In this document: positions 1 through 64,000 of the stretch, one piece after another
Layout of the letters: each line of letters starts with the position of its first letter
Numbering within the stretch: the first letter of the stretch is position 1
Assembly: GCA_964611205.1 (NCBI GenBank)
Contig: CAZSZB010000002.1
Location: 74,609-138,608 of the forward strand
Reading direction: 5' to 3'
Length of the DNA: 64,000 bases
Origin: an uncultured Candidatus Saccharibacteria bacterium
GTDB taxonomy: Bacteria; Patescibacteriota; Minisyncoccia; Phycocordibacterales; UBA918
Notes under the pieces: model-generated
What the model saw: only the letters and a program-made list of their open reading frames with translations
What the model was told of the DNA's origin: nothing
The model's database searches: none
Program-made: the position numbers and the translations under genes

Positions 1-335
1 CAATCATTGGCCAATGTTCTTTCATTTCTTTTTTGAATTCTCTTATATCAGCTTGCGAAGCATCCTTCACTTTGCCGTAAGTTTTTGAGATTCCTTCTAT
101 CAGATCATTAAATTCTCTCTCAGTCATTTCTTCCGCTGTTTCTAAAGCTTCAAGCACTTCGGCTTTTGCTTTGAGCATCCAACTCTTCACCTTGCGTCGA
201 TTCTGTTTAGCATTTTTTGAACCTGCTAAAAAATAAGCTCCCGCCGCAGCAACAGCAGCGGCTGTTAATCCTACACCAATACCTACCTTTTCCTTTGTTC
301 CTAATGTCGATTTTTTAGAATTTTTCTTTGCCATA
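1..335 (-). CDS. YtxH-like (DUF948/YtxH family) protein, partial; the 5' end of the gene is in-window with its ATG near 335, and it runs off the left edge
   Basis: Manual translation of the minus strand from about 335 gives MAKKNSKKSTLGTKEKVGIGVGLTAAAVAAAGAYFLAGSKNAKQNRRKVKSWMLKAKAEVLEALE... This glycine/alanine-rich helix plus charged coiled region is typical of YtxH. It is not in the ORF track because no stop codon lies inside the window. Confidence 0.45.
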
Positions 336-353
336 GACTTAGAATTAAACTTA

Positions 354-644
354 CTAATTATCTTCTTTTTTACTAGTCTTAGTTGCTCGTTTATTTTTTG
401 CTCTTGTTCCCGGTAGTAATGACAGAACAAATTGGAGTAAACCAGCTACATTCAGCGATGAACGAATTTTTTCCAAGTCTTCAGCCAAAACAACACTACC
501 GGCTTCGACTCTTTCTGTAATCCGTCGCAACGCCTTAACTATTTTTATTAAATGAAACACGAGGATTGATACCAAAATAGTGAAAAGAATCACTGCTACT
601 GAAGTGATAATAAAAAATATGTTGGCCTGCAAAACCTCTGTCAT
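354..644 (-). CDS. DUF948-like small membrane protein
   Basis: 96 aa with one N-terminal TM helix followed by a charged helix (KALRRITERVEAG...EDLEKIRSSLN). It sits next to the YtxH-like gene, as in the ytxG/ytxH-type pairs. Confidence 0.4.
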   Translation of the reverse strand: MTEVLQANIFFIITSVAVILFTILVSILVFHLIKIVKALRRITERVEAGSVVLAEDLEKIRSSLNVAGLLQFVLSLLPGTRAKNKRATKTSKKEDN

Positions 645-669
645 ATTATTATTTTAACACTAAACTAAT

Positions 670-1767
670 CTAACCTTTGCACTTAGTGAGAAAATGGTGG
701 ACAATCTTTTCTACTTCAGCTGGTGAATTGCTAGCCATTAATTCATTTCTTAGTTCAGCAGCCCCTGGAAAACCACTAACGTAAGCTTTGTAATGTTTCT
801 TCATAGTAGCGAAGCTCTTGTGTGGCAATAATTCGGTAAATAATTTTGAATGTTCTATCATCACAGTCAGACGTTCTGACAAAGTAACATAATCAACCGA
901 TGAATTATTTCTGTCCTCGGTCATAATCGAGTCCCGATCCACGCCATGAGTTGGCAAGGTATGCAATCTTACCGGTAGTTGTCTATTTGGGTTAAAAAAC
1001 CATGGGTTTCCAAACAAAGCACGTCCAATCATTGCACCATCGACCCCTGACTCAGAAACTTTTTTCTTGGCATCTGCTAAAGACAACACATCACCGTTGC
1101 CAATAATTAGAGTGTCTGGTGACAATTGATCACGAATTTCTACCGCTCGCCTGAGTCTTTCCCAACGGGCTGGCACCTTACTCATTTCCTTACGCGTACG
1201 GGCGTGGAGAGTGACAGCTGCCGGCGATTCTTTCAGAATCGCCGGCAGCCATTCTTCCAACTGATCCTCATTGTATCCTAAACGAGTCTTAACACTGACC
1301 GGAATACCGTCTGGTTTATCCATCTTTGTCCCACGTTTAGCGGCCCTAATAACAGCCGCCGCTTTAAGCGGATCTTTAATCATAGCGGAACCACAACCCT
1401 GCTTCTCAATCGAACGATCTGGACAGCCCATATTGATATCAACACCATCAAATCCTAGTTCCAAACAAAGACGAGCAGCATATTCCATATACTCTTCGTT
1501 ACTGGTAAAGAGTTGAGCAACTATCGGTCGTTCTTCTTCACTATATATAAGATCGGCCAATAATTTTTCTTTACCTTCAGGGGTAGCCCGTACTATTCCG
1601 TCGGCAGCCACGAACTCTGTCCACATCACATCGGGACCACCAACAGTTCCGTCAGCTCTTTTATGAGCGGAGTATTTTGTAATCATTCTGCGAAAAGCCG
1701 CATCTGTGACATCGGCCATTGGAGCCACTGCCATAATCGGCTTTGATAAGTTTTCCCAAAAATTCAT
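670..1767 (-). CDS. dus: tRNA-dihydrouridine synthase (Dus family)
   Basis: 365 aa. MAVAPMADVTDAAFRRM..., GVDINMGCP and VSVKTRLG are the classic Dus TIM-barrel motifs. There is a C-terminal extension. Confidence 0.85.
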   Translation of the reverse strand: MNFWENLSKPIMAVAPMADVTDAAFRRMITKYSAHKRADGTVGGPDVMWTEFVAADGIVRATPEGKEKLLADLIYSEEERPIVAQLFTSNEEYMEYAARLCLELGFDGVDINMGCPDRSIEKQGCGSAMIKDPLKAAAVIRAAKRGTKMDKPDGIPVSVKTRLGYNEDQLEEWLPAILKESPAAVTLHARTRKEMSKVPARWERLRRAVEIRDQLSPDTLIIGNGDVLSLADAKKKVSESGVDGAMIGRALFGNPWFFNPNRQLPVRLHTLPTHGVDRDSIMTEDRNNSSVDYVTLSERLTVMIEHSKLFTELLPHKSFATMKKHYKAYVSGFPGAAELRNELMASNSPAEVEKIVHHFLTKCKG

Positions 1768-1947
1768 AGTCAGAGTACTTTACTAAAGAGTTCACCAAAC
1801 GCAACTATACTTAATGCAGTAACTAATCTCTCCGTTAAATAACTTTATTGAAAACATATCTCTCAACAAAAGTCCGCCAAAGACCACTATCATATATGAT
1901 AGTGGTCTTTGGCGGACTTTTTACCCTTCTACTCTTTGCGTTTAGAT

Positions 1948-2871
1948 TTACTCTAAGCCCGATTCATCTGGTAATTCTATTGTATCTATTACAGTCTCAG
2001 CTCCCTCCTCTGCAACTTTCTCTTCAATTTCTTCTTCGTTTACAAAAACTTTATCTCCAAAGCGCAAGTCAATATATTCAAAATTGTCTGGCTTTAAGTG
2101 CGAAAACTCATTTGATTTCAAAATTGTTAACAAATTTTTAAAAGTAGTATCGATATTAATCATTTGAGAAACTTTTATAATCCCTCCGCCAACCAGAGTG
2201 TACTCAATATCATAATCATCTACTTTCTCAATATGGGTAATGTACCAACCGGTTTCAGACCGTAAGTGCTCAGCGAACAATAAATTATTACTCATAAACT
2301 TAGGAGAAAAAACTGCTTGGTGTTTGCCGAAAGTAACTCCTCCAGAAATAAACCGGAGAAACGCATTTCCGTCTAATTCTGGGGCTTCGGTGAAAGCATA
2401 ACCTTCATTATCTAAAAACAGACAATCATCATCTTCTTTATTTTCACACCACAGACCTATTGGTATATATTCTTTGTACTTTACCAAGACTGTATCATCG
2501 TTCAAATCGACCTCGACCTCCTTTATACGATCAATAGCCTTTACTCGACTGATGACTGTATCAACTGGAAATGTGGGTCTGAAACTTTTAGGAATCAAAT
2601 GAAAATAAGTACCCGTGAAAGCTTTTTTGGTAATACCAACGACTTTACCCGGGGGAACGGTCTTGTTCCCCACTACCTCTACTTTTGTTATTTGCAAGGA
2701 GTCTATTCGGCTCACCTTATATGTAGCTGTTATCAAAGCCGCTAAAAACAAAGTTAATAGAATACCGACAATAATCTGACGATAAATTAACTGTTGTTTA
2801 TAATTAGTTGTTCTTACAGTCTTTTTTCTTTGTTTTGAAGACCTTTTTTTATTTTGTGAGCGCAGTGACAT
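1948..2871 (-). CDS. ftsQ: FtsQ/DivIB-like cell division protein (POTRA domain)
   Basis: A basic N-terminus and a single TM helix are followed by ITKVEVVGNKTV...EVEVDLNDDTVLVKYKEYIPIGLW, a POTRA-like fold. It lies far from ftsA/ftsZ. Confidence 0.5.
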   Translation of the reverse strand: MSLRSQNKKRSSKQRKKTVRTTNYKQQLIYRQIIVGILLTLFLAALITATYKVSRIDSLQITKVEVVGNKTVPPGKVVGITKKAFTGTYFHLIPKSFRPTFPVDTVISRVKAIDRIKEVEVDLNDDTVLVKYKEYIPIGLWCENKEDDDCLFLDNEGYAFTEAPELDGNAFLRFISGGVTFGKHQAVFSPKFMSNNLLFAEHLRSETGWYITHIEKVDDYDIEYTLVGGGIIKVSQMINIDTTFKNLLTILKSNEFSHLKPDNFEYIDLRFGDKVFVNEEEIEEKVAEEGAETVIDTIELPDESGLE

Positions 2872-2927
2872 AATGACGAATATATTTTAATACGCATCAC
2901 AACATTATTAATCTATTGTTAGCAATA

Positions 2928-4196
2928 TTATTCTTTGGTAATCAAATCCTTACCCATGTATTTTTGTAAAGGTTCCGGTATTTTGATTGATCCATCTGCC
3001 TGTTGAAAGTTCTCAATTAATGAAACTAGGATGCGTGGAGTTGGAATAGCAGTACAGTTAAGAGAGTGGGCATAACGCATTTTACCTTCCTCATCTTTGT
3101 AACGAATATTAAATCGGCGTGTTTGAAAATCATGGAAGTATGAAGCTGAGCTAATCTCTCGATATTTATTTTCTAATGGAACCCATAACTCAATATCATA
3201 CTTTTTAACTTGACCCTGTCCTAAGTCACCGCCACAGTTAAGAACAGTGTGATATGGGATGTTTAAACTCTCAATAAATTCTTCAGTATTACGATTAAGC
3301 CACTCATGGTACTTTACACTTTCTTCATGCGAAGCTTCGCATAACATCACTTGTTCAACTTTATAGAATTCATGGACCCGGATAAGACCTTTAGTATCCT
3401 TCCCGTGAGAACCGGCCTCACGTCTGTAGCAAGGTGAAAAACCAAGGAATTTAACTGGGAATTGTGATTTTTCTAAAACTTCATCTGCATAATAACCCAT
3501 CACTGAAACTTCTGACGTACCGATTAGATAATCATCATCTTGAGTATTGTAAACATCCTCCGCATCGTTTGGTAAATGTCCGGTTCCGTATAGGTTAGCT
3601 TTACGTACTATAGTCGGCGGTAATATTGGAGTAAAACCTTTGGCTCCAAAAAAGTCTTGAGCATAATTCCAAATCGCCCAAGTTAAACGAGCTCCATCAC
3701 CCAGCAAAAAATATCCACGGAAACCATGGACTTTGGTTCCGCGTTCAAAATCTGCCATACCTAAATTGGTCATAATCTCAACGTGATCCTTTGGCTCAAA
3801 ATCAAACTGTGGTTTTTCTCCCCAAGTTTTTATTTCTTCATTATCTTCATCGCTGTCGCCTTCTGGTACTGACATATCAGGAATTTGCGGCACCTGAAGC
3901 ATAATCTTATGCCATTCCTCCATCACCTTAGCCAGCTTTTCTTCATCGGCCTGAATCTCGTTTTTTAAAGCACTCATTTCGGTAATGAGCTGTTGCCGCA
4001 CAATGTCATCATTAGCTCCTGCTATCTCCTTTGAAACCCGATTTTGTTCGGCTTTTTTATCCTCCTTTTCTGTTGTAATAGCTCGTCTTTCATCATCAAG
4101 AGTCACTAGCCGATCCAGATCGACAGTTATGTGCTTCTTTTTGGCCGCCATTTTAACAATGTCCAAATTGTCACGAATAAATTTAATATCTAGCAT
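2928..4196 (-). CDS. serS: seryl-tRNA synthetase
   Basis: 422 aa. It has the N-terminal coiled-coil arm ([14 protein letters not shown]...) and the class II core ([40 protein letters not shown]). Confidence 0.95.
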   Translation of the reverse strand: [422 protein letters not shown]

Positions 4197-4274
4197 AAGT
4201 TATTTTGAGTCTATATGCAGATTATACAGTATTACAGGGCCAGAACAATATTTATAGCATGTTAAAATTTATTT

Positions 4275-5150
4275 ATGTCTTTTCCTATTTCTCAGGTTAA
4301 AGCTGATGATTTCCCTCCTCTTTTACGGGAAATACCACAACCTGCCGAATCATTAAACTACCGAGGCACTTTGCCTGACCCCAAACTAAAATTGCTGTGT
4401 GTAGTAGGTTCTCGTCAATATACAACCTATGGTAAACAGGTGGTTGACCAACTTATATCAGGACTTAAAGGTCATTCAGTAGGGATTATTTCTGGCTTAG
4501 CTCTCGGAATTGACTCTTTGGCTCACACAGCCGCCTTACGTAATGATTTATACACCATGGCGGTGCCAGGTAGCGGGATAGATGACGCAGTCATCTATCC
4601 CGCTCGTCACAAATCGCTCGCCAAACAAATACTAGAAGCTGGAGGTTCTCTACTTTCTGAATTTGAACCAACCTTTCAGGCCACCAAATGGTCTTTTAGT
4701 CAGCGCAATCGAATTATGGCTGGCCTTAGTCACGCTACGCTACTGATAGAAGCGGCTCCACAATCTGGAACTTTAATTACAGCTCGTCTAGCTACTGACT
4801 ACAACCGAGAATTACTAGTTGTCCCAGGTAGTATCTTTTCTACAAACAGTCAAGGGGTACATCAGTTTTTGAAGCTCGGAGCAACTCCTGTTACTGAAGC
4901 TAACGATATTCTTTACTCACTAGGAATTGATCCTGAAAAGAAGCCGTCGCAAGCTTCGTTTGAAGCAGCTCTTTCTGACCTCTCGCCAGCAGAGCAAAAA
5001 ATTATTTCCAAACTTCTTGAACCGACCGACAAAGACACCCTCATCCGAGCTAGTGGTTTACCTGCCGCTGCAGCTAATGCGCTTTTAATGCAAATGGAGA
5101 TAAACGAATTAATAATATCCGAACATAATATTTACCGTAGAAATATTTGA
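4275..5150 (+). CDS. dprA: DNA processing protein DprA (Smf)
   Basis: VVGSRQYTTYGKQVVDQLISGLKGHSVGIISGLALGIDSLAHTAAL is the Rossmann-like DprA core. The dprA-topA adjacency is common. Confidence 0.85.
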   Translation: MSFPISQVKADDFPPLLREIPQPAESLNYRGTLPDPKLKLLCVVGSRQYTTYGKQVVDQLISGLKGHSVGIISGLALGIDSLAHTAALRNDLYTMAVPGSGIDDAVIYPARHKSLAKQILEAGGSLLSEFEPTFQATKWSFSQRNRIMAGLSHATLLIEAAPQSGTLITARLATDYNRELLVVPGSIFSTNSQGVHQFLKLGATPVTEANDILYSLGIDPEKKPSQASFEAALSDLSPAEQKIISKLLEPTDKDTLIRASGLPAAAANALLMQMEINELIISEHNIYRRNI

Positions 5151-5165
5151 ATTTAAAGTTATTGT

Positions 5166-5194
5166 TTGACATTGTCTGTTATACATAGTATTTG
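5166..5194 (+). promoter_or_regulatory. possible sigma70-like promoter for topA
   Basis: TTGACA at 5166-5171, a 17-nt spacer, then TATTTG. The -10 element is weak. Confidence 0.25.
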
Positions 5195-5210
5195 TGTACG
5201 CTACATATAT

Positions 5211-7607
5211 ATGAATACAAAGACTTCAAAAAAGACTCTGGTTATCGTTGAGTCCCCTGCCAAAGCCAAAACTATCGGTAAGTATCTTGGTAGTAACTAC
5301 ATCGTGAAGTCATCTATCGGACACGTTAGAGATTTACCTAAAAGTAACAAAGATGCAGTAGATATCGATAATGGATTTATTCCTCGCTACATCATTTCTC
5401 CAGGTAAAGAAAAAGTAATTAAGGAACTCCAGGGTGCTGCCAAGGAAGCTAAGGGGGTTCTCCTGGCAGCTGACCCTGACCGTGAAGGAGAGGCTATTGC
5501 GTGGCATGTAGCCGAACTGCTAAAAGATAGTAATAAAAATCTTAAACGAATAGTTTTTCATGAAATTACTGAACCAGCTGTGAAAGAAGCTCTAGCACAC
5601 CCGCGTGATATAGACATGCATCTTAAATCCGCCCAAGAAGCCAGACGAGTGCTAGACCGTCTTGTCGGCTATGATCTTTCTAGTTTGATCTGGAAGAAGG
5701 TTCGCTACGGATTATCTGCCGGGCGAGTGCAGTCTCCTGCTCTGCGTATCATAATGGAAAGAGAAAGAGAAATCAGAGCTTTCATTCCAGAAGATTTTTT
5801 CGTTCTGACCGCACACACCAAAAAAGATAAATTGGATATTCCTTTCGTCTGCTCAATAGAACCCAAAGATGAAGCTGAAGCTAAAAGGATTAAGAAAGTT
5901 GGTGAAGAAAATAAATGGGAAATTAAAAATATTAAAGAGAGTGAGGCAAAGCGTTCTCCGCGACCGCCCTTTACCACTTCAACCTTACAACAAGCAGCTT
6001 CTACGCGACTTGGTTTCTCACCGTCTCGCACCATGGGTGCTGCTCAAAAATTGTATGAGGCTGGTCATATCACTTACATGCGTACTGACTCTACCAACAT
6101 AAGTGATTCAGCTCTTCAACAAATATATAAGGTTATAAAAAATGAATACGGGAAAGAGTATCTCTCACCTCATACATATAAAACCAAAAGTAAATCGGCT
6201 CAAGAAGCCCATGAAGCAGTACGACCTTCTAACTTTGGTAAAAAAACAGCCGGCCTAACTAGTGATCAAAAATCTTTGTATAGTCTTATTTATGCCCGAG
6301 CTTTAGCTTCGCAAATGTCAGACGCAAAAATCAAAAGAACTAAAGTGCTAGCCAATATTCAAGAAGAAAAAGAAACTATTCCTGATTTTTCAGTCAATGG
6401 TTCACGGATTATTTTTGATGGTTGGCTAAAAGCCGATCCTAATGCCCGAGGTGAAGATGTTGAAGTGCCTAAATTGGCGATTGGAGACGCCCTTGAATTA
6501 AAAAATATAGAAATAGAAGGTAAGCAAACCCAACCACCGAATCGCTATTCGGAAGCTGGACTAATTAAAGAACTTGAAAAAAGAGGTATCGGACGACCTT
6601 CTACTTACGCTTCTATTATGAAAACGATCATTGATCGCGGTTATGTGGAAAAAGAAGGACGCACTTTAATCCCTACTGATACCGGTGATGTTGTTTCTTC
6701 TTTCTTGGAAAAGCATTTTCTAGAATATATTGATGATAACTTCACTAGCGAGATGGAAAATGAATTGGATGAGATCGCCAGCGGTAAAAGAACTTATGAA
6801 AAAACTTTAAATGATTTTTATAAACCATTCAGTAAGGCAGTTTTGGCCAAAGAAGACATTGAGAAATTAACTAACCTCGGTCAAGCGCCTAAGGAATTCA
6901 AATGTCCTATCTGTAAGAAAGATATGGTTATTAAACTCGGTCGAGGAGGAAAATTCCTTTCCTGTGAAAATTTCCCAGAATGTCATGGGGCTCGTACTAT
7001 TGAAGGTGAAGAATTAAAAGATAGCGAACCTATCGGTAATCACCCGGATACTGGTGAGCCAATCTTTGTTTTAGATGGACGTTTCGGACCCTACGTACAA
7101 TTAGGTGAAACTCCGGCTACCAAGGATGAGAACGGCAAAACTATTCCTGTGGCCAAACGTGGAGAAAAACCAAGACGGGCATCATTACCAGAAGGTACTA
7201 AACGTGAAGACATTACCCTCACTGAAGCAGTTAGATATCTTCTACTACCGCGTGAACTAGGAGAACATCCTGATACGGGCGAAGCTATATTAGCCAACGC
7301 TGGAAAATTTGGTCCCTATATAGTTCACGCTGGTGATTATAGGTCACTTAAAGGAGAGGATAATCCTTACGACATTACATATGAGAGAGCACTAAAAATA
7401 TTTAAAGAACCAAAACAGATGCGTAAAGGTGAGAAATTAGCTAAAGAATTAGGGATAAATCCAAATACGAAAAAACTAATCAACGTCTACGAATCAAAAT
7501 CAGGTTTATATCTACGTAAAGGTTTCAAAAGAGTCTCTCTACCAGATGATGTTGATTTGAAAAAATTCACTATTGAAGACGCAATAGAATTGTTGAAGAT
7601 AGGATAA
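5211..7607 (+). CDS. topA: DNA topoisomerase I
   Basis: The likely true start is MNTKTSKKTLVIVESPAKAKTIGKYLG (Toprim domain), not the TTG at 5166. It has the active-site region (TYMRTDST) and C-terminal zinc-ribbon repeats (CPICKKDM...CENFPEC). Confidence 0.95.
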   Translation: MNTKTSKKTLVIVESPAKAKTIGKYLGSNYIVKSSIGHVRDLPKSNKDAVDIDNGFIPRYIISPGKEKVIKELQGAAKEAKGVLLAADPDREGEAIAWHVAELLKDSNKNLKRIVFHEITEPAVKEALAHPRDIDMHLKSAQEARRVLDRLVGYDLSSLIWKKVRYGLSAGRVQSPALRIIMEREREIRAFIPEDFFVLTAHTKKDKLDIPFVCSIEPKDEAEAKRIKKVGEENKWEIKNIKESEAKRSPRPPFTTSTLQQAASTRLGFSPSRTMGAAQKLYEAGHITYMRTDSTNISDSALQQIYKVIKNEYGKEYLSPHTYKTKSKSAQEAHEAVRPSNFGKKTAGLTSDQKSLYSLIYARALASQMSDAKIKRTKVLANIQEEKETIPDFSVNGSRIIFDGWLKADPNARGEDVEVPKLAIGDALELKNIEIEGKQTQPPNRYSEAGLIKELEKRGIGRPSTYASIMKTIIDRGYVEKEGRTLIPTDTGDVVSSFLEKHFLEYIDDNFTSEMENELDEIASGKRTYEKTLNDFYKPFSKAVLAKEDIEKLTNLGQAPKEFKCPICKKDMVIKLGRGGKFLSCENFPECHGARTIEGEELKDSEPIGNHPDTGEPIFVLDGRFGPYVQLGETPATKDENGKTIPVAKRGEKPRRASLPEGTKREDITLTEAVRYLLLPRELGEHPDTGEAILANAGKFGPYIVHAGDYRSLKGEDNPYDITYERALKIFKEPKQMRKGEKLAKELGINPNTKKLINVYESKSGLYLRKGFKRVSLPDDVDLKKFTIEDAIELLKIG

Positions 7608-7636
7608 TAACTTTGGTAGTAGAATAATTTATTTAG

Positions 7637-7675
7637 AAAAAACGATGGGCTTAACAATTCCCATCGTTTTTTCTT
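7637..7675 (+). terminator. rho-independent terminator after topA
   Basis: AAAAAACGATGGG-cttaacaatt-CCCATCGTTTTTTC: a perfect 10-bp stem followed by a T-run. Confidence 0.6.
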
Positions 7676-7716
7676 GATTAACTTGCTAATTATGCCGGCC
7701 AGCGTAAAATAAAAAT

Positions 7717-9255
7717 ATGAAAACTGCTAAGGAAATATACTCTCAACTCGCATCACCCACTGAGGCTGACCGTGAATTAGTAGTAAAAGCTTACAACTTC
7801 GCCACGAAAGCGCACTCCGAACACACTCGCTATTCTGGAGAACCATATATGGAACACCTGACTTCCGTAGCTTTAGATTTGGCTAAAATGGGTATGGGTC
7901 CGCGCACGATTGCCGCCGGACTACTTCATGACACCATCGAAGATACACCTGTAACAGCGGAAGATATTAAAAATGAATTTGGTGATGAAATACTCTTTCT
8001 CGTGGAGGGAGTGACTAAATTAAGTTCCGTTCGTTACTATGGTAGCGATCGCCACAACGAATCATTACGCAAACTTTTTGTAGCCACGAGCCAAGACATC
8101 AGGGTCCTGATAATAAAATTGACAGACCGTCTGCACAATATGCAGACCTTAGACCATGTACCGGCTGAAAAACAAAAACGCATAGCTACTGAAACGTTAG
8201 AAATATATGTACCAGTTGCCTACCGTTTAGGAATGGGTCGTATTCGTAAAGAGCTCGAAGACCTTGCCTTTCCCTATGTCTATCCCAAAGAATATAAAAG
8301 GGTTTGTGACTTACTTGAAGCTAAAGCTAAAAAAGCAAACATACTTTTGGAAAAAGAAAGAAAGTATCTACAAAAGAAACTGGTTGATTCCAAACTTACT
8401 AACTTTAACACTGCTTATCGTGTAAAGGGTCTCTATAGCCTTTACCAAAAACTAAAGCGACGCGATTGGGATATAGATAATATCTATGACCTGATGGCTA
8501 TGCGAGTCGTTGTTAGCTCTGTCGAGGAATGCTATCGAGCATTAGGAATCATTCATGATATCTGGCGACCCCTGCCGAGAAGAGTTAAGGATTATATTGC
8601 TTTCCCAAAACCAAATGGTTACAAATCTATACACACAACAGTCACTACTACTCACGGTAACATCTTGGAGATACAAATAAGGACCGAACAAATGCACCAT
8701 GAGGCCGAATATGGTGTGGCTTCCCATATTATTTACAAACAACAATCACTAGACGAGGAACCTAGTAGTTCTTGGTTCAACCGACTATTGCCAAATTTAT
8801 TTAGACCATTTGCCAAACGCAGCAGCGGTAGTGAAGACTTGAAAGTGACCAAAGATATTCCTCCTTCAGAAAAAATCCCGCGTTGGATTAGGCAAATTGG
8901 TGAAATGTATACCACTGAGCACTCCACCGGTGATGAATTTATTTCTGATATGCAAGAAGATTTCTTTGCTAATAGAATTTTCGTCTTTACACCCATCGGT
9001 GACGTGGTAGATCTGCCTTTAGGAGCTACTCCTATAGATTTCGCTTATGCAATTCATTCTGAAGTAGGTGACCATATTGCCGGAGTAAAGGTAAATAAAA
9101 AATTAGTTCAATTAGATACCACATTACAAAACGGAGATATTGTAGAAATTGATACCAAGAAAACCGCCAAACCGACTCATAAATGGTTAGACATTGCCAA
9201 GACTTCGGTGGCTCGACGTAAAATAAAATCCTATCTTAATACAAGTACAAAATAA
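7717..9255 (+). CDS. rel: short bifunctional (p)ppGpp synthetase/hydrolase (RSH; HD + synthetase + TGS domains, no ACT domain)
   Basis: HD domain (AAGLLHDTIEDT, RLHNM), synthetase domain (YRVKGLYSLYQKLKRRD..., MRVVV, KPNGYKSIHTTV) and TGS domain (IFVFTPIGDVVDLPLGATPIDFAYAIHSEVG). 512 aa. Confidence 0.85.
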   Translation: MKTAKEIYSQLASPTEADRELVVKAYNFATKAHSEHTRYSGEPYMEHLTSVALDLAKMGMGPRTIAAGLLHDTIEDTPVTAEDIKNEFGDEILFLVEGVTKLSSVRYYGSDRHNESLRKLFVATSQDIRVLIIKLTDRLHNMQTLDHVPAEKQKRIATETLEIYVPVAYRLGMGRIRKELEDLAFPYVYPKEYKRVCDLLEAKAKKANILLEKERKYLQKKLVDSKLTNFNTAYRVKGLYSLYQKLKRRDWDIDNIYDLMAMRVVVSSVEECYRALGIIHDIWRPLPRRVKDYIAFPKPNGYKSIHTTVTTTHGNILEIQIRTEQMHHEAEYGVASHIIYKQQSLDEEPSSSWFNRLLPNLFRPFAKRSSGSEDLKVTKDIPPSEKIPRWIRQIGEMYTTEHSTGDEFISDMQEDFFANRIFVFTPIGDVVDLPLGATPIDFAYAIHSEVGDHIAGVKVNKKLVQLDTTLQNGDIVEIDTKKTAKPTHKWLDIAKTSVARRKIKSYLNTSTK

Positions 9256-9274
9256 ATTTATAGAGTCTTCAGAA

Positions 9275-10681
9275 TTAGATAGAAAAATTCTTCATAGAAT
9301 ATAAATCTTCTTCCTCGTCATCTTTTGCAACTACCTCAGTCTTATTGAACATAGCCTGTGGGTTTGCCGGAGGAGTGTATTGCTTCTCCCTTTCGTGCAG
9401 ATTATTTATTTGTCTTTCTACCTCATTTCTAGTTGCCACAGAATTCTCTATTTTTTCTTCAGTGTTCGGACGGTAAACTTGGCTCCCCGCTTCTCTAGCA
9501 GCATTTAATATCTGTTCTTCGAGAGAAAGTTTTTCCTCGCTCAAGATCGATGATAAATCAGCACTTTCATCATTCTCTTCTGTCACTTCTTCATCGGCAG
9601 CTGTTTCTGAAACTGATTGTTCTACCTGACTGTATCGATTGTTAGTATCTTCCTCATTTATTTTAAGCTCAGGTGGATGAATTGTATTATCAACAAAACT
9701 ATTTGCCTCTTCATCTATTTCATCACTCACCTCCTCTAATTCGGGCGATTCGTCTACAATCTCTAACGGGGTACTGTGCCCCATCTCCTCCATTGTACGT
9801 ACCACTGTTGATTCTTCAGAGCTCTCAACTTCAGTTTCATTTACCTCAGGCTCATTTTTCTTATCTAAACTCGATAATAATTTTTGTAGATCTTCTTCTG
9901 AAAAATAATCGATGGTCACCTTTCCTCCATAGTCAGTCTTAGCTATCTGTACCCTAGTACCCAAAGCAACTGTAAATTTCTTTTCTATTTCTATCAAACG
10001 CGGGTCTGAACCCTTCCAGTTCTTTTTTCGTACTTTATCCGTAGCAATTTTCCGAACAATCTGTTCTACATCTCGCACCGATAATTTCTTCAACATTATC
10101 TCTCGAAATACCACATCTTGTTCTTCTGGACGATCTTTCAACATCAACAAAGTTCGGGCATGACCTTCGTTGACATCACCTTTTTTCAAAGCCTCCAAGA
10201 TTACATCTGGTAATCCGAGCAGACGAATGGTGTTTGAAACATACATTCGTGAACGACCAACCTTTTTGGCCACTTGTTCGTGAGTGAGATTGAAAGCACT
10301 AGCCAATTGCTGGAAGGCTAAAGCCCTATCTACCGCATTTAGATCTTCACGCTGCAGGTTTTCAATAATCGCCAATTCCAACTTCTCTTGCTCTGAATCG
10401 TCGCTATCACGAATAATTACCGGCACTTGAGCTAAACCAGCTAAACGAGACGCTCGCAAGCGGCGCTCTCCGGCTATCAACTCATATTCATTACGAAAAG
10501 CACCATCCTCTAACTGAATCTCTTTTCTAGTAACAGTCAGTGGCTGCAAGATGCCGTACATACGGACAGATTCAGCCAACTCTCGAAGCTTGTCTTCATT
10601 AAATTCCCGCCGTGGTTGGTACGGATTAGGTACTATTTTTCCTACTTCTACCCAAAAAATTGAATCTCCTTGAAATGCCAT
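9275..10681 (-). CDS. parB: ParB/Spo0J-like partition protein with a long acidic C-terminal extension
   Basis: The N-terminal half carries VPNPYQPRREF and ELIAGERRLRASRLAGL (ParB box). The C-terminal ~230 aa is acidic and low-complexity (EEVSDEIDEEANSF..., DEEVTEENDESADL...). Confidence 0.8.
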   Translation of the reverse strand: MAFQGDSIFWVEVGKIVPNPYQPRREFNEDKLRELAESVRMYGILQPLTVTRKEIQLEDGAFRNEYELIAGERRLRASRLAGLAQVPVIIRDSDDSEQEKLELAIIENLQREDLNAVDRALAFQQLASAFNLTHEQVAKKVGRSRMYVSNTIRLLGLPDVILEALKKGDVNEGHARTLLMLKDRPEEQDVVFREIMLKKLSVRDVEQIVRKIATDKVRKKNWKGSDPRLIEIEKKFTVALGTRVQIAKTDYGGKVTIDYFSEEDLQKLLSSLDKKNEPEVNETEVESSEESTVVRTMEEMGHSTPLEIVDESPELEEVSDEIDEEANSFVDNTIHPPELKINEEDTNNRYSQVEQSVSETAADEEVTEENDESADLSSILSEEKLSLEEQILNAAREAGSQVYRPNTEEKIENSVATRNEVERQINNLHEREKQYTPPANPQAMFNKTEVVAKDDEEEDLYSMKNFSI

Positions 10682-10829
10682 AACAAATTTAATCTACGCT
10701 GAAAAAACGAATAGTTTAATTACCACACCCTTTTATTGAACCATTTTAACACAACTATTTCCCCTGGGTGTTTATAACTTACAATTTTTCTGTTACACTC
10801 TTTGTTGCCAATTACGACTATAGGCAATC

Positions 10830-10911
10830 GCTGGAGTGGCGGAATTGGTATACGCGATGGATTCAAAACCCATTGCCTTCGGGCTTGAGGGTTCAAGTCC
10901 CTCCTCCAGCA
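10830..10911 (+). tRNA. tRNA-Leu (anticodon CAA), type II
   Basis: Acceptor GCTGGAG/CTCCAGC. D-arm GGCGGAATTGGTA is the tRNA-Leu hallmark. Anticodon loop TTCAAAA, variable-arm hairpin GCCTTCGGGC, T-loop GGGTTCAAGTCCC. CCA is not encoded. Confidence 0.8.
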
Positions 10912-10916
10912 CAAAT

Positions 10917-10958
10917 AACAAAACACTTTCCATAAAAGAAAGTGTTTTGTTATTTTCA
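10917..10958 (+). terminator. rho-independent terminator after tRNA-Leu(CAA)
   Basis: AACAAAACACTTTC-cataaaa-GAAAGTGTTTTGTT: a perfect 14-bp stem followed by ATTTTCAT. Confidence 0.65.
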
Positions 10959-11012
10959 TATCACTAAGTAACTACGAGTTATTTTGAACAACATTGAGAT
11001 ATAATTAAAGTA

Positions 11013-11660
11013 GTGACTAATTTTGAAAAACAGATCCTTGCTTACATTGTAGGGGTAGCATTAGGAGACGGCAATCTGTCCTGTCCAAACAAACGAACCA
11101 CGAGGCTCAGAATAACCTGTGATAATGCATACCCTAAATTAGGAAGAGAGATAAAGACTGCCCTCAGATTTCTTTTTCCCACAAATAAGATTTCGTACGT
11201 TAAAAGAAAAGAAACAAATTGCTTTGACATAAGTGTTTATTCCAATAGATTAAATGAGTATATTCCCTGGAAAGTCGGGCTCGGCCCTAAACATGTACAA
11301 AATGCACATGTACCAAGCTGGATATTGGAGAATGCTAAATATATCCGTCCCTGTCTTAAAGGTCTTATACAAACGGACGGTAGTATCTACAAAGATAGGG
11401 GCTATCTAATGGTAAATTTTAATAGCATTATTCAAATACTAGCTAACGATGTTAAGAACATGATGGAACAAATAGGCTACACTCCCCATATTTATAAGTC
11501 TATGCAAAATCAGGACGGCACAAATATACCATTCGTTTATCTAAGGATGTTCAAAATTTCATTCAAGAAATTAATCTTTCTAAAAAGTAATTCTTTAAAA
11601 CTTTTACTTATAATTTTCTTTATGAACAAAAAAGCATCCTTAGGGACGCTTTTCATTTAA
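11013..11660 (+). CDS. free-standing double-motif LAGLIDADG homing endonuclease
   Basis: Two LAGLIDADG motifs: LAYIVGVALGDGNL and LKGLIQTDGSIYKD. The gene is AT-rich and lies immediately downstream of tRNA-Leu(CAA). Confidence 0.8.
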   Translation: MTNFEKQILAYIVGVALGDGNLSCPNKRTTRLRITCDNAYPKLGREIKTALRFLFPTNKISYVKRKETNCFDISVYSNRLNEYIPWKVGLGPKHVQNAHVPSWILENAKYIRPCLKGLIQTDGSIYKDRGYLMVNFNSIIQILANDVKNMMEQIGYTPHIYKSMQNQDGTNIPFVYLRMFKISFKKLIFLKSNSLKLLLIIFFMNKKASLGTLFI

Positions 11661-11669
11661 GGCAAAACT

Positions 11670-12269
11670 TTATATCTTCCCAACCAAATCGACTCCTGGA
11701 GAAAGAGTGTCATCACCCTCATTCCAAGCAGCTGGACAGACATTGTTAGGATGTTCACCTACAAATTTTGCCGCTTTTAGTTTGCGTAAGGTCTCTTTAC
11801 CGGAACGGCCAATCGCATCATCGTGGATTTCTACTGTTTTAATCACTCCGTCTGGAGAGATTATAAAGGTCCCCCGTCTAGCCAACCCCTCTTCTTCTAT
11901 TAAGACACCGAACAAGTCTGATAGTACATGAGCAGGATCTGCTGCCATTGGATAAGTGACTTTTTTGATAGTTTCTGAAGCATCGAACCAGGCCTTGTGA
12001 ACAAAAGCTGTATCAGTTGAAACAGACACGACCTCGGCTCCTAATTCTTTAAAAGAGTCATACAGGTCTGCCATTTCACCTAGTTCAGTCGGACAAACAA
12101 AAGTAAAGTCAGCTGGATAAAAAAATAAAACTGTCCACTTCCCTCTTAAGTCCTTAAAACTCAATTCCGAGATATCACCATCTTTAAAAACAGAAAAAGT
12201 TAATTCTTCTGGCACAACATCACCAACCGTCAGTGGTGCAAATCCACTTTCGAACATATAATCTTCCAT
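11670..12269 (-). CDS. peroxiredoxin (AhpC/Prx1 family)
   Basis: ADFTFVCPTEL peroxidatic-cysteine motif and a thioredoxin fold. 199 aa. Confidence 0.9.
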   Translation of the reverse strand: MEDYMFESGFAPLTVGDVVPEELTFSVFKDGDISELSFKDLRGKWTVLFFYPADFTFVCPTELGEMADLYDSFKELGAEVVSVSTDTAFVHKAWFDASETIKKVTYPMAADPAHVLSDLFGVLIEEEGLARRGTFIISPDGVIKTVEIHDDAIGRSGKETLRKLKAAKFVGEHPNNVCPAAWNEGDDTLSPGVDLVGKI

Positions 12270-12302
12270 AATTCAAATACAACTAGGCTTTTAACGAGGG
12301 TA

Positions 12303-13232
12303 ATGATAACATGCCCAGAATATATGATAAGTAGTAAGCCAAAAATCGTGGTTGTGGTAGGACCTACCGCCTCCGGCAAGACCGCACTCGCTATCAATAT
12401 CGCTAAAAAATTTAGTGGTGAAGTGATATCTTCAGATTCACGACAAGTCTATACCGGTCTTGATATCGGAACAGAAAAAGTCACCCCGGAAGAAATGTCC
12501 AACATTCCTCACCATTTAATAGATATAGTCGAACCAAAAATTATCTACACGGCTTTTGATTTTAAAAAGGATGCAGAAAAAGCCATCCAAGATATCCAGC
12601 AGCGAGGTAAACTCCCTATTATTGCCGGCGGTACTTTCTTTTATTTAGACATATTGCTCGGCCGCATCAAAACCCCTAAAGTGCCTCCAAATCCAGAATT
12701 AAGAGTCGAATTAGAAAAACTAGATACTGCAAGTCTTTATAAGAGACTCGAAGCGTTAGATCCAAGAAGGGCTAGTACTATCGACTCTCAAAATCATAGA
12801 CGTTTAATACGAGCAATTGAAATTGCTAACAGCTTAGGAGAGGTACCAAAACTCAAATCTATCGATTGTCCTTATGAAGTTTTAATGATTGGGATAAATA
12901 CTGATAAACAAGAATTACGAACTCGTTTAAGAAAACGGGCCGAAGAAGCTCTGACAAAAGGCTTAGTCGAGGAAACAGAACAATTACTAAAAACTGGGGT
13001 AAGCAGAGAAAGGTTATCAGAAATTGGCCTGGAGTATCGAGTGGTCCTAGACTATTTAGACAACAAACTATCTCCCGAGGAATTAATACAGAAACTTGAG
13101 GAAAAAAATTGGCAGTATGCCAAAAAACAATTGCTGTGGTTGAAAAATGATGAGTCGATCGAATGGTTCAACCCTGAACAAGCGGAAGATATACTAAACC
13201 GAGTAGCAGAGTGGTTACAGGATTCTGAATAA
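12303..13232 (+). CDS. miaA: tRNA dimethylallyltransferase
   Basis: VVGPTASGKTALAI P-loop and DSRQVYTGLDIGTEK. The start may be the in-frame ATG at 12324 (MISSKPK...). Confidence 0.9.
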   Translation: MITCPEYMISSKPKIVVVVGPTASGKTALAINIAKKFSGEVISSDSRQVYTGLDIGTEKVTPEEMSNIPHHLIDIVEPKIIYTAFDFKKDAEKAIQDIQQRGKLPIIAGGTFFYLDILLGRIKTPKVPPNPELRVELEKLDTASLYKRLEALDPRRASTIDSQNHRRLIRAIEIANSLGEVPKLKSIDCPYEVLMIGINTDKQELRTRLRKRAEEALTKGLVEETEQLLKTGVSRERLSEIGLEYRVVLDYLDNKLSPEELIQKLEEKNWQYAKKQLLWLKNDESIEWFNPEQAEDILNRVAEWLQDSE

Positions 13233-13431
13233 AAAATATTTTTCATAAGGTGCTGTACAAGAACATAACATCTTATAAAATAGCCTCTCGCATAATATCA
13301 AACAAGTATAATTAACAAATTCCACTATCATATATGATAGTGGAATTTGTTCATTAGAAACGTACTTCCTACAATATGGCAGTTTGATTTTTACACCTTT
13401 TTCCCATACTATGATAGCCGTTAACAAAACG

Positions 13432-13460
13432 ATATCGGGCCTATAGTTTAGTGGTAAGAA
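13432..13460 (+). repeat. duplicated 5' fragment of tRNA-Trp (about 29 nt)
   Basis: ATATCGGGCCTATAGTTTAGTGGTA(A)GAA is identical to 13591-13618. No 3' acceptor partner lies downstream, so it is not a complete tRNA. Confidence 0.7.
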
Positions 13461-13595
13461 ATTTGAAGGAACTTCAATTTCTTTCTTTCTGCTCTCACTC
13501 AAAAATGTAAGCAAGCTTCCATTTCTCTCGTATCGTTTGAAAGTAGAATTCCTATCGAGAAAACAGGTCTTGTACAGTTAACAAAAATAAATATC

Positions 13596-13666
13596 GGGCC
13601 TATAGTTTAGTGGTAGAATTCTGGTCTCCAAAACCAGCGGCCGTGGTTCGAGTCCACGTGGGCCCG
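13596..13666 (+). tRNA. tRNA-Trp (anticodon CCA)
   Basis: Acceptor GGGCCTA/TGGGCCC, anticodon stem CTGGT/ACCAG, loop CTCCAAA, T-loop GGTTCGAGTCC. Confidence 0.85.
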
Positions 13667-13676
13667 CCGAGGTAAA

Positions 13677-13711
13677 GAAAAAAGTCAAAGCATGTGCTTT
13701 GACTTTTTTCT
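13677..13711. terminator. terminator hairpin after tRNA-Trp
   Basis: AAAAAAGTCAAAGCA-tg-TGCTTTGACTTTTTT: an 11-13 bp perfect stem flanked by A and T runs, so it can act in both directions. Confidence 0.6.
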
Positions 13712-13920
13712 TTAGAAAGCAAACTTCTTTGCTTTCGTGCCTCGGCGGGAGCCGCAGACATGTTTCTGGCTCATTTCCTAGAGCCAGAAACGGTCGAGGG
13801 GGGGGTCGCGAGTACTTAGCAAAATATCTATGGGGTAGATATTTTGGTTAGTAACTCGTGACCGCAAGCGGGAGGGAGAACACTTGCTAGTTTATGAAAA
13901 TATGAAATGTAACTGAACCT

Positions 13921-14385
13921 CTACCAAGCACCACTGGCTCCACTATTTTTACTATCCTCCAAAGGATCGACTATTTTACCGCAGGTAACAGGCTCCCAAA
14001 CACCATAGTCACTGCCTGTTAAAGTCTTAATGATTGTGTCTACAATCACCCAAGCGGCCAACATAATAACAAAACCGATCAAAACATTGGTAATCATTTC
14101 TTTAGCTTTCTGCAGAGCACCCGGGTCCCCTCCTGAAGTCACCAATCTAAAGCCAGCAAAAACCAGTACGAACACCGCTACCAAAGTCATGATGGAAATA
14201 ATCCAAGCAATCACTCCATTAACCATGGCGAAGAAGGTACAGAAATTACAATCTGGACCACTGCAAGTTACTAAACCTTGAGCCTCATCTGCACCAACCG
14301 AAATTGGAATAATAAAAAATAAAGCGAGAACACTAAATAAAATAATTTGTCTCATATAATATCTGTATATGTTACACCAAACCAC
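13921..14385 (-). CDS. T4SS-pilin-like (TrbC/VirB2-like) small membrane protein, paralog of the 33360-34912 cluster
   Basis: A signal peptide (MRQIILFSVLALFFIIPISVGA) is followed by two hydrophobic helices separated by a short Gly-rich turn (AGFRLVTSGGDPGALQKAKEMITNVLIGFVIMLAAWVI). The architecture matches the other four paralogs. Confidence 0.45.
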   Translation of the reverse strand: MVWCNIYRYYMRQIILFSVLALFFIIPISVGADEAQGLVTCSGPDCNFCTFFAMVNGVIAWIISIMTLVAVFVLVFAGFRLVTSGGDPGALQKAKEMITNVLIGFVIMLAAWVIVDTIIKTLTGSDYGVWEPVTCGKIVDPLEDSKNSGASGAW

Positions 14386-14478
14386 CTCTACTTAAAACCA
14401 TAAGTTGCTTATAAACAAACCTTCAAGTCTTTGCTAACAACAGACAATATGGTACCTTATACGCCACACGAGTGTGAC

Positions 14479-14496
14479 GCGTCGGTGGCGGAGCGG
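14479..14496 (+). repeat. duplicated 5' fragment of tRNA-Tyr (18 nt)
   Basis: GCGTCGGTGGCGGAGCGG is identical to the first 18 nt of tRNA-Tyr at 14650. It is followed by an unrelated perfect 12-bp hairpin (ATGAAAAGTGAA...TTCACTTTTCAT). Confidence 0.7.
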
Positions 14497-14649
14497 ATGA
14501 AAAGTGAAAGACTTCACTTTTCATCCGGTCTGCGAACGATAGTGAGCAGATTGGTCGTTATGAGTAGAAGCGAAGCTCTACGAATAGACCAAAGGTGGAA
14601 ACGAGGTCCAATTTTCACCTTATAAATGTTTTAACGAAACTAAATAATT

Positions 14650-14732
14650 GCGTCGGTGGCGGAGCGGTCAATCGCGACGGACTGTAAATCCGTTGACTTA
14701 TGTCTACGCTGGTTCGAATCCAGCCCGGCGCA
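14650..14732 (+). tRNA. tRNA-Tyr (anticodon GTA), type II
   Basis: Acceptor GCGTCGG/CCGGCGC, anticodon stem ACGGA/TCCGT, loop CTGTAAA, long variable arm, T-loop GGTTCGAATCC. Confidence 0.85.
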
Positions 14733-14741
14733 CTTTCAAAG

Positions 14742-14776
14742 AAAATACCAGATCCTGTGTCTGGTATTTTCTTTTG
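14742..14776 (+). terminator. rho-independent terminator after tRNA-Tyr
   Basis: AAAATACCAGA-tcctgtg-TCTGGTATTTT followed by CTTTTG. Confidence 0.6.
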
Positions 14777-15049
14777 AACAATGGTCATGGATTCGAACGG
14801 GCGGAGAATCTTGTTCGAGCCGAGCCTACAAGCGCTTGGTAGAATTGAACGAAGTGAAAAAATATCCAATTTGGATACTGGTCATGTAATAACCAAAATT
14901 CCTGCCCAGCGCACACACGAAATCGTCACTATTTATCAGGACTTTTTCTTTAGGGCAGGATGGAGTTCGAACCTAAATGTCTATACTTTTTATAAATTAG
15001 TGGTATAGTAAGAGATAAATTTCTCTGTTCCTCAAGAAAAAGGTGACTC

Positions 15050-15649
15050 ATGCTACTTGCAGAAAAACGCATCCGCCTCGACCGAATCAGCGCTATGCAG
15101 GCTGACAATCACGTCCAACTTTACGACCACCCTCATTTGCCCAATGCTGACTATGAAGCTGTCAATGGTTCGGTCTTCCTGGCTGGACCAACTTCTAGAG
15201 AATGCATTGCTGAGTACAACTGGCGCAGCGAAGCCACCTATTACCTGCGTAAGCAGGGATTCAAGGGGGTGATTTACGTACCCGAACCTGGTAAATCGGG
15301 TATTGCTCGCAGCGGCGATTTCACCGAGAAGGAATTCATTCATCGCTGGGAGTCAGATCGGCTCCTTTCGGCCACCTATGTGGTGTTCTGGATTCCACGC
15401 AACAAGCACGAACTTCTCGGACTGAACACAAACCTCGAGTTCGGAATTTGGCTCGGGAAACTCTCACACCTACCACAAAAGGAACGGGTGCGAAAGCTGT
15501 TCATCGGCTGGCCTAATACTGCCGAGCGCATGGGGCTCCCCCGCCACTACGCTGCTGACCACCCTGAAACTGGTGGTTACCACATCTACGGCAGCCTGGA
15601 CAACCTGTGCGAAGCTATTCACATGACCCATACCAACCACAACACCTGA
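15050..15649 (+). CDS. hypothetical protein on a high-GC island; weakly nucleoside 2-deoxyribosyltransferase-like
   Basis: 199 aa. The VFLAGPTS motif resembles the xYLAGP motif of the N-deoxyribosyltransferase-like Rossmann fold. GC is visibly higher than the flanks. The functional call is weak. Confidence 0.3.
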   Translation: MLLAEKRIRLDRISAMQADNHVQLYDHPHLPNADYEAVNGSVFLAGPTSRECIAEYNWRSEATYYLRKQGFKGVIYVPEPGKSGIARSGDFTEKEFIHRWESDRLLSATYVVFWIPRNKHELLGLNTNLEFGIWLGKLSHLPQKERVRKLFIGWPNTAERMGLPRHYAADHPETGGYHIYGSLDNLCEAIHMTHTNHNT

Positions 15650-15666
15650 CAACGCCGTCAACCAAC

Positions 15667-15700
15667 TGGAAAAGCCACTTGGAGGACGGCTTTTCTTTTA
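15667..15700 (+). terminator. terminator after 15050-15649
   Basis: AAAAGCC-acttggaggac-GGCTTTTCTTTT. Confidence 0.4.
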
Positions 15701-15900
15701 CCTTAAACTACCCTCTCCCGCACATACCCAGGCAAGAAATTATACTCATTTTCTATAATATTGGTTCTAACTTCTTGCCTTCCGGCGCACACAGATAAAA
15801 TTAAATGAAAAACAATATGTTTAATAATTTTATACCTTGACAGGCGGTCTATTTGTGTTAGAAATAGCGAGGACAAATGTACACCCAAAGGAGGGACTAG

Positions 15901-16326
15901 ATGAAAATCCTTACAACCCTGACGTTTTCCACCCTCTTCCTTTTTTCACCGGTAGGTGCTACCAAAACTGAGGCCCAGTGTCTCTTGTGCGGGGCTGTTG
16001 GATTTGCCATCGGCTCTATACCCAATGAGCAAACCCCTGTTGACGATGGTAACGTCATCTATGTGGCTCCTCGCATCAGCGAAAGAATCGCCAATCCGCT
16101 GGCTGTTCGTTTTGCTTCGTCAGCTATGATGAACTTTTCGAACGAACAAGGAGACCGGGGAGGAATGAAGAACAGTTCCCTGGAAGAAATCTTCGCCGCT
16201 ACTGTCGCCGACTACCAGAAATATACTTTGCTCGAGGTAAAGCGGATTATCAATCCGCAAAACTACGGCAAAGCACAGTTCCTGTTCGTCTATATTGAGA
16301 AAGACAAGATATCTCCTCTCAAGTAG
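15901..16326 (+). CDS. secreted hypothetical protein (signal peptide) on the same high-GC island
   Basis: MKILTTLTFSTLFLFSPVGA is a signal peptide. A canonical SD (AAAGGAGG) lies 6 nt upstream of the ATG, and a possible TTGACA -35 sits at 15836. GC is higher than the flanks. Confidence 0.5.
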   Translation: MKILTTLTFSTLFLFSPVGATKTEAQCLLCGAVGFAIGSIPNEQTPVDDGNVIYVAPRISERIANPLAVRFASSAMMNFSNEQGDRGGMKNSSLEEIFAATVADYQKYTLLEVKRIINPQNYGKAQFLFVYIEKDKISPLK

Positions 16327-16514
16327 TGCCGAGTCACAATTAAAAAACAATCTTCAGTCTCAAATATATCTAACACACTGGACTGATGAGACTGAAAATA
16401 TCACTTTGAACCGCTTCCATTCTGGGAGCGGTCTTCTTTATTTTTCGGTAAAATATTGTGTATAAACCTGTGCAAAACTCCTGCATAAAGCTGTGAAATT
16501 GGTAGAATTAAGTA

Positions 16515-19500
16515 ATGAATACAACACAGGATGTTTACCATGCTAAAAAGGCATTTTATTGGGGTTTTTTATTAGTTTTTGTCGCTCTTTTTTTATTAAT
16601 TTTTAGCAATCCAGTTGAAGCTGGTTTGTTAGATGATGAATACTCAAAACCTCCAACCAAAGAAGCTACCAAAACTCAACAAACCAATACTCCCCAACAA
16701 AGTAACCCTACTGTTCAACCTGGCCCAGGCAGTCCTGGTTTTGAAGACCCTACCACCTCATCTCCATCCCCTTCCAAAAACGATTCTAAGAATGACTACA
16801 CTCAATCACAAAATGATAGTGCCTGGGATAGAGGTGACGATGATGGCGGGGGGAGCGGTTTAGGTAGTGGTCCTTCCAAAAACGATTCTAAGAATGACTA
16901 CACTCAATCACAAAATGATGGAGGGAGTGATAGTGGTAGTGATGGTGGAAGCGGACTAGGAAGACAACCACAAAAAAGTACATCCGAAATAATTGATAAT
17001 CGGGTAGAAGAAGAATCAGAAAAACAAAAAGGTTTTCTGGGTTCATTGAGAGACTCCCTGAAGAGTGCAGCTGTAAGCTGGTACAGTCGAGTTTTGGATT
17101 CCATTCCTCTCATTTCCAAAAAGCCTGAACCAAAACCGACCGACCTGACCTCAGCTTTAGGTTTAGAAACAGATGTTAAATCTAGTTATATACGAGTTAT
17201 AGATCCAGTTTCTCCAGGAATAGTCACCGGCGACTCGGGAACTGGTCAAGGTATACCAGTTCCCGAAAGACCAACAACCAGAAAGATTGATCCGATAACC
17301 AAAGGGAATATAGAAATATTGGTCGCTGCGGAGATTTTAGATGAGAACGGTTTTATCGATGTCGTATACAGCGATGGAAATGGTAACCTGCACCTCACAA
17401 GAGACCAAGTGGATGCTGGTGCTAGAATTACTGTTGAATATAATTGTGAGAATGGAGACGGAGGATGTAGTGCTCTTCCCTATGGTTATCTAGCAGGTGC
17501 TGGACAACCATCTGGTACTTATGTAGTAGAAACTCCAAGAAGCGGTAGTCAAATAGTTGGTGTGTCAGCTAAAGACAAATATGGTAACCAAGCTGCTAAG
17601 TATATAAGCGTGGTGGTTGACGGAACTCCACAATCGACTGACTTTAGACTAGATCCTGATTTTTTAGAAAATCGTGATACAAAAGTAGTAAAGACAGAAG
17701 AAGTTGTTTCCGATTACACTGATAACTGGACTCGTAACGATCCTGGCAGTTCTTATAGCTCGAGAGACAATGACGCACCAGGGATGACTTACGGAGATCC
17801 TTTAACTTTAAATAACGGAATTGGGGGTTTAATGCCACCAAATACTTCAGGGAAAAAATACCCTGATGGTTCAGATATTGAGAACTATCTAAGAGATCTT
17901 GAAACTGATCCTGATTCAGGGGTAAAAAAATCAACAGGGATTACTCCCCCTGCTCCAGAACAACCTCCAGCCAGTCCTGTTCCACCACAACCAACAAAAG
18001 ATGTGCCGAAATACGTAGATACTGACGGCTTTTTAGACAGTGACGGTGGAGCTAATAAAGTTGGTGGTGGATTCTGGGGAAATACTGTTGGCAAACTAGC
18101 TGAAGCAACTAGAGGAATTGTACAAAACATCTTACCGATTGGTCCGACCACCCGACCTAATAATAAGCCAACTGAAAGAGCGGATACTACCCCTATCGTA
18201 ACTGATGTAGAAGACTTGAGTCGTTATACTACTTATACAAGTGTAAACGAAGACGGAGAAACTGTTTTTTATCGACCAAGTACTCCTGGCTCAATGATAA
18301 GTATCACAAAATCCAACTTGGCAATCGCGGAAAAGGAATTAGCGGATGCAATTGCAGCTGGTGGAGATGAAAGGGGTATTAATGAAGCTCGACAAAAAGT
18401 AAACGAGATTAAAAATATATTGGATAATCCAAAGGGTGAAATATTCTCTGATGCAGACTACACAACTGCAGATCAGTTAGTTGTTACAGCAATAGGAAAT
18501 TCACGAGCTGCAATAGTAGCAAAATCTACCGACATTAGTCTCCCTCCTCCTCCTGCAAAAATATATTCTATAGACGAGTTACGTACTCTCACAAGTGGCA
18601 TGACCAAAGAAGAAATGTCGGCCTTTTTTACTGATTTAATTCTTCAAGGTTATGCCTCTGCAGAATCACGAAACCTAATCGAAGGAATACAACAAGAGCC
18701 CTGGGGTATTATTACAACCGACCCTAAGGTACCTATCTACTACCCTGGACTTAGTCCACGTGATCTTGCACGCATAGCTCAAGCAACTGGGCTTGAGATT
18801 ATGACAGAAGCGGAAGCTGATCGCGTAAATGATAGTCCTGAAGCAATAAACCTTACACCCAACCCACAACCAAATGAAACAACGACAGCTGCAGATCAAT
18901 TTGAAAACATGCTTGCTAACTCTAGGGATATTGCTCAAGAGAAGGCCGAAAAATGCGAGGGTTCCTGTAAGGGTTTCGTGACTGGAATCGGAAAAGATAC
19001 GACTATTGGAGATGATGGTAGAGTTCAGATACAAGGTTGGAGAAACCCAGCGACAGGAGAAGATATCCAACCAACTTACGCAAGACACTTTCCTGAATCT
19101 GATATTAGTGAAATGACATACTGGGACTACTCTCATGTTACCAGAATGAAGGGTAAGGACTCCGGAAAAGTGTTGTCCGATGAAGAGTTTGCTGCTCTTG
19201 CTAGTGAAAAAGCTTCTGAAGTCGTACCTTACCGTGCCTATAGTCAATCTGAAGAAACTAAACCTGAAACCCTCACAGACAGAATCGCTTCACTTCCAAG
19301 GGATACGGCAAAAACACTTGGTAATATTGCACGTTTTGTTGCAGATAAATTCTCTCCTGAACCAACCACGCGTTCTCCAAAAGTTGAGTATTCTGATGAG
19401 GAGCTTGATCTAATGACCAGAGTTGTATTAGCTGAAACAGATAGTATCAGAAACGCAGATGGTTCAATTAATCTTGAGGGAGTTCAGGCAGTTGGAGAAG

Positions 19501-22397
19501 TTATGAAGTACCGCATGCTTTCTCGAAATCACCCCGACTCTCTTGAAGAGGTTATATTTGAAGGTGCTGATGGAGATACGCGCCCAAAGGGTCTTCAGTT
19601 TACTGCTGTTGGCGAAGACAGGAGAGGTCCATATCTAAGAGAAAGCCGTGGACCAATGAGTCCAGACTATAATGAGGCTCGGGAACGTTTACGTGAAGTA
19701 CTCGAAGGTAAAGCTCCGCCTATTGCTGTTGATAACGAAGGGCGTGGCGTACTGAATTATGGAAACATTGGTGCAATAATGGACGGATCATCTGGAGCCT
19801 CAGGATCAACCAAACAAGCATTTGGAAATATGGCTGATGACTCTGATGTACTAGTAATAGCAGATGCTGATAATCCAAATGACTCACATACCTTCGGAAC
19901 AATATTTTGGGGAGGAATCGAACCCGACCGTCCACTGCTCACTACAATAGCGGAAAAAGTAGGAGGTCTCGTTGGTTGGGCAGCACGTCAGGTTGGGATT
20001 ACAAAGATTGCAGAACGTGCACTCCCAGAACTCGAAGAAGCTAGTAAGATTAAAACTGTCGAAGAAGCAACAGAAGTAATTGCACAGCGAGAAAGAGATC
20101 TTGTGGCTCTGGAAGACAAAGCATTGCGTATGCATGAGACTCTTGAACTTGCAGGTGAACATGATCAATTACGAACAGTAGTGGAAACAGCTGGAGCAGT
20201 GACCGATGAATTAAATACTGCAATAGGACGTGCCCGAGCGGAACGTGACGAGATGGAAAGAATATGGCTTGCAGATGTGCTTAGTGGTCGAGAAACTCTC
20301 AGACCGGAAGTAGTCGGAGCAGTTGATTCAACATATGGTGCCGTTGAGCGTTTAGAAACTATGAGAGAAGAAGCGCTAATAGCTGTAGCTAACGGGGACT
20401 TGATAAGTGCGAAAGCAATCCAGGGTGATGCAGATAAATACTCGACTGCAGTTAATACCTTAATGAATGCTGTGTCTAATACCTCAATTAGTGTAGCAGA
20501 TATAGCTATTTCTCATAATCATACTGGAGAAAATAAAAACGGTTTTGCACAAATGACTAATGGTACAGTCTTTTCCGTCCCAGGTGATGGTCGACCTGGC
20601 AGAAAACACGATGGGTTTGATTATGGAACTAATCGAGGTGATCCATGGGTAGCAGCACCGGTAGCAGGCACGATAACAAGCTGTGGGGATGGGGGTGGTC
20701 TGGCTGGAGGAACATGTAGTCTTGTTCCCGATAATCCAGCTAAAGATTGTGATGGAGCAAGCACTTGCGTGATTCAGATTATGCATGTTGAAGGTATTGT
20801 TGCACCAAATACTCGAGTGGAAGCTGGTCAAATCATTGCTCATACTGGTGGAGATAGGTCTACTCTATGGGGCCTAGTTACTATACTCGCTGAAAAACAA
20901 GCTGGACGAGAACTGACTCCGGAAGAGCGTGACCTAGCAGCATGGGAAATATATGATAAAAATAATGGAGTGCTAACTTCTGAACTAAAAGCTCAATTTG
21001 CTGCCGAAGGTTTGTCTAATGCATATTCTGGTAATCCAAATGGAGAAGAAATTACCCCACCCCATCCGCATATTCAGATCAAGTGGAACGACAGAGTACT
21101 AAGAGGATCAAGCGAATCCGATAAAGCTCGACTTGAGAGAATTTTTGGTATAGAAAAAGGCTTCTTAAGTTCGATAGACCAAGAGATTCCATTCCCAACT
21201 CTTGATGATCTTATTAGAGAGGCAGAAGTAACTTCAGATAAACGGGCTGCTATCGATGCTCGTAATGCACGCGAGATTCTTCCAAGTGATAGTCCTATAC
21301 TACTGGAAATTGAAGCAAATGCAGAAAAAGCCATCTCTCTAATGAACGATATTAGAGATACCTACACTGGCGAATTCCAAGGAGTTAATATAGACGGATC
21401 TGGTAAAGGTAACGCTCAGGTGGCTAAGTTAGCAGAGCAAGCTCAGGCCCTTGCGGACCGAAACGCAGAATTGCTTGCACAAGCTGAGGCAGAAAGTGCA
21501 CTTGAACGTATTAATCCAAGAGGAACACCCGCCGGCAATCCTCCAAGAACTGGTATCGTGGGCGGTATAGCTGACGCTGTGACTAACGGCTTAGGAACTC
21601 TACGAGACTTCTTCTCCGGCGGAAGTTCTTCTGGTGGAGGCGCTGGTAGTCCGAGTGACGACAGAAGGGATGATTCTGGTAGTGATAGCCCTCGTGGCTC
21701 TGACAGTGGAAAAGGAGCTGAAGATAATCTAGTCTCTGTCGGAGTCACCGACAGCAAGAGTGGCACTATACTTAAAGAGTACAATGACCTACTTAGTCAA
21801 TTAACTCCAACTCAACCTGTACCTAATGAAACGCTACCAGAAATAGTAGATGATGAAGATGTTGTGTTTACATACATTGTGTCAACTAAAAACGAACCGA
21901 CCAGTGCCAAGACTACCCTACTAGCTCCAAATCTAAATGATAGAAGTTACTCTTACTCACTTCTAGCTGACCAATTAACAGACAATGATTCTGCTAACAC
22001 CATCATAAATAATTCTGCAGATACAAAAATAATAAAAGCTAAAGCAAATAGTTTTGGTATCGATGAAGTAGAATCATCTTCTTACCAGACCAGGACTAGC
22101 AAGAACGGCCTAGCGGAAGACAAGCTTATCTACACAATCAGCACTAAAGATGGTGACCGAGTTGAACTCCAGTTACCAGCCGTTGTTGATAAAGAAACTG
22201 CTAGAATAACCTTTGCTAACGCTGGCTTTGTTGGCGATGAATACCTACAGCTCATCAGCGAAGCAGACTACGCAGGCGAAGCTAAGATTGAAGAAGAAAA
22301 AGGCTGGTTTAGTAGAATATGGGAAATAATAAAATCCACCTTTACTAGAGATGAATCTCCTGAAGAAGATTATACAAATCTTCCAGTAGAAGTTTAG
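16515..22397 (+). CDS. giant (1960 aa) membrane-anchored multidomain peptidoglycan hydrolase: N-terminal TM, low-complexity repeats, SleB/Hydrolase_2-like domain, coiled coils, M23 (LytM) peptidase domain
   Basis: N-terminal TM helix (FYWGFLLVFVALFLLIFSNPVEAG). SleB-like region (LDLMTRVVLAETD...GVQAVGEVMKYRM...EVIFEGADGD...FTAVGEDRRGPY, about nt 19390-19920). M23 motifs (RKHDGFDYGTNRGDPWVAAPVAGTI...VIQIMHVEGIVAPNTRVEAGQIIAHTGG, about nt 20560-20880). Long heptad-like segments rich in E/A/R/L. Confidence 0.7.
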   Translation: MNTTQDVYHAKKAFYWGFLLVFVALFLLIFSNPVEAGLLDDEYSKPPTKEATKTQQTNTPQQSNPTVQPGPGSPGFEDPTTSSPSPSKNDSKNDYTQSQNDSAWDRGDDDGGGSGLGSGPSKNDSKNDYTQSQNDGGSDSGSDGGSGLGRQPQKSTSEIIDNRVEEESEKQKGFLGSLRDSLKSAAVSWYSRVLDSIPLISKKPEPKPTDLTSALGLETDVKSSYIRVIDPVSPGIVTGDSGTGQGIPVPERPTTRKIDPITKGNIEILVAAEILDENGFIDVVYSDGNGNLHLTRDQVDAGARITVEYNCENGDGGCSALPYGYLAGAGQPSGTYVVETPRSGSQIVGVSAKDKYGNQAAKYISVVVDGTPQSTDFRLDPDFLENRDTKVVKTEEVVSDYTDNWTRNDPGSSYSSRDNDAPGMTYGDPLTLNNGIGGLMPPNTSGKKYPDGSDIENYLRDLETDPDSGVKKSTGITPPAPEQPPASPVPPQPTKDVPKYVDTDGFLDSDGGANKVGGGFWGNTVGKLAEATRGIVQNILPIGPTTRPNNKPTERADTTPIVTDVEDLSRYTTYTSVNEDGETVFYRPSTPGSMISITKSNLAIAEKELADAIAAGGDERGINEARQKVNEIKNILDNPKGEIFSDADYTTADQLVVTAIGNSRAAIVAKSTDISLPPPPAKIYSIDELRTLTSGMTKEEMSAFFTDLILQGYASAESRNLIEGIQQEPWGIITTDPKVPIYYPGLSPRDLARIAQATGLEIMTEAEADRVNDSPEAINLTPNPQPNETTTAADQFENMLANSRDIAQEKAEKCEGSCKGFVTGIGKDTTIGDDGRVQIQGWRNPATGEDIQPTYARHFPESDISEMTYWDYSHVTRMKGKDSGKVLSDEEFAALASEKASEVVPYRAYSQSEETKPETLTDRIASLPRDTAKTLGNIARFVADKFSPEPTTRSPKVEYSDEELDLMTRVVLAETDSIRNADGSINLEGVQAVGEVMKYRMLSRNHPDSLEEVIFEGADGDTRPKGLQFTAVGEDRRGPYLRESRGPMSPDYNEARERLREVLEGKAPPIAVDNEGRGVLNYGNIGAIMDGSSGASGSTKQAFGNMADDSDVLVIADADNPNDSHTFGTIFWGGIEPDRPLLTTIAEKVGGLVGWAARQVGITKIAERALPELEEASKIKTVEEATEVIAQRERDLVALEDKALRMHETLELAGEHDQLRTVVETAGAVTDELNTAIGRARAERDEMERIWLADVLSGRETLRPEVVGAVDSTYGAVERLETMREEALIAVANGDLISAKAIQGDADKYSTAVNTLMNAVSNTSISVADIAISHNHTGENKNGFAQMTNGTVFSVPGDGRPGRKHDGFDYGTNRGDPWVAAPVAGTITSCGDGGGLAGGTCSLVPDNPAKDCDGASTCVIQIMHVEGIVAPNTRVEAGQIIAHTGGDRSTLWGLVTILAEKQAGRELTPEERDLAAWEIYDKNNGVLTSELKAQFAAEGLSNAYSGNPNGEEITPPHPHIQIKWNDRVLRGSSESDKARLERIFGIEKGFLSSIDQEIPFPTLDDLIREAEVTSDKRAAIDARNAREILPSDSPILLEIEANAEKAISLMNDIRDTYTGEFQGVNIDGSGKGNAQVAKLAEQAQALADRNAELLAQAEAESALERINPRGTPAGNPPRTGIVGGIADAVTNGLGTLRDFFSGGSSSGGGAGSPSDDRRDDSGSDSPRGSDSGKGAEDNLVSVGVTDSKSGTILKEYNDLLSQLTPTQPVPNETLPEIVDDEDVVFTYIVSTKNEPTSAKTTLLAPNLNDRSYSYSLLADQLTDNDSANTIINNSADTKIIKAKANSFGIDEVESSSYQTRTSKNGLAEDKLIYTISTKDGDRVELQLPAVVDKETARITFANAGFVGDEYLQLISEADYAGEAKIEEEKGWFSRIWEIIKSTFTRDESPEEDYTNLPVEV
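16766..16918 (+). repeat. tandem duplication (48-nt unit, two copies about 105 nt apart) inside the giant gene
   Basis: CCTTCCAAAAACGATTCTAAGAATGACTACACTCAATCACAAAATGAT occurs at 16766-16813 and 16871-16918. It encodes PSKNDSKNDYTQSQND twice. Confidence 0.8.
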
Positions 22398-22408
22398 GTA
22401 GCACCAAA

Positions 22409-22448
22409 AAACCAGTCCCAAAGGACTGGTTTTTTGGTGCTTGTTTAA
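22409..22448. terminator. bidirectional terminator between the giant gene and clpB
   Basis: GCACCAAAAAACCAGTCC-caaa-GGACTGGTTTTTTGGTGC: a perfect 18-bp stem. Confidence 0.7.
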
Positions 22449-22464
22449 AGCTTTGTCAAAGAAA

Positions 22465-25173
22465 TTAAGCTGTTACTACTTCCCTTTTCTTAGCTGTCTT
22501 TTTGGCTGGTTTTTTCTCTCCTTTTTTGGTGATATCAAACTTTAATTCACCATCTTTCATGCAGACTTTTATAACACCGCCTTTAAGCATTCCTTGTCCC
22601 ACCATCTGCGAGGCAACCGGTGTTAGAATCTTGCTTTGAATTACTCGCTTAAGTGGTCTTGCTCCAAATTTTGGATCGTAACCTTCTTTAGCTAAGTAAT
22701 CATAAACGTCTTTAGTTAGAGTAAGTTTTATTTCTTTCTTTTCTAATCTCTTAACTACTTCCTCTACCTGCTTTTCAACAATAGAGCGAATTGTTTCAGA
22801 AGAAAGAATATCGAAGACTATTATCTCATCGAGTCGGTTCAAGAATTCAGGACGGAAATAATTCTTCAAACTTCCTAACACCTTATCCTTGGCTTGCACG
22901 TACTGCGCAGCATCATCTCTATCTTCAGTAAATCCAAAGTTGGACATACGGTCAATGTGCTCAGCTCCAATATTTGAAGTCATAATGATGATGGTATTTT
23001 TGAAGTTTACCTTCCGACCTTTAGCATCAGTTAAATGACCAGAATCCAACACCTGGAGAAGTACATTGAATACCTCAGGATGAGCTTTTTCAATTTCGTC
23101 TAGCAAAATCACAGAATATGGTCGGTGGCGTACTTTCTCTGTTATTGAGCCACCCTCTTCATGACCGACATAGCCTGGAGGCGAACCGATAATCTTAGAG
23201 ACTGAGTGTTTTTCCATAAATTCAGACATATCCACTCGCAGGAGAGCGTCCGGATCATCAAACATAAAGTTTGCTAAAACCTTAGTTAACTCTGTCTTTC
23301 CGACACCAGTTGGACCCAAGAATAAGAACGAACCGATTGGTCGATTTGGATCCGCAATACCAGCTCGAGACCGTTTAACAGCGTCAGCAATCAGTTTAAC
23401 GGCGTGGTCTTGACCAACTACCTTCTCCTTCAAATCCTCTTCCATCCGGGCTAACTTCTTCGCCTCTTCCTCCAACATGCGCGACACCGGAATACCTGTC
23501 CAACGAGACACCACTGCTGCGATATCTTCTTCTGTAACTTCTTCTTTAAGCAGACGACGTGACCGATGCAGTTTCTTCAGACGTTTAGTCTTCTCATCTA
23601 AGTCTTTCTCAACCGCTGGGATAGTATCGTAACGAATTTCGGCGGCTCTAGTTAAATCAGCCATCGCTTCGGCACTTTCAGCTTCTAGTCGTAATTCTTC
23701 GAGTTCTTTTTTAAGAGCTCTTATATCGTCTAGAGCTATTTTTTCATTATTCCATTTGGTCTCTAGGGCTGATGTTTGTTCTCTTAACTCCCCGATTTCT
23801 TTATCAATTTCTCGCAAACGAGCTCTTAGTTTTCTTTTTGCTACCGTCTCTGCGTCAACCTCATCTTTTTTAAGTGCTTCCTTCTCAATTTCCAATCTAC
23901 GAATTTGCCGGTCAGCCAATACCAATTCTTCCGGCTTATTCTCAAGAGAGATGCGTAATGATGAAGCAGCTTCATCTATCAAATCAACTGCCTTATCAGG
24001 CAAGAAACGATCGGTGATATAACGAGTTGAGAATTGTACAGCCGAAACTATCGCGTCGTCTGTGATACGGACACCGTGAAAGAGTTCATATTTTTCTGCA
24101 ATGCCACGCAAAATAGCAATTGCATCTTCTTGATTAGGTTCAAGTACATGGATAGGCTGAAAACGTCTGGTTAGCGCAGGATCTTTTTCAATATGTTTTT
24201 GATACTCCTTTAGAGTAGTTGCTCCGATAACCCGCATTTCTCCACGAGATAATGCTGGCTTTAACATATTTGAAGCATCCATCGAACCTTCCGAGGCTCC
24301 CGCACCCACAATAGTATGTAGCTCATCAATAAAGAGAATTACACTACCATCAGACTGTTCTACCTCCTTCATGACAGCCTTCAAACGCTCTTCAAATTCA
24401 CCACGAAACTTTGTTCCTGCCACTAAAAGACCTAAATCTAAAGTAAGAATTTCTTTATCTTTAATAGACTCCGGTACGTTTCCTTGCACAATTGATTGAG
24501 CCAAACCTTCTGCAATGGCTGTCTTACCTACTCCAGCTTCACCGATTAAAACCGGGTTATTTTTATTCCGTCTTGATAGTATTTGAATAACACGCTGTAC
24601 TTCCATATCTCGACCGATAACAGGATCGAGTTTATTGTCCTGTGCCATTTTGGTGAGATTGCGAGTGAATTTTGAAAGCGCACGGAACTTCCTTGGTTGC
24701 TGAACATCGGTAATATTATTATCTCGAATATCTTGAATAGCTTTCTCAATAGCATCTTTCTCAATACCATTGCGTTGTAATACCTCAGCAGTCGGACCAG
24801 GAAATTCTAAAGTAGCCAAGAATAAGTGCTCTACACCGACGTAAGAGTCACCTAGCTTTTCTGCAACCACAGCAGAATGTTCTAATATTTTAGCCAGCTC
24901 AGGAGTCAGATACAATTGGAAAGACTGCGAGATAGATGATGATAAATCATTGCCCTCAAGTAGCTCAAGTAGAATATCAGTGAAGGCAATAACATCTACG
25001 TCTAATTGATCTAATACAGAAATAACCGCACTTTCCTCTTGCAAAGAAAGAGCCGCCAATAAGTGTATTGGGTTAACGTGATTTTGTCCTCGTTCAATGG
25101 CTAATTCGTGAGCTTTACGTATTGCTTCCTTAGCCCGAGATGTAAAATTTTGAAAATTAGGCATCATATACAA
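22465..25173 (-). CDS. clpB: ClpB disaggregase (AAA+; two NBDs plus middle coiled-coil domain)
   Basis: Clp_N repeats; NBD1 Walker A ([13 protein letters not shown]) and NBD2 Walker A ([12 protein letters not shown]); a long coiled-coil M-domain; sensor residues. 902 aa. Confidence 0.9.
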
Positions 25174-25303
25174 TTTTAAACTTCATAATCGATTATAACG
25201 CATCTGTCATATCAGTCAGTCGATTTTTCATTCTGAATTTAGCTATCTTCCGCTATAACCGTGTCTATACATATTGCAATAAAATTAACCTTAAGTCAAT
25301 TTA

Positions 25304-26512
25304 CTACACTTTTCTTGTCTGTTTGATATGTTCTTTTATAGCTTTAACTAGAAATTTTAATTCTTTTTCTTTAGTCTCCTCCCCTAAAGTGATACGGATG
25401 GTGGAGCTGGCTCGATTTTTATCCCCTATGATAGTCATCACGACCTTACTCCCCTCTCCATCAGATCCGGAACAAGCTGATTTAGTCGATACGGCGAAAC
25501 CGGCAGCATCTAAAGATATCACGGCAAATTCACCATCTATATCTGCGATAGAGATGTTTATATTGTTAGCTACACGGTTTTCAAGAGAGCCATTTATAAA
25601 AGCCCCAGAAATTTCTTTTAGTTCCTTTATAGTTTTATCCCGCAATACTGTTATTTTTTCAGACCGCTTTTGATAATTCGTTTGAGCTTCAACTATAGCA
25701 GCGGCCGCTCCTATGATGGCTGGAGTATTTTCTGTAGCTGCCCGCAGCCCCTGCTCTTGCCCGCCCCCTAAGACAACTGGTGAGATATCAACACTACGGT
25801 GCAAAACTAAAACCCCCACTCCTTTTGGTCCATAACATTTACTCGCATCGAGCGACAACATATCAACTCCCAATTCCTCAGGACGACAAGATAACCAGAG
25901 CGGGGCTTGTGCAGCGTCTGTATGTACCTTGATAGTCGTCCCGTTTTCCTTATTGAACTTATGTATTAGCCGACTAACCTTACCAATGTCTTGTATGACT
26001 CCGATTTCACTATTCACATAAGAAAAAGTACATAACACCACACTCTCATCTAAACATTTCCCCAGATCATTGAAATCAATACGACCGCCAGAATCAACTT
26101 TTACATATTTAATTTTCACTCCCCACAAAGACAATTTGTCCAGCACTCTAGAAACTGAAGGATGTTCTAATTTGGAACTAATTATAGCCATATCAGAATA
26201 CTCTCTGCCTTCTAGGTGGAGTTTTTCTACCAGACCAAATATAGCTAAGTTATTACTTTCGGTTCCACTGGCTGTAAAGATTATTCCTTCTGGCTTTACT
26301 TCTAAAGCTCGCGCTAAATCCAGTCGAGCCTCATCGATTTTGTTTCTTGCCAGCACACCTTCTTGGTGTACCGCACTAGGATTGGCAAATAATTGACGAG
26401 ACACTTCATCCATAATCTTCAGAACCGAATTTCGAATCGGTGTAGCGGCTGCAAAATCCAGATAAACCCTCGATGATTTTGGCTTATATTTATTTTTAAG
26501 GATTTCAAACAT
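25304..26512 (-). CDS. cysteine desulfurase (class V aminotransferase, NifS/IscS/SufS-like)
   Basis: VYLDFAAATP, HTDAAQA and SLDASKCYGPKGVGVL (the PLP lysine region). 402 aa. Confidence 0.8.
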   Translation of the reverse strand: MFEILKNKYKPKSSRVYLDFAAATPIRNSVLKIMDEVSRQLFANPSAVHQEGVLARNKIDEARLDLARALEVKPEGIIFTASGTESNNLAIFGLVEKLHLEGREYSDMAIISSKLEHPSVSRVLDKLSLWGVKIKYVKVDSGGRIDFNDLGKCLDESVVLCTFSYVNSEIGVIQDIGKVSRLIHKFNKENGTTIKVHTDAAQAPLWLSCRPEELGVDMLSLDASKCYGPKGVGVLVLHRSVDISPVVLGGGQEQGLRAATENTPAIIGAAAAIVEAQTNYQKRSEKITVLRDKTIKELKEISGAFINGSLENRVANNINISIADIDGEFAVISLDAAGFAVSTKSACSGSDGEGSKVVMTIIGDKNRASSTIRITLGEETKEKELKFLVKAIKEHIKQTRKV

Positions 26513-26651
26513 ACTTATCTATAGTGTGATTATAATGACACACGTTTTAAAAAGAACCAAGATATGTTAGAGTAGCTTGACTTTAAGCTGATTCTCTTGG
26601 CTTTTGTGCCTCACTTTATCAGCTTACTATCATCTAAATCTCGAGATTATA

Positions 26652-28151
26652 ATGGCAAAAACAAATACCTCACAACCGAATATAGTTAAAAAACCACCAG
26701 TGGTGGTTATTATGGGTCATATTGACCATGGTAAATCAACACTTTTAGATCATATCCGTAATTCAGATGTGGTGGCAGGAGAGGCTGGAGGTATTACCCA
26801 ACATCTTTCTGCTTATGTGGTTGAACACACTACTAAAGAAGGTAGTAAGGAAAAAATGACTTTCCTCGATACTCCAGGACATGCAGCTTTCCAAGAAATG
26901 CGTTTACGTGGAGCAGACGTAGCAGATATCGCTATTTTAATAGTTTCTGCTGAAGATGGAGTAATGCCACAAACCTTAGAGGCTTTGGCTAGTATCAAAG
27001 CGGCTAACATACCGTTTGTTGTGGCTATCAATAAAATCGACAAACCAGGTGCTGACATAATAAAAACCCAGGCAAGTCTAGTGGAAAACGAAATTTACAT
27101 TGAAGGTATGGGGGGAGATATTCCTTGGGCTGGGATTTCTGCAAAATCAGGAGAAGGAGTGAGTGACCTACTAGACCTTGTTATTTTGGCTGCAGAATTG
27201 GCGGAACTAACAGCCGACACTAATGCTCCAGCTACCGGAACTGTGATAGAGGGTTACATGGACGACAAGCGCGGCACCACCGCTACTTTAATTATCCAAA
27301 ACGGTACTCTTAAAAACGGATCCTTCGTGGTCGCTGGCAATACTTACGCACCTGTGCGAATTATGGAAAACTTTGCGGGCAAAATGATTAAAGAAGCCAG
27401 TCTCTCTGAGCCAGTCGGAATAGTCGGTTTTTCTAGCATTCCAAAAGTGGGTTGTACCTTCGTAACAGTTGATAGCAAGAAGGAGGCTGAAAAAATGATT
27501 GAATCAAATACTTCAAAACCGGCAGCCCGTCAATTTGGTGATACCAATTTACCAATAGTGCCTCTATCTATCAAAGCTGATGTATTAGGTACCATAGATG
27601 CTATCAAGCACGAACTCGAGAAATTTGATTCAGACCGTATCTCAGTGCGAATCATTAATGAAGGAGTGGGAGACATCACTTCTGCTGACATCCAAAATGT
27701 TAGTGCTACCGAGAATGCCATCGTAGTTGGTTTTGGAGTAAAGGTGGAAAGAGCCGCCATTGAGTTAGCTGAACGTCTAGGAGTAGAAATTGAAACTTTT
27801 GATATTATCTACGAACTCTCAGAATGGTTGGAAAATGCTCTAAAAAATCGTACTCCTAAAAAAGAAGTGGAGGAAATTACTGGTAAAGCTAAAGTTCTGG
27901 TTTATTTTAGTACTCAAAAAAGCATCCATGTACTGGGAGCTAAAGTTTTAGAGGGTGTGTTAAAGGTTAAACAACCGGTGAGAATAATGAGACGTGATCT
28001 AAAGATAGGCCACGGTACTATTACTAGTCTCCAGTCTATGAAAAACAATGTTGAAGAAATTAAAGACGGCGAATTTGGTATCCAAATTGACTCTAAAACA
28101 GACCTTGCACCAGGTGACATTATAGAAGCTTTTCACATAGTTGTTACTTAA
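26652..28151 (+). CDS. infB: translation initiation factor IF-2 (short form lacking N-terminal domains)
   Basis: The G domain follows the start almost immediately ([29 protein letters not shown]). A C-terminal beta-barrel is present. The likely start is MAKTNT at 26652, not 26604. Confidence 0.9.
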
Positions 28152-28156
28152 ATTAT

Positions 28157-34912: not shown

Positions 34913-36209
34913 AGGTTAATTTACGAATAGCGTCCGACACTGCATTATCCACCCGACTTCTACCAGATACCACATCTTCTACCATAGTAGCAAATATTTC
35001 ATTGCTGATTTTAGGATTTGGATCAAGCCAACCGCGAGCCACTAAAGCAGCTTTGGTTATCACCTGCCGGTAAGGACTAACGTCTTCTATGGTCAACGCT
35101 GTTCGCAGAGGTGAGGCCATATTCAACGACTGAACTAGGGCAGGGGCATATTGTTCTGAAGCCAGCGTTAAGGCAGCTGCGTAAGCTCCCTGTTTGTTAG
35201 TGGCGGCAGTAGGAATAGCGAATCCATAGAAATCACCATAGGTACGGAAGACTGTGGCTGAAGAACCTTGAGGTATGGTGGAGACATCAAAATTCAAATT
35301 TGGGTTTTTATCGGCTATGTCTCTAACCTCAGAACCAAAACCAAAATAAATTGCTAAATCTTCGGCAATAAAAGCATTCTTAGAACTAGCTTGGGCTCGA
35401 TTCCAAGTATAAAGTGGGCTGGCAGTGTCACTAAAGCGAGTGAAGAAATCCAAAGAAGCCATTACTGGTGGTCTGGCAGAGCTGGAGTCAGCATAGTTCA
35501 TCATTACTTCATAGCCTTTTTCGTCCTGGGTTACTAGTTTACTCCCAGACTGCATCGCTAAACTCATCAAAATAGCTTTAGCATTATCAATGTTGCTAAA
35601 CTCTCCCATAGCAACGGCACTTTGAATAATATTACGACTAGTGTCCCGGATGGTTAAACTTGGTACGACTTTGCTCAGCAGTGTTTCCCAATTACTAGGT
35701 GCCGTTGCGATACCTCCAGTAGCAAAAAGATCACGGTTCCAGTACATAATTAGCGGATCGATAGCAAAAGGAATAGCGTAAACACCATTAACCATCATAA
35801 AAATCTCTGCCCCATCTATATAAGTATCCCTGAAGGCTCTCTCAGATAAAGAAGTGTACGGTATCGGTGTTAATTTTGCTCGATGCTTTACTAGACTATC
35901 TGCTTTAAGAATAATCAAATCTGGAGACCGCCCCTCTGCAACTGCATTAACAAAAACATCATCAAAAGATCTCTCGTCTATGTATTGATATTTGACTACA
36001 TTAAAGTCAGGACTATCAATTGATATCTTGTCGAAAATATTACCCATCACCGATGGATTAAGGGTGCCCCAAATAACTACTTGATCACCGTAAGTATAGT
36101 TAGCTTTTTTTATAGAAGGACTGTAGGTTTTAACTAAAATGAGAGCGAGAATCGCCAAGAAGACGAAGATTCCTAAAAGAGCTATTTGAAATGGTCTGAT
36201 GTTTGTCAT
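34902..36209 (-). CDS. membrane-anchored extracellular solute-binding protein (SBP family 1, MalE-like); no permease or ATPase nearby
   Basis: An N-terminal TM anchor, then VVIWGTLNP...PDLIILKADS...YAIPFAIDPLIMYWNRDLF, typical of family-1 sugar SBPs. The 3' end overlaps the start of pilin paralog 4 by 11 nt, implying translational coupling. Confidence 0.6.
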   Translation of the reverse strand: MTNIRPFQIALLGIFVFLAILALILVKTYSPSIKKANYTYGDQVVIWGTLNPSVMGNIFDKISIDSPDFNVVKYQYIDERSFDDVFVNAVAEGRSPDLIILKADSLVKHRAKLTPIPYTSLSERAFRDTYIDGAEIFMMVNGVYAIPFAIDPLIMYWNRDLFATGGIATAPSNWETLLSKVVPSLTIRDTSRNIIQSAVAMGEFSNIDNAKAILMSLAMQSGSKLVTQDEKGYEVMMNYADSSSARPPVMASLDFFTRFSDTASPLYTWNRAQASSKNAFIAEDLAIYFGFGSEVRDIADKNPNLNFDVSTIPQGSSATVFRTYGDFYGFAIPTAATNKQGAYAAALTLASEQYAPALVQSLNMASPLRTALTIEDVSPYRQVITKAALVARGWLDPNPKISNEIFATMVEDVVSGRSRVDNAVSDAIRKLTFEY

Positions 36210-36214
36210 ATATA

Positions 36215-36784
36215 TTATGGTTTACGAAAAGCTAATCCATAATGATGATCGCCAGCATCGAACTCTCTTTCCAGCACTAAACCAGCTGTTTCGCATAGAG
36301 CCATAGCTTCATCCTTATCTACTACCTGATCGGCTTGTGGTCCCATTCCAGAAAAAGAGTTAGCCCAGTCGATTACAAACAACTTACCACCGTTACGTAG
36401 GGTACGGAATATTTCCTGTAAAGCTATTTCTTTCTGTTCAAATTGAAAAAGAGAATTAACCAAGATTCCAGCGTCTAGTATTCCTGTGGGTATCTTAGTT
36501 CCTTCAATCTCCTCGACATCTGACCATAGCGGATCAACATTAGATAAGTTTTTCAATCTTACTAAGTCACCAATTTTCTCAACTAACTGCTTTTGTATCT
36601 CGCAAGCATAAACACTACCCTCATCACCAACTAATTTTGACAAAGTTTCTAAAAAATAACCCGAGCCTGCTCCGAAGTCGGCTACTTTATCTCCAGGTCT
36701 TAATTGAAAATGAGTAGCAACCACAGAGGGCACCACGAAACGGCCTGAAAAAAGAGGGTTACCAGAAGAGGTATTTGAATCCAT
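36215..36784 (-). CDS. class I SAM-dependent methyltransferase
   Basis: VADFGAGSGYF (motif I), the acidic loop ACEIQ, and LRNGGKLFV (motif post II). 189 aa. Confidence 0.7.
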   Translation of the reverse strand: MDSNTSSGNPLFSGRFVVPSVVATHFQLRPGDKVADFGAGSGYFLETLSKLVGDEGSVYACEIQKQLVEKIGDLVRLKNLSNVDPLWSDVEEIEGTKIPTGILDAGILVNSLFQFEQKEIALQEIFRTLRNGGKLFVIDWANSFSGMGPQADQVVDKDEAMALCETAGLVLEREFDAGDHHYGLAFRKP

Positions 36785-36879
36785 ATTAAATATTATAACC
36801 TAGTAATGTTGCTAATAAAGTTAGGGTGTTGAAGAAAAGGCCGACAGCAAAGCTGTCGGCCTTTTCTTCCATTTCCACT

Positions 36880-39354
36880 TTAGAAGGTAACAATTGAAGC
36901 TATCGAATCACCAGGTCTCATCTTCATTACTTTTACTCCCTGAGTATCGCGACCTAAACTCGGCACGTCTTTCAAAGGAAGTTTGATTACTTGCCCCTTC
37001 TTACTCATTACTACTAACTCTCCCTCTTTTTTGTCTTCACTGCTGAGAGCAGAAGCTCCTACCACCTTACCTGTTTTGCTAGTGACTTTGGCAGTCTTGA
37101 TACCACTACCAGATCTGGATTGTACCTTGTAGTCTTTCACTGAAGTGGTTTTTCCGTATCCGTTTTCCATTACCACAAGGATTTCTCTATCTTTTTCTCC
37201 TTCTTTTAATAATTCAGCTGAAACTATACTGTCACCAGCTTTCAATTTCATACCAGAGACTCCAGCGGCCGTACGTCCCATCTGACGAACATCAGACTCT
37301 TTAAAGCGAATCGCTTGACCATTACTGGTTATCAGCATCACCTCATCACCAGCACCGACAAACATCGCTCCTACTAACCTGTCCTCTTCCTTAAGATTTA
37401 TACCTATTAGACCACTACGTCTCACATCTTTAAAGGCTGAGGCATCTGATTTCTTGACCACTCCACCTCGAGTTACCATCAATAGACTCCATTCCCCTTC
37501 CCAATCCTCTTTGCGCACTGGTAAGACTGAAGTGACGTTTTCATCAGAGGTAAGAGACAAGAAATTCATAATTGATTTCCCTTTCGTAGCTCTTCGTCCT
37601 TCAGGAATGTCATACATACGACACTGATAGACTCTACCTTTATCTGTAAAGAATAGGAGATCACTGTGAGTTGAAGTAGTTACTAGCTTAGTTACCACAT
37701 CTTCTTCTTTTGTATTTAAATCTACTACTCCTACCCCTCCACGTTTTTGGGTCTTGTATTCAGCTGGGTTGGTACGCTTAACATAGCCACCTCGAGTTAA
37801 GACCAAAACACTTTCCTCGTCAGCGATTAGATCTTCAGGGCTGATATTCTTAACTCCTCCTTTTACTATCTTAGTTCGACGTTCATCGCCAAATCTAGCT
37901 GAAGCGTCAGCCAATTCTTCTTTAATGATACCGAGCATCTTCGTCTTACTTTTTAGAATACTCTCTAGTTCTTTGATTAGAGCCTGTACTTCTTTCAGCT
38001 CATCCTCAATTTTCTTACGCTCCAGTCCAGCCAGCTTCTGCAAACGCATATCAAGAATAGCCTGAGCTTGAACTGTCGAGAACTTAAATTCTTTCATCAA
38101 AGCAGCGTGGGCAGTTGGCACATCTTTAGCTGCTCTTATCAGCTTGATTATCTTATCGATATGATCAAGAGCTTTTTTAAGACCTAAAAGAATATGTTCT
38201 CGGTCCTTGGCTTTATTAAGGTCGTATTGAGTTCGGCGTCTAATTACTTCAACCCGGTGTTTGATATATTCTTGCAGAATGACCTTCAGTGACAAAGTCT
38301 GCGGGACACCGTCCACCAACGCAACCATATTGTAATGAAAAGCATCCTCCAACTGGGTGTGTTTGTAAAGCTTATTTAAAACTGTTTGCGGGTTAGCTCC
38401 ACTCTTAAGATCAATAACTACTCTAATATCAGAGGTAGATTCGTCACGCATTTCTTTAATGCCTTCGATTTTCTTATCTCTTACTAAGTTGGCAATCTTT
38501 TCTTGCATATCCGCCTTGTTCACTCGGAAAGGAATCGAGGTAATCAATATTGAATAATTACCTTTTTTATCTTCAACTATTTCTGCCTCACCACGACAAA
38601 CTACTCCTCCTTTACCGTTGGCATAAGCATGAGTTATAGCTTTTTTATCAAAAGCAATACCGCCCATCGGGAAGTCTGGACCCTGGATAAACTTAAGCAA
38701 ATCATCAGTAGAAGCTTCTGGATTATCAATTAAGTGTGTTACAGCATCTACCACCTCTCTAAGATTATGAGGAGGAATGTTGGTTGCCATACCGACAGCA
38801 ATACCGAGTGTTCCCAGCAAGAGCAAGTTCGGTAAGCCAGCCGGCAAAACTTCTGGTTCTTTCTTAGTTCCATCAAAGTTAGGACGCCAATTTACAGTAT
38901 CTTTCTCTAGGTCACGAAGCATTTCTTCAGCCACCTTAGACATCTTGGCCTCAGTATAACGATAGGCAGCAGCCGAGTCTCCATCAATAGAACCAAAGTT
39001 TCCCTGTCCTAAAACTAGCGGGTAACGAGTAGAGAAAACCTGCGCCAGTTTAACCATTGATTCGTACACAGCAGAGTCACCATGAGGGTGAAAACTACCA
39101 AGTACATCTCCCACTACCGTCGCTGATTTTCTAAATTTAGCAGTTGAAGTCAGACCATTAAGACGCATCGAATAAAGAATTCGACGGTGAACAGGCTTCA
39201 AACCATCCCGAACATCAGGAAGAGCTCGAGAGGTGATTACGCTCATAGCATAATCTAAATAAGCAGTGCGCATCTCATCAGTAATATTTTGAGCAACAAT
39301 ACCGCGAGCGCGTTCAGGTTGTTTTGATTCAGGTTCAGTTCGCTTTTTCGGCAT
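36880..39354 (-). CDS. gyrA: DNA gyrase subunit A
   Basis: The active-site Tyr region ([12 protein letters not shown]), a QRDR-like region ([13 protein letters not shown]), a GyrA-box ([10 protein letters not shown]) and a C-terminal beta-pinwheel. 824 aa. Confidence 0.9.
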
Positions 39355-39387
39355 AAAAATTACGTAATCTTAGTCAATATAGTGGGG

Positions 39388-39855
39388 CTATTGTACCACA
39401 TTGTCTGACTTCTTGTTACTTGAAGTAGCTATTAATATTTGTCGTGCTTCAGTCGTTGTGGCAGGCTTTTCTTCTGATTTATTATCAAGATTCTCATTAT
39501 TTTCCTCAGAAGAAGTAGCGAACATCATTTTTACAATATCATTCCTCTCAGCAGCTTCCTTTTCTTTGGCTTTTTCGGCGCCAGCGTCGTCTGTAGTTCC
39601 TGGATTAGACAGAGCTCTCTCAAGCCCTTTAGATATGTTAGCAAATTGACCTTTTATATCAGACATTGCTCGAACAAAACCACCTGGCACTTTAGTATTT
39701 GTAGCACTAGTGTTTGATAATTCAGAAAAACGAGCCGGCATCGATATCACCCAAATAGAAGTCACTAATGATGTGACCAAAACTGCCCCCACTAGGGCGT
39801 ATCGATTTCGTACATTTCTAGGTTTCTGTCTAAGTTTTTCTAACTTTTTAAACAT
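39388..39855 (-). CDS. hypothetical membrane-anchored protein
   Basis: 155 aa. A single TM (YALVGAVLVTSLVTSIWVI) followed by a charged, low-complexity tail. Confidence 0.35.
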   Translation of the reverse strand: MFKKLEKLRQKPRNVRNRYALVGAVLVTSLVTSIWVISMPARFSELSNTSATNTKVPGGFVRAMSDIKGQFANISKGLERALSNPGTTDDAGAEKAKEKEAAERNDIVKMMFATSSEENNENLDNKSEEKPATTTEARQILIATSSNKKSDNVVQ

Positions 39856-39914
39856 AATTTTAAAGACAAATTATGAACCAACTCCTGCCAGTCCACCAGC
39901 CACACCAAAAAACA

Positions 39915-40592
39915 CTATTTAGAATTCAAGACAATGATCTCGCCAGTCATCATCTCCACTTCTTTTTTCTTAATGGTGAGCTTATCGATTGGTTTAATGT
40001 CGGATTCCCCTTCTTCTTTGACGAAAGCAGATAATGCATTTTTATCATAATGCATTGGTATGACACATTTAGCTTCCAATTTAACAGCTAATTTAGAAGC
40101 CTGAGGGACCTCCATCACATCGCCGCCACCGATTGGTAAGAACAAGATATCAATATCTCCTAACTCAGACAGAATTTTCGAGTCAATCTCTGGGTCACTT
40201 AAAGCTCCTAGGAAAATCATATTGATACCCTCTAATTGAACCTGGTAGATAGTAACGAAACGCTCTTTTTTATCATAAATTGTTTTTATCCCATAACCTC
40301 GAGCCGTTACGTCTCCCACTTCGTATTCACCAGGACCATCGATTACAAAAGGTTGTTTATTACCATGACTGACTTGTTCAGAACCATTAAAATCAGGATG
40401 GTGCATCGAAATAAAGGCAATGTCAGATCCAAATTTAGCTGGTGATAATGATGATTTTTTTGAAATTGGGTCAAACGCCAACGTAGTGTCACCAAAAGAC
40501 ACTTTAAAACACTGACCGCCGTGATATGTGATAACCATAATCCGAGCATTATACAGCAAGAAAAGATGAAGAGCGAGGATACAGATATTCAA
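39915..40592 (-). CDS. metal-dependent hydrolase, MBL fold (UPF0173 family)
   Basis: MVITYHGGQCFKV...LAFDP, ISMHHPDFNG and ILFLPIGG. The likely start is MVITYHGG near 40536. Confidence 0.6.
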   Translation of the reverse strand: MNICILALHLFLLYNARIMVITYHGGQCFKVSFGDTTLAFDPISKKSSLSPAKFGSDIAFISMHHPDFNGSEQVSHGNKQPFVIDGPGEYEVGDVTARGYGIKTIYDKKERFVTIYQVQLEGINMIFLGALSDPEIDSKILSELGDIDILFLPIGGGDVMEVPQASKLAVKLEAKCVIPMHYDKNALSAFVKEEGESDIKPIDKLTIKKKEVEMMTGEIIVLNSK

Positions 40593-40823
40593 TTACATCT
40601 ACTCTGACTAAGAAGATGGCCGGGGAGATTTTAAATGTATTTAAGTATTGCAAAATCTCACTGACAAGGTATAGTAGCGACACTCTTTTGGAGTTTATAA
40701 GTTTCTAGCGGCACACGTTTAACCCCGTATTCACGAACAAAGGCACGTTTAAAAATTCCAATTTTTAGACTTTGCGCAAAGGTTATACGGACGCGTGTCG
40801 TCGGATTAAATATATACAAATAT

Positions 40824-41948
40824 ATGGTAGAAGATACAACAGTAGCCGCTACGGCTGCTGAGAATAAGGGTGTTATGCAGTCTTTACTAGTTGACAGCCC
40901 TACCCCACCACAATTGGGTGAATTAGTAGAAGGAACCGTTTCAGCCGTTGGTCGAGCTCGAGTCTTTATTGACCTGCCACCATTTGGTACTGGTATTATT
41001 TATGGTCGTGAGTATATGAATGCTCGCGATATTCTACGTAAAGTAGCAATGGGAGACACTATCGCCGCTAAGGTAGTCGACACCGGTAACGAAGACGGTT
41101 ATATAGAACTTTCACTTAAAGAAGCTCGTCAAGCTTTAATCTGGTCAGACGCAGAATTAGCTGTTAAGGAAGGCAAGACTTTCTCTCTAGCAGTAAAAGC
41201 AGCTAACAAAGGTGGTTTGATTATGGAGTGGCAAGGTATTCAAGGATTCCTACCTGCTTCACAATTATCTACCGAAAATTATCCTCGCGTAGCGGATGGT
41301 GATAAGGATAAGATCCTAACTGCCCTAAACGATCTAGTCGATACGCACCTCAGTGTGGTGATGATTACAGCTGATCAAAAAGAAGGTAAGTTAATCTTCT
41401 CAGAAAAGGGACCGCAAGAAAAAGAAGTCAAAGAAGAGAAAGTAGGTAAATACCAGGTTGGAGATGTTCTATCTGGTGAAGTTACCGGTGCAGTTGACTT
41501 TGGTGTCTTTGTAAAAATTGAAGACGGACTCGAAGGATTGGTCCACATTTCTGAACTTGACTGGGGTCTAGTGGAAGACACACGTAGTATGTTCAAAGTT
41601 GGACAGAAAGTAGAAGTTAAAGTTATTGAAGTGAAAGACGACAAAATTTCTCTCTCTATAAAACAATTGCGCGAAAACCCTTGGGTAGTTGCTGCTAACA
41701 AATATAAGAAAGGAGAACAAGTAGACGGTGTAGTGATTAAGTACAACAAACATGGTGCCTTGGCTTCTATTGAAGAAGGAGTAGCTGGTTTGGTACACAT
41801 CTCTGAATTTGAGAATGAAGACGCTCTTAAAACCGAACTCCCACTTGGTAGTGTACATAAATTCACTATTTCATTATTTGAACCAGGTGATCAAAAAATG
41901 ACTTTGAGTTTCAAAAGTGAAGCTAAGGAAGAGAAAAAGCCTGAATAA
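40824..41948 (+). CDS. rpsA: ribosomal protein S1-like protein with four S1 RNA-binding repeats
   Basis: Repeated S1 OB-fold signatures: GELVEGTVSAVGRARVFIDL..., GDTIAAKVVD, GDVLSGEVTGAVDFGVFVKIEDGLEGLVHISEL, GEQVDGVVIKYNKHGALASIEEGVAGLVHISEF. Confidence 0.7.
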   Translation: MVEDTTVAATAAENKGVMQSLLVDSPTPPQLGELVEGTVSAVGRARVFIDLPPFGTGIIYGREYMNARDILRKVAMGDTIAAKVVDTGNEDGYIELSLKEARQALIWSDAELAVKEGKTFSLAVKAANKGGLIMEWQGIQGFLPASQLSTENYPRVADGDKDKILTALNDLVDTHLSVVMITADQKEGKLIFSEKGPQEKEVKEEKVGKYQVGDVLSGEVTGAVDFGVFVKIEDGLEGLVHISELDWGLVEDTRSMFKVGQKVEVKVIEVKDDKISLSIKQLRENPWVVAANKYKKGEQVDGVVIKYNKHGALASIEEGVAGLVHISEFENEDALKTELPLGSVHKFTISLFEPGDQKMTLSFKSEAKEEKKPE

Positions 41949-41980
41949 TAGACCGACGATTGTGTAACTGATTACACACT

Positions 41981-42020
41981 CAAAGACAAAATGGCCGGGA
42001 GCTTTGCTCCCGGCCATTTT
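41981..42020. terminator. bidirectional terminator between the S1 gene and pth
   Basis: GACAAAATGGCCGGGAGC-ttt-GCTCCCGGCCATTTTGTC: a perfect 18-bp stem. Confidence 0.7.
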
Positions 42021-42037
42021 GTCTCCCCTACAGAAAG

Positions 42038-42622
42038 TTAGTTAAACTGACTCATCGTCTTTTCTACACCATTCTCTACAATACTTACTATTACATTATT
42101 TATAATGCTGCCGACATTCTCTAATTCCATCTGTTCTCGCTTTTTGAAATCACCTAACACATATTTGGCCAGTCGTTCGCCTTTAGGTCGCCTGGTCTGA
42201 CCCGTCCAAATTGAACGCGGTGAAATACCGACTCGTATTCTGATAAAATCCTTACTTCCGAGAGCGTCGATTATAGATTTGATACCATTGTGTCCGCCAT
42301 CACCTTTCCCTACTGATATCTTGAATTCGCCTAAAGACAAATCTACATCATCATAAATTACAATTAATTTACCTATGTCATCTTTGGCTAAGAATTTTTT
42401 CACGGCCTGTCCGGAATGGTTCATGAAAGTGTCCGGTTTAAGTAAAAAAATCTCCTCATCTTTTATTATGCCGCTACTTATTTCTCCACTATATTTACTC
42501 GATGTGACAAAATCGGGTAGACGCATAATCTGAACCAAAAAATCCAAAATAATGAAACCGATGTTATGTCTGGTGTTAGCGTATTTCTCACCAGGGTTGC
42601 CTAAACCTACTATATAAAACAT
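42038..42622 (-). CDS. pth: peptidyl-tRNA hydrolase
   Basis: MFYIVGLGNPGEKYANTRHNIGF and GGHNGIKSI motifs. Confidence 0.9.
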   Translation of the reverse strand: MFYIVGLGNPGEKYANTRHNIGFIILDFLVQIMRLPDFVTSSKYSGEISSGIIKDEEIFLLKPDTFMNHSGQAVKKFLAKDDIGKLIVIYDDVDLSLGEFKISVGKGDGGHNGIKSIIDALGSKDFIRIRVGISPRSIWTGQTRRPKGERLAKYVLGDFKKREQMELENVGSIINNVIVSIVENGVEKTMSQFN

Positions 42623-42748
42623 TATCGCTAGTATAACAGAACATTGTTTTAAAAATATTTTGCTATATTTTTTTGCTTAATTTGTTTTGCCTCGTGATTT
42701 CATTTATAATGTGTCTCAAGACACATTATTTCTATTTTTATAACCAGT

Positions 42749-43363
42749 ATGAGTTCTTTAGAAGTTAAAAAAACAATTGAAAACGAAGACCAGATGGAGC
42801 CTTCTGTAAAGAACAAGAGTTTTGTTCTGGAGCTATCACAATTCATTATTCTAGCCATCTTGATAGTAGCTCCCATCAGAATGTTCGTAGCTCAACCATT
42901 CTTAGTCTCTGGTGCTTCTATGGAAAACACCTTTGATAATGGTGATTATCTGATAATAGACCAACTCACTTATCACTTTAATGACCCTAAGCGCGGTGAT
43001 GTCATTATTTTCCGCTACCCTAAAGACCCTTCCAAGTTCTTCATTAAACGCATTATAGGCATACCTGGAGACACTATCAATATCGAAGATAATGTAGTCA
43101 CACTAACCACAAGCACCGGAGCAAGTCAGATTCTAGACGAACCTTATGTCAAAGCCATGAACAATAATAATCACTACAATGTAACTCTCGACGAAGGCAA
43201 TTATTTTGTGATGGGAGACAATCGTGACCGTAGCTCAGATTCCAGAGTTTGGGGAGTCTTAGATAGAGAGAACATTATCGGTCGCACATTTTTACGACTC
43301 TTCCCTTTTGACCACATCTCTACCTTCCCCGGATCAGCACACATAAACTTATCAGATTCATAA
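42749..43363 (+). CDS. lepB: signal peptidase I
   Basis: An N-terminal TM, then SGASMENTF (the Ser nucleophile box), RGDVIIFRYP, KRIIGIPGD and GDNRDRSSDSR (box E). Confidence 0.85.
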   Translation: MSSLEVKKTIENEDQMEPSVKNKSFVLELSQFIILAILIVAPIRMFVAQPFLVSGASMENTFDNGDYLIIDQLTYHFNDPKRGDVIIFRYPKDPSKFFIKRIIGIPGDTINIEDNVVTLTTSTGASQILDEPYVKAMNNNNHYNVTLDEGNYFVMGDNRDRSSDSRVWGVLDRENIIGRTFLRLFPFDHISTFPGSAHINLSDS

Positions 43364-43376
43364 AATACATCAGTCT

Positions 43377-44561
43377 ATGGAAATCACCCCAACAACATTC
43401 ATAAAACAAGCCATCAGTACCGCTGAGTATTTCGGTTTTTCAAATCTAGATGTAATCAAGAAACATCCTAGTTGTAAAAATTGCACCACAAAATTAGAAA
43501 ACACCGCCTCTGCTATGGATAGACGAATTGATAATCTCAACGGTCTTTTGACGACTGGTATAAATAATTTTTGCGACAACAAACTAAACGCTATCGAAGA
43601 ACCAGTCTTATTCTATACAATCGAGCAAGTACCACGCTCTGGCGAAGCAGCAATAAGCTTCCAAATCTATAATGTCAATAACAGCATTGCTGAATCTATT
43701 TTAATCCAGACTACTAAATCACTAAGTAATGATTTAGGTTACCAAAACCATTCAGTGCGAATTAACTCTCTTGGCGATAGAGACTCTTCAACTCGCTTTG
43801 TCCGAGAACTATCCAATTATCTAAGAAAGCGCGTTAATGATTTACCGGAATCAGCTCGTGAAATAATGAAAGAAGATACTGTTAATGCATTATTTAATCT
43901 TTTGGACCAAAAACACGAATTGGCTTATAAATCTCCGAACCCTCTAGAATATCTGACCGACCAGTCTCGTAAACACTTCCGGGAAATCATCGAATTTTTA
44001 GATATGTCTGAAACTTCTTATGAGATAGATTCAAAATTAATGGGTCACAACAATTGTTATTCGGAGGCAATGTTTGCTATCGATTTATTAGACAATAAAA
44101 CTGGTGAACACATTAAAGACTCTCCTATTACCATCTCCGGAGGTCGCTATAATGAATTTGTCCATCGTAATACAAAGCAACCAATTCCGGCTGCCGGAGC
44201 TGTAGTAGTGCTACAAAAACAAAAAGCTCCTACTCGCCTACCACGAATCAAACTCTCTACCCCTTCCGTTTATGTAGTACAGCTTGGATTAGGACCTAAG
44301 ATGAGAAGCTTGATATTGATTGATCAGCTTAAACAAGCAGGAATTAATGTTTATCAGGATTTGGCCAGTGACTCTCTTTCTACCCAGTTACGTGATGCTG
44401 AAAATAAAGGTGTACCTTACGCCATAATCATTGGCCAAAAGGAATTCGTAGAAGGAGGAGTGATATTGCGTGATATGGTAGCTCGCAACCAAGAACAGGT
44501 ATCTTTCGCCAATGTCATAACTCGACTTAAACGCTCCAAAAAAGTACCCTCAACAAACTAA
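43377..44561 (+). CDS. hisS: histidyl-tRNA synthetase-like class IIa protein (HisS/HisZ family) with a divergent catalytic core
   Basis: A GGRYNEF motif (the HisRS GGRYD box) and a C-terminal class IIa anticodon-binding domain (VYVVQLGLGPK...AENKGVPYAIIIGQKEFVEGGVILRDM). The N-terminal motifs 1 and 2 are hard to recognise. Confidence 0.5.
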   Translation: MEITPTTFIKQAISTAEYFGFSNLDVIKKHPSCKNCTTKLENTASAMDRRIDNLNGLLTTGINNFCDNKLNAIEEPVLFYTIEQVPRSGEAAISFQIYNVNNSIAESILIQTTKSLSNDLGYQNHSVRINSLGDRDSSTRFVRELSNYLRKRVNDLPESAREIMKEDTVNALFNLLDQKHELAYKSPNPLEYLTDQSRKHFREIIEFLDMSETSYEIDSKLMGHNNCYSEAMFAIDLLDNKTGEHIKDSPITISGGRYNEFVHRNTKQPIPAAGAVVVLQKQKAPTRLPRIKLSTPSVYVVQLGLGPKMRSLILIDQLKQAGINVYQDLASDSLSTQLRDAENKGVPYAIIIGQKEFVEGGVILRDMVARNQEQVSFANVITRLKRSKKVPSTN

Positions 44562-44619
44562 TCTTTGCCTTTATCGCACTTGCTTCTCAAGAGTATAAAT
44601 GCTATATTTTTGCCCACAT

Positions 44620-44865
44620 ATGGCAATAAACGTCCGAGTAGAAAAAAATAACAACGAAAGTAGCGCTAACGTAATTAGACGCTTTACCAAACGAGTCCAA
44701 CATTCTGGAATTATTCCTAGAATGCGCAAGAATCGCTATTTCGCCCGTGTTAAGAGTGAAAACGTACGAAGAGAAGCACGTCTTAAGAAACTAGACCGCA
44801 AAGTTGAGTACGAGAAACAACTTAAACTAGGGAAAATACAAGAACGAGTTGGTACACGGCGCTAA
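44620..44865 (+). CDS. rpsU: 30S ribosomal protein S21-like
   Basis: MAINVRVEKNNNESSANVIRRFTKRVQHSGIIPRMRKNRYFARVKSENVRREARLKKL is basic and follows the S21 pattern (V.V......ALRRFKR....G). The start was chosen at the internal ATG at 44620. Confidence 0.55.
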   Translation: MAINVRVEKNNNESSANVIRRFTKRVQHSGIIPRMRKNRYFARVKSENVRREARLKKLDRKVEYEKQLKLGKIQERVGTRR

Positions 44866-44984
44866 ACTAAAAGAAAAAACAAAAGCTTGCCTAACCAGCA
44901 AGTTTTTTGTTTTTTATTAATAGACAGATAATAATAAAACTGCAGCCTCTAACTTCTAGCCAGTGTTATACTTACATAATCATG

Positions 44985-45362
44985 AGTAACTTCTTCATAT
45001 CAAGTACCGTCCGTCATTACCCGAAACTTTCTTATGAAAAAATTAAGACAGACATATTAGGTTCTGATTACAATTTATCCTTAACCTTTGTCGGGAGCCA
45101 AAGAGCAAAAACTCTCAATCAAAAATACCGCAAAGCTAGCTATGTACCGAACGTTCTGTCTTTTCCTCTTGATGAAAAACATGGCGAAATATTTATAACT
45201 CCCACTGTTGCCTCTAGTGAAGCAAAAAAATTTTCTATGACCAAAGATGGTTATATTGGTTTTTTGTTTATCCACGGTTGCTTACACCTAAAAGGTCATG
45301 GTCATGGTGTTACAATGGAGGAAGCGGAAGCAAAATATTGTAAGAAATACGGATTAAAATAG
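44985..45362 (+). CDS. ybeY: rRNA maturation endoribonuclease YbeY
   Basis: IHGCLHLKGHGHG (the H3xH5xH metal motif) and YVPNVLSFPLDE. The start was chosen at MSNFF. Confidence 0.75.
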   Translation, partial: SNFFISSTVRHYPKLSYEKIKTDILGSDYNLSLTFVGSQRAKTLNQKYRKASYVPNVLSFPLDEKHGEIFITPTVASSEAKKFSMTKDGYIGFLFIHGCLHLKGHGHGVTMEEAEAKYCKKYGLK

Positions 45363-45432
45363 CACATAAGAAATAATGTTTCTTATGTGTATATGAATAA
45401 GATAATGTTTTTGCAAAACAAAGATTTATATT

Positions 45433-53850: not shown

Positions 53851-55665
53851 CTACTCCACCGTCACACTTTTAGCAAGGTTGCGGGGTCGGTCAACATTCA
53901 AACCCTTCTCTACTCCTATATAATAGGCTAATAAGTGTAGCGGGATAGTTGAAACAATTGGCTGCAGTATAGGGTGAACCTTCGGTAGATAAATAACATC
54001 ATCTGCCAGCTTATTTATCATACTGTCTCCCTCGGTTGCTAAGGCCAATACCGGAGCCTGACGAGCCTTCACCTCCTCTATGTTGGAGATCATTTTTTCA
54101 TAAACGTCGTCTTGGGGAGCTAGAGCTATAACAGCAAAATCTTTATCCAACATAGCGATGGGTCCGTGCTTAAGCTCACCACCAGCATAGGCTTCGGCAT
54201 GGATGTATGTCACCTCTTTAAGTTTTAAAGAACCTTCAGCGGCCACCGGTTTGTGTAGTTTCCGTCCGATAAATATTGCGTTACTAAAACCAGCGTATTT
54301 TTTAGCAACATTCTCAATATGACTACTGTCGGCCAGCATTTGTGTCAAAACCTCCGGCAAAGTTTCTAACCCTTCTATTATTTCCTGTCCTTCTTCTTTG
54401 CTTAGACCCCGTTTACGACCTATCAAAACCGACAACATAACCATTACAGTTAATTGCGAAATGAAAGCTTTGGTCGAAGCCACTGCTATCTCTGGCCGGG
54501 CGTGATTATAGACTCCTGCTTCTGTTTCTCGCGCAATGGTCGAACCAACTGTATTTACAACACCCAGTGTCAAAAGACCCATTTTTTTACCCTCTCGCAC
54601 CGAGGCAAGTGTATCGGCTGTCTCACCAGATTGCGAGATAGCCAAAAGAGCACCGTTTTTTTCTTTATGTTTTTTCTTGTAACGATACTCACTAGCCAAC
54701 TCCACTTCTATCGGTAACTTGGCGTATTCTTCTAACATATAGCGACCAACTTCCCCTGCATAAAAAGCCGAGCCGCAGCCGACTATTTGCAAACGATCGA
54801 TTGCTAACAATTTATCAAGTACAGTTTCTAGTCCTCCTAACTTAACCTTACCTTCACTGGCAACTAATCGTCCCCGAATTGTGTTCTTGATGACTTCCGG
54901 CGCTTCATGGATTTCTTTGAGCATAAAGTGCTCAAAACCTTGCTTCTGGACAGCTTCGACATCCCATTCAATAGTCTCTGGTAACTTGTTGTTATTTTCA
55001 CCATTTTCAGAGATTATCTCGTAACCATCTTTGTTTATTATCGCCATCTCTCCATCGTCTAAGTAAATAACTTCCTTCGTATGTATTAGCAAAGATGACG
55101 GGTCAGACGAAACAAAATAGCCGTCAGAACTAACACCCAACACTATCGGACTCCCCATTCGAGCCACTACTATTTCTTGAGGATTAGCTTCACTCATAAC
55201 AGCCAAACCATAAGTGCCTCGAACTAGCTCTAATGCCTTACTTACAGCTTCTTTAAGATCATTTAAATATAAGGAACCTATTAGCTTTGCCAACACTTCT
55301 GTATCAGTATCACTTTCAAAGCTATGACCTTGGGTTTTTAAATCAGCTTTTAATTCTTGGTAGTTTTCAACGATTCCGTTATGGACCAACCAAATCTGGC
55401 CAGCGGAGTCGTGATGAGGATGGGCATTTGTTTCTGTTGGTGCGCCATGAGTAGCCCAACGCGTATGCGAAATACCTGAATTCCCAACAATTTCTTCTTT
55501 AATCAGAGCGACCAAATTATCTACTGGACCGGTTGCCTTGATTGCGCCCCAGTGTGGTACGTATATTCCGGCTGAATCATAACCTCTATATTCTAGGGTT
55601 CGCAGGCCTTCTAAAAGAATTGGAACTGCTTGTTTTTCGCCAACGTAACCAAAAATTCCACACAT
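53851..55665 (-). CDS. glmS: glutamine--fructose-6-phosphate aminotransferase
   Basis: MCGIFGYVG (the Ntn Cys1), two SIS domains, and the C-terminal LAKSVTVE. Confidence 0.95.
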   Translation of the reverse strand: MCGIFGYVGEKQAVPILLEGLRTLEYRGYDSAGIYVPHWGAIKATGPVDNLVALIKEEIVGNSGISHTRWATHGAPTETNAHPHHDSAGQIWLVHNGIVENYQELKADLKTQGHSFESDTDTEVLAKLIGSLYLNDLKEAVSKALELVRGTYGLAVMSEANPQEIVVARMGSPIVLGVSSDGYFVSSDPSSLLIHTKEVIYLDDGEMAIINKDGYEIISENGENNNKLPETIEWDVEAVQKQGFEHFMLKEIHEAPEVIKNTIRGRLVASEGKVKLGGLETVLDKLLAIDRLQIVGCGSAFYAGEVGRYMLEEYAKLPIEVELASEYRYKKKHKEKNGALLAISQSGETADTLASVREGKKMGLLTLGVVNTVGSTIARETEAGVYNHARPEIAVASTKAFISQLTVMVMLSVLIGRKRGLSKEEGQEIIEGLETLPEVLTQMLADSSHIENVAKKYAGFSNAIFIGRKLHKPVAAEGSLKLKEVTYIHAEAYAGGELKHGPIAMLDKDFAVIALAPQDDVYEKMISNIEEVKARQAPVLALATEGDSMINKLADDVIYLPKVHPILQPIVSTIPLHLLAYYIGVEKGLNVDRPRNLAKSVTVE

Positions 55666-55770
55666 AGAGTTTTATCTTATTAAATAGTATACTTTTTAAA
55701 ACTAAAGCTAATCGAAATAAGTTGCTTCACCATCTCAAGTTAGAGACCAGGTCTCTAACTTTAAATAGAG

Positions 55771-55799
55771 TTGCTTAATTTGTATATTTGTTGCATAAT
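55771..55799 (+). promoter_or_regulatory. sigma70-like promoter for the RNase P RNA
   Basis: TTGCTT at 55771-55776, a 17-nt spacer, CATAAT at 55794-55799. Transcription would start about 7 nt downstream. Confidence 0.45.
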
Positions 55800-55802
55800 G
55801 TT

Positions 55803-56042
55803 GCTGGTCTGATAGAGACGATTGCGCTACCTTTTGGTAGTGAGGAAAGTCCGAACACAGGCATGATTTATCATGCAGACAGGTAGCGGGTAACCCCCGT
55901 CGTGAGTAATCACCGAGGTGCGAACAGAAACGGCCAATGCGAAAGCAAAGGACATCCATTTATGGATGAGGTCTTGGGTAACCAAGAAATGAAACGGCTA
56001 AATCCTTACCCCTGTGCAAGGCCGTGCCCAGCCGTACTTTTT
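55803..56042 (+). ncRNA. rnpB: RNase P RNA (bacterial type, unusually compact at about 240 nt)
   Basis: CR-I GAGGAAAGTCCGAACACAGGCA (P4 5' strand). GCGGGTAACCCCCGTCG (a GGUAAC loop as in E. coli P6/P7). GTGCGAACAGAAACGGCC (compare E. coli GUGCAACAGAGAGCAAACCGCC, P8/P9). CR-IV-like AATGAAACGGCTAAATCC (P4 3' strand). The 5' GCTGG can pair with the 3' CCAGC at 56026-56030 to form P1. The P10-P14 region appears strongly reduced. The boundaries are approximate. Confidence 0.6.
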
Positions 56043-56540
56043 GCATATACAAACGAAAACATCAAATTCACCTTGTGTGTTAGAGATAGATTCCATTATG
56101 GTATGCAAAAAGTACGGCTGGGAGAGCCGCTCGAGCTAGTTGGTAACAACTAGCCTAGATAAATAATCGTCATCGCTCTGCGAAACAGAATTCGGCTTAC
56201 TATATCAGTCCAACAAAATGACCCGACTCGCCTTACGGCGAGTCGGGTCATTTTATATCTCATTTATCACCTAAGTGATAAATAAAAAGTATTATTACAG
56301 AGATGTATTAATATCTTCTTCATCAGATACTTCTACAGTTCCCATATCATCTACCACTACTGGTTCCTCAGATGAAGTAGCCGGTGTCTCACCCATATCA
56401 ACTGAGCTCATCGGCATATCTGAAACCTCTTCCTTTTTCTTACCAAAAAGTCCGAAAAACATACTGCATATTATTATCCTATAAACGTTGTTATTGTATC
56501 ATATCTCCTCCAAGCAAAACTATAGTATAGTGATATTAAT

Positions 56541-57431
56541 ATGAACCCTGAAAGAGCCGCCATCAATTCGCTAGATAATAGAAAAAGGATTGACGAGATA
56601 AAAGAAACTGCCCAATTACTACTACCCACTTATGGGAAGATTGCTGAGATTATGGAAAAAATCTCTATCCATCCAGAAAATTTTGAAAACCTATACGGAG
56701 CAGAAACAATTCAAGCTGACAGGCAATACGTAGCAAGAATGAAAGAAAAGTTTAAACAAGAGGACGACGAAGCTGGACCTAACGGTTTAACCAAAGGTGA
56801 TATTAGAAAAATAGCCGAAATTCTAGAGTTTCAAATTATACGTGGCATAAACCAAGGACTATGGTTACCTGGCTGTACTGCCACCAAAACTACTGAGTAT
56901 GACGACATACGACACGGAGTCGATCTTGTATTAACCTACGAGAAAGATTTACGAATAGAAAATATGGGTATTGGAGTCGACGTATCTTTCTCTCACAATC
57001 TACAAAATAAGTTTCAAAGAATAAAAGACGAGATTGATAGCTATGATGCAACGAAAGATGGTCAACTAGGTGTGGTGAAGTATTTTCACCAACGAAAAAC
57101 TGGATTCCGAGGGGAACTAAGTAATCTGCCCCGAGTCGTTATAGCTCTTGATATTGGTGTTATGAAGGATCTAGCTCGAGCAAAGGAAGGTGGTAAAGAT
57201 CATATGGCTAGACATTCGATTTTATCCGAGATGGAGATGCAATTAGCTGTTTTTGCCGACTATGCACAAAAACAAAACCCCGCTTGTTTAGACCATATAA
57301 TGAGAGCACAAAACTTTGTGCGAGGATTGATTAACGAACTCAACACTAAAGAAATCTTGCAAAATTCTCAATACGAAAAAAATTTTAAAATTCAAGAGGC
57401 CGTTGAAAAAGGACTTTCTCTATTCCGCTAA
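56541..57431 (+). CDS. hypothetical protein (no recognisable domain)
   Basis: 296 aa with good coding periodicity and an SD-like AGGAG absent. There is no similarity I can name. Confidence 0.4.
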   Translation: MNPERAAINSLDNRKRIDEIKETAQLLLPTYGKIAEIMEKISIHPENFENLYGAETIQADRQYVARMKEKFKQEDDEAGPNGLTKGDIRKIAEILEFQIIRGINQGLWLPGCTATKTTEYDDIRHGVDLVLTYEKDLRIENMGIGVDVSFSHNLQNKFQRIKDEIDSYDATKDGQLGVVKYFHQRKTGFRGELSNLPRVVIALDIGVMKDLARAKEGGKDHMARHSILSEMEMQLAVFADYAQKQNPACLDHIMRAQNFVRGLINELNTKEILQNSQYEKNFKIQEAVEKGLSLFR

Positions 57432-57534
57432 ATATAGACTTTTGTATTTCTATACACACGTCAAAACTGGTTAACCAAGTGTGACGTATTTGATGATTAT
57501 TGACAAGTCGTACTTCTGAAATTATCATTTATAA

Positions 57535-58221
57535 ATGAAATCAAAATGGTCGGATTTAAAACCTGAAGCAATAAAATTACGAAGGAAAGGATTCTCTATC
57601 GCAGCTGTGGAAAAAACACTTGGTATCCCTCGTTCTACATTAAGCGGATGGTTTAAAGATATTCATCTCACTCCAGAACAAAAAGCTATCCTAGATCAAA
57701 ATTGGAGAAATGGACTTGTGAAAGCGAGGAAAGGTGCTGTTAAGTGGCATAACCAGCAAAAAGAAGCTCGACTTCAAAAAGCACAAGACGATGCTAATTC
57801 TATTGTTAATAAAATTGATACTACCAACAAAGAAACTCTTGAGTTAGCGTTGGCTGTTTTATATCTTGCAGAAGGTTCGAAAAAGAATATAGAAACTGCA
57901 CTGGGAAGCTCCGATTCTATTACTCTACGTTTTTTCTTGACTGCGTTAGAAACATTGTTTGACTTCAATAGAAATTCTGTTCGGTGTGAACTTTATCTCC
58001 GTGCAGACCAAAACCCTGAGGAACTTAAAAAATATTGGGCCAAAGAACTTTCTATACCTTTAGTAAACTTTAAACAAATTAGTGTCGATAAACGGAGCTT
58101 GGGTAAAGAAACTTATGATTACTATAAGGGAGTTTGTAGCCTTCGTTGCGGCAATGTAGCTATCCGTAGACGCTTGGTCTATGTTGCAGAGAAATATTTT
58201 GCTATAATCGGCGGGGAGTAA
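57535..58221 (+). CDS. hypothetical HTH-domain protein with a LAGLIDADG-like motif (possible degenerate homing-endonuclease-like DNA-binding protein)
   Basis: An N-terminal HTH (RKGFSIAAVEKTLGIPRSTLSGWFKD). A central LELALAVLYLAEGSKKN resembles the LAGLIDADG/YLAGxxDAEGS motif. The stop codon abuts tRNA-Val. Confidence 0.35.
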   Translation: MKSKWSDLKPEAIKLRRKGFSIAAVEKTLGIPRSTLSGWFKDIHLTPEQKAILDQNWRNGLVKARKGAVKWHNQQKEARLQKAQDDANSIVNKIDTTNKETLELALAVLYLAEGSKKNIETALGSSDSITLRFFLTALETLFDFNRNSVRCELYLRADQNPEELKKYWAKELSIPLVNFKQISVDKRSLGKETYDYYKGVCSLRCGNVAIRRRLVYVAEKYFAIIGGE

Positions 58222-58222
58222 T

Positions 58223-58294
58223 GCGCGATTAGCTCAGTGGTAGAGCGCTCCGTTGACATCGGAGAGGTCGAAAGTTCAATTCTTTCATCGCGCA
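58223..58294 (+). tRNA. tRNA-Val (anticodon GAC)
   Basis: Acceptor GCGCGAT/ATCGCGC, D-arm TAGCTCAGTGGTAGAGCG, anticodon stem CTCCG/CGGAG, loop TTGACAT, T-arm GAAAG-TTCAATT-CTTTC. Confidence 0.85.
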
Positions 58295-58306
58295 CAAATC
58301 ATAAAT

Positions 58307-59170
58307 ATGGAACAACCACTTAAAGACATTGTTATTATCTACCACGCGGATTGTCGTGATGGTTTTGGGGCGGCTTATGCAGCTTGGAAAAAATTTGGCG
58401 ATAATGCTTCCTATATACCAAGCAGGGCGGGTGACGAAGAGCTCCCCGATGGCCTTACAAATAAAGAAATCTATATTGTTGACTATTCTTATAAAAAAGA
58501 AACATTGCAACAGCTTTTGGATACAAACAAATCCGTAGTTGTTATTGATCACCACCAAACAGCCCGAGAAGCAGTCGAGAGCTTTAGCCAAAACATTTTT
58601 GACAACGACCATTCAGGAGCCGTGCTAGCTTGGCAGTACTTCCACCCTGACACAACTATACCTCCGCTCCTTGAATATGTAGAAGACCATGATTTATGGC
58701 GCTTTGCCCTACCAGAAAACCGGGAGTTTAATGTCGCCCTAGGAGAGTACCCGATGACTTTTGAAAGCTGGGATAAGCTCATCGCAGATTTAAAGAACAC
58801 CGACAATCTTATCAATTTTATTGCCAAAGGTTCCCTCTTAGCCAAGTTTGAAGATAAGTTAGTCGCTCGACTTATGATGTACAAAGAACGAGTACTTTTT
58901 GAAGGATACGAAGTCTGGGCTATCAACGCTTCACGAATCTACCGTTCTATTCTCGGAAACCAGCTAGCTGAACTGAACTTAGCAGAAGAACAAGAACCGA
59001 TTGGTATAGTGTATTATCACGGCAATGGCGGGGTAAATATTTCGTTGCGCAGCATCGGAGAAACAGACGTAGCAGCCATCGCTGAGAAATACGGTGGTGG
59101 CGGACATAAGAACGCCGCCGGTATCGAGGTAGCGAATTTCTCAGAGCTCCCTTTTACCTTTCTCTCTTAA
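58307..59170 (+). CDS. nrnA: DHH/DHHA1 phosphoesterase (NrnA-like oligoribonuclease/pAp phosphatase)
   Basis: DHH motifs (IIYHADCRDGFGAA, VVIDHHQTA) and the DHHA1 GGGH motif (KYGGGGHKNAAG). The start was chosen at MEQPLKD. Confidence 0.75.
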   Translation: MEQPLKDIVIIYHADCRDGFGAAYAAWKKFGDNASYIPSRAGDEELPDGLTNKEIYIVDYSYKKETLQQLLDTNKSVVVIDHHQTAREAVESFSQNIFDNDHSGAVLAWQYFHPDTTIPPLLEYVEDHDLWRFALPENREFNVALGEYPMTFESWDKLIADLKNTDNLINFIAKGSLLAKFEDKLVARLMMYKERVLFEGYEVWAINASRIYRSILGNQLAELNLAEEQEPIGIVYYHGNGGVNISLRSIGETDVAAIAEKYGGGGHKNAAGIEVANFSELPFTFLS

Positions 59171-59244
59171 AATTACCAAACTAATCCCCACCCTCTACCT
59201 AAGAAAAGCCTTTACTTTTCTTAGATAATTGCTAATATGAAAAA

Positions 59245-59428
59245 GTTCGCAGGAGGATATTGGACGAAAGAGTCGCGGCCGCGACCACAAACCAGAATCC
59301 TCACGGAAGACGCTGTGTTGAGCATCGCTATAGCCCATCCCCTTGGGCGAACCCCCTGCTCTCTCGGTTACTGATCCTTTTTGGGTCGGTGCTATGGTCA
59401 TAAATCCGTGGAGAATCCTCCTGCGAAC
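59245..59428 (+). ncRNA. candidate structured ncRNA (about 184 nt) closed by a perfect 14-bp terminal helix; identity unknown (its size would fit 6S RNA)
   Basis: The 5' GTTCGCAGGAGGAT pairs with the 3' ATCCTCCTGCGAAC. The interior is GC-rich relative to the genome and holds internal palindromes (GTCGCGGCCGCGAC, CCCCTTGGG). A rho-independent terminator follows directly. Confidence 0.35.
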
Positions 59429-59462
59429 ACCAAAGACCCTGTCTAGTGCATGGTCTTTTTTT
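59429..59462 (+). terminator. rho-independent terminator after the candidate ncRNA / upstream of tsaD
   Basis: AAAGACC-ctgtctagtgcat-GGTCTTTTTTTTT. Confidence 0.6.
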
Positions 59463-59484
59463 TATTTATTGTTATAGTAACCGG

Positions 59485-60663
59485 ATGAAAATTCTCGCTA
59501 TCGAAACCAGTTGCGACGAGACAGCTATCAGTATTATAGAAGCTACCGGCGACTTCCCTGATGCTACCTACGAAGTGCTTGGCAACGCTCTTCATTCCCA
59601 AATAGCTATCCACGTTGAATACGGTGGAGTTTTTCCAGCCTTAGCTAAACGTGAACACGCCAAAAAATTGGTTCCGATGTTGACACAAGCCCTGAGTGAG
59701 GCGGAACTACTAGAAGAAGGCGATCATAACCTCACAAACGAGCAAACCGAGAAAATCAGTACCATACTCTACCGCGAACCAGACCTCAGTGAGACAATGT
59801 TGGAGTTTTTTAATAAATACGAACAACCTGAATTTGACTTAATCGCTGTTACCTCGGGACCAGGTCTTGAGCCAGCTTTGTGGGTTGGAGTGAATTTTGC
59901 CAAAACCTTAGCTGCTATCTGGAACACGCCGGTCGTGCCCGTAAACCATATGGAAGGTCATATTTTAGCCTCTATTTTCGACATCGAACGTGATGATCAG
60001 TTAGCAGAAATAAGCTTGCCGGCCATTTCTTTATTGATTTCTGGTGGGCACACTGAACTAATTTTAATGAACGAATGGGGTCATTATGAAAAAATCGGGC
60101 AAACCCTAGATGACGCTGTTGGCGAAGCTTATGATAAGGTAGCTCGGATGATGGATATTCCTTATCCAGGCGGACCAGAAATCGGTCGCTTAGCTGGATT
60201 AGCAAGACAACAAAAGCTACCTACCTACGCCGATCTTCCTCGTCCGATGTTGAACTCAGATGATTTAAACTTCTCTTTCTCAGGCCTAAAAACAGCCGTT
60301 CGGTACAAAGTTGCTGACCAAGTATTAACTGGAGAGGAAAAACAAGCTTTAGCTAGAGATTTTGAAGACGCTGTGACGGAAGTGTTACTTAAAAAAGCCG
60401 CACGGGCTCTAACTGAATATGGTGCAAAAACCTTCATTGTTGGAGGTGGAGTAAGTGCCAACCAACATCTGCGTCAAAGTTTTAATGCAAAACTACTTGA
60501 AAGTCATCCAGACGTAACAGTCTATTTTCCTCACAGAGCTATGTCGACTGATAACTCAGTAATGATAGCTTTAGCTGGACACGCTCGGGCAGCGGGTGCT
60601 TTAGCACCCGCTGCCGGCCAACTAATCAAAGCCGACGGTAACCGATCCCTAGCTACCGAATAA
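59485..60663 (+). CDS. tsaD: tRNA N6-adenosine threonylcarbamoyltransferase (Kae1/TsaD family)
   Basis: MKILAIETSCDETAISI, the HxEGH metal motif (NHMEGHI), LISGGHTELI and GGVSAN. An insertion lies after the first HSP70-like lobe. The start was chosen at 59485. Confidence 0.85.
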   Translation: MKILAIETSCDETAISIIEATGDFPDATYEVLGNALHSQIAIHVEYGGVFPALAKREHAKKLVPMLTQALSEAELLEEGDHNLTNEQTEKISTILYREPDLSETMLEFFNKYEQPEFDLIAVTSGPGLEPALWVGVNFAKTLAAIWNTPVVPVNHMEGHILASIFDIERDDQLAEISLPAISLLISGGHTELILMNEWGHYEKIGQTLDDAVGEAYDKVARMMDIPYPGGPEIGRLAGLARQQKLPTYADLPRPMLNSDDLNFSFSGLKTAVRYKVADQVLTGEEKQALARDFEDAVTEVLLKKAARALTEYGAKTFIVGGGVSANQHLRQSFNAKLLESHPDVTVYFPHRAMSTDNSVMIALAGHARAAGALAPAAGQLIKADGNRSLATE

Positions 60664-60688
60664 ACGTCAAGGATTTATTCTGAATATC

Positions 60689-62170
60689 TTAATCCAAAAT
60701 CAGCAACAATAAAGAAGCAATTGCTATCCCGAAAAACGGCCACCAAACACACGGAAATCCGAAAAATAGTGAGGTGAGAGTGAATAACAGTGCCCAAGCA
60801 CCGAAATAGATATTCCTCGAGCGAGAATCCCAAAAAGTTTGGCTAATATAGTGAGCTCGATAATCATAAGCTGTCATAACTACCCAAGCAAAAAGGAATA
60901 CGTACCAAATATAGCCAATTATATTCAACCAATAAGATACCAGCAGAAGAACCGTATAGACAGCAGAGAAAATTAATTGCCGGTTGAAAAATGGTCTAAA
61001 TTCAGAATGTTCGCGATTCAGACGATCAGCCAATACACTCCACGTCAGAGAAATAAATATTAAAATCAGTAGCCATATCAGAGTACACACACCCGTCTCT
61101 GAGAGCGGAGAATCATCCAACCAGTCAGTTATTCCTTTAACCATACCGTCTACTTTACCTTCATCAGTAGTCTCGGTGTCGGTATTTGTTGCTGCTCCTA
61201 ACACCGCTCCAGCCGGCAAGGTAGAACCAAAACCATCTCCACTACCTGCGAAGAAATTTGTACTAGCTCCCGCCACTGCACCTCCTGGAATAATAAAACG
61301 CAAAGCTTTACCAACACTAAAATCATCATCAGTATCTTCCCTGCTAGCTGGTCGACATTCATAAGTACCAGACTCTCCCACCGTGACTATCACTATATGT
61401 TCTTCACTATCATTCTCCCGCTCAGCTACAGCAAACTCATAACCAAAGTATGGTTCGGTTGGATTAAGGTCAAAAGGTCCGTTGGCAAGATTTCCACAAA
61501 CCAAATAGGTGGTAGCTCCTCTATTAGTCTGCCAAGCAATAGTAGCACTGCTGTCTAAAGGATTTACCGCTACAACTGTTTCGTTAAACAGTCTAAAATT
61601 ACTTGTTCCGCCACCTCCTGTACCACCGCCACCACCGCCTGGAGGTGTTGTAATCGTCGTGGTAGAGGTATCTCCATCATCACAAAGTACGCTACCGCCA
61701 GAAAAACCAACACACAAACCGAAGCCCATAGTTTTAACCTGATAACTATTATCTGTGGCAGTATCCAGAGAAGCCGTGAAATTATAAGTGCGCGACTGTC
61801 CAGCTGATAGAGTTCCTAAAGGAATAGCTGGCCCAGAAAATAAGCTAGCAAAATAATCGTTGTAGTAATTACTGGTCGGACCATCGACTTCTAAACGCAT
61901 AACAGCTGCTAAACCATCGGAGTATTCGTCTTTAGTATCAAAGTAAACAGACTCATTATTTGGACCATTGTTAACGACAGTAACGGTACGTGAGGTACTG
62001 AGACCAGGCGCAACATTTACATCATAAAAAAGAGGGTCGTTTTGGAAACTCACATTCAATCCAGCCGCGTTAGCGATGGTTGTGAGACCAAAAAGTAATA
62101 AGAATAAAGTGCTGTAGATAACTATCTTTGGTTGTAGGAGAATCTTTATCATAATCTTATTCTGTCTCAT
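60689..62170 (-). CDS. cell-surface protein with a TasA/camelysin-like N-terminal domain, Gly/Thr linker and a C-terminal multi-TM anchor
   Basis: A signal peptide, then NVSFQNDPLFYDVNVAPGLSTSRTVTVVNNGPNNESVYF (camelysin-like pattern NL.PG....f.v.N.G). A GGGGGTGGGG linker. The last ~130 aa form 3-4 TM helices rich in W/F/Y. Confidence 0.5.
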   Translation of the reverse strand: MRQNKIMIKILLQPKIVIYSTLFLLLFGLTTIANAAGLNVSFQNDPLFYDVNVAPGLSTSRTVTVVNNGPNNESVYFDTKDEYSDGLAAVMRLEVDGPTSNYYNDYFASLFSGPAIPLGTLSAGQSRTYNFTASLDTATDNSYQVKTMGFGLCVGFSGGSVLCDDGDTSTTTITTPPGGGGGGTGGGGTSNFRLFNETVVAVNPLDSSATIAWQTNRGATTYLVCGNLANGPFDLNPTEPYFGYEFAVAERENDSEEHIVIVTVGESGTYECRPASREDTDDDFSVGKALRFIIPGGAVAGASTNFFAGSGDGFGSTLPAGAVLGAATNTDTETTDEGKVDGMVKGITDWLDDSPLSETGVCTLIWLLILIFISLTWSVLADRLNREHSEFRPFFNRQLIFSAVYTVLLLVSYWLNIIGYIWYVFLFAWVVMTAYDYRAHYISQTFWDSRSRNIYFGAWALLFTLTSLFFGFPCVWWPFFGIAIASLLLLILD

Positions 62171-63704
62171 TATTATCTTCCTTAATCACACCCTCTTCCG
62201 GCTTAATTTCTGGAGTTGAGACAGGTACTTTTTCAGCTGGTGGTTTTGTTTCAGCAGCAGCAGTTTCTGAAGGATTACTTTCCGTGGAAGAACCGTCATC
62301 TTTGTCGGTATTTTTATCAGAATTAGATGAACCTTCAGGACTGACATCTCCATCATTAGTTTTTTCATCTTTAAAGACCGGGTCGGTGGTGGTGGAAATG
62401 TCACCATTATCTTTGATATCTTCGGCAGAATCATTGATGATGTCGTCGGTTGTAGTGGCAGTAGTTGTAGCTACTGCGGTAGAAGGCTGTGTAGTCGTCG
62501 CTGTAGTTGAAGTACCAGTATCACTCGCCTTCTTGGTAGATGTAGCGGTAGAAGTGCCGTTATCAGCCTCCAAGAACTTAAATTTCGGCTCTCCAGCCTC
62601 ACCTAGATGTTCAACCTCTCTTCCTAACACAGCGTCGATATCAGCCTGACTCCAGCCTGCAGTCTCCAACTCCTCACGAGTAGCGGTATTAGGTGTGCCA
62701 GGGGTTGGAACCGGATCTACCCACACCGAACCATCCGGGATACGAGCAATAGATTTGCCTTTTGGAGTTAATGTATAGGTATAAGAATCAAGCAAAGTAC
62801 TAGATGTGTTATAGAGAGTTACCGTATCGCCACTATCATTTAGCCGACTGCTCACACAAAATTCTATAAGCAAACGGCCACCGGCTGGTATATTAGTACT
62901 AGCGGCGTTATACGGTCGGGCAAAGCCAATTTTTGAGTTAGATTGGCAGGTGTTTGATAGTGAAATTATATGTAGTTGCTCACTACTACTACCTGCAGTC
63001 TCTCCAATACTCCACCCTTCAACATCTATCGAAGTCTCCGTTCCGTTATACAATTCGACCCATTCTCTTTCCAGAGGAGCGGATAAGCTATTATCAGGGT
63101 TAGGGTAAATCTCATTTAACACCACGTTGCTAGTAGTTTGGGGACCAACAGCTTCCGTTGCTGTCACAGTCATACTGAAAGTTGTAGTAGCCGTAAAACC
63201 ACCTGACACATCATCACTAAACTCATTCTGCCAAGCTGTTACATTCACCACAAAATCACAGGTTTCATTTTGCACCGCTGAAAAAGAAGAAGTGGCGTTA
63301 ATCGCAACCGACCAAGTACCGCCCGTGGTCGAAGTAGCCAAAAGTGAGTTAGCGAAACCGTCGTAGACTACCGTTCCTTTGGTAACCGTCATAGCTAAAT
63401 TATTCCAAAAACCAGCTTTACAATTGGTTGGTACAGCTTCTATTCGATACTGCTCGTTCACTGAGCCAGTGTTGGTTGTATTGAAAGTAAAATTATCACC
63501 GAATGAAGAAGAAATAGCCAAGTTGGACTTATCTGGATTAGCAGTAATAGACAAAGTACCAGCTGAGAAGTTATTCGTCGTCGCTTCGGCTGGGGCGGTG
63601 AAGTAAGCCGCGGCTGGAACAAAACCAACACCAAAGAAAAACATCAAGAAAGCTATCATCATAGCCATTTTTCCTACCCTAATTTGTTGGTTTATTTTAT
63701 TCAT
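62157..63704 (-). CDS. secreted TasA/camelysin-like (SipW-cognate signal) protein fused to a lamin-tail domain and a Thr/Ser/Asp-rich tail
   Basis: A signal peptide followed by TTNNFSAGTLSITANPD (compare TasA ATFASGTLDLSA). LTD: VVLNEIYPNPDNS...EWVELYNGTETSIDVEGWSI...DTVTLYNTSSTLLDSYTY. The C-terminal ~150 aa is low-complexity T/S/D/E/K. Confidence 0.6.
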   Translation of the reverse strand: MNKINQQIRVGKMAMMIAFLMFFFGVGFVPAAAYFTAPAEATTNNFSAGTLSITANPDKSNLAISSSFGDNFTFNTTNTGSVNEQYRIEAVPTNCKAGFWNNLAMTVTKGTVVYDGFANSLLATSTTGGTWSVAINATSSFSAVQNETCDFVVNVTAWQNEFSDDVSGGFTATTTFSMTVTATEAVGPQTTSNVVLNEIYPNPDNSLSAPLEREWVELYNGTETSIDVEGWSIGETAGSSSEQLHIISLSNTCQSNSKIGFARPYNAASTNIPAGGRLLIEFCVSSRLNDSGDTVTLYNTSSTLLDSYTYTLTPKGKSIARIPDGSVWVDPVPTPGTPNTATREELETAGWSQADIDAVLGREVEHLGEAGEPKFKFLEADNGTSTATSTKKASDTGTSTTATTTQPSTAVATTTATTTDDIINDSAEDIKDNGDISTTTDPVFKDEKTNDGDVSPEGSSNSDKNTDKDDGSSTESNPSETAAAETKPPAEKVPVSTPEIKPEEGVIKEDNNETE

Positions 63705-64000
63705 ACATCATCTGCGATGTTTGTTTCCTCCTCGATTGCTATTTGTTGTCTGCGCAACTCAGCCCTGATTTTTCCGATTTGTTCATGAATAATCAAAACT
63801 GCCGGAATACCAATCAAAAGCAAAAATCCGATTGGTTGGCGAAAAAAACTTAGTACGTAACCTAGATATGGTAGATGTCCCCACATTTTGCCAGAAATTT
63901 CAGCTGGGAAAACTGGGTTTGTGTCGACAGCATCGTTAGCGTCACCTTGAGTGAGAAAAACCTCTTTCCCTTCTTCGATTCTCTCCTCGACAATGCGGTG
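63701..64000 (-). CDS. sipW: SipW-type (archaeal/eukaryotic-like) signal peptidase I, C-terminal part; the gene continues beyond the right edge
   Basis: ...FLTQGDANDAVDTNPVFPAEISGKMWGHLPYLGYVLSFFRQPIGFLLLIGIPAVLII matches the SipW C-terminus (GDNN...GKV..IPYLGYV plus a C-terminal TM). It is in frame back to position 64000. Confidence 0.6.
   Translation of the reverse strand, partial: HRIVEERIEEGKEVFLTQGDANDAVDTNPVFPAEISGKMWGHLPYLGYVLSFFRQPIGFLLLIGIPAVLIIHEQIGKIRAELRRQQIAIEEETNIADDV

Follow-up and report, generated by a model that had tools for sequence, protein, structure and literature searches.

Among the closest described counterparts of the protein analysed here are the cell-wall hydrolases of monoderm T4SS, such as PrgK of pCF10, TraG of pIP501, TcpG of pCW3, and CwlT of ICEBs1, which are 300-900 aa long, pair an SLT or muramidase domain with a CHAP or NlpC/P60 domain, and are encoded inside the T4SS operon; PrgK also has a LytM/M23-type domain. 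A glycan cutter is likewise typically paired with an endopeptidase in hydrolase complexes that serve growth, RpfB-RipA being one example. Among predatory or episymbiotic uncultured bacteria, Omnitrophota have 'giant genes' whose very large products carry domains that degrade cell walls (bioRxiv 10.1101/2023.11.21.568195). Surface proteins abound in CPR genomes, among them lytic transglycosylases for which a role in compromising the host envelope has been proposed (PMC11665869). In S. epibionticum, peptidase and lysozyme homologs are cited in PMC12102498 as essential for epibiotic growth. How CPR/Patescibacteria enter through the host wall is largely unexplained, and the candidates so far are mostly small enzymes encoded near T4SS.

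In this work, we describe a concrete candidate, found in a 64-kb stretch of DNA from a CPR bacterium (hereafter the window), in which two complementary wall-cutting activities are united in one predicted exported protein. The gene is an ATG-started, unbroken ORF on the forward strand (16515-22397) that encodes 1960 aa plus a stop and occupies 9.2% of the window, in agreement with the first-pass annotation, which had reported a single uninterrupted ORF of 1960 aa and about 9%. Its predicted product is very acidic, with a mass of ~210 kDa, and the identical protein is on record on ENA assembly contig k141_743972 (165,888 bp).

Upstream, a terminator-like hairpin (16410-16432, forward strand) with a 10-bp stem and a T-run lies between a 141-aa ORF and the giant gene, and an equivalent hairpin occupies the same position in L001, the syntenic locus of a relative, P0002. 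A conserved region follows (16457-16514, forward strand) that is ~90% identical to the region 5' of the ortholog in L001, is unique within the window, contains TGTG-type repeats at 16458, 16470, and 16492, and is alike at the two loci although the adjoining upstream genes are unrelated. This stretch is probably the promoter, with a putative operator, and the mRNA is probably leaderless because a TGnTAGAAT motif (16500-16508) stops 7 nt 5' of the ATG. The 141-aa protein (15901-16326, forward strand) has a signal peptide and no detectable family, and its place in L001 is taken by an unrelated 166-aa secreted protein; neither of these small proteins belongs to a recognisable family or gave a significant hit in a PDB sequence search. 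The 141-aa protein is possibly an inhibitor or immunity partner of the giant protein.

A hydropathy scan of the giant protein reveals one hydrophobic segment only, at aa ~12-34. Although this segment was earlier read as a membrane anchor, an AXA-type site follows it in all three family members (VEA↓G in the window protein, TQA↓R and SYA↓R in the homologs), which makes a cleavable Sec signal peptide likelier than an anchor. The predicted signal peptide (aa 1-36; 16515-16622, forward strand) comprises a basic n-region, an 18-residue hydrophobic core, and the VEA↓G site at which it would be cleaved, a layout found also at the N-termini of P0002 and P0003; a signal peptidase I gene is present in the window at 42749-43363. 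Each of the eight cysteines is paired with another close by in the sequence, and the homologs show the same local pairing, in keeping with an extracellular location. Beyond the signal peptide, a low-complexity spacer rich in S, D, G, N, and K (16632-16994, forward strand) contains the 16-aa unit PSKNDSKNDYTQSQND twice, encoded by exact 48-nt copies at 16770-16817 and 16872-16919, 102 nt start to start. Of the 48-nt tandem repeat proposed earlier, the two exact copies hold, but they are interspersed instead of head-to-tail, and TRF made no tandem-repeat call for them.

Two family-specific modules frame the protein. The N-module (aa 150-405; 16962-17729, forward strand) consists of an amphipathic helix followed by a beta-rich region with a Cys pair, carries the motifs PTDLTSALG, ALPYGY, and ENRDTxVVKTEE, and is 36% identical to P0002 and 29% to P0003. 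The C-module (aa 1746-1960; 21750-22394, forward strand), 37% identical to P0002, contains a ~75-aa unit (TKDGD...ITFAxAGFxGDEY) that recurs as repeats in two PKD-domain proteins, a helix called amphipathic by its hydrophobic moment, and a conserved terminal LPV. Neither module has a match in Pfam or the PDB, the entire protein is without a match in NCBIfam, and PDB sequence searches with the central region, the M23 segment, the Hydrolase_2 profile, and the profiles of both modules returned nothing significant. Between the modules, composition defines a linker rich in P and G (aa 406-560), followed by a middle region (aa 561-950, including a CEGSC motif; together 17730-19364, forward strand), where no Pfam family scores above its cut-off and aa 747-903 weakly resemble residues 668-804 of P0003. 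Composition and a crude heptad heuristic further mark a helical, heptad-like spacer at aa 1150-1336 (19962-20522, forward strand), and a second helical spacer at aa 1545-1666 that runs into a G/S/D-rich linker at aa 1667-1745 (together 21147-21749, forward strand). Of the long coiled coils noted previously, this crude heuristic retrieves heptad stretches at aa 1172-1336 and 1595-1666 only, ~12% of the protein.

The predicted glycan-cutting domain is of the Hydrolase_2 (SleB/CwlJ) type, matched by Pfam and hhalign at aa 955-1140 (19377-19934, forward strand), with E974 (nt 19434-19436) as the catalytic Glu. Within aa 931-1150, Pfam matches PF07486 alone, at 24.4 bits (E=4.7e-5; gathering cut-off 27); the match covers only profile positions 5-66 of 100, the N-terminal two-thirds, and on the whole protein it scores 20.5 bits, likewise under the cut-off. 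Compared profile to profile (hhalign) with seven phage SleB-type hydrolases, the segment reaches a probability of 92.6% (P=4.6e-7), and E974 is aligned; this residue, in VVLAETD with its (A/S)E(A/T) motif, corresponds to the E of the phage SSEAKGE and YFEARGE motifs and to IAGEIG of P0003. A custom HMM of seven phage SleB-like enzymes ranks the query and P0003 top among 60 proteins, at a weak 13 and 10 bits, respectively. The SleB/Hydrolase_2-like segment of the first-pass annotation is thus present, in a very divergent form that natively scores below the cut-off and keeps E974. Of the SleB-YpeB system of spore formers, neither a PG_binding_1 domain in the protein nor a ypeB-like gene next to it was found, and the organism is a CPR bacterium; our literature search found no paper naming SleB together with CPR taxa.

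The predicted peptide-cutting domain, a Peptidase_M23 domain by Pfam (aa 1345-1530; 20547-21104, forward strand), retains H1365xxxD1369, H1424, and H1517xH1519. Two elements break it up, a Cys-rich loop and a 64-aa insert (aa 1447-1510; 20853-21044, forward strand) that separates the last beta-strand region from the HxH motif. No Pfam family other than PF01551 matches aa 1331-1560; it scores 24.7 bits there (E=2.6e-5; cut-off 28.7) and 18.9 bits on the whole native protein. In alignments with MepM and the M23 domain of mycobacteriophage lysin A, H1365-DGF-D1369, H1424, and H1517-P-H1519 all have their counterparts; once freed of its insert, the domain shares 36% identity over 134 aa with its equivalent in the Barkley26 lysin A. 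The only PHROG match in the protein is that of this stretch to the endolysin family phrog_880 (E=6e-4). An earlier placement of the M23/LytM segment was right about the domain, divergent and natively sub-cut-off as it is, but not about its end at nt 20880: the domain runs to ~21100 because the HxH motif follows the helical insert. That the insert may be helical is suggested by its being the only moderately confident part of an AlphaFold2 model.

Both Pfam profiles thus match, but under their curated cut-offs. In-silico deletion of inserts picked by eye raises PF07486 to 29.9 bits (E=8.9e-7; 9 aa removed, aa 1018-1026) and PF01551 to 33.0 bits (E=7.1e-8, profile positions 2-92 of 96; the 64-aa insert removed), both above cut-off, the native sequences staying below. 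Such domains can slip past standard annotation thresholds because of lineage-specific inserts. AlphaFold2 gave pLDDT 33 for the Hydrolase_2 segment with a two-sequence alignment and 43 for the M23 segment as a single sequence, too low for a fold, but by alignment the zinc-binding and catalytic histidines of the M23 domain and the Glu of the Hydrolase_2 domain are all present. Both domains are apparently active peptidoglycan hydrolases, judging from these conserved residues.

An exhaustive search among 1.84 billion protein representatives yielded two relatives only, P0002 and P0003, both from CPR MAGs; a full-length protein search matched the query itself and P0002 only, and a genome-contig scan the P0002 locus only. 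No family member was found in IMG/VR and JGI metagenome contigs or in a further JGI metagenome scan with P0003 as the query, and a 4488-aa candidate was rejected as a spurious repetitive sequence. P0002, at the orthologous syntenic locus, keeps the N- and C-modules and has an SLT domain (E=1.9e-16) and an M15 domain (M15_3, 25.7 bits against a cut-off of 23.2) in place of Hydrolase_2 and M23, whereas P0003 combines Hydrolase_2 with M15. In the relatives, the 'ES' motif of SLT and the 'SxHxxGxAxD...H' motif of M15 are likewise kept, and all three members have in common the N- and C-modules and the order of glycan cutter, helical spacer, and peptide cutter. By its domain composition, the family is a rare mosaic in which glycan-cutter and peptide-cutter cassettes are interchangeable, a pattern drawn from very few observations (a family of three, two of them from syntenic relatives).

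At the orthologous locus, the catalytic cassettes appear to have been replaced by non-homologous enzymes of the same bond class, and this replacement of one enzyme by another suggests that activity is what selection maintains. The flanking proteins are 55-88% identical to those of a 'Minisyncoccia bacterium' MAG, to which our organism is related, while the end modules of the giant protein are only ~36% identical between the two syntenic genomes; this divergence, together with the replaced cassettes, suggests selection for matching a substrate that is variable and non-self. [quoted passage not shown] In L001, a pilin-like gene is fused to a Peptidase_M15_3 domain; this domain and the M15 domain of P0002 are not close relatives, so that they provide no evidence of domain exchange between neighbours. 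With moderate confidence, we propose that the giant protein is an exported two-enzyme peptidoglycan hydrolase that acts on its own, without a T4SS, and probably on a foreign (host) wall.

The most serious competitor is a housekeeping autolysin that remodels the cell's own peptidoglycan for daughter-cell separation, for turnover, or to make room for pili and other envelope-spanning structures. The gene has a stable chromosomal place among housekeeping genes (clpB, IF-2, miaA, and ahpC), whose order is syntenic in a second genome; the window encodes GlmS, FtsA, and FtsZ, from which it follows that the organism makes a wall and divides conventionally; the strongly conserved promoter region suggests regulated, non-accessory expression; and the pairing of activities recalls RpfB-RipA. 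Housekeeping hydrolases, however, are usually small and conserved, in contrast to a protein whose end modules diverge so far beyond its flanks and whose catalytic domains are swapped for non-homologous ones, and a family of three members cannot serve a general CPR growth function, all of which leaves a self-directed role possible but doubtful. The same chromosomal setting bears on the idea of a phage tape-measure protein or tail lysin in a prophage or prophage remnant. In its favour, the protein is large, helical in stretches, and has lysin domains embedded in it, like some tape-measure proteins (for example that of mycobacteriophage TM4, PMC1796659), and its best phage matches, weak as they are, are lysins; but no phage genes occur in the window or near any of the three family loci, no PHROG tail family matches, IMG/VR holds no relative, tblastn at E≤0.01 finds no match in 50,697 phage genomes, and the protein has a Sec signal peptide. 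This explanation, which had been named beforehand as one of those that would overturn a wall-breaching role, is effectively refuted.

More attention is owed to a T4SS-associated, wall-breaching hydrolase of the VirB1/PrgK/TraG/TcpG/CwlT type that opens the wall for a T4SS or a VirB2-like pilus, the role originally suspected here. The N-terminal hydrophobic segment and two lytic domains recall monoderm conjugation hydrolases, and all five T4SS_pilin-like paralogs previously listed for the window exist as ORFs: one (PF18895; 13921-14385, reverse strand) lies 2.1 kb upstream and is kept at the syntenic locus as the M15-peptidase fusion, and four lie at 33360-34912; some patescibacterial VirB1 homologs, moreover, carry M23 domains (PMC12102498). 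Against this, VirB4, VirD4/T4CP, VirB6, and VirB3 are absent from the 58 ORFs of the window, and none of the four is encoded on the entire 18.6-kb contig of P0002 or in the surroundings of P0003 covered, from 1.7 kb upstream to 10 kb downstream; the closest pilin-like gene is divergent, is separated from the giant gene by a tRNA and two other genes, and is missing from the P0003 locus; and the terminator and own promoter isolate the giant gene from its upstream neighbour. Nor does tblastn at E≤0.01 find a similar protein in 72,556 plasmids, and with its 1960 aa the protein exceeds the T4SS hydrolases known so far in length by a factor of two to six. According to PMC12102498, VirB1 is missing from most patescibacterial genomes that have VirB2 homologs, and pilin genes are often found apart from virB4. 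With no channel or ATPase genes nearby, the proposed T4SS role is not supported, and any functional link between the pilin-like gene and the giant gene is putative; already weakened by synteny, this reading seems to us distinctly unlikely. Still less probable, to a degree that borders on implausible, is a non-catalytic surface or structural protein, a large adhesin with degenerate wall-binding modules comparable to EnvC/NlpD-type M23 domains. Sub-cut-off scores, large inserts, low pLDDT values, and big disordered and helical spacers with novel, adhesin-like end modules would fit, but H1365, D1369, H1424, H1517, and H1519, the residues lost in degenerate M23 proteins, are all kept, as are the Hydrolase_2 Glu and the SLT and M15 motifs of the relatives, and enzyme-for-enzyme replacement within a bond class argues for activity under selection.

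We return to the exported hydrolase acting independently of a T4SS. In this model, the protein would leave the cell through its Sec-type signal and probably be freed from the signal peptide, and the end modules would position it, perhaps by binding the wall, the cell surface, or a membrane; an amphipathic helix lies at the C-terminal end. The tethered enzymes could then cut glycan strands and peptide cross-links in one patch of peptidoglycan, opening a local hole. With a variable, non-self substrate, the likeliest target would be the wall of another bacterium, either a host or a neighbour, at the contact site of the episymbiont, and we consider that the substrate is probably this foreign wall rather than the cell's own. 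A companion MliC-like inhibitor had been taken as a sign of self-protection, and an MliC and META protein is indeed encoded at 50130-50870; it lies 28 kb from the giant gene, however, and the enzymes that the MliC family inhibits are lysozymes of the c-type (GH22), neither SleB-type nor M23 enzymes. Host attack hence stays plausible on a new basis, cassette swapping at an orthologous locus, with its T4SS and MliC basis gone. A bacterial host is an assumption, because the sole cultured member of the Minisyncoccia parasitises an archaeon without murein (PMC12281837).

More speculatively, the three proteins may represent a new class of episymbiont effectors for wall opening, a tentative proposal that we put forward with low confidence. 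The N- and C-modules would deliver, anchor, or aim the protein, and the exchangeable internal cassette would be suited to whichever peptidoglycan chemotype the current host has. The small secreted proteins encoded directly upstream, unrelated to each other, would each inhibit their own cassette and so shield the producer, and the putative leaderless promoter/operator would turn the gene on at host contact; if so, the locus would be a host-range determinant. Were the protein merely a self-directed autolysin, it would be an unusual yet ordinary enzyme. The end modules are novel, both lacking known relatives, and one chromosomal locus with different enzyme pairs offers a natural experiment, in which one can ask whether enzyme choice tracks the chemistry of the host wall.

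Compared with known systems, the protein shows resemblances as well as differences. Like PrgK, TraG, TcpG, and CwlT, it joins an N-terminal hydrophobic segment to a glycan-cleaving and a peptidase domain in one exported polypeptide, and so has the hydrophobic segment and at least one lytic domain of T4SS hydrolases; unlike them, it is 1960 aa long, combines Hydrolase_2 with M23, has novel end modules and its own probable promoter and terminator, and has no gene for a T4SS ATPase or channel nearby. With SleB/CwlJ-type hydrolases, including phage endolysins, it shares the catalytic Glu, the PDS(I/L)xEV(I/V)F...QF(S/T) motif, and an alignable N-terminal catalytic half, but its domain is embedded, with inserts, in a giant protein of an organism that is not a spore former. 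The HxxxD, central His, and HxH are in common with M23 endopeptidases (LytM, lysostaphin, MepM), from which the window domain differs by the 64-aa insert before HxH, a four-Cys loop, and a native score under the Pfam cut-off. Phage tape-measure proteins such as TM4 Tmp (PMC1796659) are similarly long, with helical stretches and embedded wall-degrading domains, but the giant protein has a Sec signal, a chromosomal housekeeping context, no tail genes beside it, and no viral relatives. Polymorphic toxins vary at the C-terminus and have their immunity gene directly beside them; the variable enzymatic cassette here is internal, and each syntenic locus has a small secreted protein directly upstream, the two being unrelated to each other and the one in the window being set off from the giant gene by a terminator. 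As with the Omnitrophota giants and the surface lytic enzymes of CPR bacteria (PMC11665869), an oversized exported protein with peptidoglycan-degrading domains is encoded by an ultrasmall or host-dependent bacterium; it is much smaller than the Omnitrophota giants, has no detectable sequence relationship to them, and is defined instead by conserved end modules around a swapped cassette.

On the sequence evidence, the largest ORF of the window (16515-22397, + strand) codes for a modular, probably exported protein that combines two complementary peptidoglycan-hydrolase domains, both intact-looking, with end modules specific to its lineage. The ORF runs uninterrupted from an ATG start for 1960 codons, as the first-pass annotation had read it, and a local assembly artefact is unlikely because an identical protein is recorded in an ENA metagenome assembly (contig k141_743972, 165,888 bp). 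A hydropathy scan of this giant protein finds one hydrophobic segment, at aa ~12-34, with basic residues before it and VEA↓G after it, and both homologs (described below) share this N-terminal layout (TQA↓R and SYA↓R). The protein had been called membrane-anchored; the hydrophobic segment exists, but an anchor is not established, since the layout fits a cleavable Sec signal peptide, with cleavage predicted by simple sequence heuristics. Signal peptidase I is encoded at 42749-43363. Export is likely, and the cysteines, which fall entirely into local pairs in all three giant proteins, are consistent with an extracellular location. The low-complexity spacer that follows contains two exact 48-nt copies (16770-16817 and 16872-16919; start-to-start distance 102 nt), each encoding PSKNDSKNDYTQSQND; described earlier as a tandem repeat, they are instead interspersed and absent from TRF output.

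A whole-protein Pfam scan returns just two relevant matches, both under curated cut-offs: Hydrolase_2 at aa 988-1068 (20.5 bits vs a cut-off of 27) and Peptidase_M23 at aa 1364-1447 (18.9 bits vs 28.7). Each is the sole Pfam match of its isolated segment, still below its cut-off (E=4.7e-5, 24.4 bits and E=2.6e-5, 24.7 bits, respectively). PDB sequence searches with the enzyme regions gave no match, and the domain calls are based on alignments because the AlphaFold2 models of the two segments, at pLDDT 33 and 43, were unusable. In the M23 domain, H1365xxxD1369 and H1424 line up with their counterparts in E. coli MepM and in the M23 domain at the N-terminus of mycobacteriophage Barkley26 lysin A, and H1517xH1519 also comes into register upon in-silico removal of a 64-aa insert (aa 1447-1510) located between IIAHTGG and PPHPHIQI. 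Without this insert, which was chosen from the alignments, the domain reaches 33.0 bits with PF01551 (profile positions 2-92 of 96), over the cut-off, and shares 36% identity with the Barkley26 domain over 134 aa (47 bits). A Hydrolase_2 profile built from two sequences, the query and the paralogous stretch of its relative P0003, matches seven phage "cell wall hydrolase/SleB" proteins with 92.6% probability (P=4.6e-7), a comparison that aligns E974 in VVLAETD as the catalytic Glu; removing a 9-aa insert, likewise chosen from alignments, lifts the Pfam match to 29.9 bits, over the cut-off of 27. Neither domain has lost the residues that inactive members of these families usually lack. The SleB-like and M23 domains proposed at first pass are thus present though divergent, with the catalytic Glu and the M23 HxxxD / HxH residues in place in the alignments; they are very probably genuine, and their assignment to Hydrolase_2 and M23 lies at the margin of detectability. 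Of the long coiled coils also proposed, a crude heuristic retains two helical heptad-like stretches (aa ~1172-1336 and ~1595-1666), which are spacers rather than dominant coiled coils.

A word-indexed search of 5.8 billion proteins yielded only the query itself and P0002 (1428 aa), and exhaustive HMMER over 1.84 billion representatives, queried with the N- and C-modules common to the family as a profile, added one member, P0003 (1753 aa, E=8e-40). No relative was found among IMG/VR viral contigs or JGI metagenome contigs, and tblastn (E<=0.01) against 72,556 plasmids and 50,697 phages gave no match to the giant protein. P0002 sits at the orthologous locus, L001 (relA - parB - ahpC - miaA - pilin - small ORF - giant - clpB - aminotransferase - infB), where the proteins on either side share 55-88% identity with their window counterparts. 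Query and P0002 have only two regions in common, the N-module (query aa 106-403, 36%) and the C-module (aa 1756-1958, 37%), between which P0002 has an SLT lytic transglycosylase (E=1.9e-16) followed by Peptidase_M15_3 (25.7 bits vs a cut-off of 23.2 when scanned alone). The motifs ES (of the SLT), SxHxxGxAxD and HID are all kept. P0003 lies among different, non-syntenic housekeeping genes with no T4SS genes seen (locus L006); it carries the N-module, a Hydrolase_2-like domain (E=0.003; IAGEIG...VINRAAS...QYSF), and a helical spacer, an M15-like domain and a C-module that each have their homolog in P0002. At L006 (311-1107 and 7191-7475), two divergent paralogous ~100-aa coiled-coil and TM proteins are encoded upstream of P0003, with a tRNA gene between this pair and P0003, and a truncated Y1 transposase fragment follows just downstream of P0003.

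All three proteins are built alike: a signal peptide and a spacer, then the N-module, a glycan-cleaving enzyme, a helical spacer, a metallopeptidase and finally the C-module. Different, non-homologous families supply the enzymes, with Hydrolase_2 and M23 as glycan and peptide cutter in the query, SLT and M15 in P0002, and Hydrolase_2 and M15 in P0003. By these comparisons the family is rare (three members among 1.84 billion representatives, two of them from close relatives) and mosaic, with an unusual conserved scaffold. Neither the N- nor the C-module matches any Pfam family or PDB entry; judged on this basis, both are new. Within the C-module (21750-22394), a ~75-aa unit (…YxIxTKDGxxxEVxxPxxVxxExxxxxFxxxGFxG…) recurs as tandem repeats in P0005 and P0006, two PKD-domain proteins, both secreted, of other metagenomes (E=1e-4, whole library), and looks like a small extracellular domain that has gone undescribed. 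P0006 also has a very weak PepSY_2 match (E=0.039), a lead only, intriguing in light of the SleB-YpeB precedent.

A terminator-like hairpin (16410-16432) isolates the giant gene from its upstream neighbour, and the gene converges on clpB downstream. It is predicted to form a transcription unit of its own. The ~60 nt 5' of it (16457-16514; L001 8107-8162) are ~90% identical between the syntenic genomes, far more conserved than the giant protein (36%) despite unrelated upstream genes, and the element occurs once within the window. A predicted extended -10 (TGnTAGAAT / TGnTAAAAT) within it stops 7 nt short of the ATG, suggesting that the mRNA is leaderless, and three TGTG(T/C/A)A repeats (16458, 16470 and 16492) could be an operator. 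Immediately upstream, on the same strand, a small predicted secreted protein is encoded in each genome (141 aa, 15901-16326; 166 aa, L001 7549-8049). These two proteins are not related, match nothing in Pfam, PHROG or PDB, and are possibly cassette-specific inhibitor or immunity proteins, as candidates only. Self-protection had earlier been ascribed to an MliC-like inhibitor. An MliC + META protein does exist at 50130-50870 (+), but this scenario is unsupported because the gene lies 28 kb away and c-type lysozymes, which the MliC family inhibits, are not the enzyme type found here; the 15901-16326 product is a better, if speculative, candidate protective partner. The combination of MliC and META in one protein is unusual in a CPR genome, and its gene adjoins that of a VIT-family iron transporter.

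The window is ordinary chromosome (dus, serS, dprA, topA, relA/spoT, parB, ahpC, miaA, clpB, a class-V aminotransferase, infB, rbfA, gyrA, ftsA, ftsZ and glmS, with nine tRNAs and RNase P RNA), and its closest genome is a "Minisyncoccia bacterium" MAG, Minisyncoccia being a class of the phylum Minisyncoccota, alias Patescibacteria or CPR. The RNase P RNA is bacterial class A (55805-56216, +, 121 bits), and an 83-aa ORF within it (55902-56153) is spurious; tRNA-Val (58223-58295, +) overlaps the predicted start of ORF 58253-59170, which therefore probably starts further downstream. A free-standing LAGLIDADG_3 homing-endonuclease-like ORF (11013-11660, +), 100 nt downstream of tRNA-Leu(CAA) (10830-10912), looks like a mobile insertion because it is missing from L001, as is a nucleoside 2-deoxyribosyltransferase-like gene (15050-15649, +) between the pilin and giant genes. 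Two adjacent ~500-aa secreted proteins (60689-63704, -), of which one contains a Lamin Tail Domain and the other matches DUF11 weakly, are additional large surface proteins of this small genome.

If both enzymes are active, their tethering would let them cut glycan strands and peptide cross-links in one patch of wall, a synergy for which two-domain T4SS hydrolases and phage lysins are precedents. Positioning would fall to the end modules; the protein's C-terminus has an amphipathic helix (by simple heuristic) followed by a conserved LPV. Conserved flanks around a fast-diverging, cassette-swapped protein are the sort of pattern found where endolysins, tail lysins or polymorphic effectors have to fit a foreign target that varies, and this contrast leads us to favour, by a modest balance of probability, the wall of a host or neighbour as the target. 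That the host is bacterial is an assumption, because the sole cultured Minisyncoccia species parasitises an archaeon lacking murein (PMC12281837). An autolysin directed at the organism's own wall we consider unlikely; a surface protein devoid of catalysis, against which the intact-looking catalytic residues speak, is very unlikely.

The first-pass annotation had suggested, partly from five T4SS-pilin-like paralogs, that the giant protein could belong to a secretion, pilus or host-attack apparatus. All five T4SS_pilin-like ORFs are present, one at 13921-14385 and four in tandem at 33360-34912 (- strand, 110-148 aa, two of the four under the Pfam cut-off), immediately 3' of a gene for a solute-binding protein (34902-36209). 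The L001 ortholog of the single pilin (6128-6868, -; 55% identical) is C-terminally fused to Peptidase_M15_3, not closely related to the M15 of P0002; it reads as a VirB2-like membrane protein bearing a peptidoglycan peptidase domain, an independent hint that such small membrane proteins can carry wall enzymes. That the giant protein is itself a T4SS accessory hydrolase is nevertheless improbable: the proposed synteny check, which covered the 64-kb window, the 18.6-kb contig of P0002, and 1.7 kb upstream and 10 kb downstream of P0003, was negative at all three loci, VirB4, VirD4 and VirB6 families had no match among 58 window ORFs, and the pilin-like gene, 2.1 kb upstream, is transcribed divergently, has tRNA-Tyr and two further genes between it and the giant gene, and is missing at the third locus. 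Moreover, VirB2-like pilin genes and arrays occur widely among Patescibacteria, many distant from virB4, and most genomes with them lack VirB1 (PMC12102498); the tandem array here matches these 'VirB2 arrays', with no virB4 nearby. The gene has neither phage nor T4SS context, and a phage remnant is scarcely credible. Of the earlier reading, the wall-degrading, non-phage part holds.

Export of wall-degrading enzymes by CPR bacteria for host exploitation has already been proposed (PMC11665869; PMC12102498), and oversized proteins with wall-degrading domains have been described in predatory uncultured bacteria (bioRxiv 10.1101/2023.11.21.568195). Our candidate for an enzyme acting on a host or neighbour wall is a good and testable one, and no surprise in principle. 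Although it is found outside the genomic context that defines either group, the giant protein resembles in function both the two-domain T4SS hydrolases (PrgK, TraG, TcpG, CwlT) and the modular phage lysins.

Follow-up and report, generated by a model that had tools for sequence, protein, structure and literature searches.

A conserved sipW cassette of Patescibacteria encodes TasA-like proteins, one of them with a predicted membrane anchor

Organization of the locus

The window, that is, the whole 64,000-nucleotide stretch of DNA analysed here, ends in a group of minus-strand genes (60689-64000) consisting of the 3' end of a sipW gene and two further ORFs, P2 (515 aa) and P3 (493 aa), with overlapping boundaries (Table 1). 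The sipW and P2 frames share 4 nt (ATGA). If translation of P3 starts from the ATG at 62170, which has an AAGGAA Shine-Dalgarno sequence 7 nt upstream, its frame shares 14 nt with that of P2. The gene call on the contig uses the ATG at 62152, which gives a 487-aa product and leaves a 4 nt gap between P2 and P3 instead. The preliminary description of this DNA had listed three co-oriented, overlapping genes, all of which were found where it placed them, but the operon has four: a further cassette gene, P1, which had been missed, lies just past the window end, upstream of sipW, on the source contig (L001:7772-9388). This end of the window thus covers the 3' three-quarters of a four-gene cassette, P1 - sipW - P2 - P3, conserved in Patescibacteria (Paceibacteria). 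Homologues were found for every gene (E 1e-40 to 1e-129), and 37 loci keep the gene order, so the cassette is not a chance arrangement.

Table 1. Positions of the cassette genes and of the predicted domains of P2 and P3 in the window
Feature	Position	Strand	Size or residues	Basis or remark
sipW, 3' end	63701..64000	minus	99 codons + stop	open frame, runs off the window
P2 gene	62157-63704	minus	515 aa	
P2 signal peptide	63606..63704	minus	aa 1-33	predicted cleavage PAAA|YF
P2 N-terminal extension, YFTAPAEATTNNFSAGTLS	63549..63605	minus	aa 34-52	family consensus and HMM alignment
P2 TasA/camelysin-like jellyroll	63150..63605	minus	aa 34-185	hhalign, family PF12389 matches, model
P2 lamin-tail domain (LTD)	62685..63149	minus	aa 186-340	PF00932
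P2 C-terminal part	62157..62684	minus	aa 341-515 + stop codon	hairpin, then tail
P3 gene	60689-62170	minus	493 aa	
P3 signal peptide	62066..62170	minus	aa 1-35	predicted AXA cleavage ANA|AG
P3 TasA-like jellyroll, without donor-strand extension	61682..62065	minus	aa 36-163	hhalign
P3 Thr/Pro/poly-Gly flexible linker	61604..61681	minus	aa 164-189	sequence; pLDDT ~31
P3 FN3-like domain	61286..61603	minus	aa 190-295	beta-sandwich model, pLDDT ~80
P3 linker and TM bundle	60689..61285	minus	aa 296-356 and 357-493 + stop	helices, hydropathy

The signal peptidase

The complete sipW gene (L001:9465-10004, 179 aa), of which approximately 240 nt lie past the window end, was recovered from the source contig. 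Its product scored 103 bits against TIGR02228 (cutoff 51.85), which bears out the earlier reading of the ORF beginning at 63701 as a SipW-type signal peptidase. The in-window fragment, which contains GKMWGHLPYLGYV, gave 46.5 bits (E 3.4e-12) by itself and also matched NF046067 (E 9.8e-15). Judged by sequence, the protein is an archaeal/ER-type signal peptidase I, carrying the Ser/His(/Asp) motifs of this type (SGSMxP, HR, and GDxN..D) and not the LepB-type Ser/Lys dyad. The closest solved relative is human SEC11A (7p2p_A, E 2.6e-9), with the corresponding motifs of which SGSMEP, THRI (TTHRIV), and GDAND (QGDANDAVD) align; in SEC11 and SipW, these motifs hold the Ser/His/Asp catalytic residues. 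The full protein did not reach the Bacillus SipW equivalog NF046067 (108.3 bits, cutoff 190); it is the same type of enzyme as Bacillus SipW, but the match is not at the orthologue level. As the genome also encodes a housekeeping LepB-type SPase (42749-43363, TIGR02227 152.9 bits), SipW is a second, dedicated peptidase, just as it is in Bacillus.

The TasA-like proteins P2 and P1

The SipW-dependent fibres of Bacillus had been called amyloid-like, a term that is now outdated: TasA fibres are donor-strand-exchange polymers built through the N-terminal strand, and they are lost on deletion of residues 28-38 (PMC9674648). According to another report, an aromatic residue at P2' makes TasA a substrate of SipW and not of LepB (PMC10269814). 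At the putative cleavage site of P2, positions P1' and P2' are both aromatic, as they are in TasA. It is followed by an N-terminal extension of the TasA 28-38 type (YFTAPAEATTNNF) with flanking aromatics, for which the family consensus is AYFxDxxxSxxNxFxAGxLD, and the P2 family profile was aligned by HMM to residues 2-54 of TasA (8aur/5of1). According to these alignments, the extension is the equivalent of the TasA donor strand and linker (TasA residues 28-47); in the monomer model it is an unstructured coil (pLDDT 57-76). The motif proposed earlier as SipW-cognate or TasA-like, NNFSAGTLSITAN, is present and aligns to the mature N-terminus of TasA, but the SipW-cognate model TIGR04088 matched neither P2 nor P3 of the window even at E up to 10.

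The jellyroll of P2 was recognized by comparison with the 24 TasA-like proteins of related cassettes (hhalign 97.7%, E 1.8e-12, 137 columns) and was modelled with pLDDT > 90. P2 by itself gave 13.3 bits against PF12389 (E 0.075, cutoff 22.5), and 19 of the 58 P2-family members matched this model at E < 0.01 (best 1.5e-10). The first two PDB matches of the family profile were to TasA at its mature N-terminus, with E values of only 0.16-0.18. The LTD, for which a Pfam search had been suggested, passed the threshold of PF00932 on residues 189-311 (53.4 bits, cutoff 34.3); it is matched by every P2-family member (58/58), and the model shows a beta-sandwich (pLDDT 83-95). Next comes a helical hairpin (aa 343-367, with modelled helices at 343-348 and 353-367), the motif of which is kept in L002-L005, and then a tail of approximately 150 aa, rich in Ser, Thr, Asp, and Glu and predicted to be disordered (pLDDT < 50 from residue 368). 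Neither a TM segment nor a sorting signal was found in this C-terminal part. The composition previously assigned to P2, a TasA-type domain with an LTD and a Thr/Ser/acidic tail, agrees with all of these results.

P1 begins with a canonical SipW-cognate N-terminus, GTGAFFSDTAQATGNVFTAGTLDL, in which an aromatic pair directly follows the predicted cleavage site (GTGA|FF) and a donor-strand-type extension is found (FFSDTAQATGNVF). The protein passed PF12389 (23.8 bits, cutoff 22.5) and fell just under the cutoff of TIGR04088 (17.7 bits, cutoff 19), which two orthologues exceeded (20.9 and 19.3 bits). Its N-terminal and C-terminal parts both aligned with the 24 small TasA-like proteins of the cassettes (hhalign 99% and 77.7%, respectively), which indicates that P1 is a TasA jellyroll split by an inserted beta-helix. 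The L004 orthologue of P1 matched PF13229 with 60 bits.

The membrane-anchored protein P3

The signal peptide of P3 is an ordinary one, and its predicted cleavage site immediately precedes the first beta-strand in the alignments. No SipW-cognate or donor-strand motif was found in P3, and only 4 of 158 members of its family have the N.F.[AS]G motif in its strict form, as compared with 17 of the 24 small TasA-like proteins. The N-terminal domain (model pLDDT ~90) aligned with the P2 family (hhalign 94%, E 1.4e-7, and 95.5%, E 1.4e-8), where AGLNVSF of P3 is placed on AGTLSI, and with the cassette TasA-like proteins (95.9%, E 5e-9, 113 columns). The mature protein begins at the strand equivalent to AGTLD, and it therefore has no counterpart of TasA residues 28-38. 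P3 by itself did not match PF12389, and the Pfam matches of its family were weak and sub-threshold (DUF11 in 9/18 members, PF12389 in 3/18); because of the weak DUF11 matches, the N-domain could possibly be an unrelated beta-sandwich.

The G-run of the first linker is conserved family-wide. The FN3-like domain behind it, which the preliminary description had overlooked, is supported by matches of the family profile to titin and neogenin FN3 domains (E 3.6e-4 and 0.01) and by PF16656 in relatives; it is missing in the Kaiserbacteria and Nomurabacteria orthologues (L003/L004). The second linker holds a conserved P.G[SA]VLG motif and leads to helices modelled at 358-384, 389-414, 418-443, 449-469, and 477-492 (pLDDT 84-95). 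This bundle of 4-5 predicted TM helices is a membrane anchor, so that the camelysin-like N-domain, the poly-Gly linker, and the multi-TM anchor originally ascribed to P3 were all recovered. Most other lineages have a single TM helix with a Lys/Arg tail in its place, and nearly all family members examined carry a C-terminal membrane anchor. In the clade of the window, the multi-TM domain contains Cys.

With 3,227 clusters at 50% identity, the P3 family is a large one, and no Pfam model recognizes it above threshold. P3 also matched no NCBIfam model, TIGR04087 and the TapA/YqxM models included, and it lacks any donor strand, such as the AFHDI-type strand at the N-terminus of TapA; its likeness to TapA is at most functional. 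Whole-chain Foldseek searches with the confident beta-sandwich models of P2 and P3 returned generic tandem beta-sandwich matches only.

Conservation of the cassette

The order TasA-like gene(s) - sipW - TasA+LTD gene - anchored TasA-like gene recurs in the 37 Patescibacteria loci, in all of which sipW lies directly upstream of the LTD gene in the same direction. The LTD ORF carries a TasA-like domain in 29 of these loci, a P3-type ORF follows downstream in 31, and in most of them sipW is preceded by one to three TasA-type genes. Conversely, sipW was not found at any of the 47 loci whose LTD gene has no TasA-like domain. Three look-ups starting from P3 relatives gave the same gene order, and P3 was the last cassette gene in the loci examined. 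Within the reference set of 24 cassette TasA-like proteins, the three small upstream paralogues from L005 were the ones scanned against PF12389 and TIGR04088, and all three passed both (26-28 bits for TIGR04088). In Kaiserbacteria and Nomurabacteria, an ECF sigma/anti-sigma pair is located directly upstream of the cassette.

Discussion

Considering the observed gene content, domain homologies, synteny, and the distribution of the N-terminal motif among the proteins, we suppose that the cassette probably makes a TasA-type surface filament, or a short surface polymer, which is anchored to the cell and assembled by donor-strand complementation. P1 and P2 would be exported by Sec and cut by SipW just before their aromatic pairs, which would release the extension corresponding to the TasA donor strand at the new N-terminus, and this strand would then insert into the jellyroll of the neighbouring subunit. 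P3, having a jellyroll without donor strand, an AXA signal peptide, and a C-terminal anchor, could only accept a strand, and for this reason it would form the membrane-fixed terminus that tethers the polymer. The inserted beta-helix of P1 and the LTD and long acidic tail of P2 may be displayed as passengers along the structure or at its end, as binding or enzymatic modules. The length of the polymer, the order of its subunits, and an adhesive role are likewise inferred; the bulky passengers of P1 and P2 might limit polymer length sterically. Against a filament stands the fact that P2 and P3 alone remain below the curated thresholds of PF12389 and TIGR04088, and an anchor of acceptor polarity has no experimental precedent, as TapA of Bacillus donates its strand.

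The nearest competing explanation, which we consider rather unlikely, is a short surface spike or patch, a defined hetero-oligomer in which P3 serves as a base capturing a single P2 and/or P1 and which displays the LTD and beta-helix modules with no fibre being built. Each cassette has exactly one anchored protein of the acceptor-only type, which would suit such a structure, and the large passengers could hinder homopolymerisation. Yet P1 and P2 each keep a donor strand together with an acceptor jellyroll, which is what chain growth requires, and most related cassettes add one to three small passenger-free TasA-like genes, which are typical of major subunits. It is more improbable still that the products act separately, as secreted or surface proteins with nothing in common but the SipW-dependent export signal and with no exchange of strands, P1 being a polysaccharide-active beta-helix enzyme, P2 an LTD protein binding, for example, eDNA or glycan, and P3 an unrelated membrane protein. 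SipW-cognate signals (TIGR04088) are indeed borne by diverse proteins, Beta_helix/NosD-like repeats occur in P1 orthologues, and P3, by its sequence, does not need SipW. However, a full jellyroll beyond the signal is common to P1, P2, and P3, searches from either direction place P3 in strict synteny with the cassette, and the family-wide loss of the donor strand alone in the anchored member would be hard to explain unless strands were exchanged. The family name Peptidase_M73 and the PF12389 matches of P1 and of P2-family members might even suggest camelysin-type metalloproteases with substrates among host or environmental proteins. This we regard as very improbable, as the peptidase assignment of CalY is regarded as a likely misidentification (PMC11580942), TasA and BsaA serve as structural proteins of fibres (PMC9674648), and no HExxH was seen when the sequences of P1, P2, and P3 were read by eye.

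A broader idea may be put forward tentatively, although we hold it to be less probable than its opposite: the P3 family may represent an unrecognised class of membrane-embedded, acceptor-only TasA-fold anchors, possibly nucleators, of heteropolymeric donor-strand pili of Patescibacteria decorated with LTD, beta-helix, or DUF642 domains. Such pili would be a second attachment organelle, not of type IV, in ultra-small episymbiotic bacteria, and the multi-TM Cys-containing domain of P3 in the clade of the window would have a role beyond anchoring, for instance as a platform for assembly or a module for signalling.

Several features of the cassette have counterparts in known systems, and Patescibacteria have already been listed among the phyla with PF12389 homologues (PMC9245690). 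As in tapA-sipW-tasA of B. subtilis, the gene of a dedicated ER/archaeal-type signal peptidase lies among those of its substrates, a housekeeping LepB-type SPase is also present in the genome, the substrates combine a jellyroll fold with an N-terminus of the type A|xF...N.F.AGTLD, and the system is a multi-protein one with one accessory protein implicated in attachment. In B. subtilis, however, this accessory protein is TapA, a wall-associated strand donor, whereas P3 is of TasA fold, without donor strand, and membrane-anchored; the Patescibacteria cassette has no TapA homologue, its subunits bear additional modules (an LTD appended or a beta-helix inserted), and its SipW is not an equivalog of the Bacillus enzyme. 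The sipW-bsaA-bsaB-bsaC operon of C. perfringens (PMC11580942) similarly combines SipW with several remote TasA paralogues, and donor-strand exchange was proposed for it; heteropolymers were suggested there, as for operons with several TasA paralogues. The BsaA oligomers, which contain an Asn-Glu-Lys isopeptide "lock", are membrane-anchored and not peptidoglycan-linked (PMC11580942). The present cassette differs from the bsa operon in lacking a vWA protein and any link to type IV pili and in supplying an explicit membrane-anchored TasA-fold protein. In the AbpA/AbpB bundling pili of Pyrobaculum calidifontis (PMC9245690), a TasA-fold pilin is polymerised by donor strands, and a larger second protein next to it was proposed to start assembly and to bear distal beta-domains. 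That archaeal locus, however, lacks a dedicated signal peptidase, an LTD, and a membrane-anchored acceptor, and AbpB was proposed to donate a strand rather than accept one. Finally, the chaperone-usher (type 1/P) pili offer an analogy but not a homology, since the proteins are unrelated and neither chaperone, usher, nor outer membrane is involved here: N-terminal extensions complete the fold of the neighbouring subunit and one specialised subunit without extension (FimH) defines one end, which is the tip in those pili, whereas in the Patescibacteria cassette the corresponding subunit, P3, would stand at the membrane end.

Organization of the sipW cassette

The preliminary description of three co-oriented minus-strand genes with touching boundaries at 60689-64000 agreed with the ORF listing. 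The sipW frame, which is cut by the window end and whose translation contains ...TQGDANDAVDTNPVFPAEISGKMWGHLPYLGYVLSFFRQPIGFLLLIGIPAVLI..., overlaps the gene of P2, a TasA-like protein with a lamin-tail domain (LTD), by 4 nt (ATGA), and P2 overlaps the gene of P3, a TasA-like protein with a C-terminal membrane anchor, by 14 nt with ATG 62170 as the P3 start codon; this ATG is preceded by AAGGAA at a spacing of 7 nt. The source contig (L001, ENA ERZ27247346 k141_743972, 165,888 bp), whose plus strand is the minus strand of the window, was found by an exact P2 match and contains the complete sipW and a fourth co-oriented gene, P1. On this contig, the P1-sipW-P2-P3 cassette is flanked by a divergent class-I aminoacyl-tRNA synthetase gene and a convergent tsaD.

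Promoter and terminator scans of the cassette were uninformative, promoter-like sites being found at chance level. The synthetase gene and P1 diverge from an intergenic region that holds, ~2 kb past position 64000, a perfect hairpin with a 17-bp stem and T/A-rich flanks. The scan rates this hairpin as a bidirectional terminator, yet it is located where promoters are expected. The 76-nt P1-sipW gap contains a small GC-rich hairpin with a T-rich tract after it. This feature, a consensus-scan hit only, could be a partial terminator raising the abundance of P1 over the downstream genes.

Coordinates of the cassette genes and other features (window positions unless prefixed; L001, source contig; other L numbers, related loci)
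Feature	Position	Strand	Size	Remark
P3	60689-62170	minus	493 aa	ORF listing
P2	62157-63704	minus	515 aa	ORF listing
sipW, 3' part	63701-64000	minus		ORF listing; open frame continuing past window end
sipW, complete	L001:9465-10004	co-oriented	179 aa
P1	L001:7772-9388	co-oriented	538 aa	Immediately upstream of sipW
17-bp-stem hairpin	L001:7647-7685
Small GC-rich hairpin	L001:9441-9458
P2 Cys149	63258-63260
P2 Cys95	63420-63422
P3 region with P.G[SA]VLG motif (within aa 296-493)	61103-61285
P3 region with Cys at TM boundaries (within aa 296-493)	60692-61102
LepB-type signal peptidase I	42749-43363	plus
RNase P class A RNA, bacterial	55805-56216	plus		RF00010
Low-quality ORFs	55735-56484			Overlapping RNase P RNA
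tRNA gene	58223-58294	plus		72.7 bits
DHH/DHHA1 ORF	58253-59170		305 aa	TTG start
Gene with DUF642/choice-of-anchor C insertion	L005:2951-4240; L086:2597-3886			TasA-type gene upstream of sipW
ECF sigma factor and multi-TM protein	L003:2099-3627; L004:2217-3742			Directly upstream of cassette
CAP-domain membrane protein	L003:8638-9666; L004:8638-9696			Directly downstream of cassette

Two RNA genes were also noted in the window. The RNase P RNA (121 bits versus the gathering score of 100) accounts for the low-quality ORFs overlapping it. The tRNA gene overlaps the TTG start of the DHH/DHHA1 ORF; as this ORF is called as 287 aa on the contig, its translation probably begins only beyond the tRNA.

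The cassette encodes a second signal peptidase

Once completed from L001, the frame at the window end proved to be the SipW-type signal peptidase that its C-terminus had suggested: it matched TIGR02228 (archaeal-type signal peptidase I) with 103 bits (cutoff 51.85) and the Bacillus SipW equivalog model with 108 bits, which does not reach the cutoff of 190. Its closest solved relatives are the human ER catalytic subunits SEC11A (E 2.6e-9) and SEC11C (E 4.8e-8), and the SGSMEP, THRI, and GDAND sequences line up with the corresponding SEC11 motifs. The window also encodes a LepB-type signal peptidase I (TIGR02227, 152.9 bits versus 47) with the boxes SGASM, KRIIG, and GDNRDRSSDSR. This is the housekeeping enzyme, so that two types of signal peptidase are encoded in the genome. 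Given the canonical LepB-type enzyme in the same window, SipW is an additional, dedicated peptidase, as is likewise the case in Bacillus.

TasA-like domains of P1, P2, and P3

P1 (N-terminus MLAVGIIMFVGAMAVYGTGAFFSDTAQATGNVFTAGTLDL) passes the TasA/camelysin model PF12389 (23.8 bits, cutoff 22.5) and falls just short of TIGR04088, the model of SipW-cognate signals (17.7 against 19), which is passed by its orthologues in L003 and L004 (20.9 and 19.3 bits). P1 alone gave nothing meaningful against PDB sequences. Hhalign matched its N-terminal part to the small TasA-like proteins (99%, E 2.5e-18) and gave 77.7% (E 1.9e-5) for its last ~70 residues (...QLDGPTTGNNFQ...LTFTLNQ), and a right-handed beta-helix is clearly recognised in the L004 orthologue (PF13229, 60 bits). 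These alignments indicate that the TasA jellyroll of P1 is split in two, with the beta-helix between the halves.

Pfam confirmed the LTD previously read in P2 (residues 189-311, 53.4 bits versus the cutoff of 34.3). The P2 N-domain on its own scored sub-threshold against PF12389 (13.3 bits), the TIGR04088 search put forward in the preliminary description as a check for SipW-cognate signals returned no match for the P2 N-terminus or for P3, and P3 passed none of the curated families. Since direct matches of P2 and P3 to these two models were absent or sub-threshold, homology was established through family profiles. The 171 P2 homologues belong nearly all to Patescibacteria (Kaiserbacteria, Nomurabacteria, Paceibacterota) and, where named, are annotated as "lamin tail domain-containing protein"; many distant ones have both PF12389 and PF00932 (LTD), and the closest match among GTDB representatives is 34% identical. 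A 58-member alignment gave the N-terminal consensus TxAYFxDxxxSxxNxFxAGxLD, with LTD matches in 58/58 members and PF12389 matches at E < 0.01 in 19/58 (best 1.5e-10). The top two PDB matches of the family profile were the TasA fibre (8AUR) and monomer (5OF1), at an E of only 0.16-0.18, and the alignment falls exactly at the mature TasA N-terminus. When compared with 24 small TasA-like proteins of related cassettes by hhalign, the P2 N-domain was aligned over its whole length (97.7%, E 1.8e-12). The AF2 model of P2 (pLDDT 75 overall, > 90 for residues 50-360) consists of an N-terminal extension in coil (36-52), two beta-sandwich domains, a short helical hairpin (343-367), and, from residue 368 on, an acidic Ser/Thr tail that is disordered. 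In the 58-member family, Cys149 is invariant and most members have a Cys near position 95, which suggests that the two may form a conserved disulfide in the TasA-like domain.

The camelysin-like N-domain claimed for P3 was borne out by profile-profile comparison, in which residues 35-154 fall on the TasA-like domain of P2 (48-155). The match was 94% (E 1.4e-7) with a 16-sequence profile and 95.5% (E 1.4e-8) with a 92-sequence profile, and 95.9% (E 5e-9) with the small TasA-like proteins, the latter alignment spanning PLF..PGD through the terminal GN.YQ...FDL strands. Weak PF12389 matches were found in 3/18 relatives. Weak DUF11 matches of P3, also seen in 9/18 relatives (best E 1.5e-4), are sub-threshold; this label was rejected as an assignment and is kept as a weak alternative name for the same kind of beta-sandwich. 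The P3 signal peptide is predicted to end at a normal AXA site (ANA↓AG), and the mature protein begins with AGLNVSF, which is aligned to AGTLSI of P2. As P3 starts at this point, it has no counterpart of TasA residues 28-38; in its strict form, the N.F.[AS]G motif occurs in 4/158 P3-family members versus 17/24 small TasA-like proteins.

Of the poly-Gly linker and 3-4-TM anchor described earlier, the linker stood, while the AF2 model of P3 (pLDDT 74) shows five C-terminal helices (345-492). These follow the N-domain (pLDDT ~90), the disordered poly-Gly linker, an FN3-like sandwich (194-294), which is supported by weak titin/neogenin matches of the family profile and by PF16656 in relatives, and a further disordered linker. 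The P3-family C-terminus is usually one TM helix with a Lys/Arg tail, the 3-5-TM version being clade-specific. A P.G[SA]VLG motif is conserved in the stretch that joins the FN3-like domain to the membrane region, and conserved Cys residues lie at the TM boundaries (C..WLL and FG.PC.WWP in the window clade, YCP.P in others). Piezo/GPCR matches of the P3 profile to the acidic linker/TM region among PDB sequences were compositional and were judged spurious. In Foldseek searches of the PDB with full-length AF2 models, P2 was matched to FimC/PapD chaperones and antibodies and P3 to WxLIP, RbmA, and transglutaminases, all of which were deemed generic tandem beta-sandwich matches; the top hits (TM-scores 0.12-0.20, rmsd 12-22 Å) are neutral on TasA.

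Conservation of the cassette

The order P1-sipW-P2-P3 is the same in the close relatives L002, L003 (Kaiserbacteria), and L004 (Nomurabacteria). Scanning GTDB species genomes with the P2 alignment yielded 80 loci, and HMMs of the four components were then run on 84 loci. sipW was directly upstream of the LTD gene in the same direction in 37 loci, where the LTD ORF carried a TasA-like N-domain in 29, a P3-type ORF followed in 31, and one to three TasA-type genes preceded sipW in most. sipW was absent from 47 loci whose LTD genes lack a TasA-like domain (Chloroflexota, archaea, other Patescibacteria, and others). The three upstream genes of L005 pass both PF12389 (24-29 bits) and TIGR04088 (26-28 bits). 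An exhaustive HMM search for the P3 family gave 3,227 50%-identity cluster representatives at E <= 1e-3 (498 at <= 1e-30), and all three informative contigs reached from diverse P3 relatives had the order M73-sipW-LTD-P3, the fourth being too short. In L005, where it is one of the three upstream genes, and in L086, a TasA-type gene has DUF642/choice-of-anchor C inserted after the donor-strand region; together with the P1 beta-helix and the P2 LTD, this shows that passenger domains are a recurrent feature of the jellyroll.

In L003 and L004, the cassette is directly preceded by genes of an ECF sigma factor and of a multi-TM protein of 314-319 aa, possibly an anti-sigma factor, and directly followed by that of a CAP-domain membrane protein; none of these is present at the window locus. 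Patescibacteria-type cassettes also occur in MAGs labelled uncultured Gammaproteobacteria, Bdellovibrionales, or Pseudomonadales (L011, L019, L023, L030), where the taxon labels are probably wrong or the bins contaminated.

Discussion

Patescibacteria/CPR are mostly uncultured and have tiny genomes, and, type IV pili apart, little is known of the molecules that they use for attachment. The members in cultivation grow attached to host cells (PMC10633639, PMC11665869). With the conserved SipW/TasA-type cassette, there is a specific, testable candidate for a further surface appendage. PF12389 homologues in Patescibacteria have already been noted in a survey (PMC9245690); our literature search found no description of the cassette, LTD-fused TasA proteins, or the P3 family, which comprises thousands of sequences currently without annotation.

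Donor-strand exchange of residues 28-38 builds the TasA fibre, with hydrophobic contacts of F29, I32, and F39; residues 48-61 self-complement the monomer, deletion of 28-38 abolishes fibres, and TapA is probably the donor of the first strand (PMC9674648; PMC10151520). Owing to an aromatic P2' residue, TasA is a substrate of SipW and a poor one of LepB (PMC10269814). In the proposed mechanism, SipW would cleave P1 at GTGA↓FF and P2 at PAAA↓YF, the freed extensions would be inserted into adjacent jellyrolls, and the acceptor-only, membrane-anchored P3 would tether the assembly, which would display the LTD with its acidic tail and the beta-helix.

The reading of these proteins as camelysin proteases was rejected. 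The cassette is proposed to act in polymerisation and adhesion, and its product may be a short spike or a long fibre. For TasA/BsaA paralogues of one operon, heteropolymers were proposed, and C. perfringens BsaA oligomers are membrane-anchored by a mechanism not identified in the accessible part of that paper (PMC11580942). In the case of a polymerising cassette, P3, a naturally "donor-strand-deleted" paralogue that carries a membrane anchor, offers a simple hypothesis for fibre tethering to the membrane, and a jellyroll tolerating large inserted or appended passengers is relevant to display-scaffold engineering. The cassette would share its way of working with the SipW/TasA systems of Bacillus and Clostridium, but it differs from them in the absence of TapA, in the anchored paralogue devoid of a donor strand, and in the passenger domains carried by its subunits.
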